Shown: positions 1 to 64,000 of the stretch, piece by piece | Numbering within the stretch: the first letter of the stretch is position 1 | How the letters are laid out: each line of letters begins with the position of its first letter | DNA from: a virus | Strand: one strand, 5' to 3' | DNA length: 64,000 nt | Virus record (IMG/VR): IMGVR_UViG_3300027917_000042 | Location: 7,712-71,711 of that record | The notes under the pieces: generated by a model | Databases searched by the model: none | Seen by the model: the letters and a program-made list of their open reading frames with translations, nothing else | What the model was told of the DNA's origin: nothing | Translations under genes and position numbers: made by a program

Positions 1-575
1 ATCGGCGGCATGACCTTCTTCCAGCGTTCACCGTTCTGGAAATAGATACGGTGAAGACTCACTGGCTGCCCCTGTGCGTCCTGAATCAGAGAGACGACGC
101 CGCAGTGCTTGCTGCCGGTCTTGGAATCCCACAGCTGGGTACTGCCACGCATGGTGGTCACCCCGTCCACGATGTGGGCAGGCAGGCGGCGGGATTCGAG
201 GTAGGAATACAGCGCCTGCTGGGCCTTGGCCTTCTGCCAGACCGCGTTGAGATTACGCCGCTTGTCCTCTTCCGACTGCACCGGGTGAAAGGGCGTGCTG
301 ACATCGATAGTGCCGAGGATCTTGTCGATCTCCTTGGCGACGGTTTCGAACGGTTGATCCATCCACTTCATCGCTAACTCAAAACCGAATCCCGGGCCAC
401 AGTTGTTGCAGTAGTAGGATCCGCTGCCGTCCTTGTCGTCGAATCGAAAGCGGTCCTTGCCACCGCACAGCGGACAGGGGCCATGCTCGTTTCTCAGAAA
501 TTTCTGATCGAGACCGAGGCCGACCAGTATGCCCGGCCACTTACCCCGGGCCAGTTCCTTGGTTCGTTGCTTCAT
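1..575 (-). CDS. DNA primase, P4/alpha-type N-terminal zinc-binding domain (partial, runs off left end)
   Basis: Not in the ORF track. Manual translation from ATG 575 (RBS AAGGAG) gives MKQRTKELARGKWPGIL...HGPCPLCGGKDRFRFDDKDGSGSYYCNNCGPG, the Prim_Zn_Ribbon signature, followed by YLESR..L and SLHRIY. Overlaps the helicase 3' end. Confidence 0.88.
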   Translation of the reverse strand, partial: MKQRTKELARGKWPGILVGLGLDQKFLRNEHGPCPLCGGKDRFRFDDKDGSGSYYCNNCGPGFGFELAMKWMDQPFETVAKEIDKILGTIDVSTPFHPVQSEEDKRRNLNAVWQKAKAQQALYSYLESRRLPAHIVDGVTTMRGSTQLWDSKTGSKHCGVVSLIQDAQGQPVSLHRIYFQNGERWKKVMPP

Positions 576-2094
576 GGGTTCTCCTTCGTTCCATGCTCTT
601 GGCATAGGCTATGTCGCAGTGGCGGACAAACCCCGCCACTTCCTTCGAGGGCGGCACCGCCCCCCAGTTGTCGTAGATTTCTTTCGCCGTGCTGTTCGGC
701 CACACACCGAACTTCTTGCGATAGGTATTGGCGACCCAACCATCGGCTCGGTTGCGCTCGGCCCTGATGTATTGAAGCTGCGCGTACCAGTTCTGTTTCT
801 CCTCCATGGTGAACGCTCGCTTCTTGGCGGTCTTCCTGCCCTTCAGCTCCATCAGGTCCGCGTGCCGGGTCTCCACCCAGCGGCCACGGCGCACCGGTTT
901 GTAGCCGCATTCCGGGCACTCCGGCTGGCTGTCGTAAGTGTGACCGCATTCCTTGCAGGTAATGATGCGCTGCTCGTTAAGCCGCGCCTCGTGCTGCTTG
1001 TTGTCATTGAGCGCCTTGCCCTCGGTCAGATGCCAGTCGCGCTCGTCGGTCACGAAACCATGCTCATAGACGTTGCCGGAATGGTCGATCAGCTTGCAGT
1101 GGTCCTTGCCCTCGGCTGGACGCAGCGTGCGCCCGGCCATCTGCAGATACAGGCCGACGTTCTTGGTCGGTCGCGCCAGTATGTTGCAGCCCAGCTCAGG
1201 CTCGTCAAAACCTTCGGTCAGCACCATGCAGTTCGAGATCACCTGAATCTCTCCCCGACGCAGCTCATCGAGAATCTTGTCCCGCTCGCTCCTGTCGGTG
1301 TCGCCATCGATGTGCGCCGCCTTCACGCCGTGCCTGCGGAACTCCTCGGCGATGTGCATGGAGTGCTGAACGCCGGATGCGAAGATGATGGTCTTGTCGT
1401 TGGGCGCGATGCGGGCCCAGTTGGTGTAGATGTCACCGACCAGCGACCGCTTGTCGAGAGCTTCCTGCAGATCCTTCTCGGCGTAATCGCCCATGCGCAC
1501 CTTGACGCCGGTCAGATCGGGGATCGTCGGGGCCCAGTAACGCACCGGCACGAGGTGGCCCATGTTGGTCAGCTCGGCCACGCTGGGGCAATGCACCATG
1601 TCGTGATAAAGGTGGCCCAGCCCTTTGCCATCGGAGCGCACCGGGGTCGCGGTCATACCGATGATCACTGCTTCCGGGTAAGCGTCCATCAGCTTGCGGT
1701 AGGTCGGTGCCAGCGAGCGGTGAGCCTCGTCGATGAAAATGATGTCGGCCTTCGGCAGCGGGATGCGGTTGGCGTTCATCGCCCGGACACGCAAGGTATC
1801 GATCGAAGCGACCTGCACCTCGTACTCGTACTGCAGGAACTCGCCCGCCATGATGATGCCGTGGTCGCAGCCGAATTCATGCAGCTTGTTGCCGCACTGG
1901 TGGACCAGCTCACGACGGTGAGCAAGGAACAGGATCCGGCTGCCCTTGTCTGCCGCTCGCTCGATCACGTGTGCCCCGATGACAGTCTTGCCCGATCCAG
2001 TCGGGGCGACCAGCAGCAGGCGTCGATGCCCGGCGGCGACCGATTGCCTCAGTTCAGAAACGGCGGTGCGCTGATAATCGCGTAGCGTAATCAT
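541..2094 (-). CDS. Superfamily 2 DEAD/DEAH-box helicase (ResIII/SSL2/RadD-like) with C-terminal Zn finger
   Basis: LRDYQ Q-motif, APTGSGKT (Walker A), DEAH, TATP, LTEGFD, QMAGRTLR; C-terminal CKECG..CPECG. Confidence 0.95.
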   Translation of the reverse strand: MITLRDYQRTAVSELRQSVAAGHRRLLLVAPTGSGKTVIGAHVIERAADKGSRILFLAHRRELVHQCGNKLHEFGCDHGIIMAGEFLQYEYEVQVASIDTLRVRAMNANRIPLPKADIIFIDEAHRSLAPTYRKLMDAYPEAVIIGMTATPVRSDGKGLGHLYHDMVHCPSVAELTNMGHLVPVRYWAPTIPDLTGVKVRMGDYAEKDLQEALDKRSLVGDIYTNWARIAPNDKTIIFASGVQHSMHIAEEFRRHGVKAAHIDGDTDRSERDKILDELRRGEIQVISNCMVLTEGFDEPELGCNILARPTKNVGLYLQMAGRTLRPAEGKDHCKLIDHSGNVYEHGFVTDERDWHLTEGKALNDNKQHEARLNEQRIITCKECGHTYDSQPECPECGYKPVRRGRWVETRHADLMELKGRKTAKKRAFTMEEKQNWYAQLQYIRAERNRADGWVANTYRKKFGVWPNSTAKEIYDNWGAVPPSKEVAGFVRHCDIAYAKSMERRRTHEATNQGTGPG

Positions 2095-2465
2095 GACGCT
2101 TTCTTCTTCTGGTCATGGTACTGCTTGCGCCAATGTGCCTTCAGGGCTTCCCGGTTGATGGCTTTCGAGTAGACCTCGTAGTTGATGACGCGCCAGCCCC
2201 ACGGTCTCGGCGGGGCACTCAGCTCGATGCGCCTGCCATCGTTCTCGTCACTGCGACTGTGAGGATCGGGCTCCATCAGCGCGGCCAGTCCACGCTCGAT
2301 GATCTCCAGCGGAATGGTGGTGCGGTTGCTCAGCGCCTGAGGGGTCATGTCTACCTCGCCGTCCTTGTCGGCAAATACGATCAGGACCATGAACGTGATG
2401 ATCGCTTCCCAGCCGCTGGCAACCAGAGATCCATCGAACATGGATTTGAAAATCTTCCCATACAT
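2091..2465 (-). CDS. Putative replication initiator/replisome-organiser N-terminal (winged-helix) protein, short form
   Basis: MYGKIFKSMFDGSL...ADKDGEV...PDPHSRS..GRRI...W.VINY..Y pattern typical of phage initiator N-termini. Coupled to the helicase by ATGA. RBS AGGAG. Confidence 0.65.
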   Translation of the reverse strand: MYGKIFKSMFDGSLVASGWEAIITFMVLIVFADKDGEVDMTPQALSNRTTIPLEIIERGLAALMEPDPHSRSDENDGRRIELSAPPRPWGWRVINYEVYSKAINREALKAHWRKQYHDQKKKAS

Positions 2466-2685
2466 GCGGTTCTCCTAGATTGTTCTAGTACTTAAATCCT
2501 TCTTCTCTCTGGATAGGGCTCTTCTCTTATTCTTAGATCTATATCTATATCTACATCTATATGGCGAGAAACTCAGAGAGTTTACTCGGAAACTCCGAGA
2601 GGATTGACGAGCCTCTGAGAAAACTCTTAGAAACTCTGAGAGTTTTCCGAGAGCCGCTGAAGCTACCACACAATGGGAGAAAAAA

Positions 2686-2727
2686 ATATAGCGTCTGCGC
2701 GCAGAGATATAGCGTCTGCGCGCAGAG
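2686..2727. repeat. Tandem repeat 2 x ATATAGCGTCTGCGCGCAGAG, each containing palindrome TCTGCGCGCAGA
   Basis: Read directly at 2686-2706 and 2707-2727. Confidence 0.95.
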
Positions 2728-2737
2728 ACACTTTTCT

Positions 2738-2767
2738 GTTTCAGGACGTTTCAGGACGTTTCAGGAC
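2738..2767. repeat. Tandem repeat 3 x GTTTCAGGAC
   Basis: Read directly. Overlaps the stop codon of the Cro-like gene. Confidence 0.95.
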
Positions 2768-3008
2768 GTGCATAACGGCGGATCTCGTCGGCAGTAAGCG
2801 GGTAGTTGTTGCGCTCGGCGCAGGCAATCAACCGCTCCATGGCAGAGGGCCTCGGGATCGACGGCTCGCGCTTCTCCCAGACGCGCAGGGTTTCATGTGA
2901 GACATCGATCAGCTCAGAAAACTGTTCCCGCGTAAGCCTCAGGGCCTCTCGAAAGCGCCGGACGGGATTGGGATGAAGGGGTCTTTGGTCGGGCATGTTG
3001 TCCGGCAT
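2751..3008 (-). CDS. Cro/XRE-family helix-turn-helix transcriptional regulator
   Basis: VRRFREALRLTREQFSELIDVSHETLRVWEKREPSIP is an HTH_3 pattern. Start chosen at ATG 3008 behind AAGGAG. Confidence 0.88.
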   Translation of the reverse strand: MPDNMPDQRPLHPNPVRRFREALRLTREQFSELIDVSHETLRVWEKREPSIPRPSAMERLIACAERNNYPLTADEIRRYARPETS

Positions 3009-3062
3009 TTCTTGCTCTCCTTGGATGGGTGTAATGGACACTCGCATGCTACCAGAAAGTGG

Positions 3063-3091
3063 TTGCCCTGATGGGGCCCCGGGTGTACGAT
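3063..3091 (+). promoter_or_regulatory. Putative sigma70-type promoter for the recombination operon
   Basis: TTGCCC-17 bp-TACGAT in the divergent intergenic region upstream of the YqaJ gene. Confidence 0.45.
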
Positions 3092-3136
3092 TTCAGTGAC
3101 CCCGGGCGCAGTGTCCGGGCAACACAGGAGAATCGC

Positions 3137-4096
3137 ATGGCGATCACCGAAAAGCAGAGAGAGTTTCGGCTCTCCGGCATCGGCGGTTCAGATGCCGGGG
3201 CTATCCTCAGGATCAGCCCGTTTCAGGAACCGTACACCCTGTACCTCGAAAAGATCGGCGAGCTGGAGCCGGAAGACATTTCCGGGCAGCCGCAGATTCG
3301 CTGGGGGCACCTGCTTGAAGAGCCCGTCGCGCAGGCGTATGTCGAAAAGACCGGGCGCAAGGTCCAGCGGGACAATCGTTCCTACCGGCACAAGCAGCAC
3401 CCGTTCATGATCGCTCACCTCGATCGCAAGGTCGTCGGTGAGAGGCGCGGGCTGGAGTGCAAGACCTCCGCGTTCGGCATCGGCTATGGGCAATCGGGCA
3501 CCAACGAGATCCCGCCCTACGTCTACGCTCAGGTGCAGCACTACATCAAGGTCCGCGAGTTCGACCAGTGGGATGTCGCCTGTCTGGTGGGCGGCAACGA
3601 CCTGCGCCTGTACGAGATCGGGCGCGACGATGAATTCATCGCCCGGCTGGTCGAGGCCGAGGAGGAATTCTGGGATCGCGTCGAGGCCCGGGTGCCGCCC
3701 TCGCCAACGTGGGAACACAGCGAGCTGATCAAGACTCTGCAGCGCATGTACCCGGGCACCAACGGCTCGGTTGTCGAGCTGCCCGAGGTGGCGCAGAAGT
3801 ACTTCGATGTGATGCAGGATGCCAAGGAAGTCATGAAGACTTACGAGGGCGTGGTGGATGGCTGCAAGACCCGCATCCAGATGCTGATGGGCGAAGCCTC
3901 GGTCGCGCTGCTACCCGATGGATCCTGCTTCACTCGCAAGGAGGTTACGCGCAAGGGTTACACCGTCGAGGACAAGTCGTTCCTCAATTTCACGCACACC
4001 AAGCGGGTGCCCAAGGTCGCGCAGGACGCGATCGAAAATGGCGACGTGCTGACCATCAGCAACGTGCTGATCGAGGGAGGGTCTAGCGATGAGTGA
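3137..4096 (+). CDS. YqaJ-like viral recombinase / lambda-exonuclease family
   Basis: R..GIGGSDAGAIL, WGHLLEEPVA, HPFMIAHLDR, LECKT, QVQHY motifs. Start at ATG 3137 behind AGGAG. Confidence 0.95.
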   Translation: MAITEKQREFRLSGIGGSDAGAILRISPFQEPYTLYLEKIGELEPEDISGQPQIRWGHLLEEPVAQAYVEKTGRKVQRDNRSYRHKQHPFMIAHLDRKVVGERRGLECKTSAFGIGYGQSGTNEIPPYVYAQVQHYIKVREFDQWDVACLVGGNDLRLYEIGRDDEFIARLVEAEEEFWDRVEARVPPSPTWEHSELIKTLQRMYPGTNGSVVELPEVAQKYFDVMQDAKEVMKTYEGVVDGCKTRIQMLMGEASVALLPDGSCFTRKEVTRKGYTVEDKSFLNFTHTKRVPKVAQDAIENGDVLTISNVLIEGGSSDE

Positions 4097-4907
4097 CATG
4101 AATCAAAACCCGGACGACCTCACCATGTCCAACATCGACGACGTCAGCGAGGCCGAGCGGCGCTACAAGCTGATCCACAATCTGGCGATCGTCTGCGCCA
4201 AGTCTTCCATGGTCCCGAGGTACTACCGGGACAACGTCAATGACGCCTTTGTCGCCATCCAGATGGGAGCCGAGCTGGGCCTGCCGCCGTTTCAGGCGAT
4301 CCAGTTCATCGCGCCGATCTACTCGGAGAAGAACGACGAGTGCCGCCCAACCCTGTGGGGCGATGGTCTGCTCGCCGTGGTGCGGGGCAGCAAGGTCTGC
4401 GAGTACGTCAGGGAGTGGCTATCAGACGACGGGCAGGAAGCCTTCTGCGAAACCAAGCGCAAGGGCGAGCCGGAGCCTGTCGTGCGGTCCTACACCATGG
4501 ACCGGGCCCGGGCCAATGGATTGCTGGGTAAGCCGATCTGGCGCAAGGATCCGCAGCGCATGCTGCAGATGCGGGCCCGGGGGTTCTGTCTTCGCGACGT
4601 CTACGCCGACATCCTGAAGGGCGTGGGCATGGCCGAGGAAGTCATGGACTATGACGCCCCGGTGCCGCCGCAAGACGTGCCGGAACACAAGGATCCGGTC
4701 GAGGAGGCTGCGCCGATCGTGGAGGAAGACACCACGCTTGATGACGTTCTTGACGACATCAAGGACGCCAAGTCCATGGCCGATCTGTTGAAGGCCGGGG
4801 ATGCAGCGAAGCGCCTGTCGGAAGAGGACAGGGGGAAAGCGCGGGACGCCTATGCGGCGAAGCGCACCGAGCTGAAGGAGAACCAGAAAGGAAACGACGA
4901 TGCCTAG
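4089..4907 (+). CDS. recT: RecT/Red-beta-like single-strand annealing protein
   Basis: AIQMGAELGLPPFQAIQ.I, RPTLWGDGLLAVV, W..DPQRMLQMRARGFCLRDVYADIL.G; lies between the exonuclease and ssb. Confidence 0.85.
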   Translation: MSDMNQNPDDLTMSNIDDVSEAERRYKLIHNLAIVCAKSSMVPRYYRDNVNDAFVAIQMGAELGLPPFQAIQFIAPIYSEKNDECRPTLWGDGLLAVVRGSKVCEYVREWLSDDGQEAFCETKRKGEPEPVVRSYTMDRARANGLLGKPIWRKDPQRMLQMRARGFCLRDVYADILKGVGMAEEVMDYDAPVPPQDVPEHKDPVEEAAPIVEEDTTLDDVLDDIKDAKSMADLLKAGDAAKRLSEEDRGKARDAYAAKRTELKENQKGNDDA

Positions 4908-5316
4908 CATGCAGAAGTTACAGCTAATCGGACACCTCGGGGGCGACCCCGAGGTTCGGTACACCAGTGGCGGCACTGCCGTCGCGAATTTCTCGGTGGC
5001 GACGACCGAGAAGTGGAAGGACAAGAACACAGGGGATCCACAGGAGCGCACCGAATGGCACAAGTGCGAGTGCTGGGGCAAGTCCGCCGAGCGGGCCGGA
5101 GAATGGCTCTCGAAGGGCAATCTGGTCTATGTCGAAGGCAAGCTCCAGACCGACAAGTGGCAGGACCGTGACGGCAACGACCGTTACACCACCAAGGTGC
5201 GCGTCGCCATGTGGGAGAATCTGAGCCCGAAGGAGCGTTCCGCACCGTCCAGACCGCAGGGAGGTCAGACCAATGCGCCGCAAGAGCCGCAGCTCGACGA
5301 CGACATCCCGTTCTGA
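4900..5316 (+). CDS. ssb: Single-stranded DNA-binding protein
   Basis: LIGHLGGDPEVRYT, TEWH, KGNLVYVEGKLQT; acidic tail DDDIPF. Confidence 0.98.
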   Translation: MPSMQKLQLIGHLGGDPEVRYTSGGTAVANFSVATTEKWKDKNTGDPQERTEWHKCECWGKSAERAGEWLSKGNLVYVEGKLQTDKWQDRDGNDRYTTKVRVAMWENLSPKERSAPSRPQGGQTNAPQEPQLDDDIPF

Positions 5317-5319
5317 GCA

Positions 5320-5508
5320 ATGCCTGACGCTCCCCCCGTATCTGGATCTCCGGGGCAGGGACGCAATCCTGCAGGACAGGACGCTGGCCCGCCGCCGATC
5401 TATCGCTCTCGGCTGGCTGGGTTCTGCATCCTTATTGGCTGCTCGGGTTGCACCCAGAGATGCCCCGGAGATCCAACCTGTTCCATCCTCAGGAAAGCCT
5501 TCAGATGA
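5320..5508 (+). CDS. Small Pro/Cys-rich hypothetical protein
   Basis: Fills the gap after ssb, and its stop overlaps the next ATG (ATGA). C-terminal Cys cluster. Confidence 0.4.
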   Translation: MPDAPPVSGSPGQGRNPAGQDAGPPPIYRSRLAGFCILIGCSGCTQRCPGDPTCSILRKAFR

Positions 5509-5900
5509 CGGATGAGGTCTGGACACGCATCGAGCAGTGGGCCCGCTGCAAGGTCTGGCTTAACCGGATAGAGGCGCGTCCGTTTGATGGCTTGCTGACG
5601 CGCAGCGACAAAGTGGTCAGCGTTGCCAACCTGTACGCCGGAGAAAAGGTCGCGGAGGACGAGGGTCACTACCTGATCGACGCCATGGCGTTCTACCAGC
5701 TGCGCGACTGGTCAGGGAAATTTCTCGTGCCCCACGTGTGTTTTGTGGCGCATTTCGAGGAGGATGCAGACGACATTCATGCGGTCTACCAGCGGGCATG
5801 GCCTGCGCATTCCGGGCAGCGATACGAGCTTACGGTCAAGCATGGCCTGCCACAGCTGAAGATCCCGAAGAACGAATTCAAGCTCTGTGAGGCGAGATGA
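5505..5900 (+). CDS. Hypothetical protein
   Basis: ATG 5505 with AGGA upstream; normal globular composition; in the operon. Confidence 0.65.
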   Translation: MTDEVWTRIEQWARCKVWLNRIEARPFDGLLTRSDKVVSVANLYAGEKVAEDEGHYLIDAMAFYQLRDWSGKFLVPHVCFVAHFEEDADDIHAVYQRAWPAHSGQRYELTVKHGLPQLKIPKNEFKLCEAR

Positions 5901-5978
5901 AAATTTTGAAACGGTGGTGGAAATTTTTGACCGCAGACTTGCCGGACCTGTCTGACTGGGGCCGGTGAAGGTGGAACC

Positions 5979-6245
5979 ATGAACAAGAGCAGACTATTCA
6001 TGATCGCCATGTTGTTCGTCTGGGTGAACGCCGAGGCCGAGACTATGGTGGGTGATTATCCGTGGTGTGCCACAGACGGCTATATCTACGAGTGCTACTA
6101 CACCAACCCGTCCAGATGCGAGGAAGCGGCTGAGATGGCCGGAGAATCGCGCTGGTGCGAAAGGAACCCCGAGGTCTACGAGCTGGGTCGCCCGTGGGAG
6201 AAGTACCGCAGGCCGGGCTGGCATGGAGACTACGGCGACATCTGA
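5979..6245 (+). CDS. Small secreted Cys-rich protein, DUF3551-like
   Basis: Signal peptide ending AEA, then DYPWC...C.Y....C...A......C..NP. Confidence 0.7.
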   Translation: MNKSRLFMIAMLFVWVNAEAETMVGDYPWCATDGYIYECYYTNPSRCEEAAEMAGESRWCERNPEVYELGRPWEKYRRPGWHGDYGDI

Positions 6246-6337
6246 TAGACTCCGGGGCGTACCTCCCCAAAAGGTGCGTTCTCGAACTTGGCAGTGAGAA
6301 TCTCCGGCAGGCTTGCAAGGCCCTTATGGAGAATTCC

Positions 6338-6378
6338 GGCCCCTGATTGGCTTACCGGCCTTGATGGGGCCTTTTTTT
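6338..6378 (+). terminator. Rho-independent terminator
   Basis: GGCCCC...GGGGCC stem followed by T7. Confidence 0.7.
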
Positions 6379-6408
6379 GTGCGCAAATCTGCGCAACCCC
6401 ACCAGAAC

Positions 6409-6459
6409 TCAATGACTTAGGTCGCGCAACCCGGCCAACAAACCCTTGTAAGTCATTGA
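6409..6459. repeat. 11-bp perfect inverted repeat TCAATGACTTA / TAAGTCATTGA with 29-bp spacer
   Basis: Read directly at 6409-6419 and 6449-6459. Confidence 0.9.
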
Positions 6460-6481
6460 TCTAAGCCCTAAAACTGCAGTG

Positions 6482-6490
6482 TGATATAAT
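6482..6490 (+). promoter_or_regulatory. Extended -10 promoter TGnTATAAT
   Basis: TGATATAAT in an AT-rich region ~60 bp upstream of ATG 6550. Confidence 0.7.
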
Positions 6491-6549
6491 GTAATTGTGG
6501 TAAATCACTGTATTACCACGTGTTCTTTAACAACCAAAGGAGAACCGCC

Positions 6550-6789
6550 ATGCAGAAACGTCTGCAGTACGAGGTGCGTCGCATCCGCAAGGGCCCCCAC
6601 GCTGGCAAGTGGATATGGGAAGTCGGATACATCGATCAGATCGTGCCGGGTTTCAACTGTTTCTCCATCGAGGCGTCCTCCCGGGGCAGCCGTCGATGGG
6701 ACGACCCGGAGAAGATCGGCCTGTATACCCACGCCATTGCCGCTCGCAGCGCGGCCCGAGCCGCCATCCGCAAACTGGGAGGTGCGTGA
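6550..6789 (+). CDS. Small basic hypothetical protein
   Basis: RBS AAAGGAG; coupled (TGATG) to the next gene. Confidence 0.75.
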   Translation: MQKRLQYEVRRIRKGPHAGKWIWEVGYIDQIVPGFNCFSIEASSRGSRRWDDPEKIGLYTHAIAARSAARAAIRKLGGA

Positions 6790-7055
6790 TGCAAGTAGTC
6801 AAGTACCGGCACCCGGTCCAAGGGCTGGGAACCAAGGCGGCACTGGTCGTCGAGAAGCGCACGCTGCTCCACATCCTTTTCATGGATGGCAAGCTGCACC
6901 CGCGCACGGCACCGAAGTCCGAGCAGCGTTACATGACGCCGCTCACCAAGAACGGCAAGCCCTACCCACTGGGCAGGGCGAAACGGCTCTTCCGCCACTA
7001 CGGCAGGGCTTTCGGGATGACCAAGGCAGCCCAACGCTTTCTCTCCGAAGCGTAA
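6789..7055 (+). CDS. Small basic hypothetical protein
   Basis: RBS GGAGGT, start overlaps the previous stop, followed by a terminator. Confidence 0.75.
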   Translation: MQVVKYRHPVQGLGTKAALVVEKRTLLHILFMDGKLHPRTAPKSEQRYMTPLTKNGKPYPLGRAKRLFRHYGRAFGMTKAAQRFLSEA

Positions 7056-7061
7056 CCAGAG

Positions 7062-7092
7062 GGGGCCCGCACTCGCGGGCCCCTTCCTTTTT
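7062..7092 (+). terminator. Rho-independent terminator
   Basis: GGGGCCCGC-ACTC-GCGGGCCCC then TTCCTTTTT. Confidence 0.85.
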
Positions 7093-7143
7093 GGGCCGTA
7101 TTACCTGATACTGGTATTGCGATGTTGATACAGGTAACAGCCC

Positions 7144-7344
7144 ATGACGACTGCAAAGACCCAGCGGGTCCACGACGCGCAGCCGCCGACTGTCGTTCGA
7201 ATCACGCGCATTGCCTATCGATGCGGCTGCACCAAGACCATTGGTCCATGGACCAAGGGTGACACTCCAGCCATGTGCCTGACACATGGCTCGACCGTCG
7301 CCAGCGTCGAACACACCGACAAGGAAATCCACCCGGCAGCCTAA
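7144..7344 (+). CDS. Small hypothetical protein, possible Zn-binding (CGC...C..H)
   Basis: Last + strand ORF before convergence with the late operon. Confidence 0.45.
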   Translation: MTTAKTQRVHDAQPPTVVRITRIAYRCGCTKTIGPWTKGDTPAMCLTHGSTVASVEHTDKEIHPAA

Positions 7345-7646
7345 CGATTTTCGCCACAGTAACGACTGTTCGGATACTGGAGGCACAGCTCATCGAGCAA
7401 TTCCTCCAGCTCATCCATGACATCGTCGTACCACTCGGTATCCCCGGCACGCTCGGCTTCCCGTAGCTCCTTGCGCAGGTCACGGATGTCCGACTCCATG
7501 TAGTCCTGATGGAACTGCTGGAATTCGGCTGCCTTGACGTAACGAGTATCGACGGCGAACACGGTCGAGACAAACCCGGCCAGCAGAACGATGTTGGTGA
7601 CCACCGAGCCGATGTGCAGGCTCTTGCTGATTCCAGCCATAGTCAA
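7341..7646 (-). CDS. Membrane-anchored coiled-coil protein in the lysis cassette
   Basis: One N-terminal hydrophobic helix then acidic coiled coil; coupled to the holin-like gene. Confidence 0.6.
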   Translation of the reverse strand: MTMAGISKSLHIGSVVTNIVLLAGFVSTVFAVDTRYVKAAEFQQFHQDYMESDIRDLRKELREAERAGDTEWYDDVMDELEELLDELCLQYPNSRYCGENR

Positions 7647-8158
7647 TGCTCCTGTGCCGCCATGACTTGCGTCTTCTGCTTGCTGCCCACGCTGGACCCG
7701 AACCAGAAGTCCATCACCTTCATGACCCCAGCAGTGAGGACGCCGACCAGACCGGCGACCAGCTCTTCAGCGCCCTCCGGCGGGTGCCAGTCGCCCGAGA
7801 CCAGCAGGTAGAGCATGACGAAGTAGCCTAGCGTATAGACCACGGACAGCACCACCTGCGGCCACATGCCGAGCTTCGCCGCCATCTCGCGGGCGCTGCC
7901 CCGGTCCTTCTGGTGCAACTCCTGCTCGCGGATGCCCAGCTCGCGCATCTTGGTCTTGAAGGTCTGGTCGCTTTCCTTGACCTTCATCAGCACCTCCGGG
8001 TTGCCGGAGAGTATGGCCTCCTCGACCTTGTCCTCCTCGATACCCAGAGCCTCACCCAGCACGGCGACTGCCATGCCGCCGAACGGGCCTCCGACTGCGG
8101 TCGCCACCGTGGGTGCCAACTTCTTCAGCACCGACAGGGCTTTTTTCCCAAAGCTCAT
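7643..8158 (-). CDS. Holin-like protein (3TM gene-transfer-release holin-like)
   Basis: APTVATAVGGPFGG, DRGSARE, two C-terminal TM segments, FWFGSS.GS motif; next to the endolysin. Confidence 0.78.
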   Translation of the reverse strand: MSFGKKALSVLKKLAPTVATAVGGPFGGMAVAVLGEALGIEEDKVEEAILSGNPEVLMKVKESDQTFKTKMRELGIREQELHQKDRGSAREMAAKLGMWPQVVLSVVYTLGYFVMLYLLVSGDWHPPEGAEELVAGLVGVLTAGVMKVMDFWFGSSVGSKQKTQVMAAQEH

Positions 8159-8161
8159 CGC

Positions 8162-8602
8162 TCAGCCTCCTCGCTTGCGTAATTCGACATGTCCCCAATC
8201 CAGCAATTTCTGATCCTTTGTCGATCCATCCGTATCCCAGTCTCCGCCCCAGCGCAGGCTGACGCGCATTTCCGCAGCGGCGGCGGTCATCAGCCCGGCT
8301 ATGTGAGCGAAGATATGAGTATCGTTCCACGGGATCGTGCCGTTGACCCACGGGGCAAAATCGATCGCCAGCGAATTCGGCTCGCCGTTATCTCTGGTGT
8401 AGTTGTGTTTCGAGTCCGGCCATCGTTTCGTTGAGGCCCCGGATTCCTGAAGTGCGTTTTGTACTTCTTCGCCCCGCCAGCCGTGAACGATGGTGATGTC
8501 GTAAGGTGACAGCTCCAGCGCCCGCTCCGCGATGGCCCGCAACACCGGGTCACAAGTCTTCAGCTTGCTCATCGACTTGGATCCATAACTGTAACCGTTC
8601 AC
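8162..8602 (-). CDS. Endolysin, peptidase M15 (L-Ala-D-Glu peptidase-like)
   Basis: G.R....Q, SKH, AIDF, RWGGDW, D.GHVEL Zn-peptidase motifs. Confidence 0.93.
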   Translation of the reverse strand: MNGYSYGSKSMSKLKTCDPVLRAIAERALELSPYDITIVHGWRGEEVQNALQESGASTKRWPDSKHNYTRDNGEPNSLAIDFAPWVNGTIPWNDTHIFAHIAGLMTAAAAEMRVSLRWGGDWDTDGSTKDQKLLDWGHVELRKRGG

Positions 8603-11600
8603 CGCAATCCTCCCTTACTGACGTCTGCATATAGCTCAGCGGTGGCCGGGTACTTCTTTTGCAGCCAGCCGATGACTTCCTCGTCGGACAGTTTCTGCCG
8701 CTCTTCCCACATCTCCTCGGTCATGATCAGCGGCGGCAGCTCTTCGGGCCTGACGTCTTCGCCCGGTTCCTTGAACCCGGACCCCGGTCTGCCGACGTAC
8801 CACTCCAAGGCTGCCTTCTCGATCTCGCGATACTTCTTCTCCAGCTCCATCAGCTTGGCTTCGGGGGTCATCACCTTGTTGCGCATGACCTCGTCAATCT
8901 CTTTACGGATCTCGCGGATCTCCTTGCTGGAATCCTTGACGTCTCGGATGGCGTCATAAACCTGCTCGTTGGTCAGGCCCTTGAAGTAGCGGGCACGCCG
9001 GGCCATGTAACCTTTTTCCAGATGATCTGGCAGGCGCTCGCCTTCCTCGATGTCGCGCATGGTCTCCTCGACCTGCACCGCCGCCTTGCGGAAGTCGTAC
9101 AACATGGACTCCCAAGCTGTCCGCCGGGGGAAGGTCGCGCCCTCTTCTACCTTCGGCAGGACAATGACGTTGCGCCCGTCTTCCATCTTCTCGTAGCTCA
9201 CGGGTGGCTCGTAGCCACGCCAGAACCGCTTCATGATGGGCAGCTGATCCGCCCTGAGCTGCGGGGCCTTGGCGTACTTGTCCGACTGGGCCCGGATCGC
9301 GGTGTCGGTCGCCATCATGATGTAGCTGCCCAGCGTGCCGAAATAACCGCGCATGATGTGTTCCACCATCATGGGTGACTCGATGAAGTCCGGCAGCATC
9401 GGCCAGTCGTAGGGCATGGCTTCGGCAATCTCTCGCGCCGTGGGACTGGTCGTCTCCGTGTACTGGTAACGCGGATCCACCTTCTGCAGGTAGTACGGAA
9501 CGATCGGGCCCTTGAAGAAGCTGTTGTAATTGCGAGCGGCCTCGACCAGCGGCGTGACCAGCTGAATCTGTCGCAGGTCGAAGTTGAACATCTCGCCAAT
9601 GATCCAGCCAAGACGATCCATGGCGAGCTTGGTGGCGTCGTCGGCGTCCGACTCGATCCACTCCCACATCCGCTCCGGCACGGTCCCGTACAGCGCCCCC
9701 ACTTCGAACGGCTTCGGCTGACGGTAGTGCATGTCGCCGACCCAGAAATGCCAGTAGAGATCCTTGTCTTCCTGAGTGAGACGCTTGTACCGCTCGTCGT
9801 CGCGGTTGTACCAGTACAGCGCCAGCGTCGCCATGGTGATGATCATCGATTTCAGCAACGTAACCCCGGCAGCTTTCACGCCTTCGCCCATCTGCCGCTG
9901 ACCGTAACGGTACAGGCCCTGCATTCTGGCATTCAGGAAAGGCACGGTCTGGATGAAGAACGCCACGATCGGCAGGTCGCCATGCTTGGCGAAGTTCATC
10001 AGATCCTTGGACTCGAATACCGCCTCCATCACAGAGCCGGTCTCGTCGAGTGCGGGCTTGTAGCCGTAGGCGATGCGGTTCGAGTTCTCCATGGCGGCAG
10101 CCACGTCGTTATAGGCATGCGCCAACCGGAACGGCGTGTTCAAAATCTTGCCTTTGACACCACTGCGGCGCACAGCTCGCTTGATCGATTTGCTCATCGC
10201 CGCAGGATCCCCGGCATTGATGTAGCCGGAGTAGAACGCAGCGCCGGACGCCATCATCGTTTTCATCTGCTTGGATAGGGTCAGCGCCTCGCCGATCCCG
10301 GCCAAAGATCTATCAGGTCGCAGCATCTTGGCGTAGCGACTGTTGACGAAAGCCATCGGCCCGTCCCGCATCCAGTTCGCGCCCATGAAGGCCGGGTCCA
10401 GCGTGATCATGGTCGTCAGCAACCGCTTGGTGAAACGGAACGGAGCCATCGCCAGTGACCCGAAGAAGCTCTGGAAGTGCCGCTGGTTGATTGCCGTCAG
10501 CGAGCGGAACAGTAGCTCATCGTGGACGTGGTAGAACTCTTTCTTGCCGTTGCGCAGGATCGTGATGACGTCCGGGTCTTTCGGCGTGCCCACCACCCAC
10601 ATCTTTTTCAGCGCCGAAAGCGCCGCCTGATCCATGTCGGCCACGTCGATGCCGACGTTGCTGAGCCGCCGTTTCAGGTCGCCCTCGGCGATCGTCTTCT
10701 CTTCGAGGAACTCGAAGCCTTTCACCTTGGTGACCATGCCGGACCCGTCGAGCGCGTCGATCGTCATGAGCGCCGCGTTGTTCCTCATCGTGGTCTGCAT
10801 CAGCATGTTCAGGTTGATGAGGATGTTTTCCATCGGGTTGCCGAGCATGCTCTTGCCGCCGCGCAGCTTGCGGATCGGCGATCGCTGGTTCGCCAGTCCC
10901 TGCGTCAGCATCTGTCTGGCGACTGCTGATGTGCCCGTCAGGGTCGGCGGCACCGTGCCGGACTGCTCGCTGAAACCCGCGCCCAGCTGATCATCCCTGA
11001 GGCGATAGAACGGAATGTAGTCGGCGTTCTCCCACAAGGGCCGGGTCTCTGGATTGATGACGCCAGCGGTCTGGGCCCAGTCCAGCATTTCCTTCATGAA
11101 CTGTGCGTAGTCGTCGGCGACTTGCTCGAACACGGGGTTCTGCTCGCCCAGCCAGAGCCCGGCAGCGATCGCTTTCGGGCTCAACAGCTGTTCCCGACCT
11201 GCCCGTTGGATCTGATCCTGAATCTCCTGCGGCAGGCTGCCATCGAGAATGCCCTGCCATACCGCCTCGCGGATCCATTCCAGCTCAGACGGCGGGGCCC
11301 GCATGTACTGTTCTGCGCCCACGTCGGCCAGTTTCCCGAAGGGTACCGACTGGGTCCGCTCCAGATGCTGCTTGATGTTAAACAACATCCCCTCTGAGCC
11401 TTCCTTGCCAATGCCTTCGAGGTACAGGCGCTTGGCCCGGCGGGCCACCATGAACTTGCCCCACTCATCGATGCGCTTGCCGACAGGTTCGAGGATTTTC
11501 AGCAGGCCATTGCTGCCTTCCTTTACCTGAGACACACCGTCACGCCATTCCAGCGTGCCCTCCATCAGGGTCACGTAGATCTGCGAGTCTGGTGACGTGG

Positions 11601-14600
11601 TCAGATGCGCATGCTTGTACGGGTCCAGCTCGGGCGGCAATCCCTGCTGTCCGTAGTAAGAACGGATGGCGTGGCGGATCCCGGCGAACTGATCAAGCAA
11701 GGCTTGTTCAATGTGCGCCTTCTTGTTTTCGACGCCGAGAACTCGATACACGAAGCTCTGGAATCTCTCCAAAGGCCCGGGGCCTTCCCCGGCTACCTTC
11801 TGGTCCAGCTCCTTCAGGCCCTCTGCCTGCTCAGGCGGTGGCGCACGAGAGAACAATGGCAGGCCACGATCATTCAGCTCGGTTTCCAGCTTCGGCGGGA
11901 TGTCGATCATCCACGCGCCGAATGCTTTGGCGGCAGATTCCAGCTCATCCATCACGATGGCTTCGAGCTGTTTTCTGACATCACGAGAGTCCATGTGATA
12001 CAGACGCTTGTCTTCATCACTTACCCAGTCAGCCCGAGTGCCGTATGTCGTGATCGCTTTCGCTGGATCTGCCTGACTGTTCCACCCTGTCTTGTCGCCA
12101 GATGAAGTCACTCTCGTGACCTTTTTCTGCAACACGAAGATCGGCTCACGCTTGATGCGCTGCCGCTCTGCTGCAACTTCTTCCTTGGTCGCAATCAGGT
12201 AATAATCATTGACCTCAACTTCGCGGAACTCGCCTTGCTGACCGCTAAGCATCCGGTACTTGTCTCCCATGCTCTTCGGTCTTTTCCAGATCTTTTCCCG
12301 AAACACTGCGTCGTCAGCCCATTGACGGCTCGCGCCCAATGCTCTGGTGTTGATCCGGTATTTACCAAAGTCCACATCCTCGGGGACCGTCACTTCTTCG
12401 CCGTAACTGTTGGCGATGTATTCGTCGATCTCCTCCTCGGTCATGCGGGTTTCTTTCACCCGGTACTTCTGTCTGATTTCCTTCTCGACTGCTTCAATGG
12501 GCTTGTCGAAATAAGGGATCATCCCGGCTTCCATATTTGGCTTGCCTTTGATCGCGCCCCATTCGACTTTGGTGCCAAACTTTTTCAGCAGCTTGTTGGT
12601 AAAGACGTTCGGCTGAATCTTGTTGTAAACCGAGCGGCTGCCGGTCATGAATCTTGGCGAGTATCCGCCTGCCGCCATTTGCCTGTGGCCCGTCAAGTCC
12701 ACAGCATCGACGCCCACAAAGTTGACGTCACTGCCGCTTGCAGAACGAGCCTCTTCCTCGTCGGCAATGACCTGCTTGGCGACGGCGTTACCGAGGAACT
12801 GCGGCAGATCTTCCCGGGTTACGACATACCGGGTCTTGGCCTCGCCCTTGTCATAAGTTTGCAGCCGGTATAGACGGTCAACATTCTCGTTAGCCCACTC
12901 GTACAGGTTGCCCGAGTAACCAGCATCTCTTGCTTTCTGAAATTTCCTCGCGATGGACGTGTCTTTGAACTCTGATTCTGGCGGGATCTCATTGGAAGGT
13001 GTGTTCTGGAACAGCGCATTGGGCCCGGCAAACCCTTCGACGTTAGACGAGCTGACCACCTCGACATAATCGTAGAGCTGCCCGGCGTTCCAGCGGAACC
13101 CATGCACTTCGCCATTGGCGATGGCGACTTTCTTGATGCCTCGTCGATTCGCCTCGGCAAGCGCCCATTTCAATGCGAGCAGGTGATAAGTTTTTTCGAA
13201 AGGCGCTGGATCCATGCCCGTCTCAGCACGGTGAATCTTGTCCTCCCGCTCTGTAAACTCCAGAGCCATCTGGCCTATCGAAGAATCTCTGAAATCACTG
13301 AGATCATTAACCAGATCGCTGAGCTTGTAATCGCCACCTCGTTCTTTATACGACTGCGGCAGCCACTCCTGCGCCGGGACAAGAGTTGTCTCATCGAACA
13401 GCGGACCCTGACCATTGCGGCTGATCTTGTTTAGATACCCGGCCAGTGCCTCGGCATACGCCCCGGTCACCATTCGATTCTGCTGATCAAACTCCGGGTG
13501 AGTGACGTCGTAGGTCAGATCCAGATCTCGCAGCGAACGAAACAGCTGCTTGATCAATGTGCTTTTGATTTCAGCGACTTTGTCAGGCGCGAAGATTTCC
13601 TTGATATCGTCTGGCGTAATGACCGCATCGACCCAGCCAGCCGAGCCGGTGGCCCGCCAGTCGGGAGCCGGAGAACCGTCATACCATTGATAGGTGTGCG
13701 TGCCGTCATCGCTGACTTTTGCTTTCGGATAGGCGATGACAGTTTTTCCGTCATATTCCCTGAAATACGCAAACTTGCCTGTCAGTGCGTTTGCAATGAT
13801 CGCTCCGTACTGAGCCTCGTTCTCGTTTTTGTGAGGCGTGTTATTTTGGGCAAGACGTTCCAGCATGGCCCGATTGGCAAACGTGCCAAGAGCTTCAAGC
13901 ATCTGATCGGTGACCCTGCCAAGCGGTGCGGCGTGCTTCGAATCCAGCGTGCTGAGATTCTGGAACTGGTTGCGCGGATGTTTGCCAACGACCTGATCCA
14001 GCCATTTTTGGCGGAAGTGAAATGCAGGGCCGCCGGGATTCTCCATCAGCTGTTCGGCAGATGGATTATCGTTCCACTGTTTGTGAGTTTCTCCGTAGAC
14101 GATGAAGTCCATGAGGTCTACGAAGCTCATCGTCTCCAGAGCATCCTCGATCAGCGTCTCGCCTTTCGGGCGCACACTGCGGTTGTACTCGTTCAGATGC
14201 AGCTGGTGAATTTCTTCTTTCAGTCGCCGTGCTGTCTCCGGGCTCTTCACCCCGGCATCACGCAACTCCTGATGCCAGTCAGACTGGATCTCATCGATGA
14301 ACAGGATCTTCTCGCCATCAGGCGTATAGCGAATGTCATGCCGCAAGTGAACAATGATGTTGGGGATGTCATCCCAGTGAGCATCCGCAGTAAAGAGAGT
14401 CTCGTTGATGTCCCATTGAATCAACGTCTCTTCGTAATCTTCGCCGCCTTCGAGGTTGTAAGAAGGCCCGGTCCACTTGGTGGCTGGGAGCTGCTCCTGC
14501 TCATCTACCCACTCGCGAATGCTTTCGGTCACGTCCTCGGCAGCCATGGCGGTGCCCCAGTCCGTGCCATCAATGGTCAGGTCGTACTCATCTTCTGCGA

Positions 14601-17600
14601 CGTTGCCTTCGACATTGAACTGGTGGTTCTCGTAGATCCAGTACCATTTGGCGACCAGCCCACTGTTGTACTCTTTCTCCCAGTCTTCTTTATTGCTTGA
14701 CGTGAGAATATCTGAAGCGATGTACTCGCCGTCAATCTCGGTTTCGTTGTTGCTGGCATACTCGCGCAGCTCGTTCTCGTAGTCAGCATCATCTTCTTCA
14801 ACAGCATCCCGCTCTTGGCTGTACCAATGCTCCGCGATGCCTCGCCATCCAGCGTCCTCCAGCTTCTTGTCGAGCGCATCACTGGTGCCGAATGCTGATG
14901 TACCGAACTGCTCTTTCATTTCCTCCTCGGCCTTGGCGTCGAGGAAGCTGTTGTAATCGTCGTAGTCCGGGTGGCTTTCTTCGTCCGGGCTTGTTGAAGT
15001 AAAGCTATCCGCTTCCGCCCAGTCGAGATCCGACTTGGGATTTGTGACCGTGACCTTGACGCCCACTTCCCCAACCCAGTTCAGCATCACCTGAACCGGG
15101 ATCCTTTTAGCTGGACGTTCTCCGTATCTGACGATCATGGACCGGAGGTCGTTATATTCCTCCTCCATGTCCCGAATGCGTTTCACCATTCGCCTGACCG
15201 CCCGATAGGTGGCGTCGGTGTCGCTCAATCCTTGCGTGTAATCCTGCCAGCTGTACCGCTGGTCATAATTTTCGAGTCCGGCCCGGCTGATCTCAGCGGT
15301 GCCGTTGACAAGCGCATTGACGATCGTCTTCCGATGGTACATATCGGTGCGACTGGGCCAGAGCGTACTGGCAATCTTTTCTTCGAGCTGGCCGCGTTCG
15401 ACATCAAGCTCATCCTTGCGACTGTACGCCGCCTCGACATCCTTGTCGGGGTACAGATGGAACACCTCGTCGATCTTGTCATCGCGCCTGCCGCTCCAGT
15501 GCCGGTAAATGTCGTTGATGGTCGGGCTTTCAAGCAGCGTGTCGATGTCGGTCCAGTCAAGCTCATCTTGTTTGATCAAGCCTTTCTTGACTGCCGACGC
15601 GATCTCCTGCTGCCACTGCTCCTTGGTCCGGCCACCCGATTTGATCTCGGGCAAAGAGCCGAGCCAGCGATGCAGGGCGCTGTAGAAATGCGGCGAGTAC
15701 ATCGAGAAGCGGTGGTTGCGGTGCAGCTTGACCACCTGATGCTTGTAGCCGCCGGGCCGGTGAACGAAGTTCCAGCCTTCCGAAATGATGCCCCGGATCT
15801 GCCGCTTGGTGATGCCGTGGCCCTTGCCCATAGCGCGGTCCAGCCAGACCCGGAACATCTCCACCAGATCCTCGATGATCTGCTTCATCTTCTCGGGAAT
15901 GGATTTGCTGCGCAGGGCCTGCCCCGTGTAGTAGGCGATCACTTCTTCAGACGCGATGCGGCGCTGCGTCAAATCAGCGACGTTCAGCCCATTGCGTTTG
16001 GCGGCATCCTTGACCAGATCGGGAAACGTATTCCAGATCCGATCCATGACCCGTTCCCACTGCGCCGTGGACAAGACACCCTGTGTCCCGTAGTGGCCGA
16101 CCACCTCGTGCAACAGGGTCTCGATCGCATCCTCGTTGGTGTTGATGTTGGCCCCGATCAGGTAGACCGTGTCGAACATCCCGTGGATGTCGTACATGCC
16201 CTGCGTCCGGGTCAGCGCCTGCGACTGTGGATCCTGTGCCTGCTCCTCTTTCAGCTTCAGGTAGATGTCGTGCGGCAGATCTTCAACGGTCTCCACCACG
16301 ATCACCCGGGGCGCTGAGTTCATGCGCCGGTAAACCTGCCTGACAGCGTTCTGGACTGCCTGCTTGCCGAGCCCCTTACCTTCGTTGGTCTTCTTCTTGC
16401 TGTAGCGCGTCGCCTTTCTGGGACGGCGCTCGTAGAGGAACGGAGCCTCGGCCCTGAGCCGGAATCCGTTGCGCTTGTACCAGTTCACCAGCTGACCACG
16501 GGTCAGACCTTCCTCGCCGAACGGCACCGGGTTCAGCTGCAGGGTGACGCCGTGCTTGTCAGCCAGCTCGTTGATGCGACGCAGCGCCATGCCGCCGTCG
16601 CCCTTGTTGATCTCGAAGGCCCGGATGGACTCGATGCTGATGGTATTCTTGTCAGCCGGGCGCAGCTGGGCAGCCGCCTTCCATTCAACGATCCGCTCAG
16701 GCGCACCGAACGGATTGGCCTCGGTGCCTTCCATCCATTCCTTGATCATCGCCTCGACGTTTTTGCCATAGTCCGGCGTCGAGATCTTGACCTTGCGGCT
16801 GAACCGCTTGGGCTCTTTCAGGGTCAGGGTGCCGTCCTCGCTGACGCTGATGCGCATGTCGTCGAGCGACTGGCCGGTAGTCGGGGCCTGATGCTCGGCC
16901 CTGCGTTGGTCCATCAGCCTGCGCAGCTCGCTGTCTGGCACGCGCTGCCACGTATTGAGGTTGATACCTTCGGTCGGTTCGCGCCCGGCCTTCTCAGCGA
17001 GCGCCTGCTCGGTCTCCTGAAGGCTCTTCAGAACGTCCTTGATCGCCACCCTGCGAGCGGCATTCGGCATGAACCCATATTCCCCGGGGTCACCGAACTC
17101 GCCCGTCAGGCTGCGGTACATCGCGTCTGACAGGTTGGTGTTGTACTCTTGGGTGAACTGCTCTTCGCTGATCGTGATGCCGACCTGTTCCAGCAGCATG
17201 CGCTGAAGGCGGAACGCAAGGTCTTCCCACTCCAAGGCCCGCTGCGCTTCTTTCAGCGTCATTGGGCGCTGCTCGACCAGCTTCTGGTTCGGTGGCTTGC
17301 CACGCGGCAGCATGGCGATCCGGCCCAGCCTGCCATAACGGTAGCTGTCGCCGTACTTCTCCTGCATCAGCTGTTCAGTGATGCCGTGAGCAATCTCGTG
17401 GGAGACCCGCCATGCGCGGGTGTACTCGGTATCCTTGAAGGATCCGCGCTCGACCTCTGGGTCGTAGATCCAGACGGTGCCCTGCTCGTACCCTTGCTTC
17501 TTCAGCTTGGGCAAGCGGAACCGATCCGGGTCGTAACTGAAAACTTCCAGCTCGTACCCGTAATCGGCGAGTAGCTTCTCGGTGGTGCCCTGCGGATTGT

Positions 17601-20600
17601 CGATCGCAGGGGCGAGGTTGTAGATCTTCAGCCGGTTGGTGGTCGGTTCCTTTCGCAAGGAACCGAACCGACCGTAGATCTCTACTTGGGCTCGTCCTCC
17701 GTGGTCGAGTCGATCCACGGGTACTGGTGCGGCAGCCGACCTTGGTGAGGTCTTTGCGCGACCGGCCCAGCGTTTGGTGACCTGCTCGGCCCGCCCACGC
17801 CAATCGTCAAGCCGCGATTCAAGGCCCGGGCGTCGGGCTTGTATTTCATCACGTAGTCGAGATCCTTTTTCGTCAGCTTCCCAGTCATGTACGGTTCTCC
17901 TGTATCCAGATGACTCCACCGTCATTGGTGAAGAATCGTCTTTGATTATACCGAAAGGTGTTGAAATTTCCGAGATCCATGAGCGAACCCCGTCCAGCCA
18001 CTTCGCGTTGTTTGCGGCCTTCTTTCTCGATGTGGACGGAGCCTCTCCGGTTTCCGGGTCAACGCCGTCCAGATTGATCAGGGTAATTTCGTCCGGCTCT
18101 GTGACCGTGAACCCCTGTCCCGGGAAGTACTGTTCGAGCATCGCTGCCAGCAAGCCGATGTCCTCGCTGGTCAGGGCCTTATCGAATCTGACGGCGAATG
18201 CTTGATCGTAGCCCTCCTTGTTTGGGGATGGCGGCTCTTTCGCCTCGCTCTTCACCGGGCGGAACCAGATCACCGAATCCTGCCGGTAGATGTATTGCAG
18301 CGCCTTGGCGATGATGTCCGCCGTGTTCCTGTCGTAGCCCTCTGCCGCCTTTAACAGCGGCGCTTCCATCAAGGCTCCGGGCGCGGTGGTGCCAAGATAG
18401 CCGCCACGCATCTGCTCGGTGACGTACAGCGGCAGACCCAGTGCATCGAGCAACTCGTTGCGCCCGTCATCCGCGCCAAGGACGTTGAGCATTTCCTCGG
18501 TGAACTGGGTGCGCTCCGCGTCTGTCAGGCGAGCCAGCACCCGGCCCTCGTTGAAGCTCTCAGAAGGAATGGTCTCGAATGCCGCGTTGGCCGAGGATCC
18601 GCGAATCAGCTCAGCAAACGATCCCCGGCGACCGCCACGAGCCAGCACCCAGAGCGCCGCCTGAAACTGGCGCGGCCTGTAGTCGGTGTTGTACTGCTGG
18701 TTGTAATCCGCTGTCGCATCGACGATAACCTTGCGGGCGAATTCGTATTGGTTCGGCGTCAGTTTTTCTTCGTTCGTGAACCCGAACTCGCGAGCCATCC
18801 ACAGATCAATCGTCACCGCATCCGGGTAGCGGTCCTGCTCGAATGTCGCATCCCACAGGTTGCGGTAGAAGTTGAGCAGTTTTGGACCAACCCCCCGGGT
18901 GTTGATGGTCAGCTCGTCTGCTTCGAGGGCCTTGATCAAGTCCTCGTTGCCCATCAGGGCACCGGGGATCTTGGTCAGGTCACTGAGACGACCTTCTTTG
19001 TAAGCGTTGTAGATCCCGGTGATCCACTTCGTGACATTGGTTTCAACGGAGGTGTTCGGCGACATGAGCGCCAGCAGGCGCACCATCTTCTCCATGTCCT
19101 GCATGTCGCCCTTGACGAGCTTGCGGATCACGGCTCCGGCGTCTTCGTACCACGTCCACGCATCGGGCGGGATCAGCGCCCGGCCACCACCATCCTTGCC
19201 CTCGCCACGGCGGACCCGGTTGCGCAGCTTGGTGACGAAGCGACCCACCGCCCGGACGTCTTTGATGCCGGGCGGTGAGCCAACCGGCTTTTCGCCCCGG
19301 GTTGGATACCGCTCCTGATACCACTCGCCAGAAGGTGCCCGGCGGCGTCTCCTCACCCGGGAGAGGGAAGGGGTGGTGATGGAGGGGTGCCGCCGGGCAT
19401 TACTGACCCAGCGATCCACGCTGGGTTTCTGGTCAAGCGCAGGTTTTGGAATCGATATCGGCCCCTCAGGAAGGTCGATGGTATCGAGGTTCTGTGGATC
19501 GTCAGGATCCACCATCATCTCGCGCAAACGCTTCAGCCGACTTGTGGCAAGGTCGAACTTCTGTTCGCCAAGCGCCACCGCTACGTCCCGGGCGGTCTTC
19601 TGAGCCTCATTGTATGCGGGCAGCTTGCGGTGTTCGTCGGCGTATTCCTTCAACGCCCGATCCACCAGCTCGCGGTAATCCTCGAAGGTCGGAGCTTTGC
19701 CCGTTTTTTCCTCGAACTTCTTCCACCACTTCGGCGCGAACCGGGGTTCTTCCTGCCAGAGCCGGAAGTTGTTCTGCAGATTCTCCTCGAACTCCCGCTT
19801 GAATCCATACGGATTGGTGAGGTAGCTGATGCCTCGCTGGACCTTGGGCCACACAAACTCCAGCCCCTGATCCCGGCTCTCGTTGGCGGTGCGCTCAGAC
19901 ATGCGGTGCGTCAGGTCGCCGAGATGCTCGACCATCACCTGCATCACGCCACCCCCGGTCAGGGACTGGGCCCGCAGCATCGCCATCTCCGGCTTGCCGC
20001 GCTGCGCGTCAGCCAGCGCCTCGAAATCCTGCTTGGCGTCACGAGTAAACCCGTACTCGTCCCGACCATCGTCGCCAGACCCTCGCACGTAACGCAGGAT
20101 GCTGGGATCAAGCGCGATCGCCTCGCCGCTGTCACTAATGATCGCGTCGTAACCTTCCCGCCGGATGAACTCGAATTCCTCAGGGCGCAGCTGATCGAAT
20201 GCATCTCGCGGCAGCTGCAGGGGATTTTCCGGGTTGATAGTGACCGACAGCATGCCTTCCCGGCGTTTCTTCTCCAGCCGGGGCATGCCGCCCGCTTCCA
20301 TGTCGGCGTAGAAGACCTTGCCTTGGATCTGCTTGGCGAGGTCAGTTTCTGTCGGGGCCTGCCCGATCAGGCTCTCGACATCGCCCATGGAGCGAACTTT
20401 CTGGCGCAGCTCCGCGTCGGTCAGGCGAGTGATGTCCGGCGTGCGTGACTGTCGGATCCGCTGATCGAGCGCCTGCGCCCGGGTCTGGCCTTCGCCCACC
20501 AGCTGCCGCCTGCCCTCGGGTGTCAGGGTCATGCGACCCTCGGCGGCATTCAGCACCCGGCCAAGACCGGAACGCTGCAGGTTGAACATCTCCTCGTCGG

Positions 20601-22284
20601 TCAGGGGATCGCCATTGGCGACGCGCTGCAGGGTGTCGTTGCTGACATCCCTGACTTCCATGCCTGCTTGGGCAGCCTCTTCGGCGCTGACCTCGTCGGC
20701 CCGTTCAATGTAATCATCTCGTGGAGGTGGCTCAGAGCCACTCTCCTGCGCTCTGATGCGATCCGCAAGGTAACCGAGCCCACCACCAGCCGCACCCAGT
20801 CCAGCGCCTCCCAGAGCGGCTGGGAAGCCGCCCTCCGTGAGAATCTTGGCTGCCTCGACGTAGTCCCCGTTTTCCAGCGCGGTATTGAGCTTGTCGCGGG
20901 TCTCTTCGTCGTACACCAGACCCGCCACGTTCTGCATTGTTTCCTGCAGGAACTCGGTCGCGCCTTCGCCGGTCATCGCCAGCGCCAGTCGTCCGACAAG
21001 GCTCTTGCCCCCGGGCAGCTTGCCGAGGATGGCATCGAGGCCGGTCTTCTCCAACGCCGCGTTGACCGCTCCGGTCACCGAGGTCGCGATCACATACTGG
21101 TCATCCGAGATCTCGGAGCCTGTCATCTCTTCGAACTCGTTGATGTTCCCGGCCTGATCCATGGCCTCCATCCAGCCCATGAAAGACATTGGCGAGCCGG
21201 TCTGGCTGGCGAGGTAGGCCGCGTACAAGGTCGGAATGCCCTGACCGATGGCCGCGCCGAGAACATCCGGGTTCTTCGCCGCCTCCCACAAGAGCGCGAC
21301 ATCACCCTCTTCGAGGAACCGCTCCCATGCTTTCTGTCCCTCTTCGATACCCGCCGCTTTCTCTTTGAACATCGGCACGGTGTCGTTGAGGATCTGCATC
21401 GAGCGACCGATCTCGTCGGCCACGTCGCTGGTGCCCGCCGCGTGGAACTTGCCGAAGTCGTGGCCTTTGGCAATCTTGTCGAGGATCAGGGTCGGAGCCC
21501 CGAACGGGTTCAGCCAGTCCGGCACGCCCCGCTCCTGCAGCGCACGGTATGCGCCACGGGTATATCTGGAGGCCGACTCCGGCGTGCGGTAGATCATCTC
21601 GCTCATGCCGAGCGTGCCTTCGATGCCGCCCGCAGCCCCGGTCTCGGCAAATTGCCCGAGCCAACTGCCCTCGTCTTGCGGCTCGGCTGGCATGTATTTC
21701 TTCCATGGCCCCTGATCGCCTGACTGAGTCAGGTTCTGGGGCATGCTGGGAGAAATTTTGGTAGCGTCTATTTCCTCCGGCGTCCATGGACGGCCCGTGT
21801 CTGGATTGATTTCCTGCTGCTCTGGCTGCTGGGTCTGGTATTTCGACCATGGGCCCTCGTCCTGTGGGGCCTCCATGCGAGCCATCACTTTCTGGACATA
21901 GGGCTCGGTCTCCTGCCGCTTCGGCAGCGAAGCATAATCTCGCCCGGACGCCAGCCACCTGTCCGCGTTGCGTGGCCCGGCGTTGTACGCGATCAGCGCC
22001 GCTTCGGTATCGCCGCCGTACTTGCGGTACATGGCCGACAAGTATTCCTCGCCCTTCTGCTGCAGCGCCATCGGATCTTCCCATTTCTCCTCAGGCAATG
22101 GCTCAACGCCGTACCCCGGATCCCGCAAGGTCTCCGGCATAGTCTGCATCGTGCCAATCGCACCGACTGGAGAAACCGCGCTGGGATCAGCGCCGCTCTC
22201 GGCGTAGCGCACCGCTTCAAACAGGCGGGGGTCTGGATCCTGAGGCCGCTGGTACTTCGACCAAGGCCCGGCGGGCGTCGTCAT
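8599..22284 (-). CDS. Giant (4561 aa) polyvalent internal virion/ejection protein: N-terminal lytic transglycosylase, several enzyme-like domains, C-terminal LPD38-like region
   Basis: SLT motifs ES-G...GAIGTMQ..P.T...AYNAG...ET..YV; HEIAH and HEVVGH zincin-like motifs; GNAT-like segment (LVNWYKRNGF); C-terminal PFLNARMQG...YWHF...PKPFEVG. Follows the other ejection genes. Confidence 0.9.
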   Translation of the reverse strand: MTTPAGPWSKYQRPQDPDPRLFEAVRYAESGADPSAVSPVGAIGTMQTMPETLRDPGYGVEPLPEEKWEDPMALQQKGEEYLSAMYRKYGGDTEAALIAYNAGPRNADRWLASGRDYASLPKRQETEPYVQKVMARMEAPQDEGPWSKYQTQQPEQQEINPDTGRPWTPEEIDATKISPSMPQNLTQSGDQGPWKKYMPAEPQDEGSWLGQFAETGAAGGIEGTLGMSEMIYRTPESASRYTRGAYRALQERGVPDWLNPFGAPTLILDKIAKGHDFGKFHAAGTSDVADEIGRSMQILNDTVPMFKEKAAGIEEGQKAWERFLEEGDVALLWEAAKNPDVLGAAIGQGIPTLYAAYLASQTGSPMSFMGWMEAMDQAGNINEFEEMTGSEISDDQYVIATSVTGAVNAALEKTGLDAILGKLPGGKSLVGRLALAMTGEGATEFLQETMQNVAGLVYDEETRDKLNTALENGDYVEAAKILTEGGFPAALGGAGLGAAGGGLGYLADRIRAQESGSEPPPRDDYIERADEVSAEEAAQAGMEVRDVSNDTLQRVANGDPLTDEEMFNLQRSGLGRVLNAAEGRMTLTPEGRRQLVGEGQTRAQALDQRIRQSRTPDITRLTDAELRQKVRSMGDVESLIGQAPTETDLAKQIQGKVFYADMEAGGMPRLEKKRREGMLSVTINPENPLQLPRDAFDQLRPEEFEFIRREGYDAIISDSGEAIALDPSILRYVRGSGDDGRDEYGFTRDAKQDFEALADAQRGKPEMAMLRAQSLTGGGVMQVMVEHLGDLTHRMSERTANESRDQGLEFVWPKVQRGISYLTNPYGFKREFEENLQNNFRLWQEEPRFAPKWWKKFEEKTGKAPTFEDYRELVDRALKEYADEHRKLPAYNEAQKTARDVAVALGEQKFDLATSRLKRLREMMVDPDDPQNLDTIDLPEGPISIPKPALDQKPSVDRWVSNARRHPSITTPSLSRVRRRRRAPSGEWYQERYPTRGEKPVGSPPGIKDVRAVGRFVTKLRNRVRRGEGKDGGGRALIPPDAWTWYEDAGAVIRKLVKGDMQDMEKMVRLLALMSPNTSVETNVTKWITGIYNAYKEGRLSDLTKIPGALMGNEDLIKALEADELTINTRGVGPKLLNFYRNLWDATFEQDRYPDAVTIDLWMAREFGFTNEEKLTPNQYEFARKVIVDATADYNQQYNTDYRPRQFQAALWVLARGGRRGSFAELIRGSSANAAFETIPSESFNEGRVLARLTDAERTQFTEEMLNVLGADDGRNELLDALGLPLYVTEQMRGGYLGTTAPGALMEAPLLKAAEGYDRNTADIIAKALQYIYRQDSVIWFRPVKSEAKEPPSPNKEGYDQAFAVRFDKALTSEDIGLLAAMLEQYFPGQGFTVTEPDEITLINLDGVDPETGEAPSTSRKKAANNAKWLDGVRSWISEISTPFGIIKDDSSPMTVESSGYRRTVHDWEADEKGSRLRDEIQARRPGLESRLDDWRGRAEQVTKRWAGRAKTSPRSAAAPVPVDRLDHGGRAQVEIYGRFGSLRKEPTTNRLKIYNLAPAIDNPQGTTEKLLADYGYELEVFSYDPDRFRLPKLKKQGYEQGTVWIYDPEVERGSFKDTEYTRAWRVSHEIAHGITEQLMQEKYGDSYRYGRLGRIAMLPRGKPPNQKLVEQRPMTLKEAQRALEWEDLAFRLQRMLLEQVGITISEEQFTQEYNTNLSDAMYRSLTGEFGDPGEYGFMPNAARRVAIKDVLKSLQETEQALAEKAGREPTEGINLNTWQRVPDSELRRLMDQRRAEHQAPTTGQSLDDMRISVSEDGTLTLKEPKRFSRKVKISTPDYGKNVEAMIKEWMEGTEANPFGAPERIVEWKAAAQLRPADKNTISIESIRAFEINKGDGGMALRRINELADKHGVTLQLNPVPFGEEGLTRGQLVNWYKRNGFRLRAEAPFLYERRPRKATRYSKKKTNEGKGLGKQAVQNAVRQVYRRMNSAPRVIVVETVEDLPHDIYLKLKEEQAQDPQSQALTRTQGMYDIHGMFDTVYLIGANINTNEDAIETLLHEVVGHYGTQGVLSTAQWERVMDRIWNTFPDLVKDAAKRNGLNVADLTQRRIASEEVIAYYTGQALRSKSIPEKMKQIIEDLVEMFRVWLDRAMGKGHGITKRQIRGIISEGWNFVHRPGGYKHQVVKLHRNHRFSMYSPHFYSALHRWLGSLPEIKSGGRTKEQWQQEIASAVKKGLIKQDELDWTDIDTLLESPTINDIYRHWSGRRDDKIDEVFHLYPDKDVEAAYSRKDELDVERGQLEEKIASTLWPSRTDMYHRKTIVNALVNGTAEISRAGLENYDQRYSWQDYTQGLSDTDATYRAVRRMVKRIRDMEEEYNDLRSMIVRYGERPAKRIPVQVMLNWVGEVGVKVTVTNPKSDLDWAEADSFTSTSPDEESHPDYDDYNSFLDAKAEEEMKEQFGTSAFGTSDALDKKLEDAGWRGIAEHWYSQERDAVEEDDADYENELREYASNNETEIDGEYIASDILTSSNKEDWEKEYNSGLVAKWYWIYENHQFNVEGNVAEDEYDLTIDGTDWGTAMAAEDVTESIREWVDEQEQLPATKWTGPSYNLEGGEDYEETLIQWDINETLFTADAHWDDIPNIIVHLRHDIRYTPDGEKILFIDEIQSDWHQELRDAGVKSPETARRLKEEIHQLHLNEYNRSVRPKGETLIEDALETMSFVDLMDFIVYGETHKQWNDNPSAEQLMENPGGPAFHFRQKWLDQVVGKHPRNQFQNLSTLDSKHAAPLGRVTDQMLEALGTFANRAMLERLAQNNTPHKNENEAQYGAIIANALTGKFAYFREYDGKTVIAYPKAKVSDDGTHTYQWYDGSPAPDWRATGSAGWVDAVITPDDIKEIFAPDKVAEIKSTLIKQLFRSLRDLDLTYDVTHPEFDQQNRMVTGAYAEALAGYLNKISRNGQGPLFDETTLVPAQEWLPQSYKERGGDYKLSDLVNDLSDFRDSSIGQMALEFTEREDKIHRAETGMDPAPFEKTYHLLALKWALAEANRRGIKKVAIANGEVHGFRWNAGQLYDYVEVVSSSNVEGFAGPNALFQNTPSNEIPPESEFKDTSIARKFQKARDAGYSGNLYEWANENVDRLYRLQTYDKGEAKTRYVVTREDLPQFLGNAVAKQVIADEEEARSASGSDVNFVGVDAVDLTGHRQMAAGGYSPRFMTGSRSVYNKIQPNVFTNKLLKKFGTKVEWGAIKGKPNMEAGMIPYFDKPIEAVEKEIRQKYRVKETRMTEEEIDEYIANSYGEEVTVPEDVDFGKYRINTRALGASRQWADDAVFREKIWKRPKSMGDKYRMLSGQQGEFREVEVNDYYLIATKEEVAAERQRIKREPIFVLQKKVTRVTSSGDKTGWNSQADPAKAITTYGTRADWVSDEDKRLYHMDSRDVRKQLEAIVMDELESAAKAFGAWMIDIPPKLETELNDRGLPLFSRAPPPEQAEGLKELDQKVAGEGPGPLERFQSFVYRVLGVENKKAHIEQALLDQFAGIRHAIRSYYGQQGLPPELDPYKHAHLTTSPDSQIYVTLMEGTLEWRDGVSQVKEGSNGLLKILEPVGKRIDEWGKFMVARRAKRLYLEGIGKEGSEGMLFNIKQHLERTQSVPFGKLADVGAEQYMRAPPSELEWIREAVWQGILDGSLPQEIQDQIQRAGREQLLSPKAIAAGLWLGEQNPVFEQVADDYAQFMKEMLDWAQTAGVINPETRPLWENADYIPFYRLRDDQLGAGFSEQSGTVPPTLTGTSAVARQMLTQGLANQRSPIRKLRGGKSMLGNPMENILINLNMLMQTTMRNNAALMTIDALDGSGMVTKVKGFEFLEEKTIAEGDLKRRLSNVGIDVADMDQAALSALKKMWVVGTPKDPDVITILRNGKKEFYHVHDELLFRSLTAINQRHFQSFFGSLAMAPFRFTKRLLTTMITLDPAFMGANWMRDGPMAFVNSRYAKMLRPDRSLAGIGEALTLSKQMKTMMASGAAFYSGYINAGDPAAMSKSIKRAVRRSGVKGKILNTPFRLAHAYNDVAAAMENSNRIAYGYKPALDETGSVMEAVFESKDLMNFAKHGDLPIVAFFIQTVPFLNARMQGLYRYGQRQMGEGVKAAGVTLLKSMIITMATLALYWYNRDDERYKRLTQEDKDLYWHFWVGDMHYRQPKPFEVGALYGTVPERMWEWIESDADDATKLAMDRLGWIIGEMFNFDLRQIQLVTPLVEAARNYNSFFKGPIVPYYLQKVDPRYQYTETTSPTAREIAEAMPYDWPMLPDFIESPMMVEHIMRGYFGTLGSYIMMATDTAIRAQSDKYAKAPQLRADQLPIMKRFWRGYEPPVSYEKMEDGRNVIVLPKVEEGATFPRRTAWESMLYDFRKAAVQVEETMRDIEEGERLPDHLEKGYMARRARYFKGLTNEQVYDAIRDVKDSSKEIREIRKEIDEVMRNKVMTPEAKLMELEKKYREIEKAALEWYVGRPGSGFKEPGEDVRPEELPPLIMTEEMWEERQKLSDEEVIGWLQKKYPATAELYADVSKGGLR

Positions 22285-23625
22285 TTATTGTCTCTGCCAG
22301 TTTCTGGGATCGGAGGGATCGCCCCCCTTGAACACGTAACCGTCCTCGACTGTCCCAACGGGCGGCGCTCCGGCTTGCGGAGCAATCCCTTGCGTGCCCG
22401 GCGGCATGCCTTGCGGTGGTCCGCCCTGCTGCTGCGGGTTCAGACCGCCCTGCTGCTGTCCCGCCCCTTGACCACCGTACATGGCCCCGGCCATTTCACG
22501 AAGGATCCTGTCGAACTCCATGCGGCCCTGCTCCGTGGCTTGCCAGTCTTCGACTTTTCGGCCACGCACTTTGAGCTTCGGATCCTTCGCATAGATCACC
22601 TGCAACTGAGCGTACTGGTCTTCCACAGACCGGGCATTGCTTGCCGCGATCATACCCGCGATCCTCGGCTCCACACCGGACTCGATCAGCACCTGATATT
22701 TTTGCTGGAAGACGCTGTCCTTTGCGTGCCCGCCCGGCGTCAAACCCGGCTGAATCGGCTGGCCCGTCTCCGGGTCCAGAGACTGATCCCACTGGCCGGT
22801 CTCGGCATTCCACGTCCGCAGTCCGCTCGCCGAATCGTAGGTGGCCGGTGGCTTCGCTGCCCGGTCCAGTGCGCCCTCGCGCTGACGAACCCGCTCGGAC
22901 AGGATGTCGAGAGCCCGCTGCCTGCGATTCTCGGTCATTTCTCTTGCCGTCGCTTCGCGGCCCTGTTTCAGGCCCTGCATCTCCTGCACCGTGGGCACAC
23001 CTGCCGCGCCGAAAGCTCCCCCGGCACTCATGGTCTCAGACGCAGCCATCATCCTGAGCCCAAAGCTCATGATGAACAGGCCCTTCTCTTCCTTGGTCAA
23101 CTCGGTCTCGGGCTTTTCAACCCCGCCAAGCTGATCGAACAACTCGTTGTACGCCTCCACCAGATCCACGCCGGTCCCTTCCAGCGCATCGGCCATCTGC
23201 TTGGCTTTCTCCGGCGCGGCCTTGGCTCCCTGCTTGGCGCGATCTATTTCCTGCTTCACCATCTCGGGCCCGGACTGCTGAGCGGCGGCAGGAGAGGGCG
23301 TCGCAGGGGGCTGCTGAGCCCCAGCCAGCGCAGGGGCAGCTGCTGGTTGGTTGCCCGGCAAACCACCCTGCGACGCCGCAGGCTGATTGTTGCTAGGCAA
23401 GGCCCCTGCGGACGTCGCCGGTTGTGCGATTGGGGCCGCGCCGGAAACGGCATCAAACCCCGCGTTCGTCTGTTCTTTGTCTCCGCCGCCGAACAGGTTG
23501 GCGAACATCCCCGGAAGATCAAACTTCGGTTTGCCGCCGTATATCTCTGACGCTGGCGGTGCCTGCGCCGGTCTGATTCTGCCGTCCGGCAACTGCTGAA
23601 ACTTGTAAGGCTCGAATGCTGGCAT
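22285..23625 (-). CDS. Internal virion / ejection protein
   Basis: Ala/Gln/Gly-rich helical protein with C-terminal GTVEDGYVFKGGDP.D..NW motif; positioned before the giant protein. Confidence 0.75.
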   Translation of the reverse strand: MPAFEPYKFQQLPDGRIRPAQAPPASEIYGGKPKFDLPGMFANLFGGGDKEQTNAGFDAVSGAAPIAQPATSAGALPSNNQPAASQGGLPGNQPAAAPALAGAQQPPATPSPAAAQQSGPEMVKQEIDRAKQGAKAAPEKAKQMADALEGTGVDLVEAYNELFDQLGGVEKPETELTKEEKGLFIMSFGLRMMAASETMSAGGAFGAAGVPTVQEMQGLKQGREATAREMTENRRQRALDILSERVRQREGALDRAAKPPATYDSASGLRTWNAETGQWDQSLDPETGQPIQPGLTPGGHAKDSVFQQKYQVLIESGVEPRIAGMIAASNARSVEDQYAQLQVIYAKDPKLKVRGRKVEDWQATEQGRMEFDRILREMAGAMYGGQGAGQQQGGLNPQQQGGPPQGMPPGTQGIAPQAGAPPVGTVEDGYVFKGGDPSDPRNWQRQ

Positions 23626-23639
23626 GATTACGTTCCCCC

Positions 23640-24716
23640 TCAGTAGCCGCTCGGCCCGAAACTACTGGTGTCGCCAAAGTAAGGGCTCTGCTCTGGCGGC
23701 GTGCCCGGCATGCCAGCCCAGCCGGTGTTGGCTGCTGACTGCATCATCCATGGGCTTGGCGTATAGGTGTTGCCACCGTAAGAATTAGGCGATGCCGCTG
23801 GCATGCCAAAACCCGGCGCAGGCTGGGAACCGCCGCCGAAGAAGCTCTTCGCCACACCCATGGCCCCGGTGAACAAGCCGCCGGTCGATGCCCCGTAGAT
23901 GGTTGCCGCGAGGCCCACCGCCTGACCGAGGGCGCTGGGCTTGTTCTTGGTCTCTGAAGTCTCGGTGACGGTGTAGGATCCCTTGATCCCATCCAGCGTA
24001 GTCAGGAGCGCATCGAGCCCGCGCATGTCCCAGTCCCGGCCCTCGACAAATTGCTGATAGTCGAAGTCCTTCCGCATCTGCTCCACGCCGCGCTGGGTCG
24101 CACCCGTGGTCATCAGGTTCTGGATGTCCTGCGTGTTCATGTTCATCGTGTTCTGAGCCAGCGTCAGGTAATCCCCAGCTGCCTGTCTGGACCGGTCCAT
24201 GTCCTGTGCCCAGCGATCAGCGCCCGCCTCGAACGCTTGGAAGTATCCCTGCCCGTAGAGATCCTTGACGTTCTGGCCGGTCGATTTCCTGAGCGCCTCG
24301 TACCCGGCGGCGGTCCTGCCACCACCGAATGCGCCCTGCGAAGACTGCATGCCCTGCAGACGGTTCTGCTCCATCAGCGCCTGCTCGCGGATGTTTCGTG
24401 CTGCAGGATTGAGCGCCCCTTCGAGGTAGGGGTTCATATACGCCTGAATGTCAGCGTCGGTGAATCGCTCGGTCGTTCTGCCCAGCAGGCCCCGGGCCGT
24501 ATCCACGTCCCCGGCCCACTGGCCTGCCGCCGTCCGGGCCAGACCGATGCCCTGCTGCTCGTTCTGGGTCAGCCCGGCAACCCGTTCCCCGGTGTACGGG
24601 GTGTACTGCTGGTTAGCAATACGCTGACCAATCCCGACCGCCTGCCGAGAAGTTCCCTCGACCCAGTCAGGAACTTCCCTACTACTCTTCGTCTTCGTCT
24701 TGCTGGACCCGCCCAT
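23640..24716 (-). CDS. Internal virion / DNA-transfer (pilot) protein
   Basis: MGGSSKTKT start, YTPYTGERVAGLT, YMNPY, GAFGGGR, Gly/Ala-rich C-terminus, as in podoviral ejection proteins. Confidence 0.78.
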   Translation of the reverse strand: MGGSSKTKTKSSREVPDWVEGTSRQAVGIGQRIANQQYTPYTGERVAGLTQNEQQGIGLARTAAGQWAGDVDTARGLLGRTTERFTDADIQAYMNPYLEGALNPAARNIREQALMEQNRLQGMQSSQGAFGGGRTAAGYEALRKSTGQNVKDLYGQGYFQAFEAGADRWAQDMDRSRQAAGDYLTLAQNTMNMNTQDIQNLMTTGATQRGVEQMRKDFDYQQFVEGRDWDMRGLDALLTTLDGIKGSYTVTETSETKNKPSALGQAVGLAATIYGASTGGLFTGAMGVAKSFFGGGSQPAPGFGMPAASPNSYGGNTYTPSPWMMQSAANTGWAGMPGTPPEQSPYFGDTSSFGPSGY

Positions 24717-25158
24717 GCTCGCTCCTCAGGAATGTGCCGCCGAGATATTGGTATCCCTTCATCTTCAGCAGCCGATCTTTGATGTCGATGTTTTCGCCCC
24801 CGGCATTGATGCCGAGCAGTATAGGTGCATTCTTGTCATCCGCGAAGGCATGCGCAGCCCTCATTAATGCGTCGAAAGCACCCAATTCCCTGTACTTCTT
24901 TTGTACGTAGAGCCATTCGAGATAGAGAAACCACTTTGGACTCCACGGAAACTGGTAACTCGTCAGCGCCATGGAGCCAACGATGCGCCCAGAAAGATCA
25001 ACGCACATCACGTAGCCTTCCGCGAGGGTACGTGCTATCCAGTTGATCGCTCGTGCTTCATCAGCTTCCGGGTAAGCGCCTCCTTCTGAATGACAACTCA
25101 GCAACAGCCTCAGGATGTTGCTGGCGTCGAGGGGCTTAGCCTGTCTGATCTTGATCAC
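24682..25158 (-). CDS. GNAT-family acetyltransferase-like protein
   Basis: IRQAKPLD start, LYVQKKYRELG motif A, GYQYLGG. Confidence 0.85.
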   Translation of the reverse strand: MIKIRQAKPLDASNILRLLLSCHSEGGAYPEADEARAINWIARTLAEGYVMCVDLSGRIVGSMALTSYQFPWSPKWFLYLEWLYVQKKYRELGAFDALMRAAHAFADDKNAPILLGINAGGENIDIKDRLLKMKGYQYLGGTFLRSEHGRVQQDEDEE

Positions 25159-25166
25159 TTCTCCTC

Positions 25167-25508
25167 CTAGATCATTCGCCGTAATGCGTCGAAGATGTTC
25201 GACGGTGTGATGTCGTTGCCATTGGCAGCGACGTAAAGATCATGGATGCCCTGCATGGTCTCGCGAGCATCCGCGATGATGGCGACCTGCTCAGCAGTAG
25301 CCGTACCAGCAATGGGGTCCGGGTTGCCATTGGTATCCTGAAACAAAAGATCAGCCATGCCTTGATCCGTGCCGCCCGCGTATTGGTAAACCTCGATGAA
25401 GCGTTGATACGACTCTTCCCCATCGTTCAGGCTTTTCACCATGTTCGATGCGAGCGTGCCTATTTCGTTTTGTGCTGGTATCCAGCGTTTGGTGCTGGTG
25501 TGGCTCAT
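25167..25508 (-). CDS. Hypothetical (tail-associated) protein
   Basis: RBS GGAGA; in the tail operon. Confidence 0.7.
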   Translation of the reverse strand: MSHTSTKRWIPAQNEIGTLASNMVKSLNDGEESYQRFIEVYQYAGGTDQGMADLLFQDTNGNPDPIAGTATAEQVAIIADARETMQGIHDLYVAANGNDITPSNIFDALRRMI

Positions 25509-25517
25509 AACTTTCTC

Positions 25518-25931
25518 CTACGGCACGCTGAGCGTGCCAGTGAAACTTCCATCAAAAGACCCGATTGTCGCGCCTGACCTTGTATTGTCGAACGACAGAT
25601 AAATTGTGTACGCTCGGTCCAGCCCGGAATTGTTATGCCACCATTCGCGGGCCGTACCGTTACCGATTTGCAACCACGTATTCTGTGCATCCGTACCGAC
25701 TACGCCAGCCGATGAAAAATAAACCGAGAACTCTTGTGAAGTCACTGTCGGCGTGACCCAGTCACCTTTTGCTGAATAGGTGATGTTGGCCGTCCGCTGA
25801 TCCATGCTGCCGTCAGCGTTCAAACGAAGACCGGCGTGAGTGGTGCCAGTGACATTGACCGTACCGCCGAGAAAATCGAATACCCGCCCCGCTGCTGCTA
25901 CGACCCCATAAGGAAATGCGCTCACGCTCAT
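25518..25931 (-). CDS. Small tail-fibre-associated protein, paralog of 34555-34980
   Basis: Shares AGLRLNADGSMDQRTAN...REWWHN...RAYTIYLSFDNT...SFTG.LSVP with 34555-34980; coupled to the fibre gene. Confidence 0.8.
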   Translation of the reverse strand: MSVSAFPYGVVAAAGRVFDFLGGTVNVTGTTHAGLRLNADGSMDQRTANITYSAKGDWVTPTVTSQEFSVYFSSAGVVGTDAQNTWLQIGNGTAREWWHNNSGLDRAYTIYLSFDNTRSGATIGSFDGSFTGTLSVP

Positions 25932-28921
25932 GCCGTGATCTCCGATCCCCAGATGTAGTAGACGGTTGAGGACTGTCTCCAGATCGTTGCTACTCCGCCG
26001 GGGCCGACCGTGCAGCCGCCAGCGGTGTCTACCCGCCCTGAGCCCGGCTCTATGTAGTAGAGCGTGGTGCTGGTGCCTTCGGTGATGGTGTAGTTACCGG
26101 AGGTGCCTGCGTTAACGACGGTCGTGACGCCGTCTACAGGGAAGTCGAGGTCGCTGCTTGCCGCGAGCGTCAGCGTGTAGGCCGTGGTGTTGTCCGTGAA
26201 CGCCATCGCCCCACAATGCCCTGCTTCCAAGGTATCGGAGACGTTGTTGTTGAAGTCAGAAAGCTGGTTAAATCCAATGTCTAGCAGGTTTCCAGCGTGG
26301 TCTCGTATCTCTCCGCCAGAGGTGTTTCCAGTGTTGTCATAAACCTGAGTGCCGAACGCCCAGTTTGTTTGGCTGGCGGCGTAGAACTGCACCCTGAGGT
26401 CTGGGTCGGCAATGATGAGGTTACGGTTGTTGTTGCCCGCATCCTCTCCCTGAATCAGCCACCGCGCACTGTTGTTCTGGCTTCGGATAAAGTGATCGCC
26501 GCCGCTGACGCACTGGATGAAGGCGAGTCTGTTGGAGAATGTAGTGGTGTCGTAGAACCCAATGAAAGGCTGGTTCGTGACGCCCGTGCTATCTGTTATG
26601 TCAAAGCCGTACTGGTGCGTCCGAAAGACCTGCGCCCCATCGAAGTAGAGAGACAGCTCATTGTCGCTTACAGACTCGTTGTACTGCCAGACCCACTGGT
26701 TGTTGATGTCGTCGTAGAGCCCAACCCTGTTAGTCGTGCCAACGCCGGTCAGGTTCGACATCAGCACAGTTTCACCACCGATGCTGTAACCGGACCATGT
26801 GCCGCTGCTTCCTGCCGCGCCTATGGCCTCAATTGATCCGAAGCTGCCGGTGACCTCGCGAATGTAGCCTACGTTTGCTGACCCGACGTAGAAGTTGTTG
26901 CCGTAGATTCGCTCAAAAATATTACCGGCGCTGCCGACATAATAGGTGTCTGTCGTGTACGGCAAGACGTTGCCGTTTACGTCTATTCCTACATTGAAAT
27001 AGAACCTAGCACGGTCAGTCTGGAAGTGGCTGTAGGTTGAGTTCTGTGGGCCAAACAGAAGGTAGCCAGAAGACGTATCCAGCCGAAGGTTAGTGCTGTT
27101 GTCGGACACCGTGTTGGTGCCCATAACGAGGTCGATCCCCGAGGCAAGCGTGAGGGCTGTGTTCGATACAGTCGCTCGCGTGGAGTTTCCAATGCGGAAA
27201 ACCATGTTAGCGTTGCCGCCGGTGGACCATGTGTTGTTAAGAAACGCCGTGCCATCGGCATCCATCCCCATGCGGAAACGCTGATTGGTTCCTGCGCCCT
27301 GCGTGGTGTTGTCGCCACGTATTTCGATGTGGTGAGTCCCGACGCCGGTATCGTAGTCCCAGTTGAACGTCAGGGTGTCGCCTTGGTTCCTGAAGATGAC
27401 ATCGTGGTAGAAGTTGCTGTTGCCGCTCTGAATCAGCAGGTACGTTGGTGACGCGCCCTGAGCGCGGAACTCGTGGACAGTAGCATCGTAGAAGGCGTTG
27501 TTCGCCTCAGTGGCATGGCTGCCGCCGTACAGCTCTATGTTTGCGCCTGTGCCGTCACCGCCATAAAGCGTAAGGCCTGATGTATCGCTATCCTTGCGGA
27601 TGCTTCCGCTGACGCGCAGATTATCGAGTATGGTGAAATTGGTCGTGTCGATGTTCGCGACTTGGGTGCCAGCAACGCTGATGTCCAGATTGTTACCGGC
27701 AGACCGGAAAAAACCAGTGTTGGTCTCGGACGCAAAAGATATGCCCGGCGCGCTTGCATTGCCGCCTTGGAATAGAGCTGGCGAGGCTTCGACCTTGAAC
27801 CCCTCAGTGAACACAAGACGCTCGGGAGCAGTCCCGTCCGCCTCCATTCTGATGATTGTGGTGAAGCTGGGATTGGCAAGCTGGACCTGCACATCCGCAG
27901 CGTTGCCAGTGCCAGTGTTGAAGACCATCCTCCACACATCTTCGTAGGCAGAAACACCGTCCCAGTTTTCAAACTCCAGCAAACGACGGGTAGCCGCCGT
28001 TGCGTCGGCCTGCCCTCTGACGTAGGGCGCAGAGGCAGTCAGCGTGACCGCTCCAGTGACCGCCAAGTCGGTACCGTTGTACGTAAGCCCGCCAGCGGTG
28101 TCGATCCAGCTTCCGCCAGAGCGGTACAGCAGGTCGTTGTTTGCTGCGCCTGTGAGATCGACATCGGAAAGATCACCGAGTGTTGCAGCCCCGGCTGTAA
28201 GGTCTTCGGTGACTCCATTGACCCGAGCAAACACGCCAGCGGTGGTGGTCCACATATCCCCATCCACGGGCGTGGTAGGGGCAGTACCGTGCGGCAAACT
28301 GATGCTGGCTGCACCCGTGGATGTGGCAGGCATGGTCTGCTTGCTGGTCCACGTGTTGGCGGCTTCGAGACGAGCGAACGAATAGGTAACACCGTCCATG
28401 CGCATGTAAAGCTGCCGAGTGCCGCCCCCGGTGTGCCATATATCGCCATCAACGGGGGCTGTCGGGGGAGAGCCAGAGGGGAAGCTGAACCCGGCCCGAG
28501 TAGCTGTTGAGGAGGTCAACAGTACCTTGCCGTTCGCCTGCAACGTCATTGCGTTGCCGCCAGTACCAATGAAAACAAGGTTTTCGCTAGAATCGAATCG
28601 CTGGGTGTACTGGACAGTTCCTACGTTATTTGCGAACTCGATGTTGAAGGTCTGTGCGTCGTTCTTCCTGAACTGGAATGATCCGGCTCCAGAGCCGCCT
28701 GTCGCGTCCAGCCGTAAGGTCGGCGTGGTGGTCGGGGTCAGCCACGCTAACGCACCGCCCGTGTCCTCCCAGTTCCCCCCTATGCGGTATAGAAGATCGC
28801 CGTCTGCTGCACCCGTCAGGTCCGGTATGAACACCGGCACCCCATCGACCCGAAGCTCTCCGGCTTGGGTGGAGTCGAGGGTGATGTCCCCCGCTCCGGT
28901 GTGATCCATCTTCAATGCCAT
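25928..28921 (-). CDS. Long tail fibre / receptor-binding protein (997 aa)
   Basis: Gly/Thr/Asn-rich; repeated P..PVDGD.W and DLTGAA..DLLYR.GG.W.DT.G.L motifs. Confidence 0.85.
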   Translation of the reverse strand: MALKMDHTGAGDITLDSTQAGELRVDGVPVFIPDLTGAADGDLLYRIGGNWEDTGGALAWLTPTTTPTLRLDATGGSGAGSFQFRKNDAQTFNIEFANNVGTVQYTQRFDSSENLVFIGTGGNAMTLQANGKVLLTSSTATRAGFSFPSGSPPTAPVDGDIWHTGGGTRQLYMRMDGVTYSFARLEAANTWTSKQTMPATSTGAASISLPHGTAPTTPVDGDMWTTTAGVFARVNGVTEDLTAGAATLGDLSDVDLTGAANNDLLYRSGGSWIDTAGGLTYNGTDLAVTGAVTLTASAPYVRGQADATAATRRLLEFENWDGVSAYEDVWRMVFNTGTGNAADVQVQLANPSFTTIIRMEADGTAPERLVFTEGFKVEASPALFQGGNASAPGISFASETNTGFFRSAGNNLDISVAGTQVANIDTTNFTILDNLRVSGSIRKDSDTSGLTLYGGDGTGANIELYGGSHATEANNAFYDATVHEFRAQGASPTYLLIQSGNSNFYHDVIFRNQGDTLTFNWDYDTGVGTHHIEIRGDNTTQGAGTNQRFRMGMDADGTAFLNNTWSTGGNANMVFRIGNSTRATVSNTALTLASGIDLVMGTNTVSDNSTNLRLDTSSGYLLFGPQNSTYSHFQTDRARFYFNVGIDVNGNVLPYTTDTYYVGSAGNIFERIYGNNFYVGSANVGYIREVTGSFGSIEAIGAAGSSGTWSGYSIGGETVLMSNLTGVGTTNRVGLYDDINNQWVWQYNESVSDNELSLYFDGAQVFRTHQYGFDITDSTGVTNQPFIGFYDTTTFSNRLAFIQCVSGGDHFIRSQNNSARWLIQGEDAGNNNRNLIIADPDLRVQFYAASQTNWAFGTQVYDNTGNTSGGEIRDHAGNLLDIGFNQLSDFNNNVSDTLEAGHCGAMAFTDNTTAYTLTLAASSDLDFPVDGVTTVVNAGTSGNYTITEGTSTTLYYIEPGSGRVDTAGGCTVGPGGVATIWRQSSTVYYIWGSEITA

Positions 28922-30576
28922 TAGCCGGTACTCTGAATGATCTCCACGTGGGCGACCCAGCGAATCGTCTTCGCCGCCTCCCCGGTGACCTGCACTCGCA
29001 GGGAGCCGTTGGTGGTCTCAGCGTCCACCGCCGCGTCCCATGCCGTGGTGGACTCTGCGTAGATGTTCTTGACCACCGTGCCCACAATGGCGGTCGAGGC
29101 CGCGTTGGTGTCGCGCTTGATCGAACCCTTGAACTCGTAGGAGGCGGACTCCCCGTCCACGTCGGCGCGTCTGGCGGCGATAGTGACCCGGAAGCCCCAC
29201 GTCGTGTCGTTCGGCATGATCATGGTGTTGGACGCGCTTTCGGCAGAGCCGTTGGTGGTCAGCACCGACTGAGTCGCGTCCGTGGTCTGCCGCCTCAAAA
29301 CGTAGACCACAGCCTGAGCGTCGCCTGCTGCGGCGAACTGGCCGCTCGACATGGACAGGACACCCTCGACACCGTTGGGAGAAGAATCACCGTTAGGTCC
29401 GATCTGCGTGCCCGTGTCGGTGATATCCGGGGCGGCGGAAAAGGTCCACGTATCGGACACGGTGACTTGGTCAGCGCCGAGCGCCGCCTTGACGTTCGCC
29501 CACGTGATGTCCCGATGAGACGTGTTGGCGCTGTCATAAATCAGCATCGAGTCGGCATCGAGGATGTCGGTATTGGTGGTCAGGCTGGTGATATCCAGCT
29601 GTACCGTGTCAGTGACGATGGCAATACCTTCGCCTACCTGAACGTCTACATCATCCACGTTGATGATCAGACCCGCGCCCGCATTGACGTTGAACGTCCC
29701 GGCGGGAGACTCGCTCAGACCGTCGCCTGCGGTATAGACCGTGCCAGTGCCGGTGAACTGGGTCCACGTCACATCCGTCGTGTTCAGCGTGCCGCCAGCA
29801 TCCACGGTACAGACGTAAGCCACGTCCTGATTCGTGGTGCCCTCGGAGACGAAGACCGCTGCCGAGACCAGCTCGTCCCACGTATCGGCATCCGTCGCTC
29901 TGGACCACGCGCCCGCCGCCACCACGTAGATGCCATTCTGGGACAGCGTGCTTTGGTTCTTGACCAGCACCCGGTCATCGGCCACCACGCCCACGCCGTC
30001 GATGGTCTGGGTGCCTGACAAGGTGATGTTGCCGGTCGTCGCTACCCTCACCGCCTCTTTCCAGCTCAGCCCGTTGGCGATGTTATCGACGTAGGTCTTA
30101 TTGACGAGATCGTTGGCATTGGTCGGGGCAATCGAGGACTGCGGCAGCTGGGTGTTGAAGTCCACGTCCACGTTGTTGAATACCACCGCAGTGCCAGAAT
30201 CGAACGTCAGGGTGCCGGTGCTGTAGTTGTCAGACGCATCCGAACGCAGCAGGCTCCCCCCGTCCAGCCCATCCAGCTGATCGGCATTCAGGTTGGTCAC
30301 CAGCGTGGTCGAGTCCACCGTGAACGGCGAGGTGCCGGTGGTCATGTTGAAGTTGACTGTGGCCCCGTCATCGAAGTCCAGCGTGGTGGCGGCTGCGAAG
30401 TTCCACGTGTTGGCCCCGGTGAACGAGTCGGACGCATCCGCCCGGAGGAACGAGGTGCCCAGCGTGGTGTAGTTGTTGGTATGGAACACCGTGTAGGTGT
30501 CGATCCGCATCGTCTCTGCGGCGTTGGAATCGACTTGGATGTCGCCCGCCAACGAGTGGTCGAAGTTGATAGCCAT
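28921..30576 (-). CDS. Tail fibre protein (551 aa)
   Basis: LNADQLDG, DLVNKTYVD, WKEAVRVATTGNITLSGTQTIDGV...DRVLVKNQ....NGIYVV...WSRATD fibre motif. Confidence 0.9.
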   Translation of the reverse strand: MAINFDHSLAGDIQVDSNAAETMRIDTYTVFHTNNYTTLGTSFLRADASDSFTGANTWNFAAATTLDFDDGATVNFNMTTGTSPFTVDSTTLVTNLNADQLDGLDGGSLLRSDASDNYSTGTLTFDSGTAVVFNNVDVDFNTQLPQSSIAPTNANDLVNKTYVDNIANGLSWKEAVRVATTGNITLSGTQTIDGVGVVADDRVLVKNQSTLSQNGIYVVAAGAWSRATDADTWDELVSAAVFVSEGTTNQDVAYVCTVDAGGTLNTTDVTWTQFTGTGTVYTAGDGLSESPAGTFNVNAGAGLIINVDDVDVQVGEGIAIVTDTVQLDITSLTTNTDILDADSMLIYDSANTSHRDITWANVKAALGADQVTVSDTWTFSAAPDITDTGTQIGPNGDSSPNGVEGVLSMSSGQFAAAGDAQAVVYVLRRQTTDATQSVLTTNGSAESASNTMIMPNDTTWGFRVTIAARRADVDGESASYEFKGSIKRDTNAASTAIVGTVVKNIYAESTTAWDAAVDAETTNGSLRVQVTGEAAKTIRWVAHVEIIQSTG

Positions 30577-31988
30577 TAGTGTCTCGTCTCCGTGATGTAA
30601 ACGCGGGCAACCCAGCGGACGGTCTTGCCCGCCGATCCCGTGACGTTGATCCGTACCGCCCCGACAGACGTATCAACGGCAGCTGCCACGTCCCACGTTG
30701 CGTCATCTTTGTGATGCGTCGTCTTGGCGAAACCGTGGATGCCGGTGGACCCCGGTGTTGCCGCTCGATCCGCGCCGCCTTCCAGCGTCCATGCCCCGGA
30801 CTCCTGTGCCCCGGTGTTCTTGCAAGTGATCTCAGCCCGCACGTGATACGAGGAATTGTTGGGCAGCTCGATCTGGTTAGTGCCGCCGGGATTGGAAGCA
30901 TCGGTGGTCAGCGTCACCGTAGAGCCATCGGTCGTCTGGCGGCGCAATACGGTGGTCCATACCTGCGCATCGCCCGCCGTAGTGAATTGCCCAAGCGACC
31001 CAAACCACAGGGCATCGACCACCGTCTGATCCAAGTTCTGGCCGAACAGAAATTCACCCTGCGCCCGCCAGCTGCCCGTGATGATCTCATTGAGGTCCAG
31101 CTCGCCGTAGTTGCCAAGATCGCTGATCTGGCTCTCGGTAATCGAGATCGTGGCCTGAACGTCGGCCCAAGAATCCTGCCGGTGATTGGTGCCGTTCCAG
31201 TAAGCGATCAGATCAGTGCCTGAGATCGCTGCCTCAGTCAGTCCGCTGAAGTTGAGCGCGACGTCATTGGTGTTGACGAGGATGCCTTCTCCCTGACCGA
31301 CTGCCACGTCGTCCGCATTGACGACGATACCGTTGCCAGCGCCGACATCGAGAGTTCTCGTAACAGAGAGATCACCACCGCCAGTAAGACCAGCGCCAGC
31401 AGTGATGTCCACAGTAGTGTGGTCGATATGCTCATTGGCGACGAAGTTGGTGAGGACGTCGTGGTCGATAAGGTCATTGCGCACCGTCAGGGTAAGAACG
31501 TCGCCGTAGGTCACATCGTCATCAGTGACGACCGCCTCCAGCAGGGCGTTGCCGGAAAGAAACCTGAAGTATTCGTCGCCGGTCAGTGAGGTGGAATTGC
31601 CGAGGGTATCCCGAAACCCGATGTACTGATCGACAGCGCCCCCGCCAGCGGCCTCTTCGGCCATAACGAACGACGCGGATCCGCTGTCGTATTTCAGGAT
31701 GTAGCCATCGACGGCTGGCCCGGTGACGTCGGACAGGTCGAAAATCGACTCGTTGGTAATGTCCGTCAGGTAGTTGCCGAGGTCGGTGATCTCGGCGCTG
31801 ACGTGGGTATGGTTAAGCGGTGCGAAGTTTCCGCCGGTCGTGAACAGCGACACCTCGCGATCGAGATCCAGCAGGCCGGTATTGATGGCTCGCAAGCGGC
31901 GCTCGATGATGTCCACCAGCGACCGCATCCGAAACCCATCGTAGGTCTCGGTGGGAAAGTCTGGGAGTCTTTCGCGAGTGTCGGCCAT
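30576..31988 (-). CDS. Proximal tail fibre/adaptor protein (470 aa)
   Basis: Start at ATG 31988 coupled to the nozzle stop; HTH...ITDL motifs, AGAGLTGGGDLS..RTL; C-terminal domain paralogous to that of 28921-30576. Confidence 0.8.
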   Translation of the reverse strand: MADTRERLPDFPTETYDGFRMRSLVDIIERRLRAINTGLLDLDREVSLFTTGGNFAPLNHTHVSAEITDLGNYLTDITNESIFDLSDVTGPAVDGYILKYDSGSASFVMAEEAAGGGAVDQYIGFRDTLGNSTSLTGDEYFRFLSGNALLEAVVTDDDVTYGDVLTLTVRNDLIDHDVLTNFVANEHIDHTTVDITAGAGLTGGGDLSVTRTLDVGAGNGIVVNADDVAVGQGEGILVNTNDVALNFSGLTEAAISGTDLIAYWNGTNHRQDSWADVQATISITESQISDLGNYGELDLNEIITGSWRAQGEFLFGQNLDQTVVDALWFGSLGQFTTAGDAQVWTTVLRRQTTDGSTVTLTTDASNPGGTNQIELPNNSSYHVRAEITCKNTGAQESGAWTLEGGADRAATPGSTGIHGFAKTTHHKDDATWDVAAAVDTSVGAVRINVTGSAGKTVRWVARVYITETRH

Positions 31989-34555
31989 TACCGTTTGCCA
32001 TGCGCTCCGACCCGGGCCCGCCATTCACCCATGCGCCAGTCGTCGCCGATCGCGTCCGATCGGACTTCCAGCGACACCTGCCTGCCACGGAAGCGCATGC
32101 TGATCTTGCGCGTGCCCGGCGCGACTGTGTAAGGGCCCTTGTCGATGGTCTCGATATCCTGCGGGTAACGCCGCCCGTTCATGCTCACATCGACCGCCCC
32201 CTCCAGCCTGAGGAAATCGGGAATCAGCTGATCCACGTGAACCAGATACTCGCCAGCCTCCGGCAGCTCCATGTCGTAAGACTGCAAGTATGATCCTAGC
32301 GCCGCGCCATTGGCGTCCACGCCGGTCTCGTGCTTATACAGATAGCCATCGGTCGCGGCGGCGTAGGGTTTCTCCAGCACCGGGCTGCGATCTGCCCATG
32401 CTGTCCTCGACAGAGAGCCGATCGACCACGTGTTTTCTTCGTAATTGAACATCACGTAGCGATTGACCTCTGGCGACGGGTAACCGACTACCGGCGACGT
32501 GGTTGGCACAGTGATGTTTTGCCCGCTGGTGTTGAACAGCACGTCACGTGTCATGACGATGTTGTCGATATATCCGGGCCAGTTGCGCATGGAGGCCCCG
32601 CCCCAGCCGTTGACATTGCCTATGCCCACAATGATCTTATTCAGATCGTCGTCGAAAGTAGTAATGTTGGTTGATTGCGCAATCCATTGACCGTTCATCC
32701 AGACATCCACGCGATTTCCGCTGCGCTGTGCTGTAAACCAATTCCATGTGTCCAGCGGAAAAGTCGCCGTGGTCATGTTGGATATCCCAGCGCCTGTCGA
32801 ATTGCCACTGGCCGCAGTCCAAGCAAAATAGTATTGAAAGTCTCCGGCGATGTTTGGAACGAGCTGGATGTTCCAGCCCTTGTTGATGGTGCCGCCCCAG
32901 CTGCCCTGCGGCAATTGATTGCCCATGATCCCGTATGGGTTTGCGCCAGTAAGATACGAGCCGGTCGGCAGGTACACCCAGCCATGGATCGTCCAGTCAC
33001 CCGTTCCTAGCGCGTACTGTGAGCCGGTCCACGAGATGGCGTTGTCGGCAGTGGTGCCGTCGCCTTGTACCGAGTTGACGCCGAACTTGGCCTGATCTGT
33101 CGTCAGGGTCAGGCCAGCGCCCTCGGCAGTCGCAAACTCGCCAGTCAGCGCATCGACGTTGCCCGACTCGTTCTCGTACAGGAACATCGGGTTGCTGCCC
33201 GTTTGAGCGGCATCCTGCTCCTGATCCTGCTCGCCGATCTGCCCCGGGTAGAAGAACCAGATCTCGTTGAACTCCCGGTTCAGCCCGCCGAACGACTTGG
33301 CTTTCTGGGCGACGTTGAGGTTGTCGTAAACCTTGTTTCGCACGTCGCACGGCAACACCCGGAGGACGCCGTCGTACATGAAGAAGTCGCCCTCGCCCAT
33401 GAAGAACACCCGGTAGTCCGTGGCGACCACCGCATTGGGCCCGAGGATCGAGACGTTCTCGCCGACCACGTTGACGCCGTAGACGTCGAAGCCACCGAGG
33501 TAGTCCACCGAATGCACAGACTCATCCGTGAAAGCGAGGATCTGCCCCCGGGTCTTGACCGCCGCGATGATCTCCGAGCCCCGGTACAAGCGCAGGTCGC
33601 CTGAGGTATTGGTGTCCCTCGGGATCCAGTCGCCGAAATCTTCCTGAGAACACCAGCGGATGAGAAGCGGGTCGAATACCCCCGAAAATCGCTCTGTCGA
33701 GCCCATGGCGAAGAGATGTCGGTCTCGCTGGGAAATGATAGCCACATTGCAGTTGACGGGCGCTTGCGACAGGAGAACGGCTCTGGAGGCCGCTCCCGAG
33801 GTTCGGTCCCACCAGTAGATCGATTTCCCGAACGGACAGGCGATCAGATCCTCGCCCCAGTTATCGAGGCTCCACGTCCGCGCCGCCACGGTTACCTGAC
33901 TGGATGGGCGCGGCGTGTCGTAGCCCTGCTCGCTCAACGGCAGAGAAGTATCGTCCGCACCATAGCCGTAGATGCCGTAGCCATTCGCCAGCGACCCGGA
34001 ACGCAGCCCGGTGTTGATCTGGTACTCCATGCCGACCGTGCCACCGCCCGTTGCATTTGCAATGGCAGTAACCCCGGTCTCGATGGTGTAAGAGCTGAAC
34101 GACGTGGACAGGATCTGGTATTCACCACTGACCGTGATACCACCGACTGCCGTGGCCCCGGAGAACGTGACGAAATCGTTGGTAATCGCCCCATGGCCGA
34201 CATCCGTGATGGTGACGATCGAGGATCCGTTGACCGTAGTGATCGGGTCCACCACCGAGGACGTGCGCCTGATCGGCGTAATGTCATAGAGGTTGCCGTC
34301 CTGCCACAGGTAGAGCTTCCAGTCTGTCCCGATGGCCGTCCACAGCGACCCGTCCAGCGCAGCCCAGTCATGGATATCCCGGGCCACGCCGAGAAACATC
34401 GGTTGAATCTGTTCCCAGCCACCAATCTTTTCCGGCAGGCCATAGCGGAAACGCACCTTGTCGGCCTCTTTCCACCGACCCTTCGCGCCGCGATCGGTCT
34501 CCTCGGTATAGATCCCCGGGGCGACTGGCAGATTGATGATGGTCTTCTGGGTCAT
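31988..34555 (-). CDS. Tail nozzle / tail tubular protein B-like with inserted LamG-like domain
   Basis: KVRFRYGLPEKIGGW, WSLDNWGEDL, IRWCSQED beta-propeller features; C-terminal R.RGRQ..L; lectin-like insertion. Confidence 0.85.
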   Translation of the reverse strand: MTQKTIINLPVAPGIYTEETDRGAKGRWKEADKVRFRYGLPEKIGGWEQIQPMFLGVARDIHDWAALDGSLWTAIGTDWKLYLWQDGNLYDITPIRRTSSVVDPITTVNGSSIVTITDVGHGAITNDFVTFSGATAVGGITVSGEYQILSTSFSSYTIETGVTAIANATGGGTVGMEYQINTGLRSGSLANGYGIYGYGADDTSLPLSEQGYDTPRPSSQVTVAARTWSLDNWGEDLIACPFGKSIYWWDRTSGAASRAVLLSQAPVNCNVAIISQRDRHLFAMGSTERFSGVFDPLLIRWCSQEDFGDWIPRDTNTSGDLRLYRGSEIIAAVKTRGQILAFTDESVHSVDYLGGFDVYGVNVVGENVSILGPNAVVATDYRVFFMGEGDFFMYDGVLRVLPCDVRNKVYDNLNVAQKAKSFGGLNREFNEIWFFYPGQIGEQDQEQDAAQTGSNPMFLYENESGNVDALTGEFATAEGAGLTLTTDQAKFGVNSVQGDGTTADNAISWTGSQYALGTGDWTIHGWVYLPTGSYLTGANPYGIMGNQLPQGSWGGTINKGWNIQLVPNIAGDFQYYFAWTAASGNSTGAGISNMTTATFPLDTWNWFTAQRSGNRVDVWMNGQWIAQSTNITTFDDDLNKIIVGIGNVNGWGGASMRNWPGYIDNIVMTRDVLFNTSGQNITVPTTSPVVGYPSPEVNRYVMFNYEENTWSIGSLSRTAWADRSPVLEKPYAAATDGYLYKHETGVDANGAALGSYLQSYDMELPEAGEYLVHVDQLIPDFLRLEGAVDVSMNGRRYPQDIETIDKGPYTVAPGTRKISMRFRGRQVSLEVRSDAIGDDWRMGEWRARVGAHGKR

Positions 34556-34980
34556 TACGGTACGCTCAGAACGCCCGTGAAGCTGGCGTCATAGGTCTCT
34601 CCCGGGGCATACGGCGGGGTCGTCCCGGTCTTCGTGTTATCGAACGACAGGTAGATGGTGTAGGCCCGGCTCAATGTCGAGAAGTTGTGCCACCATTCAC
34701 GGGGAGTTCCATTGCCGATCTGTATCCACTCTTCCACCGGGGATCCGGTGATGTTCCCAATAGTATCGAAGTAGATCGAGAATTCTTGCGTGGTCACGTC
34801 CGGCGTGACCCAGCGCCCTTTCTGCGTATAGGTCAGGTTCGCCGTTCTCTGGTCCATCGAACCATCGGCGTTCAGTCGGAGCCCGGCGTAGGTTGTCCCG
34901 TTGACATTGGCATCTGCCGTCCGAAACACGAAAGTGATCGGCGGCTGCTGGATCAGGGCTGGCGATCCCCAGAACGGCAT
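34555..34980 (-). CDS. Small tail-fibre-associated protein, paralog of 25518-25931
   Basis: ATG 34980 overlaps the upstream TAA; shared motifs listed for the paralog. Confidence 0.8.
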   Translation of the reverse strand: MPFWGSPALIQQPPITFVFRTADANVNGTTYAGLRLNADGSMDQRTANLTYTQKGRWVTPDVTTQEFSIYFDTIGNITGSPVEEWIQIGNGTPREWWHNFSTLSRAYTIYLSFDNTKTGTTPPYAPGETYDASFTGVLSVP

Positions 34981-35918
34981 TACGAAACGTCCAGCAGGGC
35001 CGAGCCGACCCACTTGCCGCCACCCGGGTAATTCCTGAAGTACTCGAAGGCGACGTAGTCCACTGCCCCGGCGCTACCCGTGGTGAGCGTCGGTGGTGTG
35101 CCGCCCACCCATGCGTAGGCGCTCCCCCACGTGATCGTGGCCCCGGACGTCTGGTGATGGATCATGATCCGAATCACCTGCCCGTCCGCATCGGCAGTCT
35201 GTGTCGTCGGATTCTGGAAGGTCGCCGAGATCGCACTGGTCACCGTGACATTGAACGCATTCGAGTTCTGGTTGGGCACCGCGATGGTGCTGCCCCATGT
35301 CAGCGCCTCCCTGACCGCATTCTGGCCCTGCGTAAACGTCTGCACCTTCGACGTGCCGACGCCCAGATCTTTCCTGACAAAATCCTCGCCCGTGACGTAG
35401 CCGCCATCGGACAGCAGGTTGTCGGCATTCTCGGCGTTGGTGGCGTTGATCGCATTGGTGACGTCGCCGGAATCCACGAGGTAGGCGTCAGTGCTGTCCA
35501 CGAACACCAGCCGGGTTTCACCATTAGGGATGGTGACGCCCGTACCAGTGGCCGTCTTGAACGTGATGTCGTAAGCCGGACTGTAGGCATTCCTGACGAG
35601 GTAAACCTTCGCGTACTCTGCCGAAGAGCCGAAGGCCCCGCCACCCTCGATCGGCGCGGTGATGGTCACTGGCCCGCCGGGATTGTCGATGCAATCCAGC
35701 ATCATGGCCCGGGCATCCGGGTTCACCGGGTCGGGCTCGCCGTTACCGTATCCCAGAGAAATGGTGGATCCGGTGACCGTGCCGTCGAGAACCTCGCGTT
35801 TGACCACGGCGTCTTCCAGCATCTTGAAGACGCTGTTGTTCAGGACCGTGCCCCACGTATCCGGGTTGTCGTTAGTTTCCTGCATCGTAAGACGCAGGTT
35901 CTTGGTCGTCTGTGCCAT
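34980..35918 (-). CDS. Short tail fibre/spike protein (312 aa)
   Basis: N-terminal L.L...N..TWG...N motif; C-terminal W.GGTPPTLT...A.D domain. Confidence 0.78.
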   Translation of the reverse strand: MAQTTKNLRLTMQETNDNPDTWGTVLNNSVFKMLEDAVVKREVLDGTVTGSTISLGYGNGEPDPVNPDARAMMLDCIDNPGGPVTITAPIEGGGAFGSSAEYAKVYLVRNAYSPAYDITFKTATGTGVTIPNGETRLVFVDSTDAYLVDSGDVTNAINATNAENADNLLSDGGYVTGEDFVRKDLGVGTSKVQTFTQGQNAVREALTWGSTIAVPNQNSNAFNVTVTSAISATFQNPTTQTADADGQVIRIMIHHQTSGATITWGSAYAWVGGTPPTLTTGSAGAVDYVAFEYFRNYPGGGKWVGSALLDVS

Positions 35919-36586
35919 TATCTAACTCCCTGTGGGGCAGGTATCGGCGTCATCCCGAGCTGGTTGTAGCGGGTATTCACCAAAGCATCCATCTCCCGCT
36001 TCGCAGCCGGGAAACGGCTCATGTAATCGTTCTCCCATATCGCCACTCTATCGTCCGCCTTGACGAACTTCTCCGCTTCGGCAAGGCAGGCATACAGCAG
36101 GATGTCTGCGGCGTTGTCGCTGAGCCAGTTGCTTTCTGTCGTGCCGACTTCCAGCGGCGTGGGTCGCGAGCGGAAATTGATGTTCACCGTGTAGATTGCG
36201 TCCGCGCTCGGTGCGAGTCGCCACTGCGACAAACCGTCCTCGGCGAAATACTTCGGCAGCCCGTCCACGCCATTAAGGTAATCGCGCACGAAGTCGATCG
36301 AGCGCAGCTCCAGCCACTTCGTTTCCCCATTAACCGAGATGTACATCCAGCGCACGCCCAACTGAAAGTCGCTGGTGTACGCGGCTGGCTTTGTCAGGAC
36401 GTCGTTGCCGACTGCCGTGCTGGCCGTAGTGCCCACATCGAAGATCGTCAGGTCCAGATCTTTCAGCAAGCGAAGCTCGCCGAGGTTGATGACCTCTGGA
36501 ATCGACGCGGTGAATTCTGTGCCGTCGTCTTCCAGCCACGCTTGAAGATCGGCGGTCAGCTGGGTTGCAGTGGTCTTGTAGCTCAT
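35918..36586 (-). CDS. Tail adaptor/tubular protein
   Basis: GLPKYFA, LAPSAD, NWLSDNAADILLYACLAEA motif; position in the tail module. Confidence 0.8.
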   Translation of the reverse strand: MSYKTTATQLTADLQAWLEDDGTEFTASIPEVINLGELRLLKDLDLTIFDVGTTASTAVGNDVLTKPAAYTSDFQLGVRWMYISVNGETKWLELRSIDFVRDYLNGVDGLPKYFAEDGLSQWRLAPSADAIYTVNINFRSRPTPLEVGTTESNWLSDNAADILLYACLAEAEKFVKADDRVAIWENDYMSRFPAAKREMDALVNTRYNQLGMTPIPAPQGVR

Positions 36587-39336
36587 GGGTTCTGCCCCAG
36601 TGTGAACAGGTCGGTGACGCCGGTCAGCGCCGCGAACTCTGTGTTCGTGTTGATGGTGAAGGTCGCTCCTTTGTCAGTAGATACGCCCACCATGCCCTGC
36701 GCGGGTGAGAAATTAGACTGACCCACGATGTAGAGCTTGCCGTTGATGATCCCGCCATGCTTCACGTTGCCTCGGTTGCTCAGATACACGGAGCGGACAT
36801 TCAGATATGACCACGTCGGGTCCGATGTCAGTGGGCCGCTGGTCTTCCAGATTCCGCCGAACGAAACGAAATACCCATACCCGCCGCTGTCCACAAAGAA
36901 CTGCACAGGCTGATCCAGCGTGCTGCCCCAGCTGATCTCGTTGGTGTTGGTGTTCCACGTGGAACCATCGTCCGTAGAGATGACGATGGTCGCGTCCCTG
37001 TTGATCGTGTTGAAGATCGCCGCGTACAGGTTGGTTCCGTCTGAGGCGATCCACGTCGCGTGCCCGCCCAGCGTGTTGACGGGCGTGTAGGGATAACTTC
37101 CCGACCAGCCAGCCGGAACCTTGGTGGTCAGGTCAACGACAGTTGTGAGGTCGCTATTCTCCCACGGCACCAGCCGGGTGTTCGTGTCCCACTTGATGAT
37201 CTCCATGGCCCGGTTGGTTTGGGCACCAGCATTATCAACGTCACCCAGCCAGCCAAACATCTCGCCCTTGTGCAGCGCCATGCCATACAGATAGGTGCCG
37301 GGGCTGTTTTGCACGAGCAGAAACGACCCATGCTGGTGAAGGCGCGGGTCAGAATGCGCACTGATGAACGAACCCCGGCCCCCGGCATCGGTGCGGTTGT
37401 AGATCATCACGTCTTCGCCCGTGGTCGGCCAGCGTTTCTTCTGATACAGCCTTTGGACCGCCGTGCCGATCTGCCCGCCGTTGCCATACGTCACGCGAGC
37501 AAAATGTTCTGTGATTCTGATCTCGTCGATGTTGCCGTCCGCGTAAGCCAGATTGTCATCGTTACGTCCGGCAGTGGAGCCGGAGCCGTCGCTTCCGATG
37601 CGAAAGTTGGAATCGATCTGTTGCGTCGTTGTGAGTGTGGCAGCAGACAAAGCGCCGTGCCGCAAGCGGATGTTTGTAGAGCCTTCTTTCTGGGCGCGGG
37701 AGATCGCAATATGCTGCCAGCCGTTGGGCGAATCCAGCCGATTGGCCGTGCTTGCGCCAAGCGCCGCCGCTCCCTCGATGCTGGTGCCGTTATGCACCAC
37801 GATGCCGTAGGTCAGATCACTGGAGAACGGGGCCTGCACGTAGACATACCAGCTGCCCGCCGTTCCCCACGGCAGATCGGAATGCAGGATGACTCGCTCC
37901 GTAGTCGAGTCTGCGGCCAGATCGTTGGCGCTGGGCTTGTAGCTGAACTCGATGGTCCACTCTTTCATGTCGAACAGGCCATCGGCAGCGTTGTACGCAC
38001 GCAGATAGCTGGTGCCGCTGCCTGACAGGCTGATTGACCCACCTATCCCGAAATCCGTAGCAACCCCTTCTGAGTAGCTGGGCGCGGAAGGCCCAACCGA
38101 GGTCAGGGTCTTGTTGCCAATGGCATCCTCGATCACCTCTGCCAACACATCGCTGGTGCGGATCAGCGCCGTCACGTCCAGCGGCGCACCCGAGCCGTAG
38201 GTGATGGACTTCTCGAAAGTGCTGTTGCCGCCGCCGTTGGCAAGTCCGAGCAGCGTGTTGTTGTGGGCGATGATTTCTTCCCACGTTGCTCCATCGTCAG
38301 GCGAATACCAGCCTTCCTGCTCGTCACTCATCGTCAGAATGGTGCTGCCCGCTGACATGACGAGGACATTGTCCCAGTTGTCGCCAGAAGGTGAATCCAG
38401 ACTTTCGTTGACCAGCGTGGTCAGGTCGTCGTCTGAGGTCAGCAGTGTCTGCCCTCCAGCGATGTCAGGGGCACCCAGAATGATCTGGGCGATGGAAGCG
38501 AGGGTGATGGTGACGGGGATGTTCACGGTCGTACTCTGTGGCGTGCTGGCAGTGTCGGTGATCGTCACCAATAGCTCGCCCTGATACGACCCATCTGCCA
38601 GCGAACCGATAGTCAGAGTGGAATTGTCAGAGGTTGGTGACGTGATCGTGATGAGCGGGTCCGGCTGGGTCACCCACTCCCATTGGTACAGGTACGGCGG
38701 GCACCCGCCCACCGCGTTGATCTGGATCGCCGAGCTGGTCGAATCTGCCGAAGCCGATTCGCTCAGAGAGGATGGCACCGCCGCAGCGGCCAGCACGAAG
38801 TTGCTGTCATTGCCCGCCACCACCTTGGCCCCGGCAGAAATCGGCGAGGGCCCGTCGAACGGATAAGCGAGGTTGATGGTGTAGGTCGGCGTACACTGGA
38901 TGGGCACCACGATCGGCGAGCAGTACCAGTCGCCGTTGTCCATCTGGATGTAGACGAATCCTTCCTTGCCCCGGGCATCATCGAAGCGCAGGGCGTCGTT
39001 GATGCCGACCTGCGTCGCGCCCGTGGGGACCGCACCAGCGGTCGTGGTGTTCTCGGGGATCGAGGGATCCAGATTGCAGCACCCGGTCCTCGGATCGTCG
39101 CCCTCGCCGGGCGGCTTCGAGATCTCCGGGGAGGGACGCCACAGGGCCACCGGGTCATCGACGCTGACCGGGATCTCCTGCGGATGCTTCGGCTCCCACC
39201 AGTCAGGATGCACGAGCAGGCCCGGGACATGGCCGTCTTCAACCAGATCCCGGTATCGCATCTTCTGGCCGGAACGCTGGCATTCCGCCAGTGCGTGCCG
39301 ACCTTTCGCGTATTGCCGCCTGCCCGAGCGAGCCAT
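36583..39336 (-). CDS. Virion protein: conserved small N-terminal module fused to Ig-like, LamG-like and BNR-propeller domains (917 aa)
   Basis: N-terminal AECQRSG...LLVHPDWWEPKHPQ...DPVAL..P.P; WTIEFSYK...WQHIAISR...GNIDEIRIT (LamG); S.DDG.TW (BNR) repeats. Confidence 0.75.
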   Translation of the reverse strand: MARSGRRQYAKGRHALAECQRSGQKMRYRDLVEDGHVPGLLVHPDWWEPKHPQEIPVSVDDPVALWRPSPEISKPPGEGDDPRTGCCNLDPSIPENTTTAGAVPTGATQVGINDALRFDDARGKEGFVYIQMDNGDWYCSPIVVPIQCTPTYTINLAYPFDGPSPISAGAKVVAGNDSNFVLAAAAVPSSLSESASADSTSSAIQINAVGGCPPYLYQWEWVTQPDPLITITSPTSDNSTLTIGSLADGSYQGELLVTITDTASTPQSTTVNIPVTITLASIAQIILGAPDIAGGQTLLTSDDDLTTLVNESLDSPSGDNWDNVLVMSAGSTILTMSDEQEGWYSPDDGATWEEIIAHNNTLLGLANGGGNSTFEKSITYGSGAPLDVTALIRTSDVLAEVIEDAIGNKTLTSVGPSAPSYSEGVATDFGIGGSISLSGSGTSYLRAYNAADGLFDMKEWTIEFSYKPSANDLAADSTTERVILHSDLPWGTAGSWYVYVQAPFSSDLTYGIVVHNGTSIEGAAALGASTANRLDSPNGWQHIAISRAQKEGSTNIRLRHGALSAATLTTTQQIDSNFRIGSDGSGSTAGRNDDNLAYADGNIDEIRITEHFARVTYGNGGQIGTAVQRLYQKKRWPTTGEDVMIYNRTDAGGRGSFISAHSDPRLHQHGSFLLVQNSPGTYLYGMALHKGEMFGWLGDVDNAGAQTNRAMEIIKWDTNTRLVPWENSDLTTVVDLTTKVPAGWSGSYPYTPVNTLGGHATWIASDGTNLYAAIFNTINRDATIVISTDDGSTWNTNTNEISWGSTLDQPVQFFVDSGGYGYFVSFGGIWKTSGPLTSDPTWSYLNVRSVYLSNRGNVKHGGIINGKLYIVGQSNFSPAQGMVGVSTDKGATFTINTNTEFAALTGVTDLFTLGQNP

Positions 39337-40088
39337 CAGCGATAGCTCCTCGAAGTTCCTCGCCTCCGGGCCCAGTTGCTGCCCGGCACGATCCTGACGT
39401 CACCGCGCTCGCGGGTCGCCGCGATAGCCCGGCCAACAGCGCCGTTGTCGGTCGGATTCATCGGGCTGCCGTAGGCTTTGACCCGCAGCCGGTCCTCGAT
39501 GACCACCTCGGAGAACTTCTCCGCCAGCCGTGCCGCCAGATCGGCCACGAACGCCTCGCGGGCGTAGTAGGGCACGTCCGGGTTATCGGCTGCCGAATCG
39601 TGGTCCTCGAAGCGGCTGACGATGTCGAAGTAGATCTCGTCGGTAGAATTCTCTGGCGTGGTCCAGAACGACACCGTGATGGCGTCGCGCTGTTTGTCGA
39701 TGAAGATCCTGTCCGGGCGACCCTGCACGTCTTTGTCGGGAATGTCCGCCCACTCCTGCCGCGACATGAATTCGATAGGTGTATCGATGCCGTTGCGTCG
39801 CAGAAAGACGTTCATGACGTCGAGGTACTCCGCCGACAGGGTGTAGGTCGCCGTGCCCTGTGTGATCGGCGTGCCGAGGCTCGCCAGCGTCTGCAGATCG
39901 ACCCGGGAGATCTTCCACTCCTGAAGATCCCGCGTCGCCCAGTCCGCGAGCATGTAGTTGATGGACCGCCGAGCGGACTGGATATGACGGAAGCTGAGCG
40001 TGGCGGGGTCCACCCGCGCACGCTCGAACGCCTCGTCTACCATGTCGGCCAGCTCGGGGGACCAGAGAAATGTCCCGCTGGTCGCCAT
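39336..40088 (-). CDS. Head-tail adaptor / tail tubular protein A-like
   Basis: MATSGT..., EAFER, SARRSIN.MLADW, IPDKDVQGRP; follows the capsid genes. Confidence 0.8.
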   Translation of the reverse strand: MATSGTFLWSPELADMVDEAFERARVDPATLSFRHIQSARRSINYMLADWATRDLQEWKISRVDLQTLASLGTPITQGTATYTLSAEYLDVMNVFLRRNGIDTPIEFMSRQEWADIPDKDVQGRPDRIFIDKQRDAITVSFWTTPENSTDEIYFDIVSRFEDHDSAADNPDVPYYAREAFVADLAARLAEKFSEVVIEDRLRVKAYGSPMNPTDNGAVGRAIAATRERGDVRIVPGSNWARRRGTSRSYR

Positions 40089-40091
40089 GGC

Positions 40092-40430
40092 TTACCCTCC
40101 GCTTGTCATCGTGTCCTGAAGGATTGTGATCGCGCCCGATCCAGTGCCTCCAAGTACCACCCTTACCGAGTCGATCGCCCAGCCGATCCGGTACGATCCA
40201 TCGGCGTCTGCCGCCCGGGCGATCCAGTTCGCCGAAGCTGGGGCCACCGCAGTCGCCACGCCGCTGTAGGAATTCGCTCCTGCATTGGCGCGGATGTTGT
40301 CGATGGTCCAGCTCACTGACGTCACGGTGAGCCCGGTGACTTCCACGGTGATGACGGTTTCATCGGTGTAGCGGTTAACCGGGATGTAGTACGTCCCGGC
40401 TGCCGTCACGTCTTTCCTAATGGGGCGCAT
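40092..40430 (-). CDS. Small beta-rich virion protein
   Basis: Val/Thr/Gly-rich; in the head module. Confidence 0.7.
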   Translation of the reverse strand: MRPIRKDVTAAGTYYIPVNRYTDETVITVEVTGLTVTSVSWTIDNIRANAGANSYSGVATAVAPASANWIARAADADGSYRIGWAIDSVRVVLGGTGSGAITILQDTMTSGG

Positions 40431-40441
40431 GAGTCACCCCC

Positions 40442-40894
40442 TTAATCGTTGACTACGCCGTCGTCGTTGAACCCGAACGTGATGATTGCGGTGATGTTGC
40501 CCGTACCAGCGGTGCCAGTGCCGTCGTCGCCAGCGGTGATCTCGGCATCGGCAGCGAGCGCCGTGCCCACCAGTACGCCAGACGCGGCGTCGCCGACGAG
40601 GTAACGTCCGGTGGTCGTCGAGGTGGCCCCGTTGAGGATGGCATCCGGGTCCGGGGTCGCCGTGTTCACGCCGATATCGAACGCCGGGGTCGTGCCGCCA
40701 GTATGGCCGGACACGATGTCCACGTGGGTGATGATGGCCCCTGCCGGAAGCCACTTGCCTGTCAGGGTCGTGTTGGCAGCTGCGCCGTCGAAGGTGACGG
40801 CGAGATGCGAGAGTACCGGGGCCGGAGTTGCCTTCGACTCTGCGCCGCTACCGCGCTGTCGCCAGTAGCCTTTTACCGTAGAACGCTTACCCAT
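40442..40894 (-). CDS. Putative capsid decoration/cement protein
   Basis: LPAGAII..V motif; directly after the MCP. Confidence 0.7.
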   Translation of the reverse strand: MGKRSTVKGYWRQRGSGAESKATPAPVLSHLAVTFDGAAANTTLTGKWLPAGAIITHVDIVSGHTGGTTPAFDIGVNTATPDPDAILNGATSTTTGRYLVGDAASGVLVGTALAADAEITAGDDGTGTAGTGNITAIITFGFNDDGVVND

Positions 40895-40932
40895 CTGTCT
40901 TCTCCAGTGTCCCTTAAAGGGTCGTCAGGGTA

Positions 40933-41005
40933 GAAATAAAAGGGGCCCCGGGGCGACGGACGCAAAGCAGCCGGTCTAACTGCAATTTGTCCACCCCGGG
41001 GCCCC
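40933..41005 (-). terminator. Long-hairpin intrinsic terminator after the MCP gene
   Basis: Minus strand GGGGCCCCGGGG...CCCCGGGGCCCC followed by TTTTATTT. Confidence 0.8.
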
Positions 41006-41013
41006 CCGTCCGC

Positions 41014-41928
41014 TTACGCGGTGCCGGAGCTGCCGAACGCAGCGCGATAGTCGGACCAGCCGAAGCTGTACCGCTCACGCGCCTTGTACCGCATGTTGCC
41101 GGTCTCGAAGTCACCCTCGATGCCGCGCTGGATGCCCTTCCGCACCATGTGCTTCAGACCATCCGGGCAGTCGGTGAGCAGGAACCATGCGTTGGCGTCG
41201 GTGAACCTGTGGTTCACGTGAACGCCGCCGGGGAGCATGCCCATCGACTTCATCGCGTTGACATCGTTGTCAGCCGTGCCCGGGCGATAGGGCGAGGCCA
41301 CCAGACGCTCGGCCACGAACATCAGGTCTGACGGGATTGCCAGCTTCTGAGCCCGGACGGCGATCGGGATGCCCCGCTCATCGACGTACTTGCTGATGGC
41401 GATGAACGCCTCTTCGAGTGACGTCTCCGAGAGGTCGGCCTGCGTGGCGAAGGTGTTCGCCTGCGTGCCGCCGCCCCAGAGCGGATGCACGGTGCTGAAC
41501 AGCGGTACTGCATCACCACCCGGGAAGTTCACATCGAAGCCATTGTTGAAGATGGCTGCGCCCTTCACTTCCTTGGTGTGCTGCATGGACCGGGCCAGCG
41601 CCCGTGCATACTTGCCACCGATCGAGCCGTAGAGGTTGTCCTCTTCCGCTTCCTCGGTCAGCGCGAAAGCCAGCGCGATCGTCTCGTGGACGTACCTGCT
41701 GACGAACGCTTCGCCACCGGCATCGTAGGACACCGGGCCACCCTCGGGCTTGACCGGAGCCCCGGCCAGACCTGCGAGCAGCACGTCTTCCTCGTATGCC
41801 TTGTTGGACTGGTTGATCTCGAACAGGGGACGCCACTCGTTGGGATAGCGGCGATACTCCATACCGAAGACCGTGTTGAGCCCTTCCTGCAGTTCTTTGC
41901 GGAAGGTTGCGCGATTCATGGTTGCCAT
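41014..41928 (-). CDS. Major capsid protein (HK97 fold, Mu gpT-like)
   Basis: KELQEGLNTVFGMEY, YVHETIALAFALTEEA.EDNLY, ARALARSM.HTKE, YKARERYSFGWSD.R. Confidence 0.93.
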   Translation of the reverse strand: MATMNRATFRKELQEGLNTVFGMEYRRYPNEWRPLFEINQSNKAYEEDVLLAGLAGAPVKPEGGPVSYDAGGEAFVSRYVHETIALAFALTEEAEEDNLYGSIGGKYARALARSMQHTKEVKGAAIFNNGFDVNFPGGDAVPLFSTVHPLWGGGTQANTFATQADLSETSLEEAFIAISKYVDERGIPIAVRAQKLAIPSDLMFVAERLVASPYRPGTADNDVNAMKSMGMLPGGVHVNHRFTDANAWFLLTDCPDGLKHMVRKGIQRGIEGDFETGNMRYKARERYSFGWSDYRAAFGSSGTA

Positions 41929-41943
41929 GATCTAAAACCTCCC

Positions 41944-42528
41944 TTAGAACGTGGTTGTGGTGCTGCCCTTCTCATGAGTGAGAATCGAGCAACGCACTTT
42001 GGCGAAAGCACCGTATTCGGTAAGCGAAATACCGTCGATGCCGGGGGCAAGCCCTTCGACCTTGACCTGCGGGGCCCCGGTCTGAGCTTGATCGATGTAA
42101 CCGCCGCTACGGCCATTGGCCGCGTTGCCGGTTCCGTTCTGCCACTCGAACGCCGCGCCCACGTCCGTCGCAGCGACGGTCGTGATCTGAGCGATGAGTT
42201 CCAGTTTCGGGTCGTCGTACACATACGCGATGCACGTAGTGCCGGTCGCCAACGTCGTGTCGGCGGGCCAGTACTGGCTGAACTTCACGTCACCGTTGGC
42301 ATCGACATACTGGCACCCGGCGAAAACGCCGAGAACCCGAGCTGCCGTGCCGTCCGGGCAAAGTTCAATCACTCGGCCACCAGTGGTGGCGTCGGATCGA
42401 ACCAGATCCCCGGAAAAGATGGACGTGTCGTAAGCCGAGGCGATCTCGTACTCGTTGAGCCTGTTCGGGCAGCCACCCGCCTGATGGACGTTTGGGCGGA
42501 ACCCGAATGGCGCGTTTACGTTTGCCAT
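41944..42528 (-). CDS. Head/capsid-associated protein
   Basis: MANVNAPFGFRP, IFSGDLV, GVFAGCQY, VYDDP; directly upstream of the MCP. Confidence 0.8.
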   Translation of the reverse strand: MANVNAPFGFRPNVHQAGGCPNRLNEYEIASAYDTSIFSGDLVRSDATTGGRVIELCPDGTAARVLGVFAGCQYVDANGDVKFSQYWPADTTLATGTTCIAYVYDDPKLELIAQITTVAATDVGAAFEWQNGTGNAANGRSGGYIDQAQTGAPQVKVEGLAPGIDGISLTEYGAFAKVRCSILTHEKGSTTTTF

Positions 42529-42539
42529 TGAGCTTTACC

Positions 42540-43127
42540 TCACTCGTTGTCGGCCACTTCCACCCTTCTTCCTACTGTACGGGCGGGATGCGTGACCGCA
42601 GTCCTGTGATCGCGAACGATCGGAGGTCCGCCAGCTATCTGGGAGTTCTCCAGATCGACTTCGACCGAGTACATCTGGAGCCGTCTGCGCTCCTGTTCGT
42701 CGGCCTTAATCTCCTCGAAGATCTCCTCCGGCAGCTCGCAGAGGATCAGATCGTTCACCGCGAATACCCCATCCCCTGACGAAGACTTCGTGCAGAACAT
42801 CTTCCACTCATCGGGAATCGTTTCTGCTGGCCGGGGAGCCCAGCCAATGCGAAATGCTTTGTTCAGGTTCATGGGGTCGTCCTCACCGCGCACAGTCCGG
42901 CGGATCCATCTCTGGACCATTCCTTCCCTCGGTGGCGGAGCATCGAGAGCGGTTCCCCGATCCCATGGCTTCGCCTTCGCTTGGTGGGTGGCACGCTCCG
43001 CCGACAGCTCGTCCACACGGCTGCCGTGTCCACGTTCTACTTCGTGGGTGCCCACGGTCGGGACAGGGCGGTTGCCCGTACCAACGGCGGGATTGCTCTT
43101 CCTGCTGGGTGCTTTGCTTCTGGTCAT
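42540..43127 (-). CDS. Conserved head-module hypothetical protein
   Basis: LDAPPPREGMVQRWIR...GW.P...DLILCELPEE motif. Confidence 0.78.
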   Translation of the reverse strand: MTRSKAPSRKSNPAVGTGNRPVPTVGTHEVERGHGSRVDELSAERATHQAKAKPWDRGTALDAPPPREGMVQRWIRRTVRGEDDPMNLNKAFRIGWAPRPAETIPDEWKMFCTKSSSGDGVFAVNDLILCELPEEIFEEIKADEQERRRLQMYSVEVDLENSQIAGGPPIVRDHRTAVTHPARTVGRRVEVADNE

Positions 43128-44125
43128 CGGTTCGCCTCCTGAAGTTCGGCCTCGCGCTTGTTGCGAGCGAACTCCTTCAGGGTTTCGGGGTCGTTGGTGT
43201 CGAGGCCGAATGTGCGCATGACCCTGAAGTCATTGTCATCCAGCGTTACCTTCGAACCGAGCCCTGTGGTCTTGCCCGATGTCCGGTCTTCGCCACTCCC
43301 AGTCGGCGCAACGGGAGGTCTCTCCCGATTGCGCTTGCCTGACGGCGTCAGGTCTTCATCGTCGAAAAGTTCCGGGGCCTTTTCTTTAAGACGCCGGTCC
43401 AGTTCCTCGAAGTACTCCTCGGTCTGGGGATCGTACCCATCCTTGAAGACTTCTTTGTCCAGCCGGTTGACCAGCCGGGTTTGCCGCTCGAAGCCCTTCA
43501 TGCCGTACCAGTCCGAATGGTTACCCATCCAGTCATCGGCATACGGGTTCTCATCAGGTTTGCCGGACGGCTTCCCGCTTCGCGTCGAGCCAGAATCGTC
43601 ATTCTCGCCCATCAGCTCAGCGGCCTTCTTGGCGACTTTAAGTTCCGCCTGAAGATCGGTCATCTTGCGAGTGAGACTGAGCTGGGTCTTGGTTTCGCCT
43701 TTCTCGATGGCGTCCTCCAGCTGCTTCTCGATGTCGCCGATGTTGCGCTCAATCTCGTTTAGCTCACGCTCGGAATGTGAGCTTTCCAGCTTCTTTAACC
43801 GGGCTTCGAGGCGAGCGTTCTGCTCGCGAATTTCCCGAGCTTCATCCTGCGCCTTCTTTTTAGCCCGTTGCTCACGAGAGAGGCGATCACGAAACTTCTT
43901 GCTGAACTTATCGTCACCGCTGTCCTCTTCACCCTCATCCGCCTTGCCTTTGGCTCCCTTGGAGGCATCGGCATCGTCGGACGGTTTCCGGGCATCGTCG
44001 GCAGCGCCATCGTCAGGGGCTACCTCGCGAATGCCTTTCGACTCGGCTTCGAGGTCAACCTCCACAGCTTTGCCGTCCGGCACGCCATGGAGATCTTCGA
44101 ATTGAATTTCATACTTTTCGGACAT
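43124..44125 (-). CDS. Capsid scaffolding protein
   Basis: Acidic N-terminus, long coiled coil, W...N.W(Y/F)G; between portal and MCP. Confidence 0.82.
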   Translation of the reverse strand: MSEKYEIQFEDLHGVPDGKAVEVDLEAESKGIREVAPDDGAADDARKPSDDADASKGAKGKADEGEEDSGDDKFSKKFRDRLSREQRAKKKAQDEAREIREQNARLEARLKKLESSHSERELNEIERNIGDIEKQLEDAIEKGETKTQLSLTRKMTDLQAELKVAKKAAELMGENDDSGSTRSGKPSGKPDENPYADDWMGNHSDWYGMKGFERQTRLVNRLDKEVFKDGYDPQTEEYFEELDRRLKEKAPELFDDEDLTPSGKRNRERPPVAPTGSGEDRTSGKTTGLGSKVTLDDNDFRVMRTFGLDTNDPETLKEFARNKREAELQEANR

Positions 44126-44138
44126 AATCTTGCCTTCG

Positions 44139-44168
44139 ATTATAGGGTTGCTGACTCAGTCAGGACAA
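44139..44168 (-). promoter_or_regulatory. Putative promoter for scaffold/capsid genes with a palindromic site in the spacer
   Basis: Minus strand TTGTCC-18 bp-TATAAT with CTGACTGAGTCAG in the spacer. Confidence 0.55.
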
Positions 44169-44169
44169 G

Positions 44170-44562
44170 CTAAACCCATTGCTTGTACAAACTGGGATTT
44201 CCGACCACGGCAAGGATCTCGTCGTCGTTCAGGATCACGTACTCGCGCCCGTCCCGCATCTGAATCCTGCGCCCCGCCTGTGTGTGGTACTGGACCCACG
44301 AGCCGATCTCCGGCTTATGGACCTCGTCCGCCATCGACAGGCCGGACTTGGTCTTCTCCTTGTAGGCCAGCGAACCCATGTCCACTACCCGCCCGTAAGA
44401 GGCCAGCAACGCCGTCGTGTCGAGGACTTCCTGAGGCAGGGCAATACCTCCCTCAGTGGTATCCGGGGGCCGGTAAGGCTCGACCAGAATCCGCCACAGC
44501 AGCGGCTTCGGTCGCTCAGGCTCGGCCTCAGGCGGAATGAACGGCACTTCTTGCGTACTCAT
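44170..44562 (-). CDS. groES: Phage GroES/Cpn10-like co-chaperonin
   Basis: PLLWRILV, TEGGIALP, GRVVDMG, LNDDEILAVV. Start at ATG 44562. Confidence 0.9.
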   Translation of the reverse strand: MSTQEVPFIPPEAEPERPKPLLWRILVEPYRPPDTTEGGIALPQEVLDTTALLASYGRVVDMGSLAYKEKTKSGLSMADEVHKPEIGSWVQYHTQAGRRIQMRDGREYVILNDDEILAVVGNPSLYKQWV

Positions 44563-44774
44563 TCGCCGTCCTGCTCGTCCATGTCCAGCTCCAGCTTGCG
44601 CATCATGGCGCGGGCCGTCTCGACCGCACGCATCATGCCCTTGTTGATGCCGCACTGTTCACGGTACGTCTCCATGTTGGCGCAGCCGCCCTGTCCGATG
44701 TTTGCCGACCGAGCTGCAATATCGGCCTGACAATTCCGGTCCAAATCATTCACGAATCTTGCGAGTAGGTTCAC
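44559..44774 (-). CDS. Small conserved helical protein
   Basis: G.C.N.E.YRE.CG..KG pattern; coupled to groES. Confidence 0.75.
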   Translation of the reverse strand: MNLLARFVNDLDRNCQADIAARSANIGQGGCANMETYREQCGINKGMMRAVETARAMMRKLELDMDEQDGE

Positions 44775-44928
44775 TTGATACTCCTGCTAGAAATTCGAGC
44801 AGTGCTCTGTATGAGAGACCCGTCTCCTGACTGGAGCGGGCAAATTTCCGAGGGGACACGTTCCGCACGCCCCGCTTTCGCAGGAACGCTCGGGCAGCCC
44901 GGACGTCCTCAGGCTTTACGTGCGCCAT
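44746..44928 (-). CDS. Small basic hypothetical protein
   Basis: Fills the portal-to-71-aa gap in the operon. Confidence 0.55.
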   Translation of the reverse strand: MAHVKPEDVRAARAFLRKRGVRNVSPRKFARSSQETGLSYRALLEFLAGVSSEPTRKIRE

Positions 44929-47410
44929 CTTGATTTCCTGACGCCTTCGCTTTCTGGTTTTGCCTCTTTATCTCAGCTTCGGTCTCCTTGTCTTCGCGCT
45001 TCTGTTCCCGCTTGAATTCACGGTCTTCGCGGGCTTGTTCGCGCCGCGACTCAGCGTCCTTGCGGGCCTCTTCTGCCATTGCCATCAGCTCACGCCGGGC
45101 TTCCTCGGTCAGGGCCGCTTCCGCAGCCTGACGGAGTTTCTCGGCGTGCGCCTCGGCCTCCCGTGCCAGACGGTTCTGGTGTTCCTCATCCTTGCGTCGC
45201 TCTTCGTTCTCGAAGGCGATCTGCTTGAACTCTTCCTCGCTGGGCGGCGGCTCGGACTGCGGCATCAGCTCCATGGTGCCTTCCATGGCCGCAGCCTGTG
45301 CGATCAGCGCCTCCACCTCGGGGGCCAGCTCTTCCTGCTCCTCGTCGTTGCCGTCGAGATCCAGCGGCGGCAGCACGCCTTCCAGACGGGCATTCATGTT
45401 GACCCAGTACTTGTGGGCGTAATGCTCGGCGAGGTGTGCTTCGAGAATTGGCCCGGCCACCATCATGGCCTCGTCGTTCAGGCCCTGCATGAAGCTCATG
45501 TGGACCTGTATGTGAGCGTCGTGGTCCTGTTCGAGGAATGCCTTGGCCGCTCGCCCGGTCAGCATCTTGGCATTCTCGGTCACCGGGTCGCAACGCTTGA
45601 CCTCGTTGCTGACCAGCAGTTCCTCGTAATCGGGGATTCTGATGGCCTGCAGGAACCGCTCCTCGACCTTGTTGCGGTCGTAGAGGTCAGGGGCCATTTG
45701 TGACCGCTCCAGCAGCGCCTGCGCCTGCGCGATGCGCTGGGTCGAGCTGAACACGTTGGGATCCGACACCGGCACCACGTCCACGCGCCCGTCGTAGTCC
45801 TGCTGGTAGACCTGCTTGGACTCGCCGTCGATCTCGTAGGGATACTCCTGCGGCAGCCACTCGAAGTTCAGTTCGGCCCTAAGCTGGAATTCTTCCGCCT
45901 GACTCATGTGCAGGCGGCGGTGAACGCCGGAGAACACCTTCGATGCCTGCTCGATCAGGGCCACCGTGGTGCCAACGGGCCCCGTGTTGGGCGCGTCGCC
46001 GACGTTCTCGTCGGTGATCGAGGCGAACCTGCGGCCCGCGTCCGTGATGACGTTGAACAGTTCCACGAGCGCCGGGGACGGTTGTTTGAACGGTGGCGTG
46101 TAGAACGCCCGGGACAGCTCCTCGGCGGTCATGTCGCATTCTTTGTACAGCCCCGGAGTGATGTGGTTGTCGCCCTTCGCCAGCTTGGCGTCCTTCGACA
46201 TGAATCCGCCCTGCATGTTCGAAAATGCAGCGGAATCCAGCAGGGCCCGGATGGTGCCACTGGAGGTCTCGGCCACGGAGCCGATCATGTGCAGCAGGCC
46301 GAAGCCGTAGAACCCGAGACCCGGCAGGTAACGGTAATGGGTGAACCAGACCCGCTTCAGGCACTTGTCGTCCTGCTCCTTCCAGTTGCGGCGGATCGAC
46401 AGAATCTTGCGGGACTCGTTCTCGATGGTGATCACGTAGGGCAGCGGCACGTCTTTCTTGCCGTACCGCTTCTGATCAGGCTCGAACTCCCAGTCCATGT
46501 GGCATTCGTAGACCGTGTACATCCGGTCATGCTCATCGACGCTGGGCGTGCGGCTGTCGGCTTCGTCCTCCATGGCCCGGCCCGAATCGTTGCCGATGGT
46601 GTCAGAGTCGATGTCGATGATCGTGTCGGGCAGCTCGACCTCGCGATAGAACTCGTTGTGAAACAGTTTCTTCAGCTGCACGTCGGTCATGCGCATGCGG
46701 TGCGTGTAGCGCACGGCGGAGTGCAGGTCGGTGGCGGTGTAGGCGACGATCAGATCCTCGGCCTTCACGAACCGGCTGACCACCATGTCCTGCACCGTAT
46801 CCGGGTAGGTCTTCTTGAAAGCAGACCCGGCCAACGGCAGGTAGAACAGCATCTGGTCGGTGTGCCAGAAGTACGCCTTGTCCTGATCCACCATCTGGTA
46901 GTTCATGTGGTCCTTGACGCGCTCGGCCTGCTCGACCCGCTCCATGTCGCGTTTGCCTACGACTTTGGTCTTAACCGGGCCTTCGGACGGGAACGCTTCC
47001 TCGATCGCCCGCGCCTGAAACTGCACCACCGCTTCACCAATGAGCGGGTAAGTGACCGAGGAAGCGCCCTCGAATGGCAGATCCTCCATCGGAATGTTTC
47101 TGAGGCCCAGTAGCTCCATGGCCTGATCCATGCGGCTCTGCCAGTCCTCGCGACTGTGCAGGTCGGCCTCGATCTTCCTCAGGGTCTTCTCCGCCAGCTC
47201 CATTTGCTCGCGGTCTGAGAGCTTATCGACGAGGTTCTCGCCATGACCTTTCGAGTCCATGCTGGAGACCCGGCGAGCGCCGGGGTTGAAATCCACCTCG
47301 ACGCTCTTGCCGCGTCGCGTCACCCGCACGTCGCCATCGTCCAGCACGCCATCGGCTGGCATGTCGGTCTTCATCTCGGGCACCCGGGGTGCGTCCAGTA
47401 GTTTCGCCAT
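44909..47410 (-). CDS. Portal protein
   Basis: PFEGAS.V.YPLI.EAVVQFQARA, LPLAGSAFKK.Y, PGLGFYGFGL, APVGTT-like motif; C-terminal coiled-coil barrel. Confidence 0.93.
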   Translation of the reverse strand: MAKLLDAPRVPEMKTDMPADGVLDDGDVRVTRRGKSVEVDFNPGARRVSSMDSKGHGENLVDKLSDREQMELAEKTLRKIEADLHSREDWQSRMDQAMELLGLRNIPMEDLPFEGASSVTYPLIGEAVVQFQARAIEEAFPSEGPVKTKVVGKRDMERVEQAERVKDHMNYQMVDQDKAYFWHTDQMLFYLPLAGSAFKKTYPDTVQDMVVSRFVKAEDLIVAYTATDLHSAVRYTHRMRMTDVQLKKLFHNEFYREVELPDTIIDIDSDTIGNDSGRAMEDEADSRTPSVDEHDRMYTVYECHMDWEFEPDQKRYGKKDVPLPYVITIENESRKILSIRRNWKEQDDKCLKRVWFTHYRYLPGLGFYGFGLLHMIGSVAETSSGTIRALLDSAAFSNMQGGFMSKDAKLAKGDNHITPGLYKECDMTAEELSRAFYTPPFKQPSPALVELFNVITDAGRRFASITDENVGDAPNTGPVGTTVALIEQASKVFSGVHRRLHMSQAEEFQLRAELNFEWLPQEYPYEIDGESKQVYQQDYDGRVDVVPVSDPNVFSSTQRIAQAQALLERSQMAPDLYDRNKVEERFLQAIRIPDYEELLVSNEVKRCDPVTENAKMLTGRAAKAFLEQDHDAHIQVHMSFMQGLNDEAMMVAGPILEAHLAEHYAHKYWVNMNARLEGVLPPLDLDGNDEEQEELAPEVEALIAQAAAMEGTMELMPQSEPPPSEEEFKQIAFENEERRKDEEHQNRLAREAEAHAEKLRQAAEAALTEEARRELMAMAEEARKDAESRREQAREDREFKREQKREDKETEAEIKRQNQKAKASGNQDGARKA

Positions 47411-47413
47411 GTC

Positions 47414-49087
47414 TTACCTCGCTGCCCCGCCGTACAGCCTGCGTTGTGCCGGGCCCTTCTTGAATTGATCCATGAGGTCGATGTCGTCGTCGTCCTCGTC
47501 CAGATACTCCACGTTCCAGCGCCGCCTGAGCCACAGGGCCATCAGGATCACCGTGTCGTGCATGTCATCGTATTCCGCCGCCGGGAACTGCACCGTCTGC
47601 TCGATCACTTCCTGTGCCCAGTTGCGATCGACGTAGAACATGCAGCCGCGCTCGAACACCAGTGACGCCGCATGCGTCCTGACAAACTTCGAGTCGCTCA
47701 CCTTGATGCGTCGCACCGGCAGGGTTTCACCGTGGATGCGGGTGCGCTTCAGCTCCTGATACAGAGAGTGCCCGGATGCTTTCTTCTCGATCAGGATGAC
47801 GTCGGGGTTCCACTTGCGGGCGCTGGCCTTGGCCTCTTCACGCAGATCGGGGAAACCGACGCGCTCATTGTACCGTTCCAGCAGGATGGCGCAGAGACGC
47901 TTTTGGCCCTTGTACTGGGCGGTCCACGGTTGCCTCGGATCCAGCACCTCCTCGTGTTCGAAGATGCCCCACGTGGTGCGGGCCGAGTAGTCGTTGTCCT
48001 CGTTCTCCTCGAACGCCGTGTCGTATACCTGAACCACCATCGAGCAGACCGGCAGCTCGGCATCTTCCCATTTGCGCCAGTGCTTGCGCTTGATGATGTT
48101 GCCGCCCTCGGCCACAGGATCCTGCTGGATCTGCGCCGCGAATCCACGTTCGGTCAGTTCCAGCGCCAGCTCGGCCATTTCGCGCTGCCCGAATCGATCC
48201 GGGGCCAGCAGGTCGTCCTTGTTCTGGCGCGGATCCTGCCAGATGATCTGGTCCTTCTTCAGCGGCTCGGCGAACCGCTTCAGCCTGACCGGCGGCGGGA
48301 TGTCCTTCTCGGTCTTGTAATCGCGAGTGCCGGTGTCCTTGGCGATGGTCGTGCAGCGTCGATTGGGATCGAAGTAGCCGGGCAGGTTGAGGTGGACCCA
48401 CATACCGGTGGTCAGGGCGTAGCCGCACAGGTCCATGTGATGACCGCGCTGGGCGATGATGACGCGGGCGGATCGTTTTGGATCGTTGCGCCGCGTGGAC
48501 ATGGTGTCGCGCCACCAGTCGATCACTGCGGCCCGTTTCACGTCGGAGTTGATCTCGCGCATGTTGTGCGGGTCGTCAACCACAATGCGGTGACCCCCCT
48601 CACCCGTGTTGCCGCCATCCACCGAGGTGGCGAGACGGTAACCATTATGGTTGTTCTGGAAGCGGCTCTTGATGTTCATGTCCCCGACCAGCGAGAACAC
48701 GCCACCGAAGCGTTGCTGATACCACGGCGAGCGAATCAGCGCCCGGCATTTGACCGAGTCCCTGAGTGTCAGCTCTTTCTGGTAGGTGGAGAACAGCCAC
48801 TGGGTCCACGGCAGCCACGTCCACTCCCATGCGGGCCAGAACACCGCACAGGTCAGTGACTTGGTGTGTCGGGGCGGGATGTTGATGACGAGGTTGCGGA
48901 TGTCACCGATCGACACGTAGGTCAGGTGGTCGCAGATCGCATCCAGATGAATGCCGCCGATAAATCGGCTGCCCGGCTCAATGATGTGCCATGCCCGTTG
49001 CACGAAGCGGCGCAGATCCCGCCGCATGTTCTCGATCTGGATCTCGGTGAACTGGTGGGCCAGCTGATATGCGGTGCCGACTTCCAT
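47414..49087 (-). CDS. terL: Terminase large subunit
   Basis: INIPPRHTKS (Walker A variant), TGEGG..IVVDDPH (Walker B), YDTAF, IEKKASG, FP...YDDMHD nuclease motifs. Confidence 0.96.
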   Translation of the reverse strand: MEVGTAYQLAHQFTEIQIENMRRDLRRFVQRAWHIIEPGSRFIGGIHLDAICDHLTYVSIGDIRNLVINIPPRHTKSLTCAVFWPAWEWTWLPWTQWLFSTYQKELTLRDSVKCRALIRSPWYQQRFGGVFSLVGDMNIKSRFQNNHNGYRLATSVDGGNTGEGGHRIVVDDPHNMREINSDVKRAAVIDWWRDTMSTRRNDPKRSARVIIAQRGHHMDLCGYALTTGMWVHLNLPGYFDPNRRCTTIAKDTGTRDYKTEKDIPPPVRLKRFAEPLKKDQIIWQDPRQNKDDLLAPDRFGQREMAELALELTERGFAAQIQQDPVAEGGNIIKRKHWRKWEDAELPVCSMVVQVYDTAFEENEDNDYSARTTWGIFEHEEVLDPRQPWTAQYKGQKRLCAILLERYNERVGFPDLREEAKASARKWNPDVILIEKKASGHSLYQELKRTRIHGETLPVRRIKVSDSKFVRTHAASLVFERGCMFYVDRNWAQEVIEQTVQFPAAEYDDMHDTVILMALWLRRRWNVEYLDEDDDDIDLMDQFKKGPAQRRLYGGAAR

Positions 49088-50571
49088 CAGAGATCCTTCA
49101 GCCCGAGGAACTTGGCGAGCGTCAGCAGCTTGCCCTGCACGAACTCACCGAACGATCCGGCGGCGTTGTAGGTCACGGTCAGGGCGTTCCATACGGCAGC
49201 AGCGATGGAGGTCGTGTTGGTCATCTGGTCATCGACCGTGGTCGTGCCAGCATAGGTGGCCTCGTTGTCCCACACACCGCTGCCACGCAGCGTCATGCTG
49301 CCGGTCGTATTGTTGTCGTTAACCTGCACGCGGCCACTGGTCATATCCCACGAGAACGCAGCGGTGCTGGTCTTCTGCAAGAACTCAACGCCGCCTGTCC
49401 AGCCGCGCCCCGCTACGATGGCATCATTGACGTTGAACTCCGGCGTCTGCGTCGGCCCGCCACCAGCGACGCCCGAATAACACTGATAGATATTGAGCTG
49501 ACCCGTGCCGATCATGTTCTGCGTGCCAATGAAACTGCACTCGAAGTAGAAACCCGCGCCAATCTCCATGTCTTGGATTACGCAACGCTCGATAAGGTTG
49601 GCGTTATCGAGGAAGCCATTGAGCAACGTCACATCCTGAACACGCAGGCTGTCGGTGTTGGCACTGTCAGGGATGACCAGTGAAGTCACGGTTGCCCCTT
49701 CACCGATGATCCAATAATTCTTCGACAGATCAGTGCTAGCTGGCACTGTCTGGCTCGCATGAACGAATATCTTGGTAAGGCCAAGGCTATCCGCGATAGC
49801 AAGCGCGTCAGGCCAGTTATCGGATGGCGCAGCCAGCGTGCCTGCCGGATAGTCCGTGCCCGAGATGGCTGTCGGTCGCGCCGGATCGATGGTCACCCCG
49901 CCGCCATAGGCTGAGAACCTGATCTCGCTCAGTTCCTGAATCGTCGCCGAGGAGGACGTGGTCAGGATCACCTGCGTGCCCCACGTCGGCAGGATCGGCG
50001 AGATGATCGAGGCCGGAGCGCCGTCATCGATAGCCACGAGATTGCCGCCCGAGGTCCGCACCTGCACTACGTTCCAGATGGTGTAGTCGTCGCTGATGTC
50101 GAAATCGTTGTCGGTGCCGTTCTGGAGCGCCCTGACTTCCAGCTGAGTCGCGCTGATAACGCGCAGCACATCGCTCACCGAACGGTCGGTCCAGTTGACG
50201 AGGTAAGACCCCGGCGCGACATTCGCCGCCACGAAGTCGGCATTGGTGTCGGTCAGGGTCTGACGGTTGCGCTGGTCGGGTGGACCACTGGCGCTGGTAG
50301 CCGAGCCGGTCTCCGCCGGAGTGAAGCGCGGCTGGAACGCCAGCTGGAGGTTCTGCTCCTCGACCGTGATGGCAACCAGCACGCCGCCACCGAGGTCTTC
50401 CTTGCCGGACGCATCGAGCAGATACGGGTAGGACATATTCTGGAAGTCGTCTTCCAGACTCCGCAGGGTGTCCACGTAGTCCTGCATGATGATCTCGGTC
50501 GAGGGCGCGGCGATCTCCGCGTACCTCGGCGATACGTCTTGGACTACAACGATGTCTTCCCGGTCTGCCAT
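49087..50571 (-). CDS. Fibre/appendage-like structural protein (494 aa)
   Basis: Thr/Asp/Gly-rich; ASGKEDLGGGV.V.IT motif; shares a domain with 51113-53668. Confidence 0.7.
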   Translation of the reverse strand: MADREDIVVVQDVSPRYAEIAAPSTEIIMQDYVDTLRSLEDDFQNMSYPYLLDASGKEDLGGGVLVAITVEEQNLQLAFQPRFTPAETGSATSASGPPDQRNRQTLTDTNADFVAANVAPGSYLVNWTDRSVSDVLRVISATQLEVRALQNGTDNDFDISDDYTIWNVVQVRTSGGNLVAIDDGAPASIISPILPTWGTQVILTTSSSATIQELSEIRFSAYGGGVTIDPARPTAISGTDYPAGTLAAPSDNWPDALAIADSLGLTKIFVHASQTVPASTDLSKNYWIIGEGATVTSLVIPDSANTDSLRVQDVTLLNGFLDNANLIERCVIQDMEIGAGFYFECSFIGTQNMIGTGQLNIYQCYSGVAGGGPTQTPEFNVNDAIVAGRGWTGGVEFLQKTSTAAFSWDMTSGRVQVNDNNTTGSMTLRGSGVWDNEATYAGTTTVDDQMTNTTSIAAAVWNALTVTYNAAGSFGEFVQGKLLTLAKFLGLKDL

Positions 50572-51113
50572 CAGCTGCCCTGCGGTTTCGCCCCCAGCTT
50601 CGCCAGCTCCTTGTCACGCTGCCGACACAGGCCGATCACCTCCGTGTGTTCGCGGATGGCTTCGTCCTCCTGCCGGATCACATCCTCGGTTGCCGCGATG
50701 GATTCCCTGAACTGCTCGATCTGCGCTTTCAGTGCAGACTCGTCCCAGCGGCCCCACTCCCGGTAGATCACCTTGCGCCTGTCCTCGTCGTCTTCTGACT
50801 TCAGCAATTTGTCGCGTACCGTGCAGTTCATGATGAGCTGTTGGTACTCGCTGATCTTGGCCTGTGTGTCGGCGATGAACCCCTTCATGCGGTTCTTGTT
50901 CATCTCGCACTCGTTGATGCGAGCCGAGAGGTAGTCCACCCGCTGGTGCGGGTACTTGGCGTTGACCTCGGCGATAGCGTTCAGGCGCTCGGTCTCGATG
51001 GCATCTGCCAGCTGCTCCTTGGCCTGATTGCCCGTACCAAGCGGCATGTCCTCGATCCGCCTGCCTTTCAAGCGAATCGAGGCCACACCTTTCTGGCCGA
51101 TGTTGCTACTCAT
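50571..51113 (-). CDS. Coiled-coil protein with internal two-fold repeat (180 aa)
   Basis: Two helical repeats ending C..RDK.L; coupled on both sides. Confidence 0.75.
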   Translation of the reverse strand: MSSNIGQKGVASIRLKGRRIEDMPLGTGNQAKEQLADAIETERLNAIAEVNAKYPHQRVDYLSARINECEMNKNRMKGFIADTQAKISEYQQLIMNCTVRDKLLKSEDDEDRRKVIYREWGRWDESALKAQIEQFRESIAATEDVIRQEDEAIREHTEVIGLCRQRDKELAKLGAKPQGS

Positions 51114-53668
51114 CAGACGGCGATGGTGTCTTCCTGCCGGACGGTCGTGACCGTCAGACCGGAATCACCCACTGTCGCGTTCTGCGTGAACGGCAGGATC
51201 ACCTTGCCCTGTCGCACGTTGACCACCACACCAAAGTTCGACGCCGGGATCTTGACGATGGTGTTGGAGATCGAGGTCGTGCTGGCCTCGTAGTCGAGGA
51301 TCAGGTCGTAGATGTCATCAGCAGGTTCGTATGCCTGAATCGTTTCATTGATGGTGTAGGGATCAGTTGAAACGAATCCGCCCGCGCCGTACAGCAATCG
51401 CAGCTGGAGCGTGTTCAGGTCCGTGACCTCCGTCACCTCGTAGGTCGAGGCTCGGCTTGCCACGTGGACCAGCATCCCGATCTGCACGCCCTCGGTGACG
51501 AAGTCCGCTGTCGAATCCTCCAGCACCGTATCCGACGTGCCTGCGGTCGCAGTCGATTCCGTGATGTCGATGAAATTGAAGGTGTTCGTGGTGTAGCTGT
51601 CGTAGTAGTACCGATGCTCTTCAAACGTGCCGGTATCGACCACTCTGACCACGCCAGCGTCAGCCACTTCGGAATCGATAGTGCCGCTCACGGTGATGGA
51701 CTTGGACGAGATCGCCGTCACCGTCACGCCACCGAACTGATCCCGGTCGATGACGCCCGCCGTGCCAGTGTCGCGAGCCACCAGCACCCGGTCGCCGGTT
51801 GCAGTGTTCTCGACCACGATGGACACTGTGTTCGGCGGCGGTCTGAGCGTGCCCAGATCATCGGTCAGGGTGTATGCCTGCGGGTTCACGTCGATGCCGG
51901 TGAACAGCACGCCCGGCGCACCGAAGATCACCGAGCCGGTGAAGGTGCCGAACGGGCTGGCCTTGGGCGAGCTGATCGACAGGGAAGCTCCGCCTGCGCC
52001 GCCGGTATCGATGGTCGCTGAATCAGTAGACTCATCCTGCACCACGTCGGCATCGACCAGCGTCTCCAGCGAGGTCTGACCGTCCGTGATGGTGATGTAG
52101 GACTGCAACACGTCCTCACCCGCTGCGGTCTGGTTCGAGCCAATCAGTCGGCCCGTCCAGCCACCGCCCACGGTCTGGGTCAGGTCGTCGCCCTCGGTGA
52201 GCGATGCAGAGTGCGAGACGGTGTAGTACAGCGCCGACAATCCGCGATAGGACTCACCGGGGATGTTCACGCCTGCGCCGAACAGGTCGGTGTTGGGAGC
52301 GCCACGCCGGGTGATGTACTTCAGCCGCTCGTAGACCTTCGCCACCGGGATGTTGGTCTGGGCGTTGACCGTGATGGAGTAAGGCTCTGCCGTGCCGTTG
52401 CCGTCGAAGTCACTGGTCACGGACCCGATGCTGACCGTCAGGTTACCGCCCTCGCCAGCTGTCGTATCGGTCGGCCCACCCAAGTTGGTGGTCGGCGTGC
52501 CTGCCGTGCAGGTTGCGTCACCATCCGCCTGCGTGCTGAACACGTACTCCTTGACGGCATCCGAATTGGCGAAGTCGCTGAGATCGCCGACGAGGTAATA
52601 CTCCAGTACCGGAGCGCCCGTGGTGCCGCCGACTGCCGTGATGATGCCCTTCTTGGCATCCACCGCGCCCCAGCTCGATCCCACGTAAATGCCGTTGCCG
52701 ACATTGAACGCGCCCGAGCCTGCCGAACCAGTGAAGGTTTGGTAGCCGGTGGTGTTGTTGATGTCCGGGGCCGAGGCCAGCGGCAGGGCTGAGAAACCAC
52801 CACCCGCCACGTTCAGGCGGAAGTTGTCGTACAGCGACGTGTAGCGCCGGGCGAAGACTTCGAGGTCGGCATCCGCGATGCCGTTGGTGGCGATGAGCGA
52901 CGCGGCCTGAAGGTGCGTCCTGATGAGGACCGAGATGATGCCCAGCGAGACGTTGGGATCGGTGTCCCACCACTGGAAGTTGCCCTCCCAGTCGGTGATC
53001 TTGTTGCGGTCCTGATAGATGTAGACCTCGGTGCCCTGCGCCACGCTACCAATCGCCTGAATGGCGGTGTAGCGGGTCTGCCCGATCAGCGCGTTGCTGG
53101 AGCTGGTCGCGGACATCGTGCCGCCCGAGACGATCAGCGTGCCGGTGCCGTCGAACACGTCGCCCGTAGTCGGGGTCGAATCGTCCGGCCTGATCCAGAC
53201 CACCGTGGTGGTGCCATCCGGCAGCGTCTCGAAATCCAGCAGGGTGCCGGTGTCGCCCGAGTCGCCCTGCGTGATGAGCCTGCCGATGTCACCAGATACC
53301 GGACCAGTGCCGCCACTCCACTCGACGCACACCACGCCGTTGCCCGAATTGTCAGGCAGTGCGGTGTAGCTCCAGTCGGCAGAGATCGTGCCCTCCTTCA
53401 GCCACTCGGTCGAGGATCGTGGAATGAAATACTTGTTCTCCATGGTGAACGCATTCGGCGTCACCGGGAGCATGGGGTTGCGGAAACCCATTGCCTGAAA
53501 TTCGTCCGCTGCGTCAGCGACCGCAGAGTACAACTCCAAGGTCGTGTAGATGGTTGTAGAGGCACCAGCTGCGCGACGGATCATCCGCATACCCGTGGTG
53601 CCCGAGCCAACCGTCTCGTCAGCGAACAGGATTTCCCAGTCCCCGTTCAGGATTGCGAGAGTCGTCAT
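51113..53668 (-). CDS. Large beta-rich structural protein (851 aa)
   Basis: Gly/Thr/Asp-rich; SPFGTF.G...GAPGV motif; RBS GGAG. Confidence 0.78.
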   Translation of the reverse strand: MTTLAILNGDWEILFADETVGSGTTGMRMIRRAAGASTTIYTTLELYSAVADAADEFQAMGFRNPMLPVTPNAFTMENKYFIPRSSTEWLKEGTISADWSYTALPDNSGNGVVCVEWSGGTGPVSGDIGRLITQGDSGDTGTLLDFETLPDGTTTVVWIRPDDSTPTTGDVFDGTGTLIVSGGTMSATSSSNALIGQTRYTAIQAIGSVAQGTEVYIYQDRNKITDWEGNFQWWDTDPNVSLGIISVLIRTHLQAASLIATNGIADADLEVFARRYTSLYDNFRLNVAGGGFSALPLASAPDINNTTGYQTFTGSAGSGAFNVGNGIYVGSSWGAVDAKKGIITAVGGTTGAPVLEYYLVGDLSDFANSDAVKEYVFSTQADGDATCTAGTPTTNLGGPTDTTAGEGGNLTVSIGSVTSDFDGNGTAEPYSITVNAQTNIPVAKVYERLKYITRRGAPNTDLFGAGVNIPGESYRGLSALYYTVSHSASLTEGDDLTQTVGGGWTGRLIGSNQTAAGEDVLQSYITITDGQTSLETLVDADVVQDESTDSATIDTGGAGGASLSISSPKASPFGTFTGSVIFGAPGVLFTGIDVNPQAYTLTDDLGTLRPPPNTVSIVVENTATGDRVLVARDTGTAGVIDRDQFGGVTVTAISSKSITVSGTIDSEVADAGVVRVVDTGTFEEHRYYYDSYTTNTFNFIDITESTATAGTSDTVLEDSTADFVTEGVQIGMLVHVASRASTYEVTEVTDLNTLQLRLLYGAGGFVSTDPYTINETIQAYEPADDIYDLILDYEASTTSISNTIVKIPASNFGVVVNVRQGKVILPFTQNATVGDSGLTVTTVRQEDTIAV

Positions 53669-53683
53669 TCAATTAGCTCCATG

Positions 53684-55774
53684 TCAGAAAGTTGAGATCG
53701 TGTCTTCTTGCTGCGTCAGCGTTGCGGTCAGGCCGGAAGACGTGACTGTTCGCTGAAGCACCCCGGTTGGCGGAATAGGCAGATAGCGGGTCACATCGAG
53801 TGACGACCATCGGCCAGTGGCTTGTGTCGGGGTCGAGACTGCGGACAGCCTCGCCCGGACGTAGTAATACGGACCCTGCGTGGTGTTCTCGGTGGACGTT
53901 GCCCAGTTACCGGGAAGCGTCCAGCTCACATAGTTGAGGCCCGCCGTCGTGAAGCTGTTGGTTCCGTCTACCACGCCAGATAGCGCGGTCCATGTTGAAC
54001 CGTTCCAGTACTCCCACGTGATCGTCAGTCCCGAGCCTGCGGTGCTGACGTTGATCTTCATCTGGTTGAATTGCTCCGGGTGGCCCCAGTAGTAAGCATC
54101 GTTGACCGCCGGGGACGCAGGAGTGAGCGTCATGTCATCCGAAGTGCCGGAGTTTGCCTCGGTCGTCTCGTCGGTCAGCACGCCGCCGTCGTCGGCAATC
54201 GCTGCCGTGGGCAGGCCCTGATTGCGGGCCGTGATGAGAACGTCGAGTCCTGCGCCGAACGCGCCTTCGTAGTTGAGGCTGAAGCTGTACGTGCCAGTGC
54301 TGTCAGCCAGCCCCTGTCCAAGAGTGTCCCCGGCGGTGACTGTCCCTGCCGTCTCGTCGGCAACCACCTTGATTGCTGTGCCTTCTGCCACGCCATCGAC
54401 TGTGACGGTGACCGAGTTGTTAATGGTGGTGGATGCGCCTGCACCGTTACGGACTGTGGGTGTGTCGCCGCCGAGGACATTGATCGTGACTGCGCCGCCT
54501 GTGAGGTTGTAGACCGCCGCGTTGGTCGTGCCGTCTGCGCCGTAGCCGCTGAACGTGAAGTTGTTGAAGTCGTAGCTGCCCTGCGCCCCGGAACCCGAGA
54601 GCAGAATCGCATGGCCCGTGCCATCCGAGGTGAACGCGATGCCGTCGATGTTGTCGAGGTGCGTGTTGGTATCGACCTGTAGCGCCCCGTTGCTATCCTG
54701 TCCGCCGTTCACCACCCAGTTGCTGCCGTTGCAGCCATTCGGGTCCGACGCGCCGCAGTTGTTCAGCGTGATGTTGTCGAAGGTCTTGTCCACGTCTTGG
54801 AGGGCGAATTTGATACCTCCAACGAAGTCGGTGAACGAGACCGTGTCCAGCGCCATGACATCGACGTTGGCCTCGGTCCCGGTCGAGGAGATGCCGAGGT
54901 AGACGAAACCCACGTCGCCGATAGCGGTGATGTTCACGTTGGTCAGCGTGAAGCTGATCGTGTCGGTGGTGTTGCCGACCACACGGAAAATCATGTGGTT
55001 CACATCGACGTTGCGACCACCGCCGTTGTTGCCCAGCCACAGCCATGTTTCGTTGCTGGCCTCGAAGTATGAGTCGGCGTTAGCAGTCGGCTCGCCCCAC
55101 TCGGTCGGGCCGATGAAGTAATACACCGCGCCCACCGGGTTGGAGATTAGACCCCAGCCCCCGGTGATGTCGTCTGCGACTACGTCACTGGTCGTCTCCG
55201 GCGTGCCCACGGTGCCGCCGTTGATCCGCAGCGCGTAGCTGTCGTTGGCGTGATAGGAGAGCGCGTCGAAGAAGCAGTTGTTGGAGTTGCCGGTCGCTTT
55301 CGACAGATGCTGCCCGCCGTAGCCTGCTTGCGTGATCGCGGTCTGGTCGAGGTTCGCTTCCGAGCCGCTGATGACGGTGAACCCGGTGCCCGGTGTCGCC
55401 ACGATCACGGACACGTCGAGCTTGATGCTGAAGTAGTAGTCCGGCAGCGGCAGGCCCTGCGCATCGGCTCCCGCCACGTCGTAGGCGATCAGGTCGGTGC
55501 CGTCACCGATGGCGATCTGCAATCCTTGGTTGGTGTAGGTATCGACGAGGTTGTCCTTGACCAGCCCGTACACCGTGGTGTCCGACAGGTCGGTGCTGGT
55601 CAGGCTGGACTCGTAGATTTCCTCCTGACCCTGATTCGACCACTGGGTCGCCATGGCCCCGGTGGGTTCATAGAACAACCCGGTCGCGGTAGTCAGCGAC
55701 GGGCCTGCGCCGGACGACGTGACGTTGGTCGTCGAGTCGAAGCCGGTGATCTGGGTTCTGAGGTCGGTTGCCAT
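53684..55774 (-). CDS. Large beta-rich (beta-helix-like) structural protein (696 aa)
   Basis: Asn/Thr/Gly-rich; GHAI...F.GY...AVYN.TGGAVTINV.GG.TPTVRN; WEYWNGSTWTAL carbohydrate-binding-like segment. Confidence 0.78.
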   Translation of the reverse strand: MATDLRTQITGFDSTTNVTSSGAGPSLTTATGLFYEPTGAMATQWSNQGQEEIYESSLTSTDLSDTTVYGLVKDNLVDTYTNQGLQIAIGDGTDLIAYDVAGADAQGLPLPDYYFSIKLDVSVIVATPGTGFTVISGSEANLDQTAITQAGYGGQHLSKATGNSNNCFFDALSYHANDSYALRINGGTVGTPETTSDVVADDITGGWGLISNPVGAVYYFIGPTEWGEPTANADSYFEASNETWLWLGNNGGGRNVDVNHMIFRVVGNTTDTISFTLTNVNITAIGDVGFVYLGISSTGTEANVDVMALDTVSFTDFVGGIKFALQDVDKTFDNITLNNCGASDPNGCNGSNWVVNGGQDSNGALQVDTNTHLDNIDGIAFTSDGTGHAILLSGSGAQGSYDFNNFTFSGYGADGTTNAAVYNLTGGAVTINVLGGDTPTVRNGAGASTTINNSVTVTVDGVAEGTAIKVVADETAGTVTAGDTLGQGLADSTGTYSFSLNYEGAFGAGLDVLITARNQGLPTAAIADDGGVLTDETTEANSGTSDDMTLTPASPAVNDAYYWGHPEQFNQMKINVSTAGSGLTITWEYWNGSTWTALSGVVDGTNSFTTAGLNYVSWTLPGNWATSTENTTQGPYYYVRARLSAVSTPTQATGRWSSLDVTRYLPIPPTGVLQRTVTSSGLTATLTQQEDTISTF

Positions 55775-56181
55775 TATTGCTTCAAGTACAGGGCAATCGC
55801 CGCCGCGTTGGGGCCATACAAATGAGGATGCTTGGACGGGGCATCGATGCGGTAGGTTTCGCCCGGCAATGCCATGTCGAGATTCGACTGGTCAGTGTTG
55901 CCAAAGATCAGTGCCACGTCACCCGCCGGGATGGCGTACACGTCGTATTCGCCCTCGGGTTCGAGGAAGCACCGGGGCATATCTTCGACTTCACGCAATG
56001 CGGCCCGCATGGTTTCTACCTGCTTGATGCGACCATCCACCCCGGGCAGGCCCAGCCCATGAACGATCGGCGTGAAGATCAGGTTGCGCACACCGAACGA
56101 ATCGGCCAGCGCCTTCCACATGCGGAACTCGACATCCGGTTCCATCTGCGCCTGATCCCAGCGTGTGATGATCGTGGTCAT
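55774..56181 (-). CDS. Minimal SPOUT (SpoU/TrmH-like) fold protein
   Basis: ADSFGV, VALIFGN (motif 2), YRI.......L....AAAIALY (motif 3); coupled to neighbours. Confidence 0.65.
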   Translation of the reverse strand: MTTIITRWDQAQMEPDVEFRMWKALADSFGVRNLIFTPIVHGLGLPGVDGRIKQVETMRAALREVEDMPRCFLEPEGEYDVYAIPAGDVALIFGNTDQSNLDMALPGETYRIDAPSKHPHLYGPNAAAIALYLKQ

Positions 56182-56792
56182 GAGTACGACAGGCTCAGCC
56201 TGTTGTCCCAGATGTTGTCGAAGTTACCATCACCATCGGCCCACTCGACCGCCACATCGTCATCGCTCTGGATGATGATGCGACTGATCTGCCAAGACGC
56301 TGCCGATGTCAGCGTGCCGGGATTCGCTTTCCCGCTGTAAATGATCTCCGGCGCACCGCCTGCGAAATCCACCTGAGTCGCCAATGCCACAGCCCCGAAT
56401 CCTCCCTGTAGCGTCCAAGTGCCCCCTACCTTTTCCCAGACCTCACCGGAGGTGCCATCGATGGCGATGTCACCGTCCTGCCCCAGTCCAGCCGAGGGTG
56501 GCCCAGCCGTCACATACGTCTGGTTGCCATCGGCTCCATTGATCCCGTCCGCACCGTTGGTTCCCGCAGGGCCTGCCGGACCTTGTGGACCCTGAGGCCC
56601 CTGTGGACCCGCAGGGCCCGGCAGACCCTTTGGGGGGTCGGACGAGCCTTCGCCCTCGTCGTAGCCTTCCTCGTAAGCGTTGTAGCTCTTCGGCACCGTG
56701 GACAGGTTGTACGGGTTGTCGCGTGGCCGACCGTACAGGGCGTCGTTGTACCCCGTGTCGAACGCGATCCGCTCCTGCCCCCGGTAGGCCAT
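56178..56792 (-). CDS. Collagen-repeat protein with RMF/CrpP-like N-terminus
   Basis: AFDTGY.DA..GRPR.NPY...AYEEGY.EG; ~11 G-X-Y triplets; C-terminal WQISRI...WADG...FDNIWDNR.SLSY. Confidence 0.8.
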   Translation of the reverse strand: MAYRGQERIAFDTGYNDALYGRPRDNPYNLSTVPKSYNAYEEGYDEGEGSSDPPKGLPGPAGPQGPQGPQGPAGPAGTNGADGINGADGNQTYVTAGPPSAGLGQDGDIAIDGTSGEVWEKVGGTWTLQGGFGAVALATQVDFAGGAPEIIYSGKANPGTLTSAASWQISRIIIQSDDDVAVEWADGDGNFDNIWDNRLSLSYS

Positions 56793-56998
56793 CAGTCACC
56801 CCGCCGGTTGTTACCGGAGATCTCCATCAGAATCTTGTAGATGTCGTCGATTTTCCCCCACAGACGATCATGCTCAGATGCATTGTTCTTGATGACCTCT
56901 CGGATGATGCCGATCGAGGTGACGACGACAAAGCCCACCAGTCCAATGAGCCATCCGACAGGCACCACCCTGAGCGTTGCTACTGCTTCGTTCTCCAT
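56792..56998 (-). CDS. Small membrane protein (TM plus short coiled coil)
   Basis: One hydrophobic helix; coupled to the collagen gene. Confidence 0.65.
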   Translation of the reverse strand: MENEAVATLRVVPVGWLIGLVGFVVVTSIGIIREVIKNNASEHDRLWGKIDDIYKILMEISGNNRRGD

Positions 56999-57028
56999 GT
57001 GTTTGCTTCCATCCAGCTGCCCCTGCTG

Positions 57029-57062
57029 AAAAGACGAAGGGGCCTCGCTTTCGCGAAGCCCC
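57029..57062 (-). terminator. Hairpin with GAAA tetraloop and interrupted U-tract
   Basis: Minus strand GGGGCTTCGC-GAAA-GCGAGGCCCC-TTCGTCTTTT. Confidence 0.65.
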
Positions 57063-57188
57063 TGCCAATGTCAGGCATGATATCAAAACGACCTCACAGA
57101 CACAGCCCGAATTGCATCCCCAGCACGAAGGCTGCAGACAGCAATCCGACCAACACAAGGATATCCATGAAGCAATCGGTCGGAGATC

Positions 57189-57389
57189 TCATATTCCGTG
57201 CCCGTCGTTGCACGCGAGCCCGTCTCGCCGCTTCTCTTCGAGGAAGGTGGACAACGCCACCCGTGCTTCCTCCCAGCTTGATGCGTTGCTGAGCTTCGCC
57301 ACTCGCCGCCAAGGAAACGGGCCCATGCTCTCCGCTATGAGCCAGAAAAGGCCATTCACTCGGCGTTCCACGTGGCCGGTGACTCTCAA
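57189..57389 (-). CDS. Small hypothetical protein
   Basis: TTG start overlaps the upstream TGA. Confidence 0.5.
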   Translation of the reverse strand: MRVTGHVERRVNGLFWLIAESMGPFPWRRVAKLSNASSWEEARVALSTFLEEKRRDGLACNDGHGI

Positions 57390-57565
57390 TACTCATCCTC
57401 CCACCTCCACCCCAGCAGCACTCTGTTCCAGAACTGGTGCCACCGGCTGGGGCGTCGGTACACCGCGATCTTCACATCCACCCCGCCATCCCACACCCAG
57501 TGACCCTCGGGCTCTGGCGGGTGGATGAACGTCACGTTGTCTGCCCCTGCGATTCTCGTATCCAT
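57386..57565 (-). CDS. Small Trp-rich hypothetical protein (59 aa)
   Basis: Manual translation MDTRIAGADNVTF...RPSRWHQFWNRVLLGWRWEDEY; coupled to the upstream stop. Confidence 0.6.
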   Translation of the reverse strand: MDTRIAGADNVTFIHPPEPEGHWVWDGGVDVKIAVYRRPSRWHQFWNRVLLGWRWEDEY

Positions 57566-57909
57566 CAGTACGTCCCTGCCACGTAGCCGACCTGCCAGCC
57601 GACGACCATGATCCAGATGATCAGGGCGACTACCAGCAAGTGGGCAAGCGAGTAGGCGAAGACCGCCAGCGCGTTGCCCGCCAGCCGGATGGTCTCGGTA
57701 ACGAAGTCCATGGCCTCGTGGAGGACAGCTCGGACCCAGCCTCGCTCACCCTCCGGCACGCCCTGCCTCAGGTAAGCATAGGGGCCTCGCCTGTTCACGG
57801 CTTTCCAGAATGCCCGGTCAGCCCAGTACACCATCCACATCTGCTGGAACTTGGGCCACTCCTGCTCCCACAGCTCCCACACTCGCCAGCTGCCCAGCTC
57901 CAGTTTCAT
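57565..57909 (-). CDS. Hypothetical membrane protein
   Basis: ATG 57909 with GGAG; C-terminal TM helix. Confidence 0.6.
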   Translation of the reverse strand: MKLELGSWRVWELWEQEWPKFQQMWMVYWADRAFWKAVNRRGPYAYLRQGVPEGERGWVRAVLHEAMDFVTETIRLAGNALAVFAYSLAHLLVVALIIWIMVVGWQVGYVAGTY

Positions 57910-58199
57910 CGCCTTCTCTTCTCCAGTTTCCAGCACAGATCCTTCAGCAGGTTGTTCACCCCGAACAGCATGTTGTTGACCTTGTCGAGGGTCGCCACGA
58001 TCTCCTCGTAGGTGACCTGCGGATCCACTATGACGTAGTCGTCGTCGGTCACATGCTCAGCTTCAAGCAACTCCGCGATGCTGGGCCCATAGAAGGGCTG
58101 CGAAGCGACCTGCTCCTGCCATGTCCGGGCTCGCCTTCGACAGGGCAGGCAAGAGCGTGTCTCGTTGCCGTGTTCGCATGTGTCAGTGAGGGGGTCCAT
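57906..58199 (-). CDS. Hypothetical protein (CEHG...C..C)
   Basis: RBS AGGAG; in the small-gene cluster. Confidence 0.6.
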   Translation of the reverse strand: MDPLTDTCEHGNETRSCLPCRRRARTWQEQVASQPFYGPSIAELLEAEHVTDDDYVIVDPQVTYEEIVATLDKVNNMLFGVNNLLKDLCWKLEKRRR

Positions 58200-58350
58200 G
58201 GTCTGCCTGCTCCTGTTCGAGTTCCGTTCGCAGGATCCAGCCGTAGGCAGCCAGCGCCTCCGCCTCCTCGGATGAGTAAGCCGTCACCACGATGACTTTC
58301 TCGACCCGGTCCACGGAGATGATGTTGCCCTCCAGCTGGACCTGATCCAT
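58183..58350 (-). CDS. Small hypothetical protein (55 aa)
   Basis: Manual translation MDQVQLEGNIISVDRVEKVIVV...; TAATG coupling. Confidence 0.55.
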   Translation of the reverse strand: MDQVQLEGNIISVDRVEKVIVVTAYSSEEAEALAAYGWILRTELEQEQADHGPPH

Positions 58351-58472
58351 TACTCGCCCGGGCCGGGGCCCTCTTCCTCGTCGATGATGGCCTGCCGCTC
58401 CTCGGCCTCCATGTCGTCGTAGACCTCTTGCGTAGCCTCGTCGATCTCATCGATGAATGGTGATTCATGCAT
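58350..58472 (-). CDS. Very acidic 40-aa peptide
   Basis: MHESPFIDEIDEATQEVYDDMEAEERQAIIDEEEGPGPGE; overlaps neighbours on both sides. Confidence 0.55.
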   Translation of the reverse strand: MHESPFIDEIDEATQEVYDDMEAEERQAIIDEEEGPGPGE

Positions 58473-58611
58473 TGGACTTCCCCTTCTTTGCCGGAGCCTT
58501 CTTCTTGGCGGGCTCGGGCTCGGGCTTGACCTCGTGATCAACCCAGCCACACACCGTGCAGGTGTTGCCCTTCATCTCGCTGCCGCATGCGGCGCATGCC
58601 TTGTCTGCCAT
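58465..58611 (-). CDS. Small Zn-ribbon protein with Lys-rich tail (48 aa)
   Basis: MADKACAACGSEMKGNTCTVCGW...PAKKKAPAKK; RBS AAGGAG. Confidence 0.7.
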   Translation of the reverse strand: MADKACAACGSEMKGNTCTVCGWVDHEVKPEPEPAKKKAPAKKGKSNA

Positions 58612-58671
58612 CGTCTCTCTCCTTCTCAGTTTTGCTTCTTGGACGGTCCTCCCCGCCCTGCACCTCCGCCC

Positions 58672-59124
58672 CTATTGGACGGAGGTTGTCGATCGCCCCG
58701 GCGGGCCACCGACCTGCACCCAAGACTGGTTGCTCAGGAAGCTGGTGCCGTACTCGTTGTCCGCCGCGATGGCGTAGTAGAGCCGGGAGCCGGGCTTGAC
58801 CCCGGTGGTCGTGTCTACCCGGACCACCAGCTCGGTCTGCGTGGCAGGCAGGTTGACGCCCGTCAGATCAGTGCTGGCAGGAGCGTCGAGGCTGATGTAG
58901 ACGGTGTAGCCAGTGATGGCATAACTGGGGTCGTCGGCGATCGGCGTGCAGTCGGCGAGGAACTGCGGTGGCGTCCACTTGATGGTCACCGTGTCGCTGA
59001 GCTTCTTGACTGCACTCTTCTTCTGATCGACAGGGCCGTCGCCTGTGCTGGGCGTGCATTCCTGAGCGTATGCTGACAACGTCAGGGACAGGAACAGCAG
59101 GATACTGGTGATAATGGTCTTCAT
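58672..59124 (-). CDS. Secreted fibronectin type III domain protein
   Basis: Signal peptide MKTIITSILLFLSLTLSAYA; FN3 pattern W.PP...ITGYTVY...YYAIAADN..G.S..SN. Confidence 0.8.
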   Translation of the reverse strand: MKTIITSILLFLSLTLSAYAQECTPSTGDGPVDQKKSAVKKLSDTVTIKWTPPQFLADCTPIADDPSYAITGYTVYISLDAPASTDLTGVNLPATQTELVVRVDTTTGVKPGSRLYYAIAADNEYGTSFLSNQSWVQVGGPPGRSTTSVQ

Positions 59125-59137
59125 GGCTACTTCTTGG

Positions 59138-59602
59138 CTACCTCTCGGAGTCTCTGAGTAATCTCTCTGCAACTCCGAGAGTTTCTCGGAGTCTTGGGCT
59201 CTGTTCGAATACACCGTCAGGCATCAGTCGTCTCATCTCTGAGATGGCGATCCATGCGTGGTCCAGTGCATTCTGCAGCTTGTTGCAATGGGTGAACTGG
59301 GTGATGGGGATCTGCACCTCCTGTTCATCTCGTGCTGGGGTATCGCAGCTCTCGTACTGTTGTTCGAAGACGGGGCCGGAAACGATGAAGCGTCTACCTG
59401 AGACATCGGTGAGGACGTAGTCGCCTTCGGCCACAATGCCGCCCATACCAAGGGCGGTGCGTGAATCCTCATCGAGCCTGATGTAGCGGGTGTCGCCGTC
59501 GTCTCCGATGTCACCAGTAAGACCAAGCTCACCGCCACTCTCGACGGTCCCCGAGAATCGGTCGGCCTCGAACACCAGTCGCTTGCGTCGGTACAGGGGC
59601 AT
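59138..59602 (-). CDS. Hypothetical protein (PGDYG-like)
   Basis: YRRKRLVFEA.RF...EGDYVL....G..F......FEQQYE pattern. Confidence 0.7.
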   Translation of the reverse strand: MPLYRRKRLVFEADRFSGTVESGGELGLTGDIGDDGDTRYIRLDEDSRTALGMGGIVAEGDYVLTDVSGRRFIVSGPVFEQQYESCDTPARDEQEVQIPITQFTHCNKLQNALDHAWIAISEMRRLMPDGVFEQSPRLRETLGVAERLLRDSER

Positions 59603-59718
59603 CAGAAGCTCATCAGGGTGGTGGCGACGCAGTACCAGAACCAGACCCCGACAGCGATGCCGAGGCCCCACGTCAGGGCCACAGGCCAGTTGAACTTACG
59701 ATCCACTGCGCTTCTCAT
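59602..59718 (-). CDS. Small single-TM peptide (38 aa)
   Basis: Manual translation MRSAVDRKFNWPVALTWGLGIAVGVWFWYCVATTLMSF; TGATG coupling. Confidence 0.45.
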   Translation of the reverse strand: MRSAVDRKFNWPVALTWGLGIAVGVWFWYCVATTLMSF

Positions 59719-59848
59719 GCTTGCGGCTGGTGACAGGGTTCTTCGGGTGTTTGCTGTTGTAGATGCGGGCAGCCTTGCGCTTGGCTGCCTTGTCCGACAT
59801 GCCTTCGCTTTTGAACTTGTCTCGCATCTTCTCGTATGCCTTGGGCAT
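59696..59848 (-). CDS. Small highly basic protein (50 aa)
   Basis: Manual translation MPKAYEKMRDKFKSEGMSDKAAKRKAARIYNSKHPK...; RBS GGAGG. Confidence 0.7.
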   Translation of the reverse strand: MPKAYEKMRDKFKSEGMSDKAAKRKAARIYNSKHPKNPVTSRKHEKRSGS

Positions 59849-59989
59849 CACACTCCTCCACGATGTTTGTCTGGCCGACCCGTTCCAGATACAGCTGGAA
59901 ACACTTCACCGAGCAGATCATCAGCCCGGCCTCGACCTTCCACTTCGCCAAGAAGTGGTGACACTGCAGACATGCGTGCCGCCACTTCA

Positions 59990-60235
59990 TCACATCACCT
60001 TCTGGCTGCCCGGCAGAATGAGCTTCGATTCAGGGGCCGTGACCTTCTTCTGATCGGACTTGGCCTCCATGTCCCTGAGTACGGCGACGAACCGCCACGC
60101 CGCGAACTGGGCGTCGGTCATGTCGTCAACACTGTCTGGTAACTCCTCCCCATCGGCCAGTCCCCAGTCAACTGACCACGTGATCCCCGCGCCGTCAGTG
60201 GCGAGATCTTCGATCATCAAGTAGACGCGGGCCAT
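59990..60235 (-). CDS. Hypothetical protein (81 aa)
   Basis: ATG 60235; C-terminal SKLILPG motif. Confidence 0.6.
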   Translation of the reverse strand: MARVYLMIEDLATDGAGITWSVDWGLADGEELPDSVDDMTDAQFAAWRFVAVLRDMEAKSDQKKVTAPESKLILPGSQKVM

Positions 60236-60833
60236 CTTCTTCCCCCATGACGGTGTACTCCCCCTCCAGCACGCCAGCGAGCTTCTCTTCCAGCTCGTGC
60301 AGAACATCCTCGGGCAGTGAAGAGAAACGATTCAGATTGATGTTGGTGGTGTGGGCGTCGCCGAAGATCTGGAAGTGCTTCCCGAGCTTCTCCAGCGCGT
60401 TCATCTTGTCGTGGAACTGGTAGGTGTAACTCTGGCGGATCTCGATGATGTCCTTGCCATCATCATCCTGCCCGGCCACGAACTCGTAATCGCTGATGTG
60501 GATCTGGGCGATGCAGGCTCGCTGCTCATCGGTCAGCTCATCAGGGGCCTTCCACATTCTGCACCCGGGGAGGCTCGGGTCTTCCTTCATGAACGAGGCC
60601 ACATCGAGGAACGCCACCTTGGCGATCTCATTGACCACCTCGGCACCGTTCGTGACGGCCCGCTCCTGTATCTGCTTGCTCAGCTCGGCGATGCGCTCTC
60701 GCACGTGCGGGCGATCGTAAATCTGGTACGCCCGATTGACCCAGCCAGATGAATACCCGGCCTGACGTGCTGCCTCCCGCAGGCTGCGGGTTTGCACATA
60801 GTGGTCGCAGAATGCCAGTTCACGTTTGGTCAT
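60195..60833 (-). CDS. terS: Terminase small subunit
   Basis: LT.RE..FC..Y......AAR.AGYS, V.NEIAKVAF.D, HDKMNALEKLGKH. Confidence 0.92.
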   Translation of the reverse strand: MTKRELAFCDHYVQTRSLREAARQAGYSSGWVNRAYQIYDRPHVRERIAELSKQIQERAVTNGAEVVNEIAKVAFLDVASFMKEDPSLPGCRMWKAPDELTDEQRACIAQIHISDYEFVAGQDDDGKDIIEIRQSYTYQFHDKMNALEKLGKHFQIFGDAHTTNINLNRFSSLPEDVLHELEEKLAGVLEGEYTVMGEEDGPRLLDDRRSRH

Positions 60834-60880
60834 TCTCCGAGTGTACCGATTAGGGGTCTCTCGTGTCTCACCACTAAGTG

Positions 60881-60909
60881 TTGACTCTTGACTTTGTCAG
60901 GCGTATTTT
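60881..60909 (+). promoter_or_regulatory. Putative early sigma70 promoter
   Basis: TTGACT-17 bp-TATTTT (second TTGACT at 60888), upstream of the + strand early genes and divergent from terS. Confidence 0.6.
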
Positions 60910-60953
60910 TGAATTACCCCCGAGTGGTTCGGGGGCACAACTGGAGAACCGAC

Positions 60954-61133
60954 ATGAGAAAGTTCGAAGTCATCTGGCGCTCTGCCAACGATCAGCGTGG
61001 TCTGGTCAAAGTGTCCCGGGTCAAGGGACTCAACAACTCCGACGCCGTCCGTACCGTCCGCCGCCTGCAGGGTGAGCGGATCTTCGTGCTGGGCGTCCAG
61101 TCCCCCGCCAACTCCGCCATCGGCTCATTCTGA
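60954..61133 (+). CDS. Small early hypothetical protein (59 aa)
   Basis: RBS GGAGAACC then ATG 60954. Confidence 0.7.
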   Translation: MRKFEVIWRSANDQRGLVKVSRVKGLNNSDAVRTVRRLQGERIFVLGVQSPANSAIGSF

Positions 61134-61143
61134 GGTAAGCAAC

Positions 61144-61971
61144 ATGTCTGAACTTTTCACCATTCACCCGTACAACGACAACCGTGCGTTCATCACGGTC
61201 AACCGCGACGTCACCGAGGACGACATCGAGATCGCCGCCGAGTGGAACACCGAGCTGCTCGATCGCACCGAGACAGGCGTCGTTGACTGGCTGGACGCGC
61301 ACGAGACGCATGGTCAGTTTGTGATCCTCATCCGGGCCCGCATCAAGGATGCCCTGTGGCAGCGTCTGCACAACGCCGTCCCCAACAGCACGAAGCTCCT
61401 GTCTGCTTCCCGTCGCATTGGTTACGGCGGCAACGAGGACCAGCCGGGCGTGTTCACTGGCGAGCGCAAGATCGAGCTGAGCGTGCGCGGTTGCCGCACC
61501 GACGAGAGCAAGCGCAACAAGAAGCGCCAGCTGATCAATGACCTGCTCTTCGCCGTCCGCGAAGAAGGCGGTCGGGATCGTCTGATCTGGGACATCTGCG
61601 AGCAGATCAACAAAGCCCTGCAAGACGTCGTCGCACGCGCCAACGCGGACGCCGAGGAGGTTCTGCGCGACAACTTCGTGTTCGTCAAGAACCTGAACGC
61701 CGAGTACGTCGAGAAGGCGCTGGACGAGGATCTTCGCTACAAGGCCCTGCACAAGGCAGCCCAGCAGGAAATCGCCGAGGTCGAGGCCCAGCTGGAGATC
61801 CTGAGGGGCCGTCGCGAAGCCGCCCTGCTGCAGAAGAAGGACGCCATCCGCCGCGCCGTCTGGAAGCGAGCCAGCGAAGCCTACGGCGAGGAGATCAACA
61901 AGCGCGTCAACGCGATCCTGCGCGACGAGTCGCCCGAGCTGGAATCGAGCGCGTTCGGTCGCCGATTCTGA
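61144..61971 (+). CDS. Early hypothetical protein with coiled-coil C-terminus
   Basis: RBS GAGGT; strong GC3 codon usage. Confidence 0.8.
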   Translation: MSELFTIHPYNDNRAFITVNRDVTEDDIEIAAEWNTELLDRTETGVVDWLDAHETHGQFVILIRARIKDALWQRLHNAVPNSTKLLSASRRIGYGGNEDQPGVFTGERKIELSVRGCRTDESKRNKKRQLINDLLFAVREEGGRDRLIWDICEQINKALQDVVARANADAEEVLRDNFVFVKNLNAEYVEKALDEDLRYKALHKAAQQEIAEVEAQLEILRGRREAALLQKKDAIRRAVWKRASEAYGEEINKRVNAILRDESPELESSAFGRRF

Positions 61972-61973
61972 CA

Positions 61974-62035
61974 GTCGAAACGCCCCGCCCGGGGCGTCTG
62001 CCGGAGATGGCCTACCGGCACTGATGAGACAGGCC
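61974..62035 (+). ncRNA. Type II hammerhead ribozyme with pseudoknot
   Basis: GTC-GAAA-[CGCCCC-GCCC-GGGGCG]-TC-[TGCCGG-AGATGGCCTA-CCGGCA]-CTGATGA-GAC-AGGCC. All invariant core nucleotides, three stems and a loop-I/3'-tail pseudoknot (GGCCT/AGGCC) are present; intergenic. Confidence 0.92.
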
Positions 62036-62053
62036 CACTGAAGGAGAACCAAG

Positions 62054-62941
62054 ATGACGATTGACTTCACCGATCTCGAAGAGATCATCACCGCCCCCGA
62101 GGGCGCGTCTGCGGAGCAATCCGGCGAGACGTTTCTGGAGGCTGCCGCCACCTACGCCAACGCCCCCTGCCGTCGCTGCGGCGGCTCCGGGCGCTACGGG
62201 TACTACGGCACCTGCTACAGCTGCATGGGCTCCGGCAAGAGCCGCCAGCGGGTCCGCACCGACAAGGCTGGCGTGGAAGCCCGGGCCAAGCGTCGCCAGC
62301 AGGCTGCCGCCAGAAAGGAACGTCAGGCTCAGGAGAAGCTCGATGCCGCCAAGGCATACCAAGAGGCCCACCCCGAGGTCACCGCTTGGCTGAAGGCCAA
62401 CGAACAGCGTTCCGAGTTCGCCGCCAGCCTGACCGCCTCGATCTACCAGTACGGCTCCCTCACCGAGCGCCAGCTGGCAGCAGTCGAGAAGATCGTGCGA
62501 CAGGACGCCGAGCGCAAGGCCAACGCGCCCAAGCCGGTGGCCGAGCTGGGCAACTGCCTGAAGTACCTGCAGACGGCACGCCAGAACGGCTTGAAGTATC
62601 CCAAGCTGCGGCTGGTGGATGGCTCAGGCGCACGCATCGTCCTGCAGCTGGCAGGCGACCGCTCCCGCAACCCGGGCTCGGTCAACATCACTGACGGTCG
62701 GCGCTACCCGGACAATCGCTGGTTTGGTCGCATCGGCGTCGATGGCAAATTCACCCCGGCGCGGAACTGCCCGCCCGAGGTGGTCGAGACGCTGGTCGAG
62801 ATCGACAAGGATCCCGCGACCGCCGTCAAGGTGCAGGGCCAGCGCACCGGCCAGTGCTGCTGCTGTGGCCGCGAGCTGACCAACGAAGTGTCGATCGAGC
62901 TGGGCATCGGCCCGATCTGCCGCGAACGATTTGGACTGTAA
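62054..62941 (+). CDS. Protein with DnaJ-like Zn finger (N-terminal) and DUF6011-like Zn finger (C-terminal)
   Basis: CRRCGGSG..CYSCMGSG; GSLTERQ; C..CGRELT...SIELGIGPIC. Confidence 0.85.
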   Translation: MTIDFTDLEEIITAPEGASAEQSGETFLEAAATYANAPCRRCGGSGRYGYYGTCYSCMGSGKSRQRVRTDKAGVEARAKRRQQAAARKERQAQEKLDAAKAYQEAHPEVTAWLKANEQRSEFAASLTASIYQYGSLTERQLAAVEKIVRQDAERKANAPKPVAELGNCLKYLQTARQNGLKYPKLRLVDGSGARIVLQLAGDRSRNPGSVNITDGRRYPDNRWFGRIGVDGKFTPARNCPPEVVETLVEIDKDPATAVKVQGQRTGQCCCCGRELTNEVSIELGIGPICRERFGL

Positions 62942-62951
62942 GGAGAACCAC

Positions 62952-63713
62952 GTGAACATCGATCTTTCCAACCACATCTCCGCCGCCGTGTGCGAGCGTG
63001 CCGAGACCTTCGCCAAGGTGGACCTGCTGGCAAGCGGGCCCAACTTCCTCATGGACCTGATCCAGCAGACCGGCAACAACGACCCGGACGCCAGCTACGC
63101 GGCGTTCGAGTTCTGCCGGGAGGCCGAGCGCAAGCTGCGGGAAGCGGCCCGCGAGGCATGCAACAGCATCCGGGCACGGGACATCGACGAGTTCGACACC
63201 GCCGTGTTCCGGGCCCGTCACCTGATCGAGAAAGCCGACCTGTTCGCCCAGACCCGCGACGTCTTCAAGGACACCACCGCGAAGGCTCAGGACGACGCCA
63301 TCAGCGCCGAGTTTCGCAAGCTGCTCGACAACGAGCTGCGCGGCGACACGTACTTCTACTTCACCCTGTGCCGTCAGCACGAGACCACCCGGCGCAACTG
63401 GGCCACCGGCAAGGACGAGAAGTACACCGTCCGCTCGCACCTGACCCGGGGCAAAGATTACCGGGGCCGGTCCTGTCTGGAGTTTGATCGCGGTCGGCGT
63501 CAGGAAGTGACGTGGGCCCAGATCGGCACCGCACTGAAGAACGCACACAAGCTCGTTGACGAGGACTACGGCGTCTCCGAGGTCGAGGTCATCATCGACT
63601 CCGGCACGCTCTGGTCCATCGATTCCAAGCTGCCCGAGCAGGAGCGCCACGAACGCAACGTGCAGAGCCTGATGGGGCGTCGCGTACTGGGCACGATCAG
63701 GAGACTGAAATGA
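62952..63713 (+). CDS. Early hypothetical protein
   Basis: GTG 62952 behind AAGGAG; strong GC3. Confidence 0.75.
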   Translation: MNIDLSNHISAAVCERAETFAKVDLLASGPNFLMDLIQQTGNNDPDASYAAFEFCREAERKLREAAREACNSIRARDIDEFDTAVFRARHLIEKADLFAQTRDVFKDTTAKAQDDAISAEFRKLLDNELRGDTYFYFTLCRQHETTRRNWATGKDEKYTVRSHLTRGKDYRGRSCLEFDRGRRQEVTWAQIGTALKNAHKLVDEDYGVSEVEVIIDSGTLWSIDSKLPEQERHERNVQSLMGRRVLGTIRRLK

Positions 63714-63919
63714 CCACTACTGACAATGACATTCTCGAAGAGGCGCTGGCGCTTGTTCGCGGCAACGCTTTCTACTTCCAGCAGCCCGACGTCGTGGCTG
63801 GCAAGAGCATCGTGCGCGACCGCTACGGCTGCCGCTACAACGGACAGCTATTCACTGACGACTGCACCTACTCGCTGGGCGAGCAGATCGCCCGCGCCAT
63901 AAAGGAGAACCAATCATGA
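63710..63919 (+). CDS. Small hypothetical protein
   Basis: ATGA coupling, RBS AGGAG. Confidence 0.7.
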   Translation: MTTTDNDILEEALALVRGNAFYFQQPDVVAGKSIVRDRYGCRYNGQLFTDDCTYSLGEQIARAIKENQS

Positions 63920-64000
63920 CTGTGAAAGAACTGCTCGAACGGTTGCAGTGCTGCAACCCCGATTCAGAGGTGATCATCTCGATCCGCCAGAACGAACAGG
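63916..64000 (+). CDS. Hypothetical protein (partial, runs off right end)
   Basis: MTVKELLERLQCCNPDSEVII...; RBS AAAGGAG. Confidence 0.65.
   Translation, partial: MTVKELLERLQCCNPDSEVIISIRQNEQ

Follow-up and report, generated by a model that had tools for sequence, protein, structure and literature searches.

A predicted self-cleaving hammerhead ribozyme between co-directional genes of an uncultured marine-sediment phage

A complete type II hammerhead ribozyme, here called HH1, lies between two plus-strand genes of an uncultured marine-sediment phage of about 72 kb, and we consider it probable (roughly 0.78) that it serves as a self-cleaving spacer between these co-directional genes, splitting a polycistronic plus-strand RNA. 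By every in silico criterion of the family, HH1 is a genuine type II hammerhead whose cleavage is predicted; what we say of transcription and cleavage, of how the products fare and of any benefit to the phage is inference, both for HH1 and for a second copy, HH2.

The HH1 locus

The DNA analyzed (the window, 64 kb) comprises positions 7712 to 71711 of a 71,711-bp IMG/VR virus record, genome G000. Coordinates prefixed with C1 follow the numbering of the virus record, and all others follow the separate numbering of the window unless another sequence is named. The features at and around HH1 are as follows.

60881-60909, plus strand: candidate sigma-70-like promoter, TTGACT-17-TATTTT, a consensus match only, in the divergent gap that separates the minus-strand small terminase gene from the plus-strand block
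61141-61971, plus strand: upstream gene, 276 aa from its ATG, an open reading frame with no Pfam or PHROG family in profile searches
61969-61971, plus strand: stop codon TGA of the upstream gene, with a 2-nt gap to stem II (read from the sequence)
61973-62038, plus strand: HH1, complete type II hammerhead ribozyme, given as the extent of the Rfam match (RF02276)
61974-61976, plus strand: stem II 5' strand GUC, partner of GAC at 62028-62030; C61976-G62028 is the 11.1-10.1 pair
61977-61980, plus strand: core GAAA; A61980-U61997 is the 15.1-16.1 pair
61981-61996, plus strand: stem III hairpin, six G-C/C-G pairs with loop GCCC; CGCCCC (61981-61986) pairs with GGGGCG (61991-61996) by fold and parsing
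61996-61998, plus strand: GUC cleavage triplet, predicted cut after C61998, placed by the model alignment
61999-62020, plus strand: stem I hairpin, six pairs with a 10-nt loop; UGCCGG (61999-62004) pairs with CCGGCA (62015-62020) by fold and parsing
62009-62013, plus strand: loop I GGCCU, 5' partner of the pseudoknot, complementary to the tail AGGCC
62021-62027, plus strand: core CUGAUGA, from the sequence and the covariance model
62028-62030, plus strand: stem II 3' strand GAC (read from the sequence)
62031-62035, plus strand: tail AGGCC, 3' partner of the pseudoknot (read from the sequence; the pairing covaries class-wide)
62041-62046, plus strand: Shine-Dalgarno sequence AAGGAG of the downstream gene (read from the sequence)
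62054, plus strand: ATG of the downstream gene (read from the sequence)
62054-62941, plus strand: downstream gene, 295 aa, with an N-terminal CxxC...CxxC and a C-terminal DUF6011 (PF19474, 52.3 bits; phrog_4046, 213 bits, function unknown)

When the whole 64-kb window was scanned against all 4,227 Rfam families at the gathering level, HH1 was the only match, scoring 52.5 bits against RF02276 (Hammerhead_II; cut-off, 37 bits; E = 6.2e-8) over model positions 1 to 66 of 66. An earlier note, made from the letters of the sequence, had described a complete pseudoknotted type II hammerhead at this site and had proposed such a scan with the Rfam hammerhead models, which recovered the ribozyme above the cut-off over the full model. 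All of the motif coordinates in that note are correct to the base when read back from the sequence, and its identification of the element is borne out by the covariance model, by compensatory changes in the relative G001, and by covariation of the pseudoknot across the class.

The strands of HH1 follow the order GUC, GAAA, stem III hairpin, GUC, stem I hairpin, CUGAUGA, GAC, with stems I and III closed by loops and stem II open, which is the type II arrangement. Both of the pairs that close the junction, A15.1-U16.1 and G10.1-C11.1, are present in the sequence, and loop I and the tail (GGCCU/AGGCC) form a pseudoknot of five pairs. Stems III and I were recovered in the minimum-free-energy fold of positions 61965 to 62045; the fold z-score of this 81-nt region, from a fold that cannot represent the pseudoknot, is an unremarkable -1.63. 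The fold also predicted an outer helix sequestering the ribosome-binding site, which was dropped because position 61967 differs in G001. HH1 is on the same strand as both flanking genes, and its sequence is unchanged in two independent DNA samples.

The G+C richness of the stem III hairpin and a z-score of merely -1.63 could be taken to favor a chance match, or an intrinsic terminator hairpin in place of a ribozyme, but neither hairpin is followed by a run of T, and no terminator-like site was called there. An E value of 6e-8 with every core nucleotide in place, together with the retention of HH1 in G001 with covariation, also argues against such a reading, which the Rfam score, the terminator search and the covariation effectively refute and to which we give next to no credence.

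The plus-strand block containing HH1 begins past a divergent gap, continues across the ends of the record, and includes RecE-like and RecT-like genes. On the other side of the gap is a minus-strand block with genes for the small terminase subunit (60195-60833), the large terminase subunit and the portal, and a 4,561-aa open reading frame. We call the plus-strand genes early, a label inferred from gene order and layout. Between the promoter candidate and HH2, no terminator-like site was found on the plus strand except for a hairpin inside the promoter-like site itself (6 pairs, 3-nt loop, followed by a T-rich run; 60887-60901, plus strand). The single 4,561-aa frame (8599-22284, minus strand) matches lytic transglycosylase and tail-lysin families at its N terminus and PHROGs of unknown function at residues ~3900 to 4350, with a faint match (19 bits) to virion RNA polymerase; its product is probably a giant ejected or internal virion protein. 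An antisense open frame of 373 aa (61030-62151, minus strand) spans the upstream gene, HH1 and the start of the DUF6011 gene, and is most likely spurious because the DNA is ~60% G+C.

The ends of the record overlap imperfectly, with window positions 63549 to 63714 matching record positions 1 to 166 at 96.4% and window positions 63916 to 64000 matching record positions 162 to 246 at 98.8%, and a 69-aa open reading frame (window 63710-63919) is present in the end copy only. The assembled genome is thus in effect circular or permuted, and its two ends suggest that a permuted or circular assembly combined two variants from the population, one small gene apart. The expression data, one metatranscriptome alongside three DNA runs, all as contigs, include a single RNA-library contig of 265 nt over positions 62051 to 62315 and none over the ribozyme; such contigs lack RNA ends, and DNA carry-over is possible.

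A second hammerhead, and distribution within the clade

HH2 lies on the same strand as HH1, ~2.6 kb downstream (C1:839-908, outside the window). A search of the whole record scored it at 33.9 bits against RF02276, under the cut-off of 37, and we accept it as a hammerhead despite this score on the strength of its core, pseudoknot and conservation. It consists of GUC, GAAA, a 7-pair stem III, a GUC triplet, a 9-pair stem I with one bulge, CUGAUGA and GAC; its core is the same as that of HH1, and its pseudoknot, UGGCU/AGCCA, has 5 pairs. HH2 starts 1 nt past a stop codon and ends just ahead of an AGGAG and ATG. Its predicted cut, after C1:865, is 2,621 nt from that of HH1 when the overlap of the record ends is considered, and the two plus-strand hammerheads bracket a block of five open reading frames, and the same pair occurs in G001. 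A search for other ribozyme classes returned none in the window at the gathering level and none in the early regions of G000 and G001 at E values up to 1. One further Rfam candidate, Mu-gpT-DE (RF03012) at C1:888-924, which overlaps the 3' half of HH2, the ribosome-binding site and the start codon, was rejected at 20.9 bits against a cut-off of 49; because its CCUG/CAGG pairing is absent from G001, the match is probably due to chance.

G001, the sole close relative in the viral collection (72,059 bp, with direct terminal repeats), is 92% identical to G000 in the large terminase and 79 to 80% identical in the DUF6011 protein. It carries both HH1 and HH2 at orthologous places, where they score 49.3 and 33.1 bits. 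In a global alignment, all 50 columns of HH1 that lie outside stem III are identical, whereas the flanking coding sequences are 76.2% and 81.5% identical at the DNA level; HH2 is identical at 63 of 71 columns (88.7%), as against 58.5% and 50.7% for the coding sequences at its sides. The differences that do occur follow the structure. The earlier note had proposed looking for covariation in related phages, and in this single relative stem III of HH1 has two double changes, from G-C to C-G and from C-G to G-C. In HH2, the middle pair of stem II changes from U-A to C-G, and the bulge of stem I shifts between the two genomes with all nine pairs retained. These pairs were tabulated by parsing each of the four ribozymes (a MAFFT alignment misaligned stem I between the paralogs and was unused), and the compensatory counts are small since they rest on one relative. 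The ribozymes are better conserved than the adjoining coding DNA and change by compensatory substitutions, which indicates that the folds of HH1 and HH2 are under purifying selection.

The HH2 ortholog of G001 (L004, 5840-5910) has the core CCGAUGA and an extra U before stem II, with all helices and the pseudoknot kept. Changes to U4 of the hammerhead core are generally strongly deleterious, and this ortholog may cleave slowly or not at all, or its core may be a natural variant that is tolerated. The CCGAUGA variant does not appear in the core-variant section of the description of the class by Perreault et al. (PMC3088659). A third hammerhead candidate in G001, at 18.8 bits on the opposite strand, was taken as noise.

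Within the wider clade, hammerheads are carried only by G000 and G001. A search with the large terminase returned 57 loci: G001, 43 at 59 to 65% identity, and 13 at 31 to 34%. RF02276 was scanned against 49 records, namely the 43 and a further six found through the RecE-like protein, and gave no match above the cut-off in any of the 49 or in any of the six near-complete genomes (at least 96% complete); the sole match at E values up to 0.01 in the 49 records (G011, 16.8 bits) was treated as noise. By this distribution, the hammerheads are dispensable for the clade.

The genes around the two ribozymes differ in their distribution. The first six open reading frames of the plus-strand block of G000, both neighbors of HH1 included, have no homolog in the six near-complete genomes. 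The 276-aa upstream protein has a homolog in G001 only (68% amino acid identity) and in none of these six, and the DUF6011 protein is present in G001 only among the seven related genomes searched; closer relatives were found neither for the DUF6011 protein, in a metagenome scan with its alignment, nor for the upstream protein, in viral contigs. The gene directly after HH2 (p194, 194 aa) has homologs in three of the six near-complete genomes and a short match in a fourth. HH2 thus sits exactly where the lineage-specific gene block meets a clade-conserved gene, and HH1 lies inside the lineage-specific block. The homologs of p194 begin 12 to 15 nt past the upstream open reading frame, overlap it, or follow a longer spacer, and no ribozyme of any Rfam class was found ahead of them in the early leaders of the six relatives at E values up to 1.

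The corresponding region of some relatives contains tRNA genes. Three hammerhead-free genomes (G022, G016 and G003) have one or two each, for five Rfam tRNA hits (L224, 234-314, plus strand; L225, 1931-2014 and 2019-2101, minus strand; L226, 1220-1302 and 1376-1457, minus strand), situated where the early block begins, with the small terminase gene on one side and the p194 homolog on the other. The two hits that were aligned combine the anticodon GUA with a long variable arm. Rfam scans found no tRNA in the corresponding stretch of G000 or G001.

Phage hammerheads as a class

To place HH1 and HH2 among other phage hammerheads, viral contigs were surveyed for type II hammerheads whose stem II is GUC/GAC, a pattern that covers a single stem II type and yields a biased sample. 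There were at least 143 pattern matches, at least 136 of them distinct, in at least 119 viral contigs. Layout was counted for distinct hammerheads far enough from the edge of the locus, with 715 random same-strand positions as the control. Among the matches listed, an upstream open reading frame of at least 50 codons ends -1 to +5 nt before the GUC in 104 of 133 cases (20 of 715 for random positions), and the most frequent spacing between stop codon and GUC is -1, the closest that the sequence allows. A Shine-Dalgarno sequence and start codon follow 8 to 40 nt after the GAC in 98 of 127 of the matches listed versus 48 of 715 random positions, and both features, with the stop window widened to -1 to +12 nt, occur together in 81 of 124 of the matches listed versus 9 of 715. 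The layout of stop codon, ribozyme, ribosome-binding site and start codon is the norm for the class, and the ribozyme usually fills the entire spacer from the stop codon to the Shine-Dalgarno sequence. That the ribozymes lie so close to the stop codon may be due to compaction of the genome and not to function.

The pseudoknot is likewise a property of the class. Among the matches listed, 84 of 104 hammerheads whose loop is 5 nt or longer have at least four Watson-Crick pairs between loop I and the tail, against a mean of 22.2 and a maximum of 32 when tails were permuted, and there are at least 48 distinct loop I/tail pairings. Multiple copies (two to seven) occur in 15 of the 119 loci among the matches listed, always on one strand and 261 to 1,810 nt apart. 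By sequence comparison HH1 is a near-consensus member of its subclass, up to 85% identical to hammerheads of unrelated viral contigs; in another metagenome, contigs match the ribozyme only and then diverge, once into a Shine-Dalgarno sequence and ATG. A link between hammerheads and DUF6011 genes was rejected, as the seven early proteins of the window match none of the 119 listed hammerhead loci (tblastn, E = 1e-4).

Cultured phages contain the same class of element: all five of those chosen from BLAST hits have RF02276 matches above the cut-off. Streptomyces phage Triumph (OQ190479.1, 41830-49732, minus strand) has ten RF02276 matches, eight of them above the cut-off, within ~8 kb of small genes. 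Chromohalobacter phage YPCBV-1 and Rhodovulum phage RS1 have one strong copy each (78.3 and 65.4 bits, respectively), adjoining genes annotated as Gam, GemA or DUF3164.

In 2011, Perreault et al. (PMC3088659) described type II hammerheads in which loop I and the tail form a pseudoknot, and HH1 resembles that class in its core, strand order, short stem II, and pseudoknot between loop I and the sequence after stem II; there is no structural difference, and HH1 comes from an uncultured phage genome. The same study reported prophages in which multiple hammerheads flank a gene or a short run of genes, put forward the processing of long phage transcripts into shorter mRNAs, and found that clustered hammerheads cut native polycistronic RNAs of ~2 kb in vitro, with one triple arrangement doing so in Escherichia coli as well (PMC3088659). 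As in the prophage clusters of the Agrobacterium tumefaciens ardA locus, Clostridium scindens and Azorhizobium caulinodans, where the bracketed genes vary in identity and lie inside phage transcription units for which transcript processing was proposed (PMC3088659), hammerheads on the same strand bracket genes. Unlike those clusters, HH1 and HH2 are 2.6 kb apart with five genes between them, in a lytic-type 72-kb phage genome, and their spacing exceeds the 261 to 1,810 nt between neighboring copies among the matches listed. The neighbor of HH1 is a gene for a DUF6011 protein, as opposed to ardA in the A. tumefaciens cluster.

In Desulfovibrio vulgaris, in vivo cleavage was shown for three type II hammerheads located by phage-like genes (Olzog et al. 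2021, PMC8782182). They share with HH1 the type II form and hypothetical and phage-like gene neighbors, and two of the three are close together on one strand; they are chromosomal, with 5'-OH and 2',3'-cyclic phosphate ends determined experimentally (PMC8782182), whereas those of HH1 are predicted. In the haloviruses HF1 and HF2, a hammerhead lies upstream of an early helicase gene and a mapped transcript 5' end falls within 3 nt of the cleavage site; these are archaeal viruses with a salt-adapted core variant, and that hammerhead starts off a transcript and does not separate two genes (PMC3088659). Like the type I hammerheads of eukaryotic RNA viruses and RiboJ, HH1 spans a whole short spacer and would cut just 5' of the next open reading frame, giving it a 5' end that is fixed and independent of what lies upstream. 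The eukaryotic RNA virus elements are type I with a proposed role in translation initiation, and RiboJ is engineered, whereas HH1 precedes a normal Shine-Dalgarno sequence. A 2019 review calls the roles of bacterial and phage hammerheads still elusive (PMC6765202), and a 2026 paper on eukaryotic RNA viruses treats DNA-phage hammerheads as already described (PMC13725137). Our search, which left most subscription journals outside, found no later literature that settles phage hammerhead function.

Transcript processing, its alternatives, and significance

In the mechanism that we favor, a promoter near 60881 to 60909 would most likely drive transcription of the plus-strand block into a single long RNA. 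Once the polymerase has passed ~62035, stems III and I would form, and the pseudoknot between loop I and the tail would dock stem I against the 3-bp stem II. The RNA would then cut itself after C61998, either co- or posttranscriptionally, and HH2 would cut after C1:865. Hammerheads cleave to leave a 2',3'-cyclic phosphate and a 5'-OH, which would be found here at the end of the upstream product and on U61999 of the downstream product, respectively. The cleaved halves would be joined by the 3-bp stem II alone and should therefore separate, making release fast. The upstream message would retain its stop codon and a further 27 nt, closing with the G+C-rich hairpin of stem III and an overhang of 1 nt, and the downstream message would start at the stem I hairpin, 42 nt ahead of the Shine-Dalgarno sequence. 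The predicted folds place the stem III hairpin at the end of each of the two upstream products and stem I at the start of the downstream product of HH1.

HH2 would cleave in the same manner ahead of the clade-conserved gene, and the two ribozymes together would divide the early transcript into at least three pieces. With a defined, hairpin-capped end on each piece, decay and translation could proceed independently of the neighbors; adjacent cistrons would be uncoupled in both respects, and the downstream gene would be given a fixed 5' end. Such an end, set regardless of the upstream sequence, would suit genes that move between phages. Whether a 5'-OH stabilizes or destabilizes the message depends on the host; the 5'-OH left behind by the glmS ribozyme of Bacillus reportedly marks the message for decay. 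The earlier note had proposed protein-free mRNA cleavage leaving a 5'-OH hairpin near the ribosome-binding site, which follows from hammerhead chemistry and is the standard hypothesis already published (PMC3088659).

Processing might instead be regulated rather than constitutive. Ribosomes reach ~12 to 15 nt beyond the A site, so with a stop codon only 2 nt from stem II, a terminating ribosome would extend over stem II and GAAA into the beginning of stem III, and cleavage would depend on translation of the upstream gene. The class-wide placement of the stop codon -1 to +5 nt from the GUC (104 of 133 among the matches listed, with the mode at -1) agrees with a switch of this kind, but the same spacing is expected from plain compaction of phage intergenic spacers. 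Moreover, tertiary-stabilized hammerheads need only seconds to minutes to cut and can adopt their fold ahead of a ribosome or in the interval between two, and we consider translational gating unlikely. It is also improbable, in our estimate, that the hammerheads are decaying elements that arrived with horizontally acquired early genes, confer no benefit and persist because the acquisition is recent. Their sporadic distribution (G000 and G001 only within the clade), the lineage-specific genes around HH1, the HH1-like sequences in unrelated flanks (in another metagenome and, at up to 85% identity, in unrelated viral contigs) and the variant core of the G001 HH2 ortholog would all accord with such hitchhiking. 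HH1 and HH2 nevertheless surpass the adjoining coding DNA in conservation and change by compensatory substitutions, which speaks for maintenance of the fold, and HH1 is identical in two independent DNA samples.

The most far-reaching alternative would make the released RNA circular. HH1 and HH2 are two complete hammerheads on the same strand, with cleavage sites 2,621 nt apart, and could release a 2.6-kb, five-gene RNA. RtcB-type ligases join 5'-OH and 2',3'-cyclic phosphate ends, to which the products of HH1 and HH2 are suited, and ligation by such an enzyme of the host, or by a hybrid hammerhead composed of the 5' half of HH2 and the 3' half of HH1, would yield a circular, exonuclease-resistant and translatable mRNA, a natural circular messenger in a bacterial virus. 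The hybrid could form in G000, given that both ribozymes have the same GUC/GAC stem II; in G001, however, the hybrid stem II would set GCC opposite GAC, with a C-A mismatch, and self-ligation is therefore not conserved. The shared GUC/GAC is, besides, merely the common stem II of the subclass, present in at least 119 contigs. Perreault et al. raised the possibility of circular products, but sought circular or spliced products in their own systems and detected none (PMC3088659). The sequencing contigs of the present locus contain no such joint, but as they cover HH1 only they say nothing either way. We regard circularization as very unlikely.

For the favored reading, cleavage into linear messages, the hammerhead class, its pseudoknot, its genomic setting and the processing hypothesis are already published. 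What is new here is HH2 together with the evidence that it is conserved, the finding that both copies are confined to one lineage, the location of HH2 at the boundary between accessory and conserved genes, and the quantified filling of the spacer from stop codon to Shine-Dalgarno sequence. The clade offers a natural comparison, in that two close phages have two ribozymes and six near-complete relatives have none, and since cultured phages such as Triumph carry the same elements, the purpose of phage hammerheads is accessible to experiment in a tractable system. The boundary pattern of HH2 fits a view of these ribozymes as portable boundaries that allow acquired genes to be expressed independently of their surroundings.
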